Positions 1 to 42,774 of a stretch of DNA of 42,774 nucleotides are shown one piece after another (positions within the stretch are counted from its first letter, which is position 1; each line of letters opens with the position of its first letter). The translations under genes were made by a program, and so were the position numbers. A model generated the notes under the pieces. That model was given only the letters and a program-made list of their open reading frames with translations, searched no databases and had not been told where the DNA came from. Location of the stretch: positions 1-42,774 of the forward strand of contig CANQFL010000003.1 in the NCBI GenBank assembly GCA_947598785.1, read 5' to 3'. Source of the stretch: an uncultured Clostridia bacterium. Its GTDB lineage: Bacteria; Bacillota; Clostridia; Christensenellales; UBA1242.

Positions 1-1138
1 GTTTTGCAACCACCTTTTGAAGTTCATCAATCACATAGTCAACATCTGATTTAGAAATGTTTGTTCCAAATGAAAATCTTATTGTTCCTTGTGCAATCTC
101 ATCATCAATTCCCATTGCTTTTAAAACGTGTGAAGGAAGAAGTGATTTTGAAGTACAAGCTGAAGAAGTTGAAACACAAATTCCTGAAAGGTCAAGCAAC
201 ATCATAATACTTTCACCTTCTATTCCATAGAACGAAATACTAACAATAGAATTTGATTTTTGATGTGGATGACCATTTACTTGATAAAATTCAACTTTTT
301 CTTTTAATTTATCTAAGAAGTATTCTCTTATTGTTTTAAGTTTTTTGTTATTTATCATCATATTTCTAGTAGCAATTTCAATAGCTTTACCAAAACCTGC
401 AATACCTGGTATATTCTCAGTTCCGGCTCTTTTGCCTCTTTCTTGGCTTGTTCCACCATAAGTAATTGGGTCAATTCTTATGCCATTTTTAACATACAAA
501 GCACCGACACCTTTAGGACCATGAATTTTATGTGCAGACATAGAAAGTAAATCTATTCCCATATCTTGTACATCAATTTTCAAACAACCTATTGCTTGAA
601 CTGCATCAGTATGAAAAACGATACCATAACTATGAGCAATATTAGCGATTGCCTTAATATTCTGAATTGTGCCAACTTCATTGTTTACAGTCATAATTGA
701 AATTAATGTAGTATCTTTTCTGATTGAATGTAAAAGGTCTGGCAAACTTACAAGTCCATATTTATCAACTGGAAGATAAGTAACTTCATAGCCTTCTTTT
801 TCAAGTTGTTCGCAAGCGTGAAGAATAGCATGATGTTCAATTTGGCTTGTAATTATGTGTTTACCTTTGTTTGCATAAGCATGAGCAGTTCCGATGATAG
901 CCCAATTATCAGCTTCAGTACCACCACTAGTGAAATAGATTTCATTTGCTTTACTAGCATTTATAGCATCTTTAACTCTATCTCTAGCCCTATCAATTAT
1001 AGCCATTGCATCACGTCCATAAGCATGAAGAGAGCCGGCATTCCCATAAATAGTATTGAAACAAGGGACCATTTCATTAAGGACTTCATTAGAAACATAA
1101 GTAGTAGATGCATTATCTAAATAGATTCTTCTTTCCAT
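1..1138 (-). CDS. iscS: Cysteine desulfurase IscS/NifS (3' end runs off the window)
   Basis: Not in the ORF track; translated by hand from ATG at 1138: MERRIYLDNASTT...GNAGSLH..., FTSGGTEADN, HTDAVQA, SAHKIHGPKGVG (PLP Lys) and STSSACTS (catalytic Cys). Confidence 0.95.
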   Translation of the reverse strand, partial: MERRIYLDNASTTYVSNEVLNEMVPCFNTIYGNAGSLHAYGRDAMAIIDRARDRVKDAINASKANEIYFTSGGTEADNWAIIGTAHAYANKGKHIITSQIEHHAILHACEQLEKEGYEVTYLPVDKYGLVSLPDLLHSIRKDTTLISIMTVNNEVGTIQNIKAIANIAHSYGIVFHTDAVQAIGCLKIDVQDMGIDLLSMSAHKIHGPKGVGALYVKNGIRIDPITYGGTSQERGKRAGTENIPGIAGFGKAIEIATRNMMINNKKLKTIREYFLDKLKEKVEFYQVNGHPHQKSNSIVSISFYGIEGESIMMLLDLSGICVSTSSACTSKSLLPSHVLKAMGIDDEIAQGTIRFSFGTNISKSDVDYVIDELQKVVAK

Positions 1139-1181
1139 AAATTTTCCTTTTAAAAAACATAAAGTTTTGAATTACTCTATT

Positions 1182-1210
1182 ATTTTATCACTAAATAAAG
1201 GTCTTGTCAA
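1182..1210 (-). promoter_or_regulatory. SigA-type promoter of iscS
   Basis: TTGACA (1210-1205), 17 bp spacer, then TGnTAAAAT extended -10 (1190-1182). Confidence 0.7.
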
Positions 1211-1218
1211 TAGTATTT

Positions 1219-1560
1219 TTATAATAAAGAAAAAACAAATTGAAAATAAATTTTCTTATATTTTTCACAAATTTCAATAAATTCATCTTTCATCATAAGT
1301 CCAATATGCTTATCTTTAAGTTGTCCATCAACAAAAAATAGCAAAGTAGGGATACTCATAATTCCAAATTTTTTAGCCAAATTTTCACTTTCGTCCACAT
1401 CAACCTTTACAATTTTTACACTGTCACCTAGTTTTTTTTGTGCTTCTTCGAGAATTGGAGCCATCATACGACAAGGTCCACACCAATTAGCAAAAAAATC
1501 AACCACAACAAGTCCATTTTGTATAGTTTTTTCAAAATCTTGTTCTTTAATTATTTCCAT
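1219..1560 (-). CDS. trxA: Thioredoxin
   Basis: WCGPC active site and SIPT cis-Pro motif; likely start MEIIKE at 1560 after GGAGG. Confidence 0.95.
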   Translation of the reverse strand: MEIIKEQDFEKTIQNGLVVVDFFANWCGPCRMMAPILEEAQKKLGDSVKIVKVDVDESENLAKKFGIMSIPTLLFFVDGQLKDKHIGLMMKDEFIEICEKYKKIYFQFVFSLL

Positions 1561-2260
1561 TTTTCCCTCCGTTAAAATTTTTATTTTGAAGTAATTTGTT
1601 AATAACAAAAGCAGAAATTACACAACCACACATTGCAGGAAAATATGATATACTTCCAATAACTCCATCATCTGATGATTTAAGTGGTTTTTGTAGTGTT
1701 GTAACAACATCAAGACAATCAATATTTTCTTCTCTTAATTTTTTTCTTAAAATTTTAGCTAAACCATCATTTTGAGTTTTATAAATATCGGTAACAATAA
1801 ATTCAGGAATACAAATGCGATTTCCTGCACCCATAGCTGAAATGATATTGATATTATTTTTCTTACAATAAGAAATAAGTTCAATTTTGTTTGTCACATT
1901 GTCTATAGCATCAACCACATATGAACAATCTGGCGATATAACCTTTTCAATATTGTCTTTTGAAATTTTATCGGCCAGAACTCTTACATTACATAACGGA
2001 TTAATTTTCCTTATTTGTTGATACATAACATCAGTTTTTAGTTGTCCGATAGTATCTATGTTTGCAACAACTTGACGATTTATATTTGTTTCGTCAACTC
2101 TATCAAAATCTACAATAGTGATTTTACCTATTCCAGCACGAGCTAAAAGTTGTGTAACATATCCACCAACACCACCAATACCAATAACAGCGACATGGCT
2201 TTGTTCGAGAATTTTCAAACCTTCTTTACCTATTAAAAGTGAAGTTCTGTCATTCCACAT
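1547..2260 (-). CDS. tcdA: ThiF/E1-like tRNA threonylcarbamoyladenosine dehydratase (TcdA/YrvM-like)
   Basis: GIGGVGG nucleotide-binding loop, DFDRVDETNINRQ, VVDAID and SAMGAGN motifs. Confidence 0.85.
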   Translation of the reverse strand: MWNDRTSLLIGKEGLKILEQSHVAVIGIGGVGGYVTQLLARAGIGKITIVDFDRVDETNINRQVVANIDTIGQLKTDVMYQQIRKINPLCNVRVLADKISKDNIEKVISPDCSYVVDAIDNVTNKIELISYCKKNNINIISAMGAGNRICIPEFIVTDIYKTQNDGLAKILRKKLREENIDCLDVVTTLQKPLKSSDDGVIGSISYFPAMCGCVISAFVINKLLQNKNFNGGKNGNN

Positions 2261-2332
2261 AATTCTCTCCTTGGTATGTATATATTGTGGTATTATTCAA
2301 TCTTTTTATTACATAACACCACTATATTTAGT

Positions 2333-3628
2333 TTATAAAACATATTTCTTTAAATCATATTTAGCTTGTCTATCTTTAAATACATTTTGAACATATTTTT
2401 TATCTATAACGACATCAAGCATTGGATGGTCACCTGTAGCATTAAAAGAAACATCTTCTAAAACGGTTTCCATAATTGTATGCAATCTTCTTGCCCCTAA
2501 ATCTTGACTTGTTTCATTTTCTCTTTCTGCCATTTCAGCTATTTCATCAAGAGCATCATCTTTAAAAATCAAATTAATATTATCAACTTTTAAAAGATTT
2601 GCATATTGAAGAGTTATAGCATTTTTTGGAGTTGTAAGAATTTTCTTAAAATCTTCTTTTGTTAAGCTTTCTAAATTAACAACAATTGGAAATCTTCCTT
2701 GAAGTTCTGGTATCATATCTTCCATTTTTGCAACATGGAAAGCTCCTGCTGCAATAAACAAAATGAAATCAGTCTTTACATTGCCGTATTTAGTAGGAAC
2801 TGTACTTCCTTCGACTATAGGCAAAATATCTCTTTGCACACCTTCTCTTGAAACGTCTGCGCTATTTGTAGCTTGACTTTTTCCAATTATCTTATCTATT
2901 TCATCTATAAAAATTATTCCTTGTTCTTCAGCAAGTTGGATTGCCTCTTCATTGACATTGTCATTGTCTATAACTTTATCAGATTCTTCTTGCAATAACG
3001 CTTCTCTTGCGTGTTTTACAGTTAGTTTCTTTTTTTTATGTCTTGGTGGAGTAATCCCTTCAAACATAGAACCCAAACTTATTTCATTTCCCCCGATTGC
3101 CATCATTGGTTTAGGATTATCAATCACAACTATTTCAACTACTTCTTCCTCACATTTGCCTTCATGAAGTTCTTTTATCAAGCTCTCTCTATCAACTTCA
3201 ACTTGTGTTACTCTACGATTTTGAAAAAGAGCATCAACAAGTTTAGCCTCTACAATAGGCATAACTTTGTCTTCAACTTCTTTTTTCTTTTGGTCTTTTA
3301 CCATTCTTACAGCAACTTCAACTAAATCTCTAACCATACTTTCAACATCACGTCCAACATATCCAACTTCAGTATATTTAGTTGCTTCTACTTTTACAAA
3401 TGGAGAGCCTACAAGTTTTGCAAGTCTTCTTGCTATTTCAGTTTTTCCTACTCCGGTTGGTCCACTCATAACAATATTCTTAGGAGTGATTTCATCTCTT
3501 ACATCAACCGGCAACTTACTTCTTCTATATCTGTTTCTTAAAGCAACAGCAACAGCTCTTTTTGCTTTGCTTTGCCCAACAATATATTTATCAAGTTCAT
3601 TTACTATTTGTTTTGAAGTTAAACTCAT
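2333..3628 (-). CDS. hslU: ATP-dependent protease ATPase subunit HslU (ClpY)
   Basis: GPTGVGKTEIARRLAK, EATKYTEVGYVGRDVESMVRDL, FIDEIDK, ELQGRFP, LGARRL. Confidence 0.97.
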   Translation of the reverse strand: MSLTSKQIVNELDKYIVGQSKAKRAVAVALRNRYRRSKLPVDVRDEITPKNIVMSGPTGVGKTEIARRLAKLVGSPFVKVEATKYTEVGYVGRDVESMVRDLVEVAVRMVKDQKKKEVEDKVMPIVEAKLVDALFQNRRVTQVEVDRESLIKELHEGKCEEEVVEIVVIDNPKPMMAIGGNEISLGSMFEGITPPRHKKKKLTVKHAREALLQEESDKVIDNDNVNEEAIQLAEEQGIIFIDEIDKIIGKSQATNSADVSREGVQRDILPIVEGSTVPTKYGNVKTDFILFIAAGAFHVAKMEDMIPELQGRFPIVVNLESLTKEDFKKILTTPKNAITLQYANLLKVDNINLIFKDDALDEIAEMAERENETSQDLGARRLHTIMETVLEDVSFNATGDHPMLDVVIDKKYVQNVFKDRQAKYDLKKYVL

Positions 3629-3641
3629 ATTTTTCCCCCTC

Positions 3642-4184
3642 CTATAATTCTTCTACAATTATATTATCGTTAGTAAACACACAAATTTCACTTGCAATCT
3701 TTAAAGACTTATAAGCAATTTCTTTTGCAGTATAATCAGTATTTTGTACTAAAGCTCTTGCTGCTGCTAAAGCATAGTTTCCACCAGAACCTATTGCACA
3801 TACATCATCTTGAGGTTCTATGACATCACCTGTTCCATCTAATAATAAAATTTGATTCTTATCAGCAACAATCATCATAGCTTCAAGTTTACGCATTGCT
3901 TTATCATCTCTCCAAGTTTGAGCAAGTTCAACAGCACTTCTCATAAGGTTTCCAGAAAATTTATTAAGCATAGCCTCAAATCTTTCACTTAAAGAAAAAG
4001 CATCAGCAACTGAGCCTGCAAATCCAATAACAACACTATTATTATAAATTCTTCTAACCTTTTTCGCATTGTTTTTAAAAATTATACTATTTGACATTGT
4101 AACTTGTCCATCACCTGCTACAGCGATTTTTCCATTTCTTTTAACAGCACAAATTGTAGTGCCTCTAAAAATATTTTCTTCCAT
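3642..4184 (-). CDS. hslV: ATP-dependent protease peptidase subunit HslV (ClpQ)
   Basis: TTICAV N-terminal Thr after a short propeptide, [24 protein letters not shown]. Confidence 0.97.
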
Positions 4185-4251
4185 ATATTCTCCTTTTTGT
4201 TAAAGTAATTATATCATATTTGAAATAGTTTATCCTAATTTTTTTTGCTAC

Positions 4252-6297
4252 TTATACTTTATAATCACAACTTGAACATTTGATTACTTTTCCATGTTTA
4301 ACCAAAAATTTGCCACAATTAGGACATTTTTCTCCTGTAGGGATATCCCAACTCATGAAATTACACCCTTTTCTATCCTCACAAGCATAAAATGTTTTTC
4401 CGTGCTTAGTTTTAAAAGAATATACATTTTTACCACAATTTGGACATTTAGCAATAGTTTTCTTATCATCTTCGTAAGGCATAATATTTCGACATTTAGG
4501 GAAATTAGAGCAACCTAAAAATTTTCCATATCTCCCCTCTCTTATCAACATTTTATGTCCACACTTATCACAAACAATATCAGTTTCGATAGGTTGAGAT
4601 TTCATAGTTAAACTGCTTGCATCGGCATTTTTAAGCAGGTCTTTAAACCCGTTCCAAAAACTATCAACCACACTATGCCATTCATCTTTATTTTCGGCAA
4701 TATCATCTAATCGATTTTCCATATGAGCAGTAAATTTAACATTAATAATTTTGCTGAAAAACTTTTCAAGATAATCACAAATTTTCTTTCCAAGTTCAGT
4801 TGGTACAAGATTTTTACCTTCTTTTATACAGTAATTTCTTGCAGTTAAAATAGTTATTGTTGCAGCATAAGTTGCTGGTCTGCCTATGCCTTTTTCTTCC
4901 ATAGCTTTAACCAAACTTGCTTCTGTAAAACGAGCTGGTGGCTTAGTAAATTTTTGTTCTTCTTTGATTTCTAAAACTTTTACTTTTTCGTTTTCTTCAA
5001 GTTTTGGAAGTTTGTTAATTTCCTGCTTTTCATCTTCTAAAACATCTTTATAAACAGCTGTGTAACCTGCAAATTCAAGAGTTTTTCCAACTGCTTTAAA
5101 TTCATATTCTCCTGCCCTTAAAGAAACATTAACATTTGAGTATTGAGCTTCACTCATTTGACTAGCTACAAATCTATCATATATTAATTTATAAAGTTTA
5201 TAATTATCTTTATTTAATGAAGATTTAACTCTTTCTGGTGTCATTTGTAGAGAAATTGGTCTTATTGCTTCATGTGCATCTTGTGCATTTTTTTTGCTTG
5301 CATAAATATTAGGTTTGGCAGGAACATAATTTTTACCATATTTTTCAGCAATAAAATCACGGCAAGCATTCTGTGCATCAACTGAAACTCTAGTACTATC
5401 CGTTCTGATATAAGTGATAAGAGCTATTTTTCCTTCCCCTTCAATTTCTACACCTTCATACAACTCTTGAGCACAAGATGTTGTTCTTTTTAAAGTTAAT
5501 CCAAGTTTACTGCCTGCATCTTGTTGCATTGTGCTTGTAGTGAATGGAGCTGGAGCATGTGACTTTGTATTACTCTTCTTAATGTTAGAAACTTCAAAAT
5601 CCACTCCCTTGATTGCAGATAAAATTTTATCAACTTCATCTTTATTTACAGGCTTTATTTTTTTACCCTTAAAACTAGTTAGCGAGGATTTGAATTTTAT
5701 ATTATCCTTTTCATGATTAGCAGTTACAACCCAATACTCTTCTGGTTTAAATTCTTCAATTTCTTTTTCTCTATCAACCACAAGTTTAAGAGCAACAGAT
5801 TGAACTCTTCCTGCAGAAAGTTTAGGAGCAATTTTACGAGATAAAATAGGTGATAATTTATAACCAACTATTCTATCCATAACCCTACGTGCTTGTTGAG
5901 CATTTACAAGGTTGATATCAATCACTCTTGGTTCAGTTAAAGCCTTAAGAACGGCTTTTTTAGATATTTCGTTGAATTGGATACGACATTTAGTGTTAGG
6001 GTCTAATCCCAAAACATAGGCAACATGCCAAGAAATAGCCTCTCCCTCTCTATCAGGGTCGGTTGCGATTAAAACTTCTTCGGCTTTTGATGCTTTTTTC
6101 TTTAATTCAGAAATTAGTTCTTTTTTGTCTGGATTAATTTCATAATAAGGTTCATAGTTATGATTTAAGTCAATAGAAAAAGATTTTGCTGGTAAATCAC
6201 GTATATGCCCCTTTGTAGCAAATACCTCATAACCATTACCTAAATATTTTTTTAATGTTTCCCTTTTAGCAGGTGCTTCTATAACTACAAGTTTCAA
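4252..6297 (-). CDS. topA: DNA topoisomerase I
   Basis: TOPRIM motifs (EAPAK, ATDPDREGEAI), SAGRVQS, ITYIRTDS catalytic Tyr and C-terminal Zn ribbons. Confidence 0.97.
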   Translation of the reverse strand: MKLVVIEAPAKRETLKKYLGNGYEVFATKGHIRDLPAKSFSIDLNHNYEPYYEINPDKKELISELKKKASKAEEVLIATDPDREGEAISWHVAYVLGLDPNTKCRIQFNEISKKAVLKALTEPRVIDINLVNAQQARRVMDRIVGYKLSPILSRKIAPKLSAGRVQSVALKLVVDREKEIEEFKPEEYWVVTANHEKDNIKFKSSLTSFKGKKIKPVNKDEVDKILSAIKGVDFEVSNIKKSNTKSHAPAPFTTSTMQQDAGSKLGLTLKRTTSCAQELYEGVEIEGEGKIALITYIRTDSTRVSVDAQNACRDFIAEKYGKNYVPAKPNIYASKKNAQDAHEAIRPISLQMTPERVKSSLNKDNYKLYKLIYDRFVASQMSEAQYSNVNVSLRAGEYEFKAVGKTLEFAGYTAVYKDVLEDEKQEINKLPKLEENEKVKVLEIKEEQKFTKPPARFTEASLVKAMEEKGIGRPATYAATITILTARNYCIKEGKNLVPTELGKKICDYLEKFFSKIINVKFTAHMENRLDDIAENKDEWHSVVDSFWNGFKDLLKNADASSLTMKSQPIETDIVCDKCGHKMLIREGRYGKFLGCSNFPKCRNIMPYEDDKKTIAKCPNCGKNVYSFKTKHGKTFYACEDRKGCNFMSWDIPTGEKCPNCGKFLVKHGKVIKCSSCDYKV

Positions 6298-6319
6298 AAT
6301 TTACTCCTTTATGTATAAA

Positions 6320-7390
6320 TTATATAACAGCATATGTTTGTGCTGGCAACCTTTTTATTAAACCACGAATTTCAAGAGTTGTCAAATAACTATTTAAAAT
6401 ATTAGTAGGAATTTTAGATTTTTCTGCCAAATACTCAAAAGTTCGTTCTTCATTTTCGAGTAAATCTAAAATCATTTTTTCTTCAAAATTTAATGAAATT
6501 GATTTATTTGACGTCACTTGAGGTTGTAAACCATAAAATTCAATAATATCGTCTGGAGAAGTTACACAATTTGCTTGACCTATTTTAATTAAATGGTTTG
6601 GTAACTCACTTTTTGAGTTTGTGATATTTCCAGGAACGGCAAAAATATCTTTACCATACTCTAAAGCATACTCTTTTGTATGCACAGTTCCACTTTTTAA
6701 CCCAGCTTCAGTAATTAATACTCCTTGACTCAACCCTGCAATTATACGATTTCTTCTAGGAAAAGTATATCTTTTAGGTTCAAATGATGGTGGATATTCA
6801 CTTAAAAGCAGTCCATTTTCAGAAATATCTTTAGCTAAAGAGTTGTTTACAGCAGGATAAATATGGTTAAGACCACTCCCAATGACTGCAATAGTCTTTC
6901 CTCCAACAATTAGTGTATTTTTATGAGAAATTGAATCAATCCCATAACATAAGCCACTAACAATAACAAATCCACTTTGAGCCAATTTTTTTGCAAATTT
7001 TTCAGTAATCATTTTTCCATAGTTAGATGCCATTCTAGTGCCAACCATTGCTAAGCACCTACCATTTAATAGCCCTAAATCACCTTTTGCAAAAAGGATA
7101 AGAGGTCTATCAGGTAAATTTAAGAGCGATTTTGGATATTCCTTTGAAAAAATTGTAAGGATTTTAATGCCTGAGTTTATTATATTTTTTATATATTCAT
7201 CTAATTTTTGTTTGTTATAATTTAATCTGATTTTTTGTAATTCATCTTTAGAAAAGTTTTCAATATCAGATGACAAAAGTTCTTCTATGTTTCTATCACC
7301 TAAAAGTTTGATTAAACCTTCTTGTTTCTTTATACTTATTTCAAAATTTGAAAGATAAATAATAAGTTTTTCTTTTTCTGTCATATACAC
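6320..7390 (-). CDS. dprA: DNA-processing protein DprA/Smf
   Basis: VGTR, IVSGLCYGID, FPRRNRIIAGLS, FAVPG, C-terminal winged helix; upstream of topA as usual. Confidence 0.95.
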   Translation of the reverse strand: MYMTEKEKLIIYLSNFEISIKKQEGLIKLLGDRNIEELLSSDIENFSKDELQKIRLNYNKQKLDEYIKNIINSGIKILTIFSKEYPKSLLNLPDRPLILFAKGDLGLLNGRCLAMVGTRMASNYGKMITEKFAKKLAQSGFVIVSGLCYGIDSISHKNTLIVGGKTIAVIGSGLNHIYPAVNNSLAKDISENGLLLSEYPPSFEPKRYTFPRRNRIIAGLSQGVLITEAGLKSGTVHTKEYALEYGKDIFAVPGNITNSKSELPNHLIKIGQANCVTSPDDIIEFYGLQPQVTSNKSISLNFEEKMILDLLENEERTFEYLAEKSKIPTNILNSYLTTLEIRGLIKRLPAQTYAVI

Positions 7391-7391
7391 C

Positions 7392-8936
7392 TCAGACCTC
7401 TAAATATTTTCTATCAAGACTGCGATATGAAATAGCCTCAGCAATATGTGAAGGTAAAATATCTTCTAATCCGTCTAAATCAGCGATTGTTCTTGCAACC
7501 TTTAAAATTCTATCATGTGCCCTAGCACTCAATTTCAAATTAGAAAAAGCAAGTTCCATAAGTTTTTCACAATCTGGCGATAGTTTACAAAACTTCTTTG
7601 TTTGAGGTACTGTCATTTTAGCATTACAATAATTTTTTGAAGATTTGAATCTTTCTAATTGCATTTTTCTTGCTTTATCTACCCTTTGTTTTATTTCTGA
7701 CGAACATTCCTCTTTTTGATTATTATTTAATTCTTTATATGAAACATTGTCAACTTCAATATGTATATCAATCCTATCTAAAATAGGTCCTGAAATTTTT
7801 GATAAATATTTATGAATTTGTGCAGGTGTGCATTTACATTCACGTTCTTTTGAACCATAATAGCCACAAGGACATGGATTCATACTAGCAATAAGAGTAA
7901 AGGAAGCTGGATACGTAACAGTTTGATTTGCACGAGCAACAGTAATATAACCATCTTCAAGTGGTTGTCTAAGAGTTTCAATAAGCTGACGAGAATACTC
8001 AGGAAATTCGTCAAGATAAAGAACCCCATTATGAGCAAGGCTAATTTCCCCTGGTTTACAATGAGTTCCACCTCCAGTCAAGCTTATTGTTGAAGCTGTA
8101 TGGTGTGGAGTTCGAATAGGTCTTTCTGTGATTATTCCTTGTCTTAAATCAAGTTCCCCTGCAACAGAATGAATTTTAGTGACTTCTAAAGCTTCTTCAA
8201 AAGTTAAATCTGGTAAAATACCAGAAAAACATTTTGCCAACATACTTTTTCCACTACCAGGAGGTCCAATCATAAGTACATTATGACCCCCTGCTGCTGC
8301 AATTTCAAGTGCCCTTTTAGCAACTTTTTGCCCTTTTACATTTTCAAAATCTAATTTATTTGAATTAATTTTTTCAATTTCTTCAAAAGATTTTGTTTTG
8401 ATTGGATTAATTGGAAAACTATTTTCTTTATTCAAAAAAATAACAAGTTCTTTCAAAGACGAAAATGGATAAATATCTATTCCTGAAATAAACTTAGCTT
8501 CTTCAGAGTTATCTTTTGGTATAATAATTTTCTTAAAACCTAAAGTTCTTGCTGAAATAAGAATAGGTAAAACACCCCTCACCTTTTTAATAGTTCCATC
8601 AAGTGAAAGTTCGCCTAAAAATATGTAATCTTCAAAAGATTTTTCTACAATTTGTTCTGTTGCTGCTAGAATTCCAACAGCAATGCCTAAATCAAACAGT
8701 GGACCTTCTTTTTTTAAGTCAGCAGGTGCAAGATTGATAGTATAATGTTTTACAGGAAATTCAAACCCTGAATTTCTTATTGCAGATTTTACTCTTTCTC
8801 TTGCCTCAATAACAGACTTATCTCCAAGACCAACAATATCAAAATGAGGTAACCCACCAATGATGTCAGTTTCAATTTGTACTTGAAAACCTTCTAAACC
8901 ATTAAGACCAAAACTAAGAACTTTAGATAACATCAT
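7392..8936 (-). CDS. comM: ComM/YifB Mg-chelatase-like AAA+ ATPase
   Basis: INLAPADLKKEG, GPPGSGKSMLA, PGEISLAHNGVLYLDE, MNPCPCG, LSARA. Confidence 0.93.
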   Translation of the reverse strand: MMLSKVLSFGLNGLEGFQVQIETDIIGGLPHFDIVGLGDKSVIEARERVKSAIRNSGFEFPVKHYTINLAPADLKKEGPLFDLGIAVGILAATEQIVEKSFEDYIFLGELSLDGTIKKVRGVLPILISARTLGFKKIIIPKDNSEEAKFISGIDIYPFSSLKELVIFLNKENSFPINPIKTKSFEEIEKINSNKLDFENVKGQKVAKRALEIAAAGGHNVLMIGPPGSGKSMLAKCFSGILPDLTFEEALEVTKIHSVAGELDLRQGIITERPIRTPHHTASTISLTGGGTHCKPGEISLAHNGVLYLDEFPEYSRQLIETLRQPLEDGYITVARANQTVTYPASFTLIASMNPCPCGYYGSKERECKCTPAQIHKYLSKISGPILDRIDIHIEVDNVSYKELNNNQKEECSSEIKQRVDKARKMQLERFKSSKNYCNAKMTVPQTKKFCKLSPDCEKLMELAFSNLKLSARAHDRILKVARTIADLDGLEDILPSHIAEAISYRSLDRKYLEV

Positions 8937-9000
8937 TTCTCCTAAAATGCACTTAAAGCAATTATAACAAATTAGATATAATTTTCAAAATGTTTTTAAA

Positions 9001-9025
9001 AAGAAAACAGACCAAGAAGGTCTGT
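9001..9025 (-). terminator. Intrinsic terminator after the rny transcription unit
   Basis: ACAGACC-aagaa-GGTCTGT stem followed by a T-rich tract on the minus strand. Confidence 0.6.
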
Positions 9026-9032
9026 AATCTTA

Positions 9033-9410
9033 TCAAACAAAAATCATACCTATTAAGAAAGTTATAGCAATTGAAAAAGCAATAAGGATTTGAAACCACT
9101 TTAAAATTTTGTCTTTCAAAGTTTTTTTGTTAAATTGTTTTTTAAAAATTGCAATATTTTCTTCAAAATAGTCTGTTGTAATTTTAGTTTCATTTATAGT
9201 TTTAGATTTAAAATAGTTAAATCTTTCTTTTAACTCTTCTTGAAAGTCTGAAAAATATAAATAAATTAACCAACCTGTCCAGAAAAGTGAAAGCAACAAT
9301 AAAGAAACAAGCACAAAATATACAAAGCCTGACCAAAATCTATTTAAAATAGCGAATAACCCTGCTAACGCAATGACAGTTGCAGTCACAATATACGGAA
9401 GTTTATTCAT
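9033..9410 (-). CDS. Hypothetical membrane protein (about 3 TM segments)
   Basis: Hydrophobic segments, GGTGA RBS, same strand as and closely spaced behind rny. Confidence 0.7.
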   Translation of the reverse strand: MNKLPYIVTATVIALAGLFAILNRFWSGFVYFVLVSLLLLSLFWTGWLIYLYFSDFQEELKERFNYFKSKTINETKITTDYFEENIAIFKKQFNKKTLKDKILKWFQILIAFSIAITFLIGMIFV

Positions 9411-9422
9411 TTAATCACCAAA

Positions 9423-9758
9423 TTAAATTGCTATATTACAGATATAAATAACAATTATGATAACAGTTGCGATAATCCAGCAGATAAGCCACCATAAATT
9501 ATGTTTGTTCCAGCCACTACCTCTTTTACGCATAGTCCAATAGAAACCAAGCATAATACAAATAACATAAGCCAAACACTCACCAATAGAAGCAAAAGCG
9601 TTTGCAACATCTGGCGTATGTTCTCTGAAAGCCAACCTAAAGATTAAAGCGATAGCGATAAATATGATAGCAAAATACGCTACGCAATCAAGTACCTTTG
9701 TTGTTGACCAAGTACGAGGTTCTCTCTTCTTTTTTTCTTTTTTATTTTCTTCTGCCAT
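9423..9758 (-). CDS. Hypothetical membrane protein (3 TM segments, basic N-terminus)
   Basis: AAGGAGG RBS and three hydrophobic segments. Confidence 0.75.
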   Translation of the reverse strand: MAEENKKEKKKREPRTWSTTKVLDCVAYFAIIFIAIALIFRLAFREHTPDVANAFASIGECLAYVICIMLGFYWTMRKRGSGWNKHNLWWLICWIIATVIIIVIYICNIAI

Positions 9759-9807
9759 AATTTCCTCCTTAAAATTTTATATGCAATAAAAGTTTAATAA
9801 TCTTTCG

Positions 9808-11391
9808 TTATTTAGCAGTTTCAGTAAACCTACTTTCTCGAATGACATTAACTTTGATTTGTCCAGGATATTGCATTTCATTTTCAATTTTAGAAGCAAT
9901 TTCTTTTGCCATAAACATAGCCTGACTATCAGAAATTTCTTCTGGTTTTACAATAATTCTAACTTCACGTCCTGCTTGAACTGCAAAGGATTTGTCGACT
10001 CCGTCAAAACTATTAGCAATATCTTCAAGTTGTTGAAGTCTTTTAATATAGTTTTCAAAGCTATCTCTTCTAGCACCAGGTCTAGAGCTTGAAATAGCAT
10101 CGGCAACCTGAACAATAACAGCTTCAATAGTTTTAAATTCTACATTAAAGTGATGAGCCTCGATACAATGTATAACTTCCTCATTTTCACCACATTTTCT
10201 TGCAAGTTCAACGCCAATTTGAACATGAGTACCTTCAAGTTCATGGTCTAAAGCTTTACCAATATCATGTAAAAGTCCACCACGTTTAGCGATTTTTACA
10301 TTTGCACCCATTTCACTAGCCAAAAGTCCAGCAATAATTGAACATTCAATAGAGTGTTTAAGCACATTTTGTCCATAACTTGTTCTGTATTTCAAACGTC
10401 CAAGAGTTTTAACCAATTCAGGATTAAGATTAAATATACCTGTTTCGTTACAAGCCTCTTCACCAGCCTGTTTAATGGTCTTATCAACCTCATTTTGCAT
10501 TTTTTCAACAATTTCTTCAATTCTTGTTGGATGAATTCTTCCATCAGAAATAAGTTTTTCAAGTGATAATCTAGCAACTTCTCTTCTGATAGGGTCAAAA
10601 CCAGAAATAGTGATTGTTTCAGGTGTATCATCAACGATAAGTTCCACACCAGTAGCTGCTTCGATTGCTCTTATATTTCGACCTTCTCGGCCAATAATTC
10701 TTCCTTTCATTTCGTCATTAGGAAGAGCAACGACACTTACAGTCATTTCGCTTGTAGTGTCAGTAGCACATCTTTGAAGAGCTTGACCAATAATTTCTCT
10801 AGCTTTCTTTTCCCCTTCTTCTTTAGCATCATCTTCAAGTTTTTTAACGATTGCGACAGCTTCTTTTTGAGCATCATTTCTCATTTGAGAAATAAGGACA
10901 TCTTTAGCTTCGGCACGAGAAAGTTTAGAAACCTTTTCAAGTTCCTCTATAATTTTAATTTTAGTATCTTCTTGTTCTTGTTTAATTTTTTCTAGATTTT
11001 CTTTTAAGTCAGCTATTCCCTTCTTTTCTTCCTCAATTTGTTCATTTCTTTTGTCAAGAGCAAGTTCTTTTTTTTCAATAAATTCTTCTCTTTGATTTAA
11101 ACGTTCTTCAAGTTTAGAAACTTCAAGACGTCTTTCTTTAATTTCCTGTTCAACTTGGTCTTTAACTTTTTGAGATTGCTCTTTGCTTTCTATAATTGCT
11201 TCTTTTTTTATTGTCTTAGCTTCTGCATACGCATCTTCAATGATTTTAAGCGCGTTAGACTTATTTTTTTCATTTTTTTTACTGCTGTATATTTTGTAAA
11301 CGACGAATCCTAAAGCAAGTCCAACAATGAATAAAACTATCGCTATCACAGACACGATTGCAGGAGAGACATCTAATAATAAACCATTCAT
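9808..11391 (-). CDS. rny: Ribonuclease Y
   Basis: N-terminal TM, coiled coil, KH domain (KGRIIGREGRNIR), HD domain (LLHDIGKA). Confidence 0.97.
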   Translation of the reverse strand: MNGLLLDVSPAIVSVIAIVLFIVGLALGFVVYKIYSSKKNEKNKSNALKIIEDAYAEAKTIKKEAIIESKEQSQKVKDQVEQEIKERRLEVSKLEERLNQREEFIEKKELALDKRNEQIEEEKKGIADLKENLEKIKQEQEDTKIKIIEELEKVSKLSRAEAKDVLISQMRNDAQKEAVAIVKKLEDDAKEEGEKKAREIIGQALQRCATDTTSEMTVSVVALPNDEMKGRIIGREGRNIRAIEAATGVELIVDDTPETITISGFDPIRREVARLSLEKLISDGRIHPTRIEEIVEKMQNEVDKTIKQAGEEACNETGIFNLNPELVKTLGRLKYRTSYGQNVLKHSIECSIIAGLLASEMGANVKIAKRGGLLHDIGKALDHELEGTHVQIGVELARKCGENEEVIHCIEAHHFNVEFKTIEAVIVQVADAISSSRPGARRDSFENYIKRLQQLEDIANSFDGVDKSFAVQAGREVRIIVKPEEISDSQAMFMAKEIASKIENEMQYPGQIKVNVIRESRFTETAK

Positions 11392-11500
11392 ATTCTCTCC
11401 AATTAAATAAGAAAATGTCTAGACGAAAATAGTACAATTTTCCTACTTAATAAGTTTAACCCTTTTAAGAATAATTTGTCAAACAAAATTAAGAGAAAAT

Positions 11501-11528
11501 AAAAAAAGAAGATAAAAGTCTTCTTTTT
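11501..11528 (-). terminator. Intrinsic terminator after clpX
   Basis: AAAAAGAAGA-N6-TCTTCTTTTT hairpin with T tract. Confidence 0.55.
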
Positions 11529-11535
11529 AAATTTA

Positions 11536-12813
11536 TTAAACTGCTTTTTTCTCTTCTTCTTTTTTAATTAAAATAGGTTCTTTGCCGTTTTCAATAAAAT
11601 CACGAGTAATGATAATCTTATTATATACATTTGCATCAGGCAAATCGAACATAAGTTCAAGCATTTTAGTTTCCATAATAGTTCTAATGCCCCTAGCGCC
11701 TGTTTTTAATTCGATAGCACGTTTAGAGATATATTCTAACACATCGTCCTCAAATTCAAGGTCAAATCCATCAATTTTAAACATTTGTTTATATTGTTTA
11801 ACAATAGAATTTTTAGGTTCAACTAAAATTCTTTTTATTGCATTTTCATCTAAATTATCAAGGCCGGTTACAATTTGAAGTCTTCCAACAAATTCAGGAA
11901 TCAAGCCAAACTTAATTAAATCATCTGGTTGTACGTCTTTTGAAAAATCAACTTTAGCTTTTTCGTTAGAATTTTTGATATTGGCATTAAAGCCGATAGA
12001 AGAAGTTGAAAGTCTTTTATAAATAATATCATCTAACCCTACAAAAGCGCCACCACAAATGAAAAGTATGTTTGTTGTGTCAATTTGTATCATTTCTTGA
12101 TGAGGGTGTTTTCTACCACCCTGAGGAGGAACACTCGCAATAGTACTTTCGATAATTTTTAAAAGAGCTTGTTGAACACCCTCTCCTCCAACATCACGAG
12201 TTAAAGAACGATTTTCACTTTTTCTTGCAATTTTATCAATTTCGTCAATATAAATAATTCCTCTTTGAGCCTTTTCAATATCATAGTCAGCGTTTTGAAT
12301 GAGTTTAAGAAGGACATTTTCAACATCTTCACCGACATAACCAGCTTCAGTAAGAGTTGTAGCATCTGCACAAGCAAAAGGGACATCAAGAATTTTAGCA
12401 AGAGTTTTTACAAGTAAAGTTTTTCCCGAACCAGTAGGGCCAATCATAAGGACATTACTTTTTTCAAGTTCCAAAGTATTTTTATCTTCTTTAGTCTTTT
12501 TAGCATTAATTTTGTTATGTTCATTATAATTAATTCTTTTATAATGATTATAAACAGCCACTGAAAGCACTTTTTTAGCTTGTTCTTGACCAATAACAAA
12601 AGCATCAAGACTTTTCTTGATATCTTTAGGAGAAGGTAAAACAAGGTCCTTAAAAGCTTTGACTTTTACAGTTTCTTCTTTTATTATATCAGCACAAATT
12701 CTGACGCAGTCATCACAAATAAAAGCATCACCATTTGGACTTGCTATCAATTTTTTTGCAGCCTTTTGTGGACGCCCACAAAAAGTACAAGTACACATTT
12801 CAATATCTTTCAT
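11536..12813 (-). CDS. clpX: ATP-dependent Clp protease ATP-binding subunit ClpX
   Basis: C4 Zn finger (CTFC...CDDC), [19 protein letters not shown] loop, GARG. Confidence 0.97.
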
Positions 12814-12827
12814 TCCAGCCCCTTATA

Positions 12828-13418
12828 TTATTTTTTTGATTTTCTAGTGATAAATATACTATCAATTAAGCCATATTTTTTTGCTTCGTCAGCAGACATA
12901 TAATTATCTCTGTCTGTATCTTTTTCTATAGTTTCTAAACTTTTGCCTGTATTTTGACTTAAAATTTTGTTAAGCATATTTTTAGTTTTCTTCATATGTT
13001 GAGCTTGAATTTCGATATCGCTAGCCTGCCCTTGAGTTCCACCTAAAGGTTGATGAATCATAATTTCACTATTAGGTAATGCAAATCTTTTACCTTTAGT
13101 ACCACTTGAAAGTAAGAAAGCGCCCATAGAAGCAGCAAGACCGATACAAATAGTCGAAACATCGCATTTAATATAGTTCATAGTATCGTAAATAGCGATA
13201 CCGGCACTAACAGAGCCACCAGGACTGTTAATGTAAAGGAAGATATCTTTATCTGGATTTTTACCTTCCAAATAAATAAGTTGAGCAATAACAACATTAG
13301 CAGTAGCGTCAGTAATTTCACCAGTTAAAAAGATAATTCTATCTTCAAGTAATCTAGAATAAATATCATAGGACCTTTCATTAGCACCTGTTTGGTCAAC
13401 AACCATAGGAATTAACAT
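12828..13418 (-). CDS. clpP: Clp protease proteolytic subunit ClpP
   Basis: [35 protein letters not shown]. Confidence 0.97.
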
Positions 13419-13435
13419 AAAAAACCTCCTAAAAA

Positions 13436-14701
13436 TTAATCATTATGACAATGTTTTTGAATATCCATTTTATTATTATCTCTTAAGAAATTCCAAAGAG
13501 CATCAAGTAAAAGGTCATTTTCAGCTTTAGCGATATCTTCAGGTTTAGTTAAGCCTTTAGTTTTCTTTTTGTATTCACTAGCACTTGGTTCAAGATTATT
13601 TTCATCAATAATCTTTCTAAAGATATATCTAGCCTTGATAGAAGATACAACTCTTTTTCTAACTTCCTTTTGATAACTTTCAATATCACTACCTGTAGTT
13701 CTTCTTACATAGTCCTCAAGAGTTAAGCCATACATTTTTAAAGTTTCAGACATTCTAGCCATATCATTTCTAGTATTAACTTCAATCATTTCTTCTGGAA
13801 TTTGAATATCGGTATGTTCAACAAGATAATCTCTAAGTCCGAATTCAAATTCTTCCTTTTGACGTTCACTCTTCATAGATTGAATATGAGCAGTTATATC
13901 TTTTCTATACTCATCAACAGTTTCAAATTCTGTCGTATCAGCAACAAATTTGTCATTGAAAGTAGGTAATTGTTTTTCTCTAACTTCTTTGATAAGAACT
14001 TTGAATGTAGTTGGTTGCCCTTTAAGTTCTTGAGAAGGATAATCAGCTGGGAAAGTAACATGGACATCAACATTATCTCCAGCTTTATGTCCAACGAGTT
14101 GGTCCTCAAAGTTATCTATAAAAGAATGAGAGCCTAGAACAAGGACATAGTCATTAGCAGAGCCACCAGCGAATTCGACATCATTAAGGAATCCCTTAAA
14201 ATCAATAAGGACACTATCGCTTAATTTAGCAGGTCTGTCAACTTTTTCAAATTTAGCATTATCTTCAAGAAGGTGGTCAATTTCATGTTGAATATCATGT
14301 TCACAAACAGTAGTATCAGGAACTTTAATAGAGATACCTTTGTAATCACATAATTTAAAATCAGGCACAATTTCAAATTTAATAGTAGCCTTAAGACCAG
14401 CCTCAATGGTATAGCTTTGTAATTCAGTTCTAGGTTGAACAACAGGTTCGTATTCAGGATTTTTACTTAAGATTTCGTTCATAGTTTTTTCATAAAAATA
14501 ATTAAAAGTATCATCAAAGAAAACCCCGTCACCGTAAGTTTTTTCAATAACCTTTCTAGGAGCGTGTCCCTTTCTAAATCCTTCTACAGAATATTTTGCT
14601 TTATTTTGCTGATAAATTAATTCGACAGCATCGTTCCATTCTTTATTGTCGATAGTCATCTCGACTTCAACTTTAGTATTTTCTTTTTTTATTTTGTACA
14701 T
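13436..14701 (-). CDS. tig: Trigger factor
   Basis: GFRKGHAP ribosome-binding motif, FKBP domain, tig-clpP-clpX order; likely start MYKIKK at 14701. Confidence 0.93.
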
Positions 14702-14870
14702 TTTATTCCCCTTTTTAAGTTTTGTAAAACTAGTTAAGTTTAACACATATTTTGCTAAAATGCAACAAATATTGACACTAAAAAAAATAGATTTTGTCTA
14801 AAATAAGAAAACTTTATAAAATAATATAAGAAAAAAGCGTAAAAAGAAAATGAAAATCTCATAAAAAAAT

Positions 14871-14899
14871 TTGATTTTACGAATAAATTGATTTATAAT
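14871..14899 (+). promoter_or_regulatory. SigA-type promoter for xer, probably giving a leaderless mRNA
   Basis: TTGATT (14871-76), 17 bp spacer, TATAAT (14894-99); ATG at 14906 with no SD sequence. Confidence 0.6.
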
Positions 14900-14905
14900 T
14901 TAAGC

Positions 14906-15946
14906 ATGAGCAAAATGTCATATTATGAAAAAAGAGATTTGAAAAATATGCAAAAAATCGGAAATTATCTAAGTAGTTTGCCCGATTTTTGTTATGATTT
15001 TTTCACAGGAATAGAGAATAATACATCGACACTTACAAGAGTAAATTATGCAATGGATTTATGCGTTTTTTTTGAATACCTAGAAAAATATGTTGTAAAA
15101 AAGCCAAAAGCAGAAATAACACTTGAAGATATAAATGAATTACAATCACGAAATATAGAAAATTACCTTTCCTATCTTTCTTATTATGAAAATAACGATA
15201 AAATGGTTAAAAATACTGAAAGAGGAAAAGCTAGAAAGCTTGCAAGCGTAAGGAGTTTTTTTAAATATTTATTTAATCATGATATGATATCCTCTAACGT
15301 AGCAAGCAAAATAGAAACACCAAAACTTCACAACAAAGAAATAATAAGGCTTGAAAAAGATGAAGTTGAAAGAATGTTGAATGCAGTTCAATCACCTACA
15401 ACCTTTACACAAAGACAAAAAACATATAATAAAAACACTCAAGAAAGAGATAATGCAATCGTAACCCTATTTTTAGGCACAGGGATACGTATTTCAGAAC
15501 TTGTAGGTTTGAATATAGAAGATTTTGATTTTTCACAAAACGCGTTTAAAGTGACAAGAAAAGGTGGAAATCAAGCAATATTATATTTTTCAATGGAAGT
15601 TACAGAAGCATTGCAAAATTGGTTAAGAAAAAGAGAAACATTAAAATTAGACCCAAATGAAAACGCAATGTTTGTTTCCCTCCAAAACAAAAGAATATGT
15701 GTTAGAGCAGTTGAAAACTTAGTAAAAAAGTTTGCTAAAGAAGGAAGTCCCTTAAAAAAGATATCACCTCATAAACTTCGTTCTACATTTGGTACAAATT
15801 TATATAGAGAAACAAAAGACATTTATATCGTAGCAGATGTTCTTGGACATAAAGATGTAAACACGACCCGAAAGCATTATGCAGCAATAAATGAAGATAT
15901 GAGAAAATCAGTAGCAAATAAAGTAAAAATTCATAGTTTAGATTAA
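14906..15946 (+). CDS. Tyrosine recombinase, XerC/XerS-like
   Basis: Complete catalytic set R (GIRISE), K (TRKGG), HKLR, LGH, Y (RKHY); N-terminal core-binding domain; about 346 aa. Confidence 0.9.
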   Translation: MSKMSYYEKRDLKNMQKIGNYLSSLPDFCYDFFTGIENNTSTLTRVNYAMDLCVFFEYLEKYVVKKPKAEITLEDINELQSRNIENYLSYLSYYENNDKMVKNTERGKARKLASVRSFFKYLFNHDMISSNVASKIETPKLHNKEIIRLEKDEVERMLNAVQSPTTFTQRQKTYNKNTQERDNAIVTLFLGTGIRISELVGLNIEDFDFSQNAFKVTRKGGNQAILYFSMEVTEALQNWLRKRETLKLDPNENAMFVSLQNKRICVRAVENLVKKFAKEGSPLKKISPHKLRSTFGTNLYRETKDIYIVADVLGHKDVNTTRKHYAAINEDMRKSVANKVKIHSLD

Positions 15947-15952
15947 TTATAT

Positions 15953-15996
15953 TGCATACTACACCATATATTGTGTATTATTCACGCATAATACAT
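15953..15996. repeat. 32-bp palindromic element, copy A, plus abutting half-site
   Basis: TGCATACTACAC-CATATATT-GTGTATTATTCA followed directly by CGCATAATACAT; lies between convergent xer and spoIVB. Confidence 0.8.
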
Positions 15997-16013
15997 GAAT
16001 ATATTGTTTAATT

Positions 16014-17204
16014 CTATAACATAAAATCAGTATAAACTCCATAACCTTTTGTAGGGTCATTTAAAAAGACATGAGTAACAGCACCAACAATTTTTCCATC
16101 TTGCATAATTGGAGAGCCACTCATACCCTGAACAATACCACCTGTAAGTTCCAAAAGGCGTTTATCTTTTACCCTAAAAACGATGCTTTTATCATTTGCA
16201 GATTTTTGATAATTTGCTTTAATAATTTCAATATCATATTCTTCACGAATACCACTAACACTTGAAACTATCTTTGCAGCACCCATTTTAACTCCTAAAC
16301 GTCCCCCAATTTTAGCTGTTAAATTTTCATCTACAAGATTATCTATTTCATTTAAAACACCTTTAATTCCAAATTTGGAGTTACTAATAATAGTTCCCTT
16401 GCTTTTATCAGACGCTACAAACACACATCTAAGTTCTCCAGGGTCATTTTTCTTTCCTTTATCAATGCCAATCAAGTTACATTCAAAAACATTTCCTTTA
16501 GCAACAGGAATGACGCTACCACTGTTTAACTCTACTATAGGGTGTCCCAAAGCACCATATTCAAAAGTGTTTTTATTTACAAAAGTCAAAGTACCAATTC
16601 CAGCAACATCGTCTTTAACCCAAATACCAAGTTTTAAATCACCATTTTCATCTTTAATTGTTTTTACAAGCGTTTTATAAGGTTTATTTTTTCGAATAAA
16701 CTCAACTTCAACCTCCTCAGGTGTTTCTTTAATATAATCAGAAAAACTTTCTAAGGAAGATAATTCTTGTCCATTTATTTTAGTGATTATATCACCCTCT
16801 TTAAAAATATTTCCATTCTCTTCACTAAGTACAATAGCCCCATCTGTACAAATAGATAAGCCAATAGGCACACCACCAACATAATATTCATCATCATTAG
16901 AAAGTCTTACATCAACTTTTTTTATAGGAATAAATCCAAATAATTTAAAGACTATTTCCCCCTGTTTAACCTTTTGACCACCAACAGTTTTTTCTCTTTC
17001 AACTAATTCACTTTTAAAAGCACCAAACCTTCCACTTTGATTAGCAATTTCCACATCTTCATACCCTGTCAAGAAACCATTTTCAAGTCCAGATAGTTCT
17101 TGCAGAGGAGAGATTATAGAGGTAAATAACAAAAACACAATTAAAAATGTGACTATACAAAAATATTGTTTTTTCATAACCATAGTTTTTGTAGAATTTT
17201 TCAT
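16014..17204 (-). CDS. spoIVB: Stage IV sporulation protein B (S55 serine peptidase with PDZ domain)
   Basis: GIGTLTF, YGALGH, TGGIVQGMSGSPI, GAVTHVF, DPTKGYG. Confidence 0.95.
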   Translation of the reverse strand: MKNSTKTMVMKKQYFCIVTFLIVFLLFTSIISPLQELSGLENGFLTGYEDVEIANQSGRFGAFKSELVEREKTVGGQKVKQGEIVFKLFGFIPIKKVDVRLSNDDEYYVGGVPIGLSICTDGAIVLSEENGNIFKEGDIITKINGQELSSLESFSDYIKETPEEVEVEFIRKNKPYKTLVKTIKDENGDLKLGIWVKDDVAGIGTLTFVNKNTFEYGALGHPIVELNSGSVIPVAKGNVFECNLIGIDKGKKNDPGELRCVFVASDKSKGTIISNSKFGIKGVLNEIDNLVDENLTAKIGGRLGVKMGAAKIVSSVSGIREEYDIEIIKANYQKSANDKSIVFRVKDKRLLELTGGIVQGMSGSPIMQDGKIVGAVTHVFLNDPTKGYGVYTDFML

Positions 17205-17213
17205 AATATACTT

Positions 17214-17843
17214 TTAAAGATTACTATTTAAAAGAAAGGAGTAATTTTCAAGTTCTTTACGCAACTCTTTACAATTAGGACAAATCCGTTGAACTTCTCT
17301 CCAAAATATAGGTTTATGATTCATATATTTGCTATGACAAAGTTCATGACAAATAACGTATTTAACAAGATTTTCAGGTAAAACTAATAATTTCCAATTA
17401 AGTTTAATACAACCATTTACATTATAACTCCCCCAAATTCTAACTGAATTTAAAGGTTTAATGTCTTTATATTTTAAATTACTTCCTTCTGAAATCTCCT
17501 TAGTTAAATTAATCAAATAATCAAAATGAGAAAGATAAAACTCTTTTATTGCTTTACTTTTTTGTGCTTCACTCATTTCATCAAAATGTTCGATTAGATT
17601 ATTTTTTCTATCTATCTTTTTTCCATGAAGATAAATAAAATTATTAAAATCAAAAGAACAAGAAAATTCTTGTTTTTCTTCCATTTTTCTCGCAACTCTA
17701 TCTAGCCACCTTGTCTTGCTTTTAATAAATTCATTCACCCTTTTATCACTTATATGTAAAGGTACTTTAAGAACAGCCTTTTCACAACTCAATACTTTAA
17801 GTATTATACTTTTTCTTTTTTCTTTTATAATTTCAATATTCAT
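17214..17843 (-). CDS. YgjP-like / M48-type zinc metalloprotease (DUF45)
   Basis: WGS, LNWKL, YVICHELCH (HExxH), NH...FW; likely start MNIEII at 17843. Confidence 0.85.
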   Translation of the reverse strand: MNIEIIKEKRKSIILKVLSCEKAVLKVPLHISDKRVNEFIKSKTRWLDRVARKMEEKQEFSCSFDFNNFIYLHGKKIDRKNNLIEHFDEMSEAQKSKAIKEFYLSHFDYLINLTKEISEGSNLKYKDIKPLNSVRIWGSYNVNGCIKLNWKLLVLPENLVKYVICHELCHSKYMNHKPIFWREVQRICPNCKELRKELENYSFLLNSNL

Positions 17844-17938
17844 ATTTTGATTATACCATTTTATTATTAAAAAGCCAAAATATAACAATAACCAAATAAA
17901 ATATTTTTATTTACATAATTTGTTAAATAAGCAAATTT

Positions 17939-18026
17939 TGCATAATACACAACATATTGTGTTTTAAATCAACATACTACTCATTATATGTTATATTATG
18001 CAATAAAAAATTTTTGCATAATACCT
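17939..18026. repeat. Two tandem 32-bp palindromic elements (copies B1 and B2) plus a half-site
   Basis: TGCATAATACAC-AACATATT-GTGTTTTAAATC (17939-70), AACATACTACTC-ATTATATG-TTATATTATGCA (17971-18002), TGCATAATACCT (18015-26). Confidence 0.7.
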
Positions 18027-18037
18027 ATTAAAAAAAT

Positions 18038-18066
18038 TTGACAATTTTATTTCAAAAAGATATAAT
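18038..18066 (+). promoter_or_regulatory. Consensus SigA promoter for the PadR-like gene
   Basis: TTGACA (18038-43), 17 bp spacer, TATAAT (18061-66); GGAGA RBS before ATG at 18088. Confidence 0.8.
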
Positions 18067-18087
18067 TTCAATATAGGAGAATTGTAT

Positions 18088-19746
18088 ATGGCATTCAATT
18101 CAAATGGACAAGTTCAATATTTAGTTCTTGACAGTCTTAAAGAAGGTTCTAAATATGGCTTAGAGATTATTGAATATATTTCTAAAAAAACTGGTGGAAA
18201 CTACATTATGAAAAAGCCTACCCTTTATTCATGTCTAACCAGAATGGAAAAGAAAGGATATGTTTCTTCATCTTTTTGGGGAGAAAGTGAATTAGGTGGC
18301 AAAAGGCACTACTATTCAATAACAAGCTCTGGGAAAAACACACTTGAAGAACTTGAAAAGGAATTTGCTAATGCAAACTACAATTCATTATCTTTAGAAG
18401 ATGAAAAACCGGAACAAACTCAGTCCCCTATTTTCTTACAACAAGATAATTTGTTTAATTTAGTTAAATCAGAACCAAAAGAAAAATCAATACAACAAGA
18501 CGAAAATAATGATGATACACTTGAAAATCAAATTGATATCTTTTCTTTGCAAGAAAACACCTTAGAAGATGACCAAAACAGCCAACAAGATGATACAGAC
18601 AAAGATAAAATTGAATATTATAAATCCATTCTTGAACAAGATACAAAAAAAGATGATGCAAAATTTTTAGACAAAGAAGAAGGTTTATCTATTGAAGAGG
18701 AAGAACAAAATAAACGTCTTTACGACACTTCAAATGAGTTAAAAAAATATCGCAAAAAGAAAAGTTTTTCTGAAAATCAAATTGAAATGGCTGTAGTTTA
18801 TGATAGTGCAGAAGAACATGAAATGCAAAGAGCTAGAATAGAAGAACTTAAAAAATCTATGCTAGAAATAAAAAACGGCCATATTCCACATGAAGAAAAT
18901 ACAAATCCAATACAATCATCAAATCAACCAGAAAATGACAATTTAATTTTTAATCAAGAAACAATAGAGCAAAGCGAAAAAATTAATGATGATGCAATAT
19001 TGATAACAAACCCAAGAATTTCAAGCAATGAGATTCCTATTCAAAAGAAAATTACCCCTCCTAATATTGAAGTTAATGTATATGACAGAAATTTGCCAGC
19101 TCCAAAAAGAAATGCTAGTTTAGAGCCAACTTATAAGGATATGATGGCAAAGTTATTTGAACACAAACGCGAAACAAAAAAAGAAGAAGAAAAAATAAAC
19201 ACACCTCCTGTTCAAAGTAGCGAAAATACTGATGAAGTAGATAGTTTTGTAGATTATTCTTCACTAAAATCTTATTATAATGGACATGGCATAGAATTTA
19301 AGGAATACAAAAAATCTTATGTTGAGAGAAATCATAACACAAATTTTTTAAATTTAATTGCATCTGTATTTCTTTTCCTACTTTCAGGTATTAGTAGTGC
19401 TATTCTTTTTGGAATTATTAGTGCAGCAAATTGTTTGCAACCTAGTTCAAATTTCTTATTTTATACTATACCAATTTTATTCTTTATATATGTAGTTTAC
19501 ACATTTATTAGATTTCAATTGTATCCAAGTAAAAAGGCCGGCATGAAATACACAAGTTTAGTTTATTGGGCAATATTTATAGTTGGTATAATAGCCATAT
19601 TTATAATAGATTTAATTTGTGGAATGCAATTTGAAACAATGTCATTATACTTAACACCTATTTTAGTCCCAATATTTGCATTATTAATTGCTGTTCCAAT
19701 ACACTATTATACTCGAAAATATTTATATAATAAGTTTTCAAAATAA
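18088..19746 (+). CDS. PadR-family wHTH fused to a long acidic linker and about 4 C-terminal TM helices
   Basis: N-terminal KYGLEII...PTLYSCLTRMEKKGYV...GGKRHYYSIT (PadR); E/D/N/Q-rich middle; hydrophobic C-terminal ~130 aa. Confidence 0.8.
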   Translation: MAFNSNGQVQYLVLDSLKEGSKYGLEIIEYISKKTGGNYIMKKPTLYSCLTRMEKKGYVSSSFWGESELGGKRHYYSITSSGKNTLEELEKEFANANYNSLSLEDEKPEQTQSPIFLQQDNLFNLVKSEPKEKSIQQDENNDDTLENQIDIFSLQENTLEDDQNSQQDDTDKDKIEYYKSILEQDTKKDDAKFLDKEEGLSIEEEEQNKRLYDTSNELKKYRKKKSFSENQIEMAVVYDSAEEHEMQRARIEELKKSMLEIKNGHIPHEENTNPIQSSNQPENDNLIFNQETIEQSEKINDDAILITNPRISSNEIPIQKKITPPNIEVNVYDRNLPAPKRNASLEPTYKDMMAKLFEHKRETKKEEEKINTPPVQSSENTDEVDSFVDYSSLKSYYNGHGIEFKEYKKSYVERNHNTNFLNLIASVFLFLLSGISSAILFGIISAANCLQPSSNFLFYTIPILFFIYVVYTFIRFQLYPSKKAGMKYTSLVYWAIFIVGIIAIFIIDLICGMQFETMSLYLTPILVPIFALLIAVPIHYYTRKYLYNKFSK

Positions 19747-19764
19747 GGGTATCCCCCTTATTTT
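19740..19764 (+). terminator. Intrinsic terminator of the PadR-like gene
   Basis: AAAATAAGGG-tatcc-CCCTTATTTT followed by a T-rich tract. Confidence 0.7.
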
Positions 19765-19784
19765 ATTTTTATTTTTATTTTTTT

Positions 19785-19914
19785 GAATAATATCTTATTT
19801 TATGGAACATAATACTAATAAGTTAAGTTACTTTTCAATAAAGTTCTTAACTTAAAAACGAAAAGAGATGCTTTAGTTCTTGAAGAACAAAATAACAATC
19901 TCTTTTCATTTTTT
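19785..19914 (+). ncRNA. Candidate sigmaG-dependent small RNA (promoter plus two hairpins)
   Basis: GAATA-N18-CATAATA (19785-19814), hairpin 19819-19854, hairpin 19860-19907 with T tract; no ORF. Confidence 0.4.
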
Positions 19915-20546
19915 TAATCAATAGGTTTATCATTTATTTCCAAAACTCTATGGCTTTTTATTTTGTTTATGATTGAAAGAATTATATTAAATAATACAAA
20001 CACAACTAAAATGATTAACGAAGCAATTAAGATGTAAAAAGCAGAATTTTCAAATAATAAACAAAGCAATAAAACAACTGAACAAGAAACCAATTCACCT
20101 AAAACTATTGATAAGAAACAATGCCAAAATTTCATATTAGTAAGACCAGAAATTATACTCCCTGTATAAACTCCAGTCATTGGTAAAGGAATAGCTACAA
20201 AAGTTCCAAGGAAAAAACATTTTTGGAATAAACTCGTTTTATTTCCTAACCTATCAAAATTTTTCTTATATTTGGATTTAATTTTTTCAATATACTTTTC
20301 CTGAATAAATCCTACCGTTTTATTTTTTATTTTACGAGTCACCCAAAAGACAATTGGAATAGGGATTATACTTCCCACAAATGCTATTAAAAATGCTAAC
20401 CATGGAGAAAGAACAGCACTTCCCCATACTTGAACTGATAAAGCAAAAGGAATAGCAATTTTACTCTCAATTCCTGGACATAATGCTACTAACAATACAG
20501 CAACAAAAGCACAGGTTGAAAGATTATCTACAAGGAATTCAAGCAT
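19914..20546 (-). CDS. Small multi-drug export family membrane protein (COG2426-like)
   Basis: PGIESKIAIP and FVAIPLPMTGVYTG signature motifs; several TM segments. Confidence 0.85.
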   Translation of the reverse strand: MLEFLVDNLSTCAFVAVLLVALCPGIESKIAIPFALSVQVWGSAVLSPWLAFLIAFVGSIIPIPIVFWVTRKIKNKTVGFIQEKYIEKIKSKYKKNFDRLGNKTSLFQKCFFLGTFVAIPLPMTGVYTGSIISGLTNMKFWHCFLSIVLGELVSCSVVLLLCLLFENSAFYILIASLIILVVFVLFNIILSIINKIKSHRVLEINDKPID

Positions 20547-20564
20547 AGAAGCCTCCTTACTTAA

Positions 20565-20593
20565 ATGTATGTAGAATAAAAATTATATATTAC
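20565..20593 (-). promoter_or_regulatory. SigE-like mother-cell promoter
   Basis: GTAATAT-N15-CATACAT upstream of an AAGGAGG RBS, just after the recN terminator. Confidence 0.45.
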
Positions 20594-20618
20594 AAAAAAA
20601 AAGAGCATCAGCTCTTTT
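20594..20618 (-). terminator. Terminator at the end of recN
   Basis: AAAAGAGC-N4-GCTCTTTT hairpin with a long T tract on the minus strand. Confidence 0.6.
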
Positions 20619-22269
20619 CTTCTAACAATTTTTTTGCATGTTCAATAGCAGTTTGAGATACATTTTGATTTCCATCTATAAGTTTTGCAATCTCAGTAAC
20701 TATATCATTTCCTTTTAAAGCATTTACAACAGAAATAGTATTATTATCTATAACCTTTTTTTCTACTAACAAAAATTCATTTCCCCTAGAAGCTACAACT
20801 GGCGTATGCGTAATACAAATAATTTGAGTGTATTTAGAAATATTAACAAGTTTTTCTGCAAGTTTACCTGCTGTATGCCCACTTATACCAGAATCAATTT
20901 CGTCAAACACTATTGTTTGCACATGGTCTTTGTCTAACATAACATTTTTAAAAGCCAATAGAAGTCTAGATAATTCACCTCCAGAAGCAGTTTTATTTAA
21001 ATCTTTTACATCTTGTCCAACATTTGCTGAAAATAAAAATTTTACATTATCATAACCATTTTTGGTAGGTTTATCTTTTTCAAAACAAACGCTAAACCTA
21101 GTCCCCTTCATTTGTAAATCATCTAATTCTGATATAATGCGTTTTTCAAAATCAACTGCATTATTTTTTCTTACCACAGATAATTTATCACATAAAGCCA
21201 ATAATTCTTCTTTTTTAATAATTTCTTCTTTTTGTAAATTATTTAATATTTCTTGACTATTCTCAAGTTCATTAAGTTGACTTTCTAATTTACTTTTATA
21301 ATCTAAAATATCCTCAATAGATTTCCCATATTTCTTTGAAAGACTTTTAATTAAATCCAATCTTGAGTCAATTCTTTCAAGTTCGTTCGCATCAAAATCT
21401 GTATTTTGTCTAACATTTTCTAAAGTATCTACAACGTCTTTAATTTCATAATAACAGTTTTCAATTCTTTCACGGCAATTTTCAATTTCTTTAAAATTTG
21501 ATAGATTTGAAAGCTCATTTTTTGAATCATGTAGAAAAGAAGTAACACAACCATTTTGCTCATCTAATTTATTTAAAACATTAGAAACTTTTTCATATAT
21601 ATTTTCAGCAGAAGAAATAAAATCATAACGTTCTCTCAAAGTTTCATCTTCACCTATAATTAAATTAGCATTTGTAATTTCGTTAATTTGGAAAGTTAAA
21701 AGGTCTTTAGTTCGCTCTCTTTCAGTTTCATCACCACCTAAATTGGAAATCTTATCCAAAATAGTTTTATATTCATCATAAGCAATTTCAACTTGTTTCT
21801 TTAAAGTTTCCACTTCAACGCCAGCGAACTTATCTAGAATTAAAAGATGATTATTCTCATTTAAAAGTCCAACACTATCATGTTGACCACAAAAATCTGT
21901 CAAAATAGAAGATAAATCTTTCAGCATTTTAGTAGTTGCAGGAAAACCATTAATCTTTATAGAAGATTTCCCGTCAATATTAAGAGTCCTAGAAATAATC
22001 AATTCCCCATCAAAATCTATATTCCAATCTTGTAGAAGATTTAAAGCTTCTTTAGAAATATCTGTAAAGACGGCATCAACTCTCATTAAATTTTCATTTG
22101 AACGTATAAGAGATTTATCAGCCTTAGCGCCAAGAGAAAAACTAAGCGCATCAATAATAATACTTTTACCTGCACCAGACTGACCTAATATACAATTAAA
22201 ACCGTTTTTGAAATCAATATTTTGTTTTTTAATAAGAGCAACATTAGATAAAAAAATAGATGAAAGCAT
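20608..22269 (-). CDS. recN: DNA repair protein RecN
   Basis: Walker A GQSGAGKS, coiled coil, ASGGELSR signature, FDEIDSG, ITH; likely start MLSSIF at 22269. Confidence 0.95.
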   Translation of the reverse strand: MLSSIFLSNVALIKKQNIDFKNGFNCILGQSGAGKSIIIDALSFSLGAKADKSLIRSNENLMRVDAVFTDISKEALNLLQDWNIDFDGELIISRTLNIDGKSSIKINGFPATTKMLKDLSSILTDFCGQHDSVGLLNENNHLLILDKFAGVEVETLKKQVEIAYDEYKTILDKISNLGGDETERERTKDLLTFQINEITNANLIIGEDETLRERYDFISSAENIYEKVSNVLNKLDEQNGCVTSFLHDSKNELSNLSNFKEIENCRERIENCYYEIKDVVDTLENVRQNTDFDANELERIDSRLDLIKSLSKKYGKSIEDILDYKSKLESQLNELENSQEILNNLQKEEIIKKEELLALCDKLSVVRKNNAVDFEKRIISELDDLQMKGTRFSVCFEKDKPTKNGYDNVKFLFSANVGQDVKDLNKTASGGELSRLLLAFKNVMLDKDHVQTIVFDEIDSGISGHTAGKLAEKLVNISKYTQIICITHTPVVASRGNEFLLVEKKVIDNNTISVVNALKGNDIVTEIAKLIDGNQNVSQTAIEHAKKLLEEKS

Positions 22270-22285
22270 TAATCCTCCTACACTC

Positions 22286-22738
22286 CTACAACATAATATC
22301 TTGAAGAGTAGCAACTGCTTCAGTAGCAAAAGTAGTTGAAGGGAAAATCAACATAACGGTATCGTCACCATAAGTAGCACCCATAAGTTCATTTAAGTTA
22401 AGTTTATCTATAAAGGCGCAAACGCTAGCACCCATACCTTTAATAGTTTTAACGACAGCAAGATTAAGTGCGCTTTTAACAGAGATAACGCACTCTTTAA
22501 AAATATTTATGTACTTATTAGAAACAACTTGTTGTTCAGAGCCTAAAATAGCATATTTATATTTACCAGAATTACTCAAAATTTTGGTTAAGCCCAATTC
22601 TTTAATATCACGAGAAATAGTAGCCTGAGTAATTTCAAAACCTGCATTTTTAAGTTCTTTTGCAAGTTCATCTTGAGTTTCAATTTCTTTAGTAGATATC
22701 AACTCTAAAATTTTTGATTGTCTTGAACTTCTTGCCAT
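22286..22738 (-). CDS. argR: Arginine repressor
   Basis: TQDEL...TQATISRDIKEL wHTH, GDDT Arg-binding motif, argR-recN synteny; start 22738 fits the AAGGAG spacing. Confidence 0.95.
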   Translation of the reverse strand: MARSSRQSKILELISTKEIETQDELAKELKNAGFEITQATISRDIKELGLTKILSNSGKYKYAILGSEQQVVSNKYINIFKECVISVKSALNLAVVKTIKGMGASVCAFIDKLNLNELMGATYGDDTVMLIFPSTTFATEAVATLQDIML

Positions 22739-22788
22739 TGTCATCTCCTTAAAGCCTACATGCGCCTAAAATAGGGACTTGTAGCGAT

Positions 22789-22884
22789 TTTGCATAAATA
22801 TAAATTTATGTTTATTCATGCAATTTTCATTATTATACAATAAAATTTATAAATATGCAAGTGATTTTTGTATATTTATTCAAT
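22789..22884 (-). promoter_or_regulatory. argR promoter overlapped by several ARG boxes (autoregulation)
   Basis: TTGCAT-17-TATAAT (22860-22832); ARG-box-like TTTGTATATTTATTCAAT (22867-84), AATTTATAAATATGCAAG, TATGTTTATTCATGCAAT, TTTGCATAAATATAAATT. Confidence 0.65.
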
Positions 22885-23020
22885 GATTTTTTATAAAAAT
22901 TTTAGATTTTGTAAATTTATAAATTTAAAATTCATAAATATACGTCAATATACATTTTATAAAATACTCCCTCTCCTATAAAATAAAAAATCATATCCTA
23001 TATAAATAGTATATGACAAT

Positions 23021-23047
23021 AAAAAAAGCAGAGCAATAAACCCTGCC
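23021..23047 (-). terminator. Terminator after thiI
   Basis: GCAGGG...CTCTGC stem followed by T7 on the minus strand. Confidence 0.6.
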
Positions 23048-23048
23048 A

Positions 23049-24206
23049 TTATTTAATATCTATAACCTCCTCATTATTAAGAGCCATTTTAACTAAAGCT
23101 TCAATGTCTAAATTTTGTTCCATCATTTCAGCTCTTTTAATAGAAGGTTTAATAACTGGATTTTTAGGAAGAAAGACAGTACAGCAATCTTCATAAGGTA
23201 AAATCGAAGTTTCAAAAGTTCCAATTTTTTTCGCTACATTCATAATTTCTTCTTTATCAAAAGCGATAACGGGTCTAAATACAGGAATAGAAACAACCGA
23301 ATTTGTTACTGACATACTTTGCATTGTCTGACTTGCTACTTGCCCCAAGCTTTCTCCAGTAACAATTGCACCAAGTTCATTTTTTTCACAAATCTTTTCA
23401 GCAATTCTCATCATAAATCTTCTCATAATAGTAATCATATATTCAGAATCACAATTACGATGTATTTGTTCTTGAATTTCAGTAAAAGAAATGATATGCA
23501 ATCGAATTTCACCAACATAATTTGTTAAAATTTTAGCAAGTTCTAAAACTTTTTCTTTAGCTTGTACACTTGTATATGGATAAGAATGAAAATGAATTGC
23601 CTCAATCCTAAGTCCCCTTTTTGCCATCAAATATCCAGCCACAGGACTATCTATTCCACCAGAAAGCAACAACAAAGCCTTGCCTCCACTACCCAATGGA
23701 AGTCCACCAGCACAACTATTTAGATTTTTATAAATATATGTTTTATTGTTCGTACGAACTTCAATATATATAGTTATATCTGGAGAATATAAATCAACTT
23801 TTAAATTTGGATAATTTAATAAAATCTTTTCACCAATAAATTTATCCAAATCCATTGAAGTCATAGGAAATTTTTTATCTGCACGTTTAGTTTCAACTTT
23901 AAATGTTTTTACGCCTGACAAATCCTCTTTAAGTGCAAATTTTTCAATATTTTCTAAAGAAGTTTCAAACTCAATCGCACTACCGACAGCAATTAAACCA
24001 AATACAGTTTGTATTTTTTCTATAATTTCAGACTCGTATTTTACATCATAATCATGTAAAATCAAGCGTCCCTGAGTTTCTTCAAGTTTACATTTATAAT
24101 CTTTTAGTTTAGTTAAAATGTTAGATTTTAAAAGATTTATAAAATCATGTCTGTTTCTTCCTTTTAAAAACAATTCACCAAATTTAAGTAATAAAACCTT
24201 ATTCAT
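23049..24206 (-). CDS. thiI: tRNA 4-thiouridine synthase ThiI
   Basis: GELFLKGRNR, THUMP domain, PP-loop SGGIDSPV, GESLGQVASQT, PYEDCC. Confidence 0.95.
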   Translation of the reverse strand: MNKVLLLKFGELFLKGRNRHDFINLLKSNILTKLKDYKCKLEETQGRLILHDYDVKYESEIIEKIQTVFGLIAVGSAIEFETSLENIEKFALKEDLSGVKTFKVETKRADKKFPMTSMDLDKFIGEKILLNYPNLKVDLYSPDITIYIEVRTNNKTYIYKNLNSCAGGLPLGSGGKALLLLSGGIDSPVAGYLMAKRGLRIEAIHFHSYPYTSVQAKEKVLELAKILTNYVGEIRLHIISFTEIQEQIHRNCDSEYMITIMRRFMMRIAEKICEKNELGAIVTGESLGQVASQTMQSMSVTNSVVSIPVFRPVIAFDKEEIMNVAKKIGTFETSILPYEDCCTVFLPKNPVIKPSIKRAEMMEQNLDIEALVKMALNNEEVIDIK

Positions 24207-25324
24207 TTTTGCACCCTCTGTTTAATATCTTTGTAAACATCACAAATAATTTTTGCAGCCATTTCAACTTCTTCAAATTCCATATAAGCATTAAAACTTA
24301 TCCTTATACTTGATATTATTTTGTTTAAAGGAAATCCAATTTGTTCTAAGACCCTATTTCCAAGTTTTTTAGAGGAACACGCACTACCAAGTCCCACAAT
24401 AACTCCCTTTGACTCGAGAGCGTGTAACATAGTTTCACCTTTAACCCCATCAAACATTAAACACTCTATATAAGGAGAACCATTAAAATCTACAATTTGA
24501 ATACCACTTTCATTAAGTTGTTTATTAAAACGATTTTTCAATTCTAAGGTATGTTGCAGATTTTTATTAATATCAATTAATTCAATAGCTTTTTTAAATT
24601 GCATAATGCCAGAAACATTTTCAGTTCCAGAACGAAGTTCATATTGTTGTCCACCACCTTCAAACAATTCTTTCAAAGAGCTTTTGTTCTTAACATATAA
24701 ACCGGCAATGCCTTTTGGCCCATGCAACTTATGTGCACTGAAAGAGTATAAATCGATAGAAGTATCCCTTAAAGCAAATGGAATTTTCATAAAACCTTGA
24801 ACCCCATCGACATGCAAAATAGATTTAGGACAAAGTTTATTTTTTAATGAAGAAATCTTAATTAAATCATTAATTGCTCCGGTTTCATTACTAACATGAA
24901 TAACAGAAATCAGTCTCGTTCTTTCATTTAAAACTTTTTCAAGAGCTTCTAAATCAACTACACCTTCTTTAGTAAGAGGAACAAAGTGAACTATCTTTCC
25001 ATCAAGTTCAATTTTTCTAGCAGTGTTGTAAACGGACGCATGTTCTCCACAAGAAAAGACATATTCATAATTGCCTGAACGTAAACTACCTTTTATTGCG
25101 AGATTATTACTTTCTGTAGCACAACTAGTAAAAAGAATATTACCCTGTGAAGTTCCTAATTTGTTTAAGAAAAACTTTTCAGTTTCTAAAATTTGTTTTG
25201 AAATTTCAGATGATTTGATAGACATAGCAGAAGGGTTATAAAATTTATTACAAGAAAAATCTTGATGAACAGCTACACATTCATCAAACATTTTTGTAGT
25301 TCCAGCATTATCTAAATAAATCAT
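24203..25324 (-). CDS. Cysteine desulfurase partnered with ThiI (NifZ/IscS2-like)
   Basis: YLDNAGTT, SAHKLHGPKG, GSACSS; overlaps the thiI start codon. Confidence 0.9.
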   Translation of the reverse strand: MIYLDNAGTTKMFDECVAVHQDFSCNKFYNPSAMSIKSSEISKQILETEKFFLNKLGTSQGNILFTSCATESNNLAIKGSLRSGNYEYVFSCGEHASVYNTARKIELDGKIVHFVPLTKEGVVDLEALEKVLNERTRLISVIHVSNETGAINDLIKISSLKNKLCPKSILHVDGVQGFMKIPFALRDTSIDLYSFSAHKLHGPKGIAGLYVKNKSSLKELFEGGGQQYELRSGTENVSGIMQFKKAIELIDINKNLQHTLELKNRFNKQLNESGIQIVDFNGSPYIECLMFDGVKGETMLHALESKGVIVGLGSACSSKKLGNRVLEQIGFPLNKIISSIRISFNAYMEFEEVEMAAKIICDVYKDIKQRVQK

Positions 25325-25338
25325 AACTCACCTTCTTT

Positions 25339-25382
25339 TGAATATTACACAATATAGAGTGTATTATGCATGAATAATACAC
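25339..25382. repeat. 32-bp palindromic element, copy C, plus abutting half-site
   Basis: TGAATATTACAC-AATATAGA-GTGTATTATGCA followed directly by TGAATAATACAC; fills the pheT-desulfurase gap. Confidence 0.8.
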
Positions 25383-25385
25383 AAT

Positions 25386-27788
25386 TTATCTTAATTTTGC
25401 TCCAAATCTAAACTCAAGACTCTTAAGAACTTTACCAATAATTGCATTAACCTCTTCTTTAGTAAGAGTTTTTTCATCACTTGATAAAATAATTTTATAA
25501 GCCATACTTTTTTTGCCTGCGCCTAAAACATCATTTCTATAAATATCAAACAAATTAACATCATAAAAAATATTTCCACAAGCAGATTTTATAGCAGATT
25601 GAATTTGTTGATTTGATATTTTTTCATCAACCACAATAGCAATATCTCTTTCAACAGGAGGAAATTTGGATACTTCTTTTGTTTGAAATTTCTTTTCAGG
25701 TAATTGAGATAAATAATCAGTATCCAATTCTCCGTAATATACATCTTGAGCAATATCATAATTCTTTAACACTAACTTATGAATTTTGCCAAACCACCCC
25801 ACAACCTTACCATCTTTTGAAACAATATCAGCACTGATTCCACTATGCAAATAAGGTTCTTTGGAACGTTCTAAATTATATTTTAAAGATGTATTTACAA
25901 GTAAATTTTCTACAACATTTTTCATATTGAAAAAATTAAACTTATCTTCACATACAGCAAAAGATATCCTATTATTTTCTATTGGAAGTTCTGTAAGAGG
26001 AAGTGCTTTAGGCTGATAAATTCTACCAACTTCAAAAAATCTTAAATCTTTATTTCCAACTGACAAATTATAAGAAATATCAAGCAATAATGCATGGGCC
26101 ATAAGTGTTCTCGCTGTAGATAAATCTTCACTGATTGGATTTGCAATTTTTATTACATTTCTTCTAACATCATCTGCTGATATTAACAATTTATCACAAG
26201 CAGTAGAAGAATATAAAGAATAGTTTAATGTTTCAAAAAATCCCAAATCAACTAAAGTGTTTTTTAATAGATTTTCAAAAACAAGTCTAGGTTCGTACTC
26301 GCCTACAGTTGTCGAACAATTTTCAAATGGTTCGTCATTTATATTGTTGTAATTATCATAACCATAAATTCTAATAATTTCTTCAGCAATATCATTTTCA
26401 TTCTGGATATCATCGCGTATAAATGGAGGAATGCATACAAGTTCATCACCATGTATTTGAGAAGATATGCCAAGACCATTCAAAATTTGTAATGTTTTAT
26501 CTACAGGAACTTCAAATCCTAAAATTTTACAAACTTTACTATATGAAACTTTTATTATCTTTTTTTCTTCCAATTTTTCTGTGCATTTATCAATAATGCC
26601 ATCAACTATTTCCCCACAATTTAAAGCATCTACCAAATGTAAAGCTCTTTTTATAGCCAAAGTAGGAGCATTTACATTAACACCCTTTTCATATCTAGCA
26701 GAACTATCAGTTCTTAAGCCAAATTTTCTTGCTGTTATTCTGATACTTTTCAAATCAAAAACAGCACACTCAAATATGCTTTCTTTAGTATCATTATTAA
26801 TAGCACTATTCACACCACCAATAACTCCAGCAATAACAACAGGTTTTTTGCCATCAGCAATAACCATAGTTGATTCGTCAAGTTCATAACTATTACCATT
26901 TAATACAGATATTTTTTCATTTTTTTGAGCTTGTCTTACAATAATTTTTTTATCTTCCAAATAGCGATAATCAAAAGCGTGCATTGGTTGCCCCTGCTCA
27001 ATTAAAATGAAATTAGTTATATCAACCATAGAGTTAATAGGCTTGATTCCAACTGTAAATAATCTACTTCTCAACCAAAGAGGAGAACGTTGTAATTTAA
27101 TATTTTTTATATAAGCAGCCATATATCTTCGACAATTATTTGTTTTAACATCAACACTTATATATTTATTAATATCATCTTTAATAGTTTTATATGAAAT
27201 ATCAAAATCTTTAAAAGGTTTATTATACATAGCACAAACTTCTCTAGCCAGGCCAATAACACTGTTACAATCAGGACGGTTTGGTGTTACATTAATATCA
27301 AACATGACATCATTTAACATTAAAGCATCTTCAATTTTATCACCAGGTTTAAAATCATTAGGTAAAATTAATATTCCATTAATGCTTGCACCCTCAAGAT
27401 AATTATCATCAATACCAAGTTCTTCACCAGAACAAAACATGCCTTCACTAGGAACACCTCTAAAATTTGATGGTTTAATTTTTACACCATTACAAAGGTC
27501 TGCACCATCTAAAGCAACAGGAACAATAGCCCCTTCAAAAACATTTGTAGCAGAAGTTACGATTTGAACATTTTTAAAACCTACATTCACCTGACAAACT
27601 ACAAGCCTATCTGCTTGTGGATGTTTTTCTATTTTCTCAATCTTACTTACATAAACATCATGAAGATGCTCATTCATAAATGCAATATCTTCAACCTCAA
27701 AACCTGAAATCGTCATTTTTTCTGCAAGTTCTTTTGGAGAAACATTTATATCAACAAAATCTTTTAACCAATTATATGAAATTTTCAT
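25386..27788 (-). CDS. pheT: Phenylalanine-tRNA ligase beta subunit
   Basis: MKISYNWL start, HPQADRL, SEGMFCS, TPNRPDC, GQPMHAFD, C-terminal FDX-ACB domain. Confidence 0.97.
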   Translation of the reverse strand: MKISYNWLKDFVDINVSPKELAEKMTISGFEVEDIAFMNEHLHDVYVSKIEKIEKHPQADRLVVCQVNVGFKNVQIVTSATNVFEGAIVPVALDGADLCNGVKIKPSNFRGVPSEGMFCSGEELGIDDNYLEGASINGILILPNDFKPGDKIEDALMLNDVMFDINVTPNRPDCNSVIGLAREVCAMYNKPFKDFDISYKTIKDDINKYISVDVKTNNCRRYMAAYIKNIKLQRSPLWLRSRLFTVGIKPINSMVDITNFILIEQGQPMHAFDYRYLEDKKIIVRQAQKNEKISVLNGNSYELDESTMVIADGKKPVVIAGVIGGVNSAINNDTKESIFECAVFDLKSIRITARKFGLRTDSSARYEKGVNVNAPTLAIKRALHLVDALNCGEIVDGIIDKCTEKLEEKKIIKVSYSKVCKILGFEVPVDKTLQILNGLGISSQIHGDELVCIPPFIRDDIQNENDIAEEIIRIYGYDNYNNINDEPFENCSTTVGEYEPRLVFENLLKNTLVDLGFFETLNYSLYSSTACDKLLISADDVRRNVIKIANPISEDLSTARTLMAHALLLDISYNLSVGNKDLRFFEVGRIYQPKALPLTELPIENNRISFAVCEDKFNFFNMKNVVENLLVNTSLKYNLERSKEPYLHSGISADIVSKDGKVVGWFGKIHKLVLKNYDIAQDVYYGELDTDYLSQLPEKKFQTKEVSKFPPVERDIAIVVDEKISNQQIQSAIKSACGNIFYDVNLFDIYRNDVLGAGKKSMAYKIILSSDEKTLTKEEVNAIIGKVLKSLEFRFGAKLR

Positions 27789-27806
27789 AATAATCTCCTT
27801 AAATTT

Positions 27807-27851
27807 TAAAATATATACTATATCTGGTGTATTATGCAATGCATACTACAC
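27807..27851. repeat. 32-bp palindromic element, copy D, plus half-site
   Basis: TAAAATATATAC-TATATCTG-GTGTATTATGCA-A-TGCATACTACAC in the pheS-pheT gap. Confidence 0.75.
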
Positions 27852-27855
27852 AAAA

Positions 27856-28875
27856 TCATCTCATTTGTTTTAAAAACCTCAAATCATTTCTAAACAAATA
27901 TTTTATATTTGGAATTTTATTGGTAACCATAACACTCCTATCAATTCCAGGGCCAAAAGCAAAACCACTATATTTTTTACTGTCAATCCCTGCCATTTCC
28001 AAGATTTTAGGATTCACAATTCCCCCACCAAAAAATTCTGAGAAGCCTGTCCCCTTACATAATGAACAGCCCTTACCTTGACAAATTTGACAAGTCGCAT
28101 CAATCTCGATGCTTGGTTCTGTAAAAGGAAAATACGCAGGTCTAACTCTCATTTTTACATTTTCTCCATATAGTTTAATTAACATCTGTTTAATCATAGC
28201 CATAAAATCTTTAAGACTTACATTTTCATCAATAACCAGAGCTTCAAATTGATTAAATATTGGAGAATGAGAGCTATCATCATCATTTCTATAAACCCTT
28301 CCAGGACAAACTATCTTAAAAGGTGGTTTAAACATTTTCATTGCTCTCACCTGAGCAGTTGATGTATGAGTTCTCATTAGAATTGAATCTGTGATATATA
28401 AACTATCTTGCATATCTCTTGCTGGATGATTTTTTGGAACATTTAAAGCTTCAAAATTATTATAATCCGTTTCGATTTCAGGAGTTTGAATTACTGTAAA
28501 TCCCATTTCAACACAGATTTCGATAAACTTATTATTAAAGCGTGTTAAAGGATGTAGTGTTCCCCTTTTTACACCTATTGCAGGTTCTGTTATATCTATT
28601 TTTTCTTTTTCCATATCTGCATTAAGTTTTGCAGTTTCTAATGCATTAAGTTTATCCTCTAAAGATTTTTCAATTTTTTCACGTACAGAATTAGCAATAC
28701 TTCCGATTTCTTTTCGTTCTTCTGCTGGTATATCTTTCATACCTCTTAAAATTTGCGTCAATTCTCCTGATTTACCACAATATTTAATTCTAATTTCATC
28801 TAATATCTTTAAATCTTGTGCCAATTCGATTTCTTTTGTACTATTTTCTAAAATTTGAGCTAATTTTTGTTTCAT
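27856..28875 (-). CDS. pheS: Phenylalanine-tRNA ligase alpha subunit
   Basis: HPARDMQD, RTHTS, PGRVYR, YFPFTEPS, GFAFG; start MKQKLA at 28875 after AAGGAG. Confidence 0.97.
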   Translation of the reverse strand: MKQKLAQILENSTKEIELAQDLKILDEIRIKYCGKSGELTQILRGMKDIPAEERKEIGSIANSVREKIEKSLEDKLNALETAKLNADMEKEKIDITEPAIGVKRGTLHPLTRFNNKFIEICVEMGFTVIQTPEIETDYNNFEALNVPKNHPARDMQDSLYITDSILMRTHTSTAQVRAMKMFKPPFKIVCPGRVYRNDDDSSHSPIFNQFEALVIDENVSLKDFMAMIKQMLIKLYGENVKMRVRPAYFPFTEPSIEIDATCQICQGKGCSLCKGTGFSEFFGGGIVNPKILEMAGIDSKKYSGFAFGPGIDRSVMVTNKIPNIKYLFRNDLRFLKQMR

Positions 28876-28892
28876 ATTTTTACTCCTTTTAA

Positions 28893-29128
28893 AATAAAAA
28901 ATCGCCCTAATATTAGGACGATTTTGAAAATCGTGATACCACCTAACTTCACGCAATATTGCGCCTCATTGCAGTAATTTACGCATACCATACGGTTTCC
29001 TCTACTAAATTTTTCAAGGAACAGCTAAGAAAGTGAATTCAGTTCTTTGCTTTTACCTAAATTTCATCAAATCATTAGGTTCTCTGTGAAAAACAAAATT
29101 GAACTTACTAGTCTTTCCTCAACGCTTT
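28893..29128 (-). ncRNA. T-box riboswitch with Phe (UUC) specifier, leader of pheST
   Basis: Minus strand shows AGTA, AGAGA, GATGAA, specifier GAA-TTC-A, T-box AGGTGGTATCACG and terminator ATCGTCCTAATATTAGGGCGAT-T6; TTGACT promoter at 29166. Confidence 0.9.
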
Positions 29129-29224
29129 TATATTTTATATTATCATAATTTAATTTAATAAGTCAACCATTAAAAAGATTTTGTTTAAAAAATTTTTTAT
29201 GTTAAAATTAACAAAAAGGTAAAT

Positions 29225-30088
29225 ATGAGTAAATTTGAAGACATAAAAATAAAATCAATAAAAGGGCTAAAACAACCTACTATTTATTATTTCTTAAAAG
29301 AAAATAGTTTTTCAGAACATTATATTAAAAATCTTAGAAATATCTCAGGTAGTATATTTTTAAATGGAATTAAAACTACTATTCGAGAAAAAATTAAAGT
29401 TGGAGATGTAATAAGTATTTCAACAAGTCCTAACAAAAAAACCGATATCTTGTTATGTGATGGAGATATAAAAATTTTATATGAAGATGACGATTATTTG
29501 ATTGTATTTAAACCTCATAACCTTGCTTGCATTCCAACCCGTTCTCATTATACACAAAATTTAGGTGGACAAATTTGCAAATATATGTCCACTAAAGATG
29601 AAAACTTTGTATTACGAATCATTAATCGTCTAGATAAAGAAACAGCTGGAATTGTTATAATTGCAAAAAATATAATATCACGAAATTCTATAAAGAATAT
29701 TTATAAAGAATATCATGCTCTTTGCAGTGGAATTTTAAAAGAAGATGAAATAACAATCAATGAACCAATTGAAACAGTCACTATAAACGGAATAAATCAA
29801 ATTAAAAGAATAGTTTCTGAAAATGGTAAACCGGCAATAACACATGTTAAAGTTTTAAAAAGATTTACAAATTCAACACTAATAAGCGTAACATTAGAAA
29901 CAGGCAGAACACATCAAATTCGTGTACATTTATCTCATATTGGACACCCACTAATTGGTGATACATTATATAATCCAGACCAAAACAACATCATAAACCA
30001 TACAATGCTCTTATTAAAAAAAGTATCATTTATTCATTTTAGAACAGGTCAAAAAAAAAGTATTGAAACAGAAGAAACTTTAATTTAA
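29225..30088 (+). CDS. RluA-family pseudouridine synthase
   Basis: S4-like N-terminus, KP motif, NRLDKETAG catalytic Asp, TGRTHQIRVH, GDTLY. Confidence 0.93.
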   Translation: MSKFEDIKIKSIKGLKQPTIYYFLKENSFSEHYIKNLRNISGSIFLNGIKTTIREKIKVGDVISISTSPNKKTDILLCDGDIKILYEDDDYLIVFKPHNLACIPTRSHYTQNLGGQICKYMSTKDENFVLRIINRLDKETAGIVIIAKNIISRNSIKNIYKEYHALCSGILKEDEITINEPIETVTINGINQIKRIVSENGKPAITHVKVLKRFTNSTLISVTLETGRTHQIRVHLSHIGHPLIGDTLYNPDQNNIINHTMLLLKKVSFIHFRTGQKKSIETEETLI

Positions 30089-30091
30089 AAT

Positions 30092-30120
30092 AAAAAACCT
30101 GTAAAATTTACAGGTCTTTT
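30092..30120. terminator. Bidirectional terminator between rluA and the small basic protein gene
   Basis: ACCTGTAAA-a-TTTACAGGT stem with A and T tracts on its flanks. Confidence 0.65.
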
Positions 30121-30134
30121 ATTGGATAGGTTGA

Positions 30135-30299
30135 CTATTTGCAAGCCTTAGCAGAACTAGATTTTTTTCCACTGCAACTACAACTAGCACTCTTTTTAGA
30201 AGAAGATGCTTTTGAAGAAGTTTTAGAAGATGTCATTTCTTTTCCTGCTTCAACATTTTTTGTTGATGCTTGGTTTTTAGCCTTTTTTCTTCCAAACAT
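30135..30299 (-). CDS. Small basic Lys/Ser-rich protein, 54 aa (not in the ORF track)
   Basis: GGAGG RBS; MFGRKKAKNQASTKNVEAGKEMTSSKTSSKASSSKKSASCSCSGKKSSSAKACK*; has its own promoter and terminator. Confidence 0.75.
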   Translation of the reverse strand: MFGRKKAKNQASTKNVEAGKEMTSSKTSSKASSSKKSASCSCSGKKSSSAKACK

Positions 30300-30342
30300 A
30301 GCCTTACCTCCATTTTTTCAAGGTACATAACCTTGTTATTTA

Positions 30343-30371
30343 TATTTTGTCTATTAAGTCGAATATTATAC
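30343..30371 (-). promoter_or_regulatory. SigF/SigG-like forespore promoter
   Basis: GTATA-N15-GACAAAATA, also readable as GTATA-N17-CAAAATA. Confidence 0.5.
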
Positions 30372-30469
30372 AATATTTGATTAAATTCTTTTCAATTAAT
30401 TTCCCAAAGAATTTAACAAAAAAAACAATAAAAAACATATGCAAAGGATATTTACATAAAAGATGTAAA

Positions 30470-30496
30470 AAAAACAAGAGAAACACTCTTGTTTTT
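30470..30496 (-). terminator. Terminator after the DUF1292 gene
   Basis: AAAAACAAGAG-N5-CTCTTGTTTTT hairpin. Confidence 0.65.
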
Positions 30497-30501
30497 AAAT
30501 T

Positions 30502-30891
30502 TTATTTCTTATTAGGCTTTTTTGCTTTATTTGAAGCTTCATCAAGTAAATCATAATATTCGTCAAAAACGTCCATAGCTACCTTTTCATCAGCTTCAAC
30601 CATAAGAACAGGGTCTTGACCTTCTCTTTCTTGAACATAGAAGACAATAGCTTCATCGTCTTTAACATTCTCAATTTTATCAATAGGTTTTAAAACACAA
30701 TATAATTTATCGTTATAAGGAATTACAGCAATTTGTTCAAAAGATAATTTCTTTCCATTTCCATCCATTAAAACGATAGGGTCCTTATTATCTTCATCCA
30801 TAAGCACATCAATAATATTATAACTTGCTTGTTCCTCAGCTTGAACTTTTTTTGAAACTTCTTCAACTTTTTGAACTTTTTTCTTATCCAT
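30502..30891 (-). CDS. DUF1292-like acidic protein
   Basis: IVLMDGNGKKLSFE...YCVLKP...VFDEY pattern; follows ruvX as in the yrrK-yrzB arrangement. Confidence 0.75.
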   Translation of the reverse strand: MDKKKVQKVEEVSKKVQAEEQASYNIIDVLMDEDNKDPIVLMDGNGKKLSFEQIAVIPYNDKLYCVLKPIDKIENVKDDEAIVFYVQEREGQDPVLMVEADEKVAMDVFDEYYDLLDEASNKAKKPNKK

Positions 30892-30902
30892 AACCTTCTC
30901 CT

Positions 30903-31328
30903 TTACTTTTTTAAGTTTTCATCAAGATAATTTTGCAATATAATTTGAGCTGAAACCTTATCCAAAAATTCCTTTCTTTTTTCCCATTTGATTTTTGCCT
31001 CTTTTAGCAATTCCTCAGCCTCATAAGATGTATATCTTTCATCTTGAAAAGCAATATTAACTCCTGTGAGTTTTTGCAACTTGTCAGCGAATTGCCTAAC
31101 AGTTTGACACATTTCACTTTCTTCGCCATCTGTCTTAAGAGGTAACCCCAAAACAACTGTGTCAACATTATGAGTTTTAATCAAATTAGCAAAATAATCC
31201 AAATCTTTTTCTTCGGTTTGAGTTTTATAGATATGGTCAGCAGAAGCGATAGTGCAAGTCAAGTCAGAAAACGCCACTCCTATACGTGCTTTACCATAAT
31301 CCAAACACATTTTTCTCGTATATTGCAT
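30903..31328 (-). CDS. ruvX: RuvX/YqgF family nuclease (putative pre-16S rRNA nuclease)
   Basis: LDYGKARIGVA, VLGLP, DERYTS, DKVSAQIILQNYL. Confidence 0.93.
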   Translation of the reverse strand: MQYTRKMCLDYGKARIGVAFSDLTCTIASADHIYKTQTEEKDLDYFANLIKTHNVDTVVLGLPLKTDGEESEMCQTVRQFADKLQKLTGVNIAFQDERYTSYEAEELLKEAKIKWEKRKEFLDKVSAQIILQNYLDENLKK

Positions 31329-31403
31329 ATATCACCATAATTATTTTATCTAATTTAAAAAAAATAGTCAAATAAAATACAAACAAAATTCAAATAATGG
31401 AAA

Positions 31404-33899
31404 CTATTTACATTCAAATAAATTTTGCCCACAAGAAACAGAAACGGTAAGAGGAACAGTAAAATGGCAAATATTTTCCATTGTATCTTTTAAAATCGTT
31501 TTAACCATATCAACTTCATTGCTTGGAGCATCAATAATAAGTTCATCATGAATTTGTAAAATGACATGACTTTGCAGACCTTTTAATTTTTTAGAAACCT
31601 CAATCATAGCCAACTTAATCACATCAGAAGCAGTCCCCTGAAGAGGCATATTCATAGCAACTCTTTCTCCAAACTTTCTTACATTTGAATTAGAAGATTT
31701 GATTTCTGGAATATGTCTAATTCTTCCAAAATAGGATTTTATATAAGAGAACTCTTTAGCAAAATCAACATTTTTATCCATAAAAGTTTTAATTTTAGGA
31801 TAACGTTCAAAATAACTTTCAATATATGATTTAGCCTTCAAGCGAGATGTCTTAATATTTTGAGAAAGACCATAATCACTAATTCCATAAATAATTCCAA
31901 AATTAACAGCTTTCGCATCACGTCTTTGAGCACTAGTAACTTGATTGACATCTACGCCAAAAATTTCGCTTGCAGTTTTAGTATGAATATCAATGCCATG
32001 ACGATAAGCTTCAATCATGCTTTCTTCATCAGCTAGGTTTGCAAGCAACCTTAGTTCAATTTGATTATAGTCAGCAGAAATAATTTGTCCATTGGTATAT
32101 TTTGAGATAAAAATTTTTCTTAAATTTCTACCTTCTTCATCACGCGTAGGGATATTTTGCAAATTAGGTTCAGAGCTTGATAGACGACCTGTAGAAGTAA
32201 GAGTTTGATTAAAAATAGTGTGAATTACATCACCAGAAGATTTACAAATATTTTTATAAACATTAATGTAAGTGCTAACAAGTTTGCTAAGTTTACGATA
32301 AGAAATTATCAAATCAACAATATCATGTTGCCAACGGATATCGTCAAGGACTGCAAAATTAGTGGACTGTTTTTTATTATTAAAAGATTTTAGTCCAAGT
32401 TTTTCAAATAGAATATTAGCGACTTGTTTAGGAGAATTAATATTAAAATTTTCCCCTGCAAGTTGATAAATTTTTTGAGTCAAATCAGCAAGTTCGCTAG
32501 AATATTTTTCGTCCAAAACGTCAAGCATAGATTTATCAATTCTAAACCCCTCATCTTCCATATCGACTAAAACATTTACAAGAGGAATTTCAATATTATT
32601 GTATATATTATCAACTTTATCATCTATCATTTTCTTTTCTAAAGAAGTTTTTTCGTTGATGTATTCGTTTACAGAAATTTCAGGTAATTTAGGCAGCCCT
32701 GCATACAAAACATATCTTGCAATTTCGATATCAAAAAAATTAACTAAATCAATATTTATTTTTTTTAAAGTTTTAATATCTTCTTTAGCAGAAGAAGTAA
32801 TTTTAACAATATCTTTATTTTCAAAAATATTTTTCAATTTTAGCAACATTTCATTTGTATCAACAATTGGAGAGAATAAATCAATTTCTTTTTTTACATA
32901 AAAAATATCTTCTCCGTTAATAGCAAATTCCATTTTTTTTAAATCAAAGCAAAATACATTTTTAATATTTTTTATTAGTTCATCTATAACATTCAAATTT
33001 TCAATACAAATCCTATTTGCTTGTGTTTTATTAGAATGGACACCATCATTAAATAATTCTTTTCTATTAGTCAAACTCCTAAAATCCCAATTTTCAAAAA
33101 AGTCACGGAGTTGTTGAGAAAATGGAAATTGATACTGACATTCTTCTAAATTAAAACCGATTTCACAGTCAGTTTTAATAGTTGCTAATTTTTTTGACAT
33201 AACGCAAGACGAATAACCATTTTGCAATTTTTCTTTTAACTTTCCAGAAATTTCATCAATATGTAAATAAATGTTTTCTACATTATCATATTGTTCAAGC
33301 AAAGATAAAGCCGTTTTTTCACCTACTCCTGGAACACCTGGAATGTTATCTGATGCATCTCCCATAAGTGCTTTCAAGTCAATTATTCCACTAGGTTTTA
33401 AATGGTATTTTTCAAATAAACTTTTTTCATTAAAAACTTCAATTTCTGTAACACCCTTACGTGTCAACCAAACGGTAGTATTATCATCAATAAGTTGTAA
33501 AAGGTCCCTATCCCCTGAAACCAAGATAGTTTCTAAATTAGGAGTTTCTGAAAGAGTACCAATAATATCATCGGCTTCAATACCAGCGAACTCAAAAATT
33601 TTTATTCCCATAGTTTTAAGTAATTCTTTAATGATTGGAAATTGAGCCACTAAATCTGGAGGGGTTTCCTTTCTTTTAGCCTTATAACCTTCAAAAATAT
33701 CATTTCTAAAAGTTTTTCTTGCATGGTCAAAAGCGACAGCAAAATACTTTGGTTTTTGTTCTGTAATAAGCTTAACAATTAAATTAGCGAAACCAAATAC
33801 AGCCCCTGAAGGTTGTTTATCATGATTAGATAAATAAGGCATAGCATAATATGCCCTATTAGCCAAACTATTTCCGTCAATAATAATAAACTTATCCAA
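31404..33899 (-). CDS. polA: DNA polymerase I (degenerate proofreading domain)
   Basis: IDGNSL, EADDIIG, GDASDNIPGV (5'-3' exo); TGRLSS, ADYNQIELR, AKAVNFGIIYG, QIHDEL. Confidence 0.97.
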   Translation of the reverse strand: MDKFIIIDGNSLANRAYYAMPYLSNHDKQPSGAVFGFANLIVKLITEQKPKYFAVAFDHARKTFRNDIFEGYKAKRKETPPDLVAQFPIIKELLKTMGIKIFEFAGIEADDIIGTLSETPNLETILVSGDRDLLQLIDDNTTVWLTRKGVTEIEVFNEKSLFEKYHLKPSGIIDLKALMGDASDNIPGVPGVGEKTALSLLEQYDNVENIYLHIDEISGKLKEKLQNGYSSCVMSKKLATIKTDCEIGFNLEECQYQFPFSQQLRDFFENWDFRSLTNRKELFNDGVHSNKTQANRICIENLNVIDELIKNIKNVFCFDLKKMEFAINGEDIFYVKKEIDLFSPIVDTNEMLLKLKNIFENKDIVKITSSAKEDIKTLKKINIDLVNFFDIEIARYVLYAGLPKLPEISVNEYINEKTSLEKKMIDDKVDNIYNNIEIPLVNVLVDMEDEGFRIDKSMLDVLDEKYSSELADLTQKIYQLAGENFNINSPKQVANILFEKLGLKSFNNKKQSTNFAVLDDIRWQHDIVDLIISYRKLSKLVSTYINVYKNICKSSGDVIHTIFNQTLTSTGRLSSSEPNLQNIPTRDEEGRNLRKIFISKYTNGQIISADYNQIELRLLANLADEESMIEAYRHGIDIHTKTASEIFGVDVNQVTSAQRRDAKAVNFGIIYGISDYGLSQNIKTSRLKAKSYIESYFERYPKIKTFMDKNVDFAKEFSYIKSYFGRIRHIPEIKSSNSNVRKFGERVAMNMPLQGTASDVIKLAMIEVSKKLKGLQSHVILQIHDELIIDAPSNEVDMVKTILKDTMENICHFTVPLTVSVSCGQNLFECK

Positions 33900-33912
33900 G
33901 ATAAACTCTCAA

Positions 33913-34254
33913 TTATAATTTTAACATAGCAATAATTGCTTCAGTTTGTTCTTTTCCACCAAAAAGTTTATAAATGAAATCAGGTGCAGCTAAAACAATA
34001 ACATAAAAAACAATAGCAACAATCAAAACAATGAAGAAAACTGTTTTTAATGGATTAGGACTTCCTGCAAAATTTACTAATGCAAAACAGAAAATAATTG
34101 CAATGCCCCCAAATCTAACTATAAAATTAAAAATTTCAGTAAAGCCACCCATATCAGGATTCCAATTTGTTTTTACTCTCAAAACATCTACAATAAGGAA
34201 ACAGATATATGCAACCGAAACCATAGATAGAATTGTATAAAGTAATTTTTTCAT
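33913..34254 (-). CDS. Hypothetical membrane protein (3 TM), first gene of the polA unit
   Basis: AAGGAG RBS and its own TTGTTT-17-TATTAT promoter downstream of the capsid-operon terminator. Confidence 0.7.
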   Translation of the reverse strand: MKKLLYTILSMVSVAYICFLIVDVLRVKTNWNPDMGGFTEIFNFIVRFGGIAIIFCFALVNFAGSPNPLKTVFFIVLIVAIVFYVIVLAAPDFIYKLFGGKEQTEAIIAMLKL

Positions 34255-34335
34255 AAAATATTCTCCTTTTCTTATTCTTGATTTAATAATATCATATTAA
34301 AAACATAAAAACAAGTGTTTTTAATATATAAATAT

Positions 34336-34377
34336 AAAAAAAAGAAGAATCACGCTAATTTTGCGCAATTCTTCTTT
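34336..34377 (-). terminator. Terminator closing the capsid/holin operon
   Basis: AAAGAAGAAT...ATTCTTCTTT stem with a T tract on the minus strand. Confidence 0.65.
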
Positions 34378-34403
34378 GTATATTTATACATTATTTATTA
34401 TAT

Positions 34404-34661
34404 TTATTCACTTTTGTTTTTATCTATATCTTCATCATCAGATGTATCATCACTTTTGTCATTATTATCAGATTTACTATTCATACTTACGATACCTAAA
34501 ACAACAAATAGACCAGCAATAGACATAATACAATCTTCAACAATTTTGTTTTCAACTGTAAAGCCAAATAATTTACCAAATGAAGTTAATAAAATAACAA
34601 TAGCAGATGACAAGCTGACCCAAAAACTATAGTTCTTGAATTTATCAAAGAAGTTCTTCAT
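34404..34661 (-). CDS. Phage holin (phiLC3/holin_1-like, 2 TM)
   Basis: KFKNYSFWVSL...LGIV pattern, acidic C-terminal tail; start 34661 fits the GGAG spacing. Confidence 0.7.
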   Translation of the reverse strand: MKNFFDKFKNYSFWVSLSSAIVILLTSFGKLFGFTVENKIVEDCIMSIAGLFVVLGIVSMNSKSDNNDKSDDTSDDEDIDKNKSE

Positions 34662-34878
34662 ATTCATCTCCATTTTTAAGAAAATCTTTTATTTCTTTTA
34701 AATCTTGTTTAACATCATTTAAAGTTTGCAAAAGAACAGTTAATTCTTGAATTGTTTGTTGGTATTTTGTTTCACGTTTAGAACTATCTTTAAGTTGATA
34801 ACAAAACAGCCAAACAAAGAGAATTGCGAACACGCCATTGCTTACCACAATGCTAATAATTTCATTCCAAATTTCCAT
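34645..34878 (-). CDS. BhlA/UviB-family holin-like protein
   Basis: SNGVFAILFVWLF...KDSSKRETKYQQTI: one TM plus coiled coil, typical of BhlA/UviB. Confidence 0.8.
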   Translation of the reverse strand: MEIWNEIISIVVSNGVFAILFVWLFCYQLKDSSKRETKYQQTIQELTVLLQTLNDVKQDLKEIKDFLKNGDEYEELL

Positions 34879-34965
34879 AACATTTCAAATTCCTTTTGAT
34901 TGTTTTATAATCATCGATTAAGATTTTTTTTAAAAAGAAATTAGTCATATCAACAAAATGACAAA

Positions 34966-36465
34966 TCATTGCAAAACATCAAAAACAATCATAGGTTTTT
35001 GAATATCACATTGATTTTCATTAGTTTTAAAAGAAAATTGGAAATTTTTTCCATAAATACAAACAGAAATACGTTGTTCATTAGGATTTCCAGTGAATTT
35101 ATAAACCTTAGTTTCTTCGTCAGATTTGATTTCAATTTCACAGTTAAATTTAGAGATTATAATGATTTCCTTAATTTTTTTACGCTTTGATTTATAACCT
35201 AAGTCTGTAAAAAAAGAAGTCCAACATTTATCAGTAACATTTTCAAAAATCGAGCCATTATAAACAAGTTCCCCTACCCTTTGTTTAAAATTATCGGTAT
35301 TGAAACACGCACAAAGTTTACTAAAATAAGGGATATCAATAGCTAAAATTTTTAATATATCAACACCCCTTAAAAGATTCAATTTAAAATTGTTAATATC
35401 TATTTCAAACAAAACATTATTTACATAACTTTGATTTTCGCAACCGACAACATTATCGTCATTAAAATTACATTTAGTAGCGTAATAATATTTTCCATTG
35501 AGGCAAGCAGAAGAAGCAAATTTATTATCAAGATTTTTAAAATAGACATCATAATCAGAAGCTATTTTATTAACTGAATTTCCATTGAAAGCATAAAGAC
35601 CATCTCTAGTCATAAAAAAGATATTTTCTCCACAAAGACAGACTGAATTTTCATAAATTCTAGAAGCAGAATTATAAAGATGAGTGAAGGAAAAATCTTT
35701 AGTAGAAGAATAAATAGAAATTTTAGTGATGCCATATTCTCTGAATAAATATACATAATCATTGAAGGCAATAACTTTATTGAAAGAACCGACATTATCT
35801 AAAAATTCAATAGTGTTATTTTCTTCATCTTCCCATTCTAAAAGGTTTGTATTACTTTTATAAATGAGCATATTACGGTTTGTGTTTGTAATTCCAAAAA
35901 ATTTATCATAATGTACAGCACATGAAATTATAGGTGGAATATTTTCATATAGAGAAGCTGTTACGCTTGTAATAGCAAGCATACCCTCCTTAGAAAAGAA
36001 AAGGCAAGCATCTTTACCACTGATACGATAAAGGCATTGATAAATAGGAAAGCTTTTTAAGGCAGTAGATTGAGGCCAAACCATACCCTCAAACTCATCA
36101 ATCAGAGGTAAACTCCAAATTTTGAATTTAGTATCAATCAGCATAAGGTTATAGAAATAAGAATTTGAGTCAGGTTGAAACCATCTATCAAGCCAAATTC
36201 CCTTAATAACATCAATATCTTCTGCAAAATTCGCAGTATGGCAATCTTGTAAATTATCAATAGAAGCTGGAATTGCCAAGTCCTGAAAACCTAGACCTGT
36301 TTTTAACGCGCCATTTACATAAGAAAGGTTATAAAAAGATTTACATTCGTTAGCATTTTTAAGTTGGTCGTCTAAATCAGAAACGACACCAGCGTCAAAG
36401 ATAGAGAAAATCAAATTTTTTTCATTTGATTTTTTATGTTTTTTAATATTCTTGTAAAAAATCAA
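34966..36465 (-). CDS. Putative podovirus-type tail nozzle / head-closure protein (P22 gp10 or T7 gp12-like)
   Basis: N-terminal FDAGVV...NECKSFYN...GALKTGLG resembles nozzle proteins; beta-rich; TTG start coupled to the upstream stop; position after the adaptor gene. Confidence 0.5.
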   Translation of the reverse strand: MIFYKNIKKHKKSNEKNLIFSIFDAGVVSDLDDQLKNANECKSFYNLSYVNGALKTGLGFQDLAIPASIDNLQDCHTANFAEDIDVIKGIWLDRWFQPDSNSYFYNLMLIDTKFKIWSLPLIDEFEGMVWPQSTALKSFPIYQCLYRISGKDACLFFSKEGMLAITSVTASLYENIPPIISCAVHYDKFFGITNTNRNMLIYKSNTNLLEWEDEENNTIEFLDNVGSFNKVIAFNDYVYLFREYGITKISIYSSTKDFSFTHLYNSASRIYENSVCLCGENIFFMTRDGLYAFNGNSVNKIASDYDVYFKNLDNKFASSACLNGKYYYATKCNFNDDNVVGCENQSYVNNVLFEIDINNFKLNLLRGVDILKILAIDIPYFSKLCACFNTDNFKQRVGELVYNGSIFENVTDKCWTSFFTDLGYKSKRKKIKEIIIISKFNCEIEIKSDEETKVYKFTGNPNEQRISVCIYGKNFQFSFKTNENQCDIQKPMIVFDVLQ

Positions 36466-37022
36466 AACCAACCTCTTTTAGGTAGTAAATGTTCACCCTT
36501 TTTACTCCCAATAACAAATAAAGATTGTTTAAACCTTTCTTCCCAAATTTCAGCATCTTCACTAATTCCATCAATTAGAAGGTACTCACTAGCAACACCA
36601 TAGGCATAAATTCTACCAGTAAGACCTCTAACTTTTTCAACTTCATCATCAATATTAAGCACATCAGGCAAATAACTATAAGTAATAGAAGAAGCATTAC
36701 CAACAATTTCTATGTAATTAGAAAAAAGTTTAAATTTAAGATTAACACCATAGCGATTTTTAACAGAATAAACATTTATTAAATTTTTGCTTAAAGAAGA
36801 AAAATTTAATATAGAATTTTTCACAGAAATATTTTCATTAGTAAGAAAAGGGATATATTCACTTGCAATTTCTTGATTAACAAGATTAAAACATCTTAAC
36901 ATTATGTCAATTTTTTCTTGTTCTCTTTCTGAAAAAGTAGGACTTTCAGTTGACAGTTTTTTTTGAAGTTCTTTTTCTCCGACAAAATCACAAACCAAAC
37001 AAATAATTTCTTTAACTTTCAT
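36462..37022 (-). CDS. Putative head-tail adaptor (P22 gp4 or T7 gp11-like)
   Basis: 186 aa, helical termini around a beta insert (...YSYLP...YAYGVASEY...WEERF); position between capsid and nozzle genes. Confidence 0.5.
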   Translation of the reverse strand: MKVKEIICLVCDFVGEKELQKKLSTESPTFSEREQEKIDIMLRCFNLVNQEIASEYIPFLTNENISVKNSILNFSSLSKNLINVYSVKNRYGVNLKFKLFSNYIEIVGNASSITYSYLPDVLNIDDEVEKVRGLTGRIYAYGVASEYLLIDGISEDAEIWEERFKQSLFVIGSKKGEHLLPKRGWF

Positions 37023-37332
37023 AAAGTTTCTCCTTGAAATTATTTAAAACATTTTTAATGTTTGCCTTTTCAAGTTTTTGATTATAAGAATCAATTTCTT
37101 TAAAAATTTCATCGCTATTTTGAACTCTAGTTTTGAGAACATAAAAGACGGAACGTTCATCTAAACAATCAAAAGGAAGCGTAAGACAATAGCTTCCTTT
37201 TTTTTGACCCGAATGATGAAGTTCAAATTTATTCGTATCCAAATTTCTCATAATAAAATAATCGCCATCAATAGCCTTAATTCTGTCAACTATTCCAAGA
37301 CAATCACTTTTTATTTCAAATAATTTTTTCAT
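37012..37332 (-). CDS. Hypothetical phage-type protein
   Basis: Overlaps or abuts both neighbours within the capsid operon. Confidence 0.7.
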   Translation of the reverse strand: MKKLFEIKSDCLGIVDRIKAIDGDYFIMRNLDTNKFELHHSGQKKGSYCLTLPFDCLDERSVFYVLKTRVQNSDEIFKEIDSYNQKLEKANIKNVLNNFKEKLYES

Positions 37333-37335
37333 AAT

Positions 37336-38499
37336 TTATTCTTTTATAGAAGTTGGAATAGAAACAACATGACCAACACCAGAAGGTTTATGGCAAAGAA
37401 GTTCAGTATATTTAACCAAAGTAGCAGAATAAGAAGGGAAAGAATCATTTTGTTTAAGGACTCTACCGGCTTCATCTTCAAGCCATTTCCAATCGCCAAG
37501 TTCGTAGAAAACCAAATCATCAGTATTGATAAAGTAGCATTCACCTGCGTCAACTTGTTTAGTAGGAACAATAGGAATACCGAAATGAGTTAAAACTTTC
37601 ATACCATCTTCAAGAGTAGTAAATTCAATATTTTTATTATATAAAGTTAAATATTTTTGATAAAGGTTTTTAAGTTCATAAGAGCAGTTAATAAAATTAA
37701 CATTAGTCCCCTTCATTTCAAGTTCGTCAATAATACCTTGCACATATTCTTGGTCAAAAGCATCTGTTTCTTTAGCAGTAATGTTTGTAGCGTTAATATT
37801 AGGTTGAGCACTTCTTGTTACGCCGTACAAAGTAGGATTACTAACAATACCCTTAAGACCGATAATTTCGCTATCTTTAGAGCCATGCATATACATAACG
37901 TCACTAGTAGCAATAGTTTCTAAAGTATCAAGAGTAATAACTTTAGTAGAATAATCAACACTTTTGATTTTAACATTAGAAACTTTAAGGGAAGAATTAT
38001 CTTTAGAATAAATATCAACATACATTCCAGGAGCAATTCCACCGACCTTATCGACAGTAATTGTAGATTCAGTGTTAGTGAGAGTTGCTAAAGTTCCACT
38101 TCCATCTCCGTAAAGCATTCTAGAGAGATTAAAGATGCTAGCTTTTAAAAGAGAATCCATACCGTCTTGAAGAAGGTTAACGAAGGAATTAACATCTGAA
38201 GAAGAGCATCTAATGGCCTTATCGCTAATTTCAAATCTTCCATATAAATTTTTAAGTGGAGCAACGAAAGAAAGGTAAGGAGTTTGAACTCCGTCAGGTA
38301 ATTTAGAAGTTTCAGAACCTGCCATAATACCCCCATTGATACCGATAGGAGCTACAACACGAATTTCTTTACCTATAATATTTCTATTGCTTCTTTTAAT
38401 TCTGCTGAAAAGTGGATTAGTTTTAGTGTTAATTTGGTCAGCAATAACACCCAAATAAACATCTTTAAGAACATTTTCTGCATTAGATAATGTAATCAT
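37336..38499 (-). CDS. Phage major capsid protein (HK97-type fold inferred)
   Basis: 387 aa; E-loop-like GIMAGSETSKLP, KNLYGRFEISDKAI, spine helix ending LYGDGSG, GIPIVP; follows portal and scaffold. Confidence 0.85.
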   Translation of the reverse strand: MITLSNAENVLKDVYLGVIADQINTKTNPLFSRIKRSNRNIIGKEIRVVAPIGINGGIMAGSETSKLPDGVQTPYLSFVAPLKNLYGRFEISDKAIRCSSSDVNSFVNLLQDGMDSLLKASIFNLSRMLYGDGSGTLATLTNTESTITVDKVGGIAPGMYVDIYSKDNSSLKVSNVKIKSVDYSTKVITLDTLETIATSDVMYMHGSKDSEIIGLKGIVSNPTLYGVTRSAQPNINATNITAKETDAFDQEYVQGIIDELEMKGTNVNFINCSYELKNLYQKYLTLYNKNIEFTTLEDGMKVLTHFGIPIVPTKQVDAGECYFINTDDLVFYELGDWKWLEDEAGRVLKQNDSFPSYSATLVKYTELLCHKPSGVGHVVSIPTSIKE

Positions 38500-38511
38500 A
38501 AAAAACTCCTT

Positions 38512-39135
38512 TTAATTTAATAAATCAATCACCACCTTTTTAGCTTCTTCAAAAGTGTCAGGTTTTTTCAAAGTAGGTTTAGTAACTTTTTCTCCACTAT
38601 TTGAAGAAATAACGATAGGTGGTTTATCGCCCAAATTTTTTAAATAGTTTTCAACGACAACTTTTTGGACTTGGTCGTCATTTAAAATAAGATTTTTGAA
38701 AAGAGGTTCATTGATACGATTTGGAGCGCACAATTTTTCATACAAAATACCAGCCCAAACTTTTTCAATATCCTCTTCCGAGCATTGACTTTCATTCAAA
38801 CGTGAACGAATTTCATTCACATAAGAACAAGCTTCCTGATTTTTAGAAAGGAACTCATTGAAAGCGTTTTGTTTTTTATCAAAAGATTGGCTTTCAAGAG
38901 TTTTATCTTTCTCCAATTCAGATAGTCTTTGGCTTTTACGAGTAAATTCAGCTTGAAGATTATTATAAGCTTCAAACAAGTCGTTTACATTTTTAAATTT
39001 ACCAATAGGAACGCCCTTTTCTGCTTCACCTGTGACAGCTGATAAGTTTTCTTCAATCTGAGGAGAGCCTGAAGAGTTTTCTTCAAAAGAAGGTTGAACA
39101 TCAATTGGTTGTTCTCCTAAATTTTCATTTTCCAT
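38512..39135 (-). CDS. Capsid scaffolding/assembly protein
   Basis: Acidic N-terminus, GKFKNVNDLFEAYNNLQAEFTRKSQ coiled coil as in podovirus scaffolds; between portal and capsid. Confidence 0.75.
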   Translation of the reverse strand: MENENLGEQPIDVQPSFEENSSGSPQIEENLSAVTGEAEKGVPIGKFKNVNDLFEAYNNLQAEFTRKSQRLSELEKDKTLESQSFDKKQNAFNEFLSKNQEACSYVNEIRSRLNESQCSEEDIEKVWAGILYEKLCAPNRINEPLFKNLILNDDQVQKVVVENYLKNLGDKPPIVISSNSGEKVTKPTLKKPDTFEEAKKVVIDLLN

Positions 39136-39136
39136 A

Positions 39137-40969
39137 TTAAACTCCTTTAAATTTTTTATGATTACGGATATGTTCTAAAAATAAATTTTCGATTTTTTTA
39201 TCAAAATCAGAATTATATAAATTTTTAAGCATAAAAGCGATATGTTGATTAATATGTAACTCATGGTTATCAATTTCTTTAACATCAACATAAATGCCAT
39301 TAGACAATTTAGTATTTTCAACATCTGCATTTTTTGAATGTAATTCATTTAAATCAACAGAAGAATCCCAAACGCCGAAACCGATATTTTCCAAAATTTT
39401 ATTTTTCATAGAGCTAGAAATTTTACCATTTTCATCAGAAAGTAAACCTTTATCTAAAAGTGTAAAAATCATATTTCTACGTTGTGCTAAAGAATCATTA
39501 GTTTCATTATCTGTTTCAAATTGTACATCATCACTAGTGATGTCGCTTCCCTTAAAATAGGTAACATCTAAATCACCGTTGTCGCCTACAATTTTAATAA
39601 GTCTAGGGAATGTAGCAAATTGCTTATAAAGTCTAAGAATATGTTTAGCTATAGTTTTGACAGCAGTTTTCATACTATCAGTAGTAAATTTCAATCTAGT
39701 TTCATTTTCATCAATTAAAAGTTCTAGAGCGACACCACTCATAGCAGAAATATGTTCCATATTACCAATTTCGCTAGTACCACATAAAGTAGTAAATTCT
39801 TGTAAAAGATGTTCTTCTTCTTTTTCAAAATCACTAGGAACAGAATCACCATTAAGGAAAGAAGGAGAATTAGAGCCTTGTCTATAAACTAAAATTTTAC
39901 CTGGAGCAAGGCCCTCTTCCTCAAGATTATCAATATCCACACTACCGTCCTCAACAGCAAGAACACCCATAGTCAAACGGTTAAGATATTCATGTTTACG
40001 ATTTTTAACAGCATTATAAGCTCTTTGAATAGGGATAAGGCGAGAAATCATGCTAACGCCCCAGAAATTACCGACTTCTTGATTACAAATTTGTTTAACA
40101 AAAGGAAATTCACGTTTACCATCAATTCCATTAATATAAGGCATATCGCCGTTAAAAACAAGTTTATCACCAGCGACAATGATTAACTGACCATTAGGGT
40201 AATTTTCATTAGGTTTAACATATTTTTCAATAACAATAGCCGAATTTTTCTTAGTAGTTTCGATAAGTTTAGTAACCATACCAAAATAACCAAGTCCCCC
40301 TAAAGAACTAGAAGAGCCATCGAGAGAATAGACATTAATGTCTTTACCTTGAACATCGATACCGAACATTTGTTTAATTTGTTCAACAGAATAGGCTTTG
40401 GCATGGATTAAACTTTGGCAATCTTCCAAATTTTCGTGAGTAGAACTATCAGGATATATTTCAAAAGGAGAACAGACAGAAATTTCAACATCACCTGTCT
40501 TAATTTTATTACCATTTTCCTCAATAGCTACCACTTGTCCCAAATTAGAATTCCAAGTGATTTTATAGAAACTAGTACCACAAATTTCACTCCATTTAGT
40601 AGCTTGATTAATTTTAGAAGTGATGTTCATTTTGCTAGTAACAGAATTTAAAATTTTTTTACCAACTTTCGCCGTATAAATATCAGATTCGTCATTAGTA
40701 GCAGGAACAATATACATTTTAGGCTTAATGTTAGAAAGTTTTGAAAGTCTAATATCAATTAAAGGTGCGATATGGTTAAAGACTTCTCTTTCCTGCCAAA
40801 AATATTGTTTATCAATTTCTCTTACCAAGCCACCATACCCCACATCGCAAAATTGATTACCCATGTAAAAATTCATATTAAGTTGCCATTGACTATCAAA
40901 GCATTTTCTATCAGCAACACGACTTTCAAAATCGGCTAAAGTTTGCTTAACAATATCGTTATCTTTCAT
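39137..40969 (-). CDS. Phage portal protein (large, P22/podovirus-like)
   Basis: 610 aa; FYMGNQ, VFNHIAP, CGTSFYKITW, SPFEIYPD, LIPIQRAYN, SGVAL; first large gene of the head module. Confidence 0.8.
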   Translation of the reverse strand: MKDNDIVKQTLADFESRVADRKCFDSQWQLNMNFYMGNQFCDVGYGGLVREIDKQYFWQEREVFNHIAPLIDIRLSKLSNIKPKMYIVPATNDESDIYTAKVGKKILNSVTSKMNITSKINQATKWSEICGTSFYKITWNSNLGQVVAIEENGNKIKTGDVEISVCSPFEIYPDSSTHENLEDCQSLIHAKAYSVEQIKQMFGIDVQGKDINVYSLDGSSSSLGGLGYFGMVTKLIETTKKNSAIVIEKYVKPNENYPNGQLIIVAGDKLVFNGDMPYINGIDGKREFPFVKQICNQEVGNFWGVSMISRLIPIQRAYNAVKNRKHEYLNRLTMGVLAVEDGSVDIDNLEEEGLAPGKILVYRQGSNSPSFLNGDSVPSDFEKEEEHLLQEFTTLCGTSEIGNMEHISAMSGVALELLIDENETRLKFTTDSMKTAVKTIAKHILRLYKQFATFPRLIKIVGDNGDLDVTYFKGSDITSDDVQFETDNETNDSLAQRRNMIFTLLDKGLLSDENGKISSSMKNKILENIGFGVWDSSVDLNELHSKNADVENTKLSNGIYVDVKEIDNHELHINQHIAFMLKNLYNSDFDKKIENLFLEHIRNHKKFKGV

Positions 40970-41178
40970 ACACGCTCCTTTTTATTTTTTTTAAATGGTG
41001 CATCGATAGGTTTAGGCACCATAAGTTTAGAAAAACATTCAAACATTTTTTTCATACAATCTTCACAAAAAACCAAATCACGCCTGATAAAACCTTTAGT
41101 GCTAAAACTATATTTAGCCAAGTTTTTACATCCATAAAAATCACATTTTAGTTGATTTTTACAAATATCAATTCTCAT
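40966..41178 (-). CDS. Small Cys4 (putative Zn-binding) protein
   Basis: CDFYGC...CEDC, AAGGAGG RBS, stop overlaps the portal ATG. Confidence 0.7.
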   Translation of the reverse strand: MRIDICKNQLKCDFYGCKNLAKYSFSTKGFIRRDLVFCEDCMKKMFECFSKLMVPKPIDAPFKKNKKERV

Positions 41179-41455
41179 TATCATCAACCTCCTTATCTTT
41201 TAAAAGTTGTAAAAGACGATTTTTTTCAGCAATAAGTTGTTCATCAGTCATATGAGTGAAGTCATCATCTGAATTAGATTGTTCAAGGAGAAACCTTAAA
41301 GCGTTCAAGTCAGGAGGATTAATTTTTTTAGTGATTTTACGCTTAGAAAGTAAAGGTTTACCGTTTTCATCACTGACATATTCCTCAATAATTTCATCAC
41401 TTTCAAAACCGAGAGCTTTTTTAATAAGAGCTTGTTTAATATCTTCTTCGTTCAC
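41168..41455 (-). CDS. Terminase-small-subunit-like protein lacking the N-terminal HTH
   Basis: ALIKKALGF...KKINPPDLNALRFLL resembles the ALLKRALGY...VPPDTTA.IFWL oligomerisation core of Firmicute phage TerS; GTG start after AAGGA. Confidence 0.55.
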   Translation of the reverse strand: MNEEDIKQALIKKALGFESDEIIEEYVSDENGKPLLSKRKITKKINPPDLNALRFLLEQSNSDDDFTHMTDEQLIAEKNRLLQLLKDKEVDDNEN

Positions 41456-41585
41456 AATGAATCCTTTTATTTACAACTTTTGTCACAATAATAGACGGAA
41501 AAAAAGACGAAAACAATAAAGAGTGCCAAAATAATCACGCACAAAAAAATAAAGAAAAAATAGAATGTATTTGTAGAGGGAAAAA

Positions 41586-42356
41586 ATGGAAAAGTTACTA
41601 GAATACGAAAAAGTGAATTACATTTATCAAACAAAAACAGATGAAATAGAAGCATTAAGAGATGTAAATTTCACGATAGAAGAAGAGGAATTTGCAACAT
41701 TGGTAGGTCCAAGTGGATGTGGAAAAACAACAATACTATCTCTAACAGCAGGGCTATTAAAGCCAACATCAGGAAAAATAAAATTTAAAGGGAATGAAAA
41801 AATAGATACAAGACAAATTGGATATATGTTTCAAAAAGATTATTTATTTGAATGGAGAAGTGTATGGAAAAACATCACACTAGGCTTAGAGATACAGAAA
41901 CCAGAAGATAAAGAGCAGAAGATGAAGATTGCAGAAGAGTTAATAAAAAAATACGACCTCTACAATTTTATAAACCAGCGCCCTCGTTCGTTATCAGGAG
42001 GAATGCGACAAAGAGTAGCATTAATAAGAACGTTAGCACTAAACCCAAGTTTATTATTATTAGACGAGCCATTTTCAGCATTAGATTATCAAACAAGATT
42101 ATCAGTATGTGACGATGTATATAGCATAATAAAGAATGAAAAGAAGACTGCATTGTTAGTAACACACGATATTTCGGAAGCGATATGTATGTCAGACAAG
42201 ATAATAGTATTATCAAAAAGACCAGCGACTGTAAAAGAGGAGATGAAATTAGAATTAAAAGGGAAGACACCATTAGAAAAAAGGAAAATGAAAGACGAAA
42301 GTTTTTCAAAATTATTTGATAAGATATGGAGTGAACTAACAGATGAAACAGAATAA
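41586..42356 (+). CDS. ABC transporter ATP-binding protein (NitT/TauT family, YtlC-like)
   Basis: GPSGCGKTT, LSGGMRQR, LLLDEPFSALD, VTHD. Confidence 0.93.
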   Translation: MEKLLEYEKVNYIYQTKTDEIEALRDVNFTIEEEEFATLVGPSGCGKTTILSLTAGLLKPTSGKIKFKGNEKIDTRQIGYMFQKDYLFEWRSVWKNITLGLEIQKPEDKEQKMKIAEELIKKYDLYNFINQRPRSLSGGMRQRVALIRTLALNPSLLLLDEPFSALDYQTRLSVCDDVYSIIKNEKKTALLVTHDISEAICMSDKIIVLSKRPATVKEEMKLELKGKTPLEKRKMKDESFSKLFDKIWSELTDETE

Positions 42357-42774
42357 TTTTTCCAAAGCGCATAAAGCGTATATAAAGAGGTTAAGAAAAG
42401 ATAAAATAATCATAACATTTTTTCGAATAGCGATATTTGTAATAATCATAGGATTATGGGAAATATTGACGCAATATAACGTAATAGACGCTTTTTTCTT
42501 TAGTTCTCCATCAAGAATAGTGATGCAGATAGGAGAAATGGTAAAAAGTGGGACATTATGGACACATACCCTAGTGACGTTGTATGAAACAATAATAGGA
42601 TTTGCAATAGCGACAGTACTAGGATATATAATAGCCGTCATATTATGGTGGAACGAAAGAGTAAGAAAAATATTTGAGCCATATATAATAGTGTTAAACG
42701 CCCTTCCAAAAATAGCGTTAGGACCAGTAATAATATTATGGGTAGGAGCTGGGACAAGTGCAATAGTAATCATG
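42343..42774 (+). CDS. ABC transporter permease (NitT/TauT family, YtlD-like; runs off the window)
   Basis: Translated by hand from ATG 42343: MKQNNFSKAH...GLWE...FFFSSPS...TLYETIIGF...LNALPKIALGP; overlaps the ATPase stop. Confidence 0.9.
   Translation, partial: MKQNNFSKAHKAYIKRLRKDKIIITFFRIAIFVIIIGLWEILTQYNVIDAFFFSSPSRIVMQIGEMVKSGTLWTHTLVTLYETIIGFAIATVLGYIIAVILWWNERVRKIFEPYIIVLNALPKIALGPVIILWVGAGTSAIVIM

What the first reader, a model, noticed from the sequence alone, without database searches (positions are those of the whole stretch)
34336..41455. Stand-alone podovirus-like head operon with no packaging motor or mobility genes: candidate domesticated capsid or GTA-like system
Seen in sequence: ten intact, co-oriented ORFs, mostly overlapping or a few bases apart (TerS-like, Cys4 protein, portal, scaffold, capsid, hypothetical, adaptor, nozzle, BhlA holin, second holin), ending in their own terminator. 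They sit between a polA unit and an ABC transporter, and I saw no pseudogene debris, att repeats, integrase, repressor, replication, large terminase, tail fibre or endolysin gene. Established: decaying prophages usually show frameshifts and remnants, whereas gene transfer agents (RcGTA, VSH-1) and tailocins are streamlined, host-controlled clusters whose accessory genes can lie elsewhere. Inference: this is a host-maintained particle-forming module in a spore-forming clostridium. It could be a split-locus GTA or a DNA-free capsid or cargo container released through holins.
Basis: partly seen in the sequence, partly recalled or inferred. Interest (0 to 1): 0.88.

Follow-up and report, generated by a model that had tools for sequence, protein, structure and literature searches.

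The report
Host-kept podovirus-like gene transfer agent candidate
This is a phage-derived head and short-tail gene set that a whole family of tiny-genome gut clostridia has inherited vertically and kept intact, with its DNA-packaging motor encoded elsewhere in the genome, so it most likely builds gene-transfer-agent-like particles rather than being a dead prophage.

Summary
The ten co-oriented ORFs at 34404-41455 (minus strand) and their terminator are real. Portal, capsid and both holins are confirmed by profiles, adaptor and nozzle by fold. The "TerS-like" ORF is an N-terminally truncated small terminase. Both flanks are host genes.

"No packaging motor" holds only for the window. An intact TerL lies on contig C6 beside a sigma-like late activator, and in 58 of 61 genomes of the genus. 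The capsid gene was found in 24 of 24 genus genomes, in 147 of 151 family genomes (58 of 58 genera, 0.6-1.6 Mb), and near-universally in several other families of the order. Relatives carry one contiguous module: activator, TerL, TerS, portal and so on to the holins.

Element trees match the polA tree. dN/dS is 0.08, against 0.06 for polA.

Best reading: an ancient, domesticated, multi-locus GTA-like particle system. Domestication is well supported. DNA transfer is inferred, not shown. The closest precedent is the podovirus-like FpGTA of Faecalibacterium (2026). Homology to it could not be tested. I found no report of this element.

The parts
41514..41530 (-). Candidate promoter element (TTTGGCA-N-TTG type) about 60-75 nt upstream of the first gene of the head operon
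   Evidence: The same pattern lies 65-86 nt upstream of the ters95 orthologue in 9/15 genus loci and 70-77 nt upstream of the activator gene p175 in 4/12 loci, plus G000 contig C6. It occurs 0 times upstream of seven internal genes (cys73, portal, scaffold, h106, adaptor, nozzle, second holin) and once, 1/13, upstream of the capsid gene. It is a low-information motif (0.29 matches per kb per strand in the background) and was derived from these sequences, so it is a lead only.
41168..41455 (-). ters95: truncated small terminase (TerS) lacking the N-terminal part
   Evidence: phrog_309 terminase small subunit, E 0.0036. BLASTP E 4e-8 to residues 64-129 of the 157-aa TerS (phrog_309, 6e-63) of the prophage-like contig L096. 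The missing N-terminus of that TerS carries weak HTH hits. Orthologues are present in 12/12 genus loci.
40966..41187 (-). cys73: small protein with four invariant Cys (C-x4-C ... C-x2-C), function unknown
   Evidence: No family hit. The four Cys are invariant in 13 genus genomes. Conserved in position in 12/12 genus loci.
39137..40969 (-). Portal protein (P22-like)
   Evidence: PF16510, 1.9e-20; phrog_156, 8e-36. dN/dS 0.029 in the closest species pair.
38512..39135 (-). Probable scaffolding protein (by position between portal and capsid)
   Evidence: No significant family hit. Conserved in position in 12/12 genus loci. The assignment is an inference.
37336..38499 (-). Major capsid protein
   Evidence: phrog_14242 major head protein, 1.9e-45. 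A single intact copy in 24/24 genus genomes and 147/151 family genomes. dN/dS 0.084.
37012..37332 (-). h106: conserved small protein between capsid and adaptor (head-completion or connector role guessed)
   Evidence: No family hit. Orthologues in 12/12 genus loci and in most relatives. dN/dS 0.056.
36462..37022 (-). Head-to-tail adaptor of podovirus type
   Evidence: AlphaFold model, pLDDT 89. Foldseek top hits are adaptor chains of phages KHP30, DEV, Pa223 (TM 0.67), SU10, N4 and T7 gp11.
34966..36471 (-). Tail nozzle (beta-propeller hub) of podovirus type
   Evidence: AlphaFold model, pLDDT 87, pTM 0.87. Foldseek hits: Pa223 tail 9nwi_Y (E 6.6e-21, TM 0.70), then VP1, SU10, P22 gp10, Sf6 and T7 gp12. 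The sequence profile hits the SU10 chain 7z47_G at E 8.9e-5.
34645..34878 (-). BhlA-family holin
   Evidence: PF10960, 1.9e-15; phrog_2429, 2.9e-15. One N-terminal hydrophobic segment.
34404..34673 (-). Second holin (two hydrophobic segments)
   Evidence: phrog_297 holin, 1.1e-11; PF04531, 22.1 bits against a cut-off of 22. Hydrophobic segments at 17-40 and 43-67.
34341..34377 (-). Intrinsic terminator closing the operon
   Evidence: A 15-pair stem with 5 G-C pairs followed by a T run, 27 nt after the holin stop codon.

Best explanation
The window holds the head, neck and lysis operon of an ancient domesticated podovirus-derived particle system: a GTA-like 'viriform'. The host lineage inherits it vertically.

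The system has at least two loci in this genome.
- Locus A is on contig C6: a sigma-like late activator (p175), a divergently transcribed membrane protein (p264), the large terminase TerL, and a large surface-anchored protein (p804).
- Locus B is this window: truncated TerS, a Cys4 protein, portal, scaffold, capsid, h106, adaptor, nozzle, two holins and a terminator.

Proposed mechanism (inferred):
1. The activator switches on both loci in a fraction of cells.
2. Portal, scaffold and capsid build procapsids.
3. TerL fills heads with host DNA. Its ATPase and nuclease motifs are intact. Its TerS partner has lost the N-terminal DNA-recognition part, so packaging would start without sequence specificity.
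4. h106, adaptor and nozzle close the portal into a very short tail.
5. The two holins release the particles by lysis.

Shown here: gene identities, split organisation, family-wide retention, co-divergence with the host, and strong purifying selection.
Not shown: particle production, what DNA is packaged, head capacity, and delivery to other cells.
For: Gene set.
- Portal, capsid and holins are identified by profiles.
- Adaptor and nozzle are identified by high-confidence folds matching podovirus tail proteins.
- ters95 aligns to the C-terminal two thirds of a full-length TerS.

Motor.
- One intact 486-aa TerL (Terminase_6N 7.6e-16, Terminase_6C 4.1e-4; phrog_2 9.4e-29) lies on C6.
- It is 51-60% identical to the TerL that sits directly upstream of the homologous cluster in other families.
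- An intact TerL of this family was found in 58/61 genus genomes.
- 213/486 residues are invariant in 13 genomes, including the Walker A and B and nuclease acidic motifs (motif names are recalled).

Architecture.
- The contiguous order p175, p264, TerL, ters95, cys73, portal, scaffold, capsid, h106, adaptor, nozzle, (DUF7934), BhlA, holin occurs in relatives.
- TerL is adjacent to the head genes in 10 of 62 judged genome loci and 20 of 25 judged IMG/VR loci.
- In the genus the two parts lie 6-7 kb (G003, G067, G070), 33-50 kb (G005, G023, G011, G006) or about 144 kb (G008) apart.

Retention.
- Capsid gene: 24/24 genus genomes, 147/151 family genomes, 58/58 genera, in genomes of 0.6-1.6 Mb.
- Order: 140/301 genomes, bimodal by family, for example 16/16, 15/16 and 13/16 against 0/16 in six families.
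- Class: 28/400 genomes.

Vertical descent.
- The head-operon tree and the polA tree share 7/10 splits, including all six splits with 100% bootstrap.
- The TerL-locus tree and the polA tree share 8/10 splits.
- Pairwise divergence correlates with polA divergence, r 0.68-0.96.

Selection, closest species pair.
- dN/dS is 0.080 overall: TerL 0.011, portal 0.029, capsid 0.084, nozzle 0.079.
- For comparison, polA is 0.063 and abcA 0.061, with similar dS.

No mobility or replication genes.
- None was found in the cluster or beside it.
- There are no flanking repeats and no tRNA gene.

Precedent.
- FpGTA of Faecalibacterium is a podovirus-like GTA with a TerS lacking an obvious DNA-binding domain and a second locus about 125 kb away.
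- The same paper reports GTA-like packaging in Christensenellaceae MAGs without naming the loci (PMC12946183, section 9 read).
Against: - No particle, packaged DNA or expression data exist for this lineage.
- No tail fibre or receptor-binding protein and no endolysin was identified in either locus. I did not search the genome for endolysin or fibre families.
- DUF7934, which follows the nozzle in many relatives, was over its cut-off in 0/61 genus genomes. Only short C-terminal remnants of about 100 aa remain in some. The particle of this genus may therefore be less complete than the ancestral one.
- TerL was not found in 3 of 61 genus genomes (G013 94%, G016 89% and G064 84% complete), by profile or by protein query. 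Two of them keep an intact head operon.
- One 92%-supported split of the head tree is absent from the polA tree.
- The TerS truncation rests on one pairwise alignment plus weak HTH hits that are below Pfam cut-offs.
- Co-regulation of the two loci rests on a low-information motif.
- The own genome is only 69.7% complete, so further loci or a helper prophage could be missed.
Confidence: 0.6

Rival explanations
1. The particles are made and may package DNA, but they do not serve gene transfer. They would act as PBSX-like killer or bacteriocin particles, or as a programmed lysis and DNA-release device.
For: - One holin is of the BhlA family, which PHROGs files under bacteriocin production or immunity.
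- No receptor-binding protein was identified.
- The distal DUF7934 gene has been lost in this genus.
- The FpGTA authors leave the same possibility open for their element (PMC12946183, section 10 read).
Against: - TerL, portal, adaptor and nozzle, the DNA packaging and exit path, are under the strongest constraint (dN/dS 0.011-0.079). That constraint is hard to explain if the DNA is irrelevant.
- A podovirus-type tail has no contractile sheath with which to kill (general knowledge).
Confidence: 0.2
2. It is a capsid-forming phage satellite (cf-PICI-like) or another mobile element that depends on a helper phage.
For: - It encodes its own TerS, TerL, portal, capsid and connector, with no fibre found.
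- Many related contigs are filed as viral in IMG/VR: 61 loci.
Against: - No integrase, replication or repressor genes lie in or beside the loci.
- It has its own adaptor and nozzle.
- It sits at a fixed chromosomal site next to the same ABC transporter in 12/12 genus loci.
- The loci lie up to about 144 kb apart.
- It co-diverges with polA.
- Only one Terminase_6N match was found in the own genome, so no related helper was seen.
Confidence: 0.07
3. It is a decaying prophage remnant with no function.
For: - The lysogeny, replication and fibre modules are missing.
- DUF7934 is lost or truncated in the genus.
- TerL was not found in 3/61 genomes.
Against: - All ten genes are intact in 12/12 genus loci.
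- The capsid gene is present in 147/151 species of a family with genomes of about 1 Mb.
- dN/dS is 0.08, like housekeeping genes.
Confidence: 0.03
4. It is a DNA-free capsid compartment or protein container.
For: The window itself holds no terminase large subunit.
Against: - An intact, highly constrained TerL with ATPase and nuclease motifs is kept elsewhere in 58/61 genus genomes.
- Portal, adaptor and nozzle are retained.
Confidence: 0.03

Closest known systems
FpGTA of Faecalibacterium prausnitzii (Borodovich et al., Nat Commun 2026, PMC12946183; abstract, sections 9, 10 and 26 and searched passages read)
   Same: - Both are phage-derived clusters in a gut clostridial chromosome with TerS, TerL, portal, scaffold, capsid and short-tail proteins.
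- In both, the TerS has no obvious DNA-binding domain.
- Neither has replication or integration genes.
- Both have more than one locus (about 125 kb apart in one Faecalibacterium strain).
- Both are near-ubiquitous in the host genus.
   Different: - Here TerL precedes the TerS-like gene in the canonical order, whereas the paper places TerS upstream of TerL.
- Here the holins close the head operon, and no second locus with fibre, RBP and endolysin was found.
- Here the second locus carries TerL and an activator.
- Retention here spans a whole family and several families of another order (Christensenellales, going by a relative's record title and PMC8035907).
- Sequence homology to FpGTA could not be tested, because no FpGTA sequence was reachable with these tools.
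- The capsid profile matched only 28 of 400 genomes of the class.
- FpGTA has EM, proteomic and packaged-DNA evidence. This element has none.
RcGTA-type gene transfer agents of Alphaproteobacteria (knowledge recalled; reviews seen only in search listings)
   Same: - Domesticated and vertically inherited.
- Multi-locus, under purifying selection, and without replication or integration genes.
- The TerS lacks sequence-specific DNA binding.
- The host keeps DprA, ComM and ComEC. These genes serve uptake in RcGTA recipients; that role is recalled.
   Different: - RcGTA is siphovirus-like with a long tail, and its proteins are unrelated in sequence.
- The adaptor model here matches RcGTA neck chains only weakly (Foldseek E 0.009-0.1).
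- The host phylum and cell envelope differ.
P22/SU10/Pa223-like podoviruses and Arthrobacter phage Jasmine
   Same: - P22-like portal.
- Adaptor and nozzle folds.
- Gene order: terminase, portal, scaffold, capsid.
- The nearest deposited phages are actinobacterial podoviruses, with 23-27% capsid identity and 19-25% portal identity.
   Different: - No replication, lysogeny, tailspike or fibre, ejection-protein or endolysin modules.
- The element cannot propagate as a unit, because its loci are separated in the chromosome.
Capsid-forming PICIs (cf-PICI phage satellites; recalled, cited within 10.64898/2026.07.08.737213, passages read)
   Same: Own packaging and capsid genes in a small cluster of about 10-12 kb.
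   Different: - cf-PICIs carry integrase, regulators and replication genes, lack tail genes and are mobile.
- This element has none of the first three, has an adaptor and a nozzle, and co-diverges with its host.

Membership tests
Gene transfer agent (viriform) | Phage-derived head, tail and packaging genes encoded in the cellular chromosome | tested here: met
   Portal, capsid, adaptor, nozzle, TerS-like gene, holins and TerL.
Gene transfer agent (viriform) | No replication, integration/excision or lysogeny-control modules; not self-transmissible | tested here: met
   None was found in or beside either locus. No att-like repeats and no tRNA gene. The own genome is only 69.7% complete.
Gene transfer agent (viriform) | Vertical inheritance with the host and purifying selection | tested here: met
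   The element trees and the polA tree share 7/10 and 8/10 splits. dN/dS is 0.080 against 0.063 for polA. Present in 147/151 family genomes.
Gene transfer agent (viriform) | Genes spread over several loci, or too long to fit in one particle | tested here: inconclusive
   The loci lie on different contigs here and 6 to about 144 kb apart in relatives. Head capacity is unknown.
Gene transfer agent (viriform) | Particles carry more or less random host DNA of uniform size | not testable with these tools
   Only DNA metagenome runs held part of the stretch. No particle data are available.
Gene transfer agent (viriform) | Delivery of the DNA to recipient cells | not testable with these tools
   This needs culture or mesocosm experiments.
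FpGTA lineage (Faecalibacterium) | Sequence homology of capsid and portal to the FpGTA proteins | not testable with these tools
   No FpGTA sequence could be fetched by name. Indirectly, the capsid profile matched only 28/400 genomes of the class.
FpGTA lineage (Faecalibacterium) | Second operon with tail fibre, RBP, holin and endolysin | tested here: not met
   The holins end the head operon. No gene was conserved after the holins across relatives, apart from q113 and polA in the window's clade. The second locus carries TerL and an activator instead.
Functional or recently defective P22-like prophage | Contiguous genome with lysogeny and replication modules and a tailspike or fibre | tested here: not met
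   Host genes lie on both sides. The same 7-kb cluster is present in 12/12 genus loci.
Capsid-forming PICI satellite | Integrase, replication initiator and repressor; no tail genes | tested here: not met
   No such genes were found. Adaptor and nozzle are present.

The most novel reading that the evidence does not exclude
This would be an independent, order-scale GTA lineage of Bacillota. A podovirus was domesticated before the radiation of several Christensenellales families. It has since been kept as a near-core gene set even in genomes of about 1 Mb, where it may be the main route of recombination that offsets genome decay.

In this genus it has been remodelled. The motor locus was detached, the distal tail gene was lost, and two co-located membrane-anchored surface proteins (p264, p804) may act as dedicated receptors or kin-recognition partners of the particle. 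The GTA-like packaging already seen in Christensenellaceae MAGs (PMC12946183) would be its activity.
Probability: 0.35. Interest if true: 0.85.

Novelty: new member of a known kind. Interest (0 to 1): 0.74.

Why it matters
Few GTAs are known, and until 2026 none was known from gut commensals or with a short tail. The evidence here points to a second gut clostridial candidate that is much older and more widely fixed than FpGTA.
- It was found in 147 of 151 species of a family of uncultured bacteria with genomes of about 1 Mb, and in about half of the sampled order.
- Retaining about 12 kb of phage-derived genes under housekeeping-level constraint in such reduced genomes argues for a real host benefit.

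It also gives concrete loci to test against published particle-DNA data sets in which Christensenellales showed GTA-like packaging but no genes were named.

There is a practical warning too. Virus-prediction pipelines file these host loci as viral contigs: 61 IMG/VR loci were found.

Tried and rejected
- The look-up of sequencing runs listed 7 rabbit-gut DNA runs from 2 studies, each holding at most 0.31 of the sampled words. No RNA holder was listed. I did not lay reads, because contigs of DNA runs cannot show expression or packaging.
- PDB sequence searches: the adaptor profile found nothing, and the capsid profile gave only weak hits, the best being 7f38_A at E 0.022.
- NCBIfam gave nothing useful for ten unknown proteins.
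- The Atlas search of p264 gave only an SH3_3 lead, carried by 12-37% of members of the nearest clusters. For DUF7934 it returned only its own family.
- A sigma-54 reading of the upstream TGGCAC...TTGC-like motif was rejected. By my count the spacing is one base longer than the canonical one in the two copies I counted by hand, G000 and L019 (output; the consensus is recalled).
- The motif pattern is common (0.29 per kb per strand) and absent upstream of BhlA in relatives (0/12). The apparent BhlA site in the window was therefore dropped.
- q113 (33913-34254) was considered as an eleventh gene and rejected. It travels with polA: it was seen only in the 4/12 genus loci that have polA, and it formed 16 co-occurring copies next to 15 polA copies.
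- I looked for conserved extra genes after the nozzle or the holins across 141 related loci. None was shared widely, and none had a homologue elsewhere in the own genome that looked phage-like.
- Endolysin, tail-fibre and other terminase families (Terminase_1, Terminase_3, GpA) were not searched in the genome.
- Homology to FpGTA was not tested.
- Supplements of PMC12946183 were not seen. They hold the list of GTA events and the proteomics, and may show whether the Christensenellaceae MAGs carry this element.
- 'Not in print' rests on the searches.

Full report
OBSERVATION

The window is the whole of contig C3 of a 1.22-Mb, 109-contig assembly rated 69.7% complete. On the minus strand, between 41455 and 34404, lie ten intact ORFs. 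They are joined by short overlaps or gaps of 1-12 nt, with one 87-nt gap before the lysis genes.

Profiles identify four of them:
- a P22-like portal (PF16510 1.9e-20; phrog_156 8e-36);
- a major capsid protein (phrog_14242 1.9e-45);
- a BhlA holin (1.9e-15);
- a second holin (phrog_297 1.1e-11).

I folded the 501-aa and 186-aa proteins from alignments of orthologues. Both models are confident (pLDDT 87 and 89). Their best PDB matches are the nozzle and adaptor chains of podoviruses: Pa223, VP1, SU10, P22 gp10, Sf6, T7 gp12 and gp11, N4 and KHP30.

The 73-aa protein has four invariant cysteines. A 15-pair terminator follows the last holin. No direct repeats bracket the cluster and the window has no tRNA gene.

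The neighbours are host genes. On one side are a small unknown gene that travels with polA, then PolI with its 5'-3' exonuclease, RuvX and PheST. On the other side is a divergently transcribed ABC transporter.

THE MISSING MOTOR IS ELSEWHERE

A search of the genus with Terminase_6N found one intact TerL of about 480-500 aa in 58 of 61 genomes, including the window's own genome on contig C6.
- That protein has both terminase domains (phrog_2 9.4e-29).
- It is 51-60% identical to the TerL that sits immediately upstream of the homologous head cluster in other families of the order.
- 213 of its 486 residues are invariant in 13 genus genomes, among them the P-loop, the acidic Walker B stretch and the acidic nuclease motifs (the motif names are recalled).

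Around TerL, three genes are conserved:
- A 175-aa sigma-like or late-activator-like protein is present in 12 of 12 genus loci (phrog_36 1.1e-6, phrog_248).
- A divergently transcribed 264-aa protein with a signal peptide and a C-terminal membrane anchor is also present in 12 of 12.
- An ~800-aa protein with a signal peptide, glycine-rich repeats and a C-terminal anchor is present in 11 of 12.

THE ANCESTRAL LAYOUT

I examined 80 related genome loci and 61 IMG/VR loci. The recurrent order is: activator, p264 (opposite strand), TerL, ters95, cys73, portal, scaffold, capsid, h106, adaptor, nozzle, often DUF7934, then BhlA and holin.
- TerL is within 1.5 kb of the portal in 10 of 62 genome loci, and in 20 of 25 IMG/VR loci, that had enough upstream sequence to judge.
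- 42 of the 62 genome loci show the window's arrangement, with the ABC transporter in place of TerL.
- Holins were present in 56 of the 56 genome loci that could be judged downstream.

In the window's genus the two halves lie 6-7 kb apart in three genomes, 33-50 kb apart in four, and about 144 kb apart in G008. G008 is the window's sister in the polA and TerL-locus trees (bootstrap 69-85); the head-operon tree pairs the window with G003 instead, at 65%. The window's operon is thus the detached head and lysis part of a module of about 12 kb.

DUF7934 was over its cut-off in 0 of 61 genus genomes. Only remnants of about 100 aa remain between nozzle and BhlA in some.

ters95 IS A SHORTENED TerS

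A 47.9-kb prophage-like IMG/VR contig (L096) carries a related head module with a 157-aa TerS (phrog_309 6.2e-63). The window's 95-aa protein aligns to residues 64-129 of that TerS (E 4e-8). The N-terminal part that it lacks gives weak helix-turn-helix hits.

By analogy with GTAs, loss of that part would remove sequence-specific initiation of packaging. The analogy rests on the text of PMC12946183, section 9, and on recalled RcGTA work. This step is inferred.

DISTRIBUTION

The capsid gene was found as a single intact copy as follows:
- Genus: 24 of 24 genomes.
- Family: 147 of 151 species genomes and 58 of 58 genera, all with genomes of 0.6-1.6 Mb.
- Order: 140 of 301 genomes. The split by family is sharp: 16/16, 15/16, 13/16, 11/16, 4/4 and 3/3, against 0/16 in each of six families.
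- Class: 28 of 400 genomes. Hits outside the order are concentrated in one genus of another family.

One relative with 74% capsid identity is titled Candidatus Caccovivens sp.. A paper assigns that genus to Christensenellales, family UBA1242 (PMC8035907, passages read).

Deposited phages are distant. Thirteen records matched, with at most 27% capsid identity, and most are actinobacterial podoviruses.

DESCENT AND SELECTION

I compared 13 genus genomes.
- Pairwise divergence of every element protein correlates with polA divergence (r 0.68-0.96). Relative to polA, TerL evolves at 0.72 times the rate, portal at 0.95, capsid at 1.0 and nozzle at 1.5.
- The maximum-likelihood tree of the concatenated head operon shares 7 of 10 splits with the polA tree, including all six splits with 100% bootstrap. 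One 92% split is not shared.
- The TerL-locus tree shares 8 of 10 splits with the polA tree.

In the closest species pair, Nei-Gojobori dN/dS is 0.080 over all 14 genes (417 synonymous and 125 non-synonymous differences). By gene: TerL 0.011, portal 0.029, capsid 0.084, nozzle 0.079, adaptor 0.068. In the same pair, polA is 0.063 and abcA 0.061, and dS is similar.

These results exclude a decaying remnant and argue against a mobile element.

WHAT REMAINS OPEN

- No fibre, receptor-binding protein or endolysin was recognised. I did not search the genome for those families.
- TerL was not found in three genus genomes (84-94% complete), two of which keep the head operon.
- A shared upstream motif hints that the head operon and the activator gene use the same kind of promoter. 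It was seen in 9 of 15 and 4 of 12 loci at about the same distance from the start codon, in 0 loci upstream of seven internal genes, and in 1 of 13 loci upstream of the capsid gene. The pattern is weak and was derived from the same data.
- Only DNA metagenome runs held part of the stretch.

COMPARISON AND NOVELTY

The nearest described system is FpGTA of Faecalibacterium. It has a ten-ORF operon with a TerS lacking an obvious DNA-binding domain, TerL, portal, scaffold, capsid and short-tail proteins, plus a second operon about 125 kb away. Its particles measure 40 nm and carry about 8.5-9 kb of host DNA.

The same paper reports GTA-like packaging in Christensenellaceae MAGs without identifying genes (PMC12946183; abstract and sections 9, 10 and 26 read).

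The present element shares that logic but differs in three ways: gene order, the content of the second locus, and its much deeper retention. I could not test homology to FpGTA.

My searches found no description of this element. I could not see the supplements of the FpGTA paper.

I file it as a new member of the GTA kind. Domestication is well supported. Gene-transfer function has a probability of about 0.6.

Noticed in passing
Family relatives, e.g. G120:C4:70089-72444, G080:C2:8035-10367, G203:C27:4197-6544: At least 11 of the 151 family genomes carry two capsid genes in tandem: G080, G094, G120, G124, G137, G146, G166, G177, G197, G203 and G221. Three IMG/VR loci do the same. A duplicated major capsid gene in a domesticated head module is unusual.
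   Followed up: no
G000 contig C6: 20398-22812 (-), 24393-25187 (+); locus L038: TerL is flanked by two membrane-anchored surface proteins, each with a signal peptide, an ectodomain and a C-terminal transmembrane helix. p264 has an SH3_3 lead from the Atlas. p804 has glycine-rich repeats, evolves fast (1.8 times polA divergence) yet is constrained (dN/dS 0.09). p804-like genes also sit between TerL and the TerS-like gene in some other genera (L161, L178, L183). Their role is unknown; receptor and exclusion are guesses.
   Followed up: partly
window 6320-8936 (-); G000:C8:20899-21666: DprA and a ComM-like Mg-chelatase-family helicase lie side by side in the window. ComEC is kept in 5 of 5 genus genomes checked. 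DNA-uptake and processing genes thus survive in these genomes of about 1 Mb.
   Followed up: partly
window 14888-15946 (+): A tyrosine recombinase (Phage_integrase plus an N-terminal SAM-like domain) sits among host genes 19 kb from the cluster. It is probably a Xer-type host enzyme. I did not examine it further.
   Followed up: no
G023:C1:178332-178460, G007:C1:28220-28366, G047:C2:43876-44061, G068:C3:17301-17438, G055:C11:203796-203957: Five genus genomes carry an ORF of about 100 aa that matches only the C-terminal 50 positions of DUF7934. In G023 it lies between nozzle and BhlA; the other four were not placed. These look like remnants of a gene that is full-length in other genera.
   Followed up: partly
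Class-level sample, family f66, genus g145 (e.g. G524:C20:6220-7362): Outside the order, one genus with genomes of 1.3-2.1 Mb had the capsid gene in all eight listed genomes, with scores as high as within the order. This could be an old transfer or a taxonomic neighbour. Not examined.
   Followed up: no
L096 (IMG/VR contig of 47.9 kb), 1878-20808: This prophage-like relative of the module is larger. It has a full-length TerS, a 602-aa TerL, a 704-aa portal, extra Ig-domain and Hoc-like proteins, a 578-aa nozzle-region protein and a DUF7934 gene. It may resemble the phage ancestor.
   Followed up: partly
G013, G016, G064 (whole genomes): No TerL was found by profile or by protein query in these three genus genomes, although G013 and G016 keep an intact head operon. 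This could be assembly gaps (84-94% complete) or real loss.
   Followed up: partly
IMG/VR loci L051-L108: Most of the 61 'viral' contigs that carry this capsid are short host-like fragments holding just this module. Virus catalogues probably count this domesticated element as phage.
   Followed up: partly
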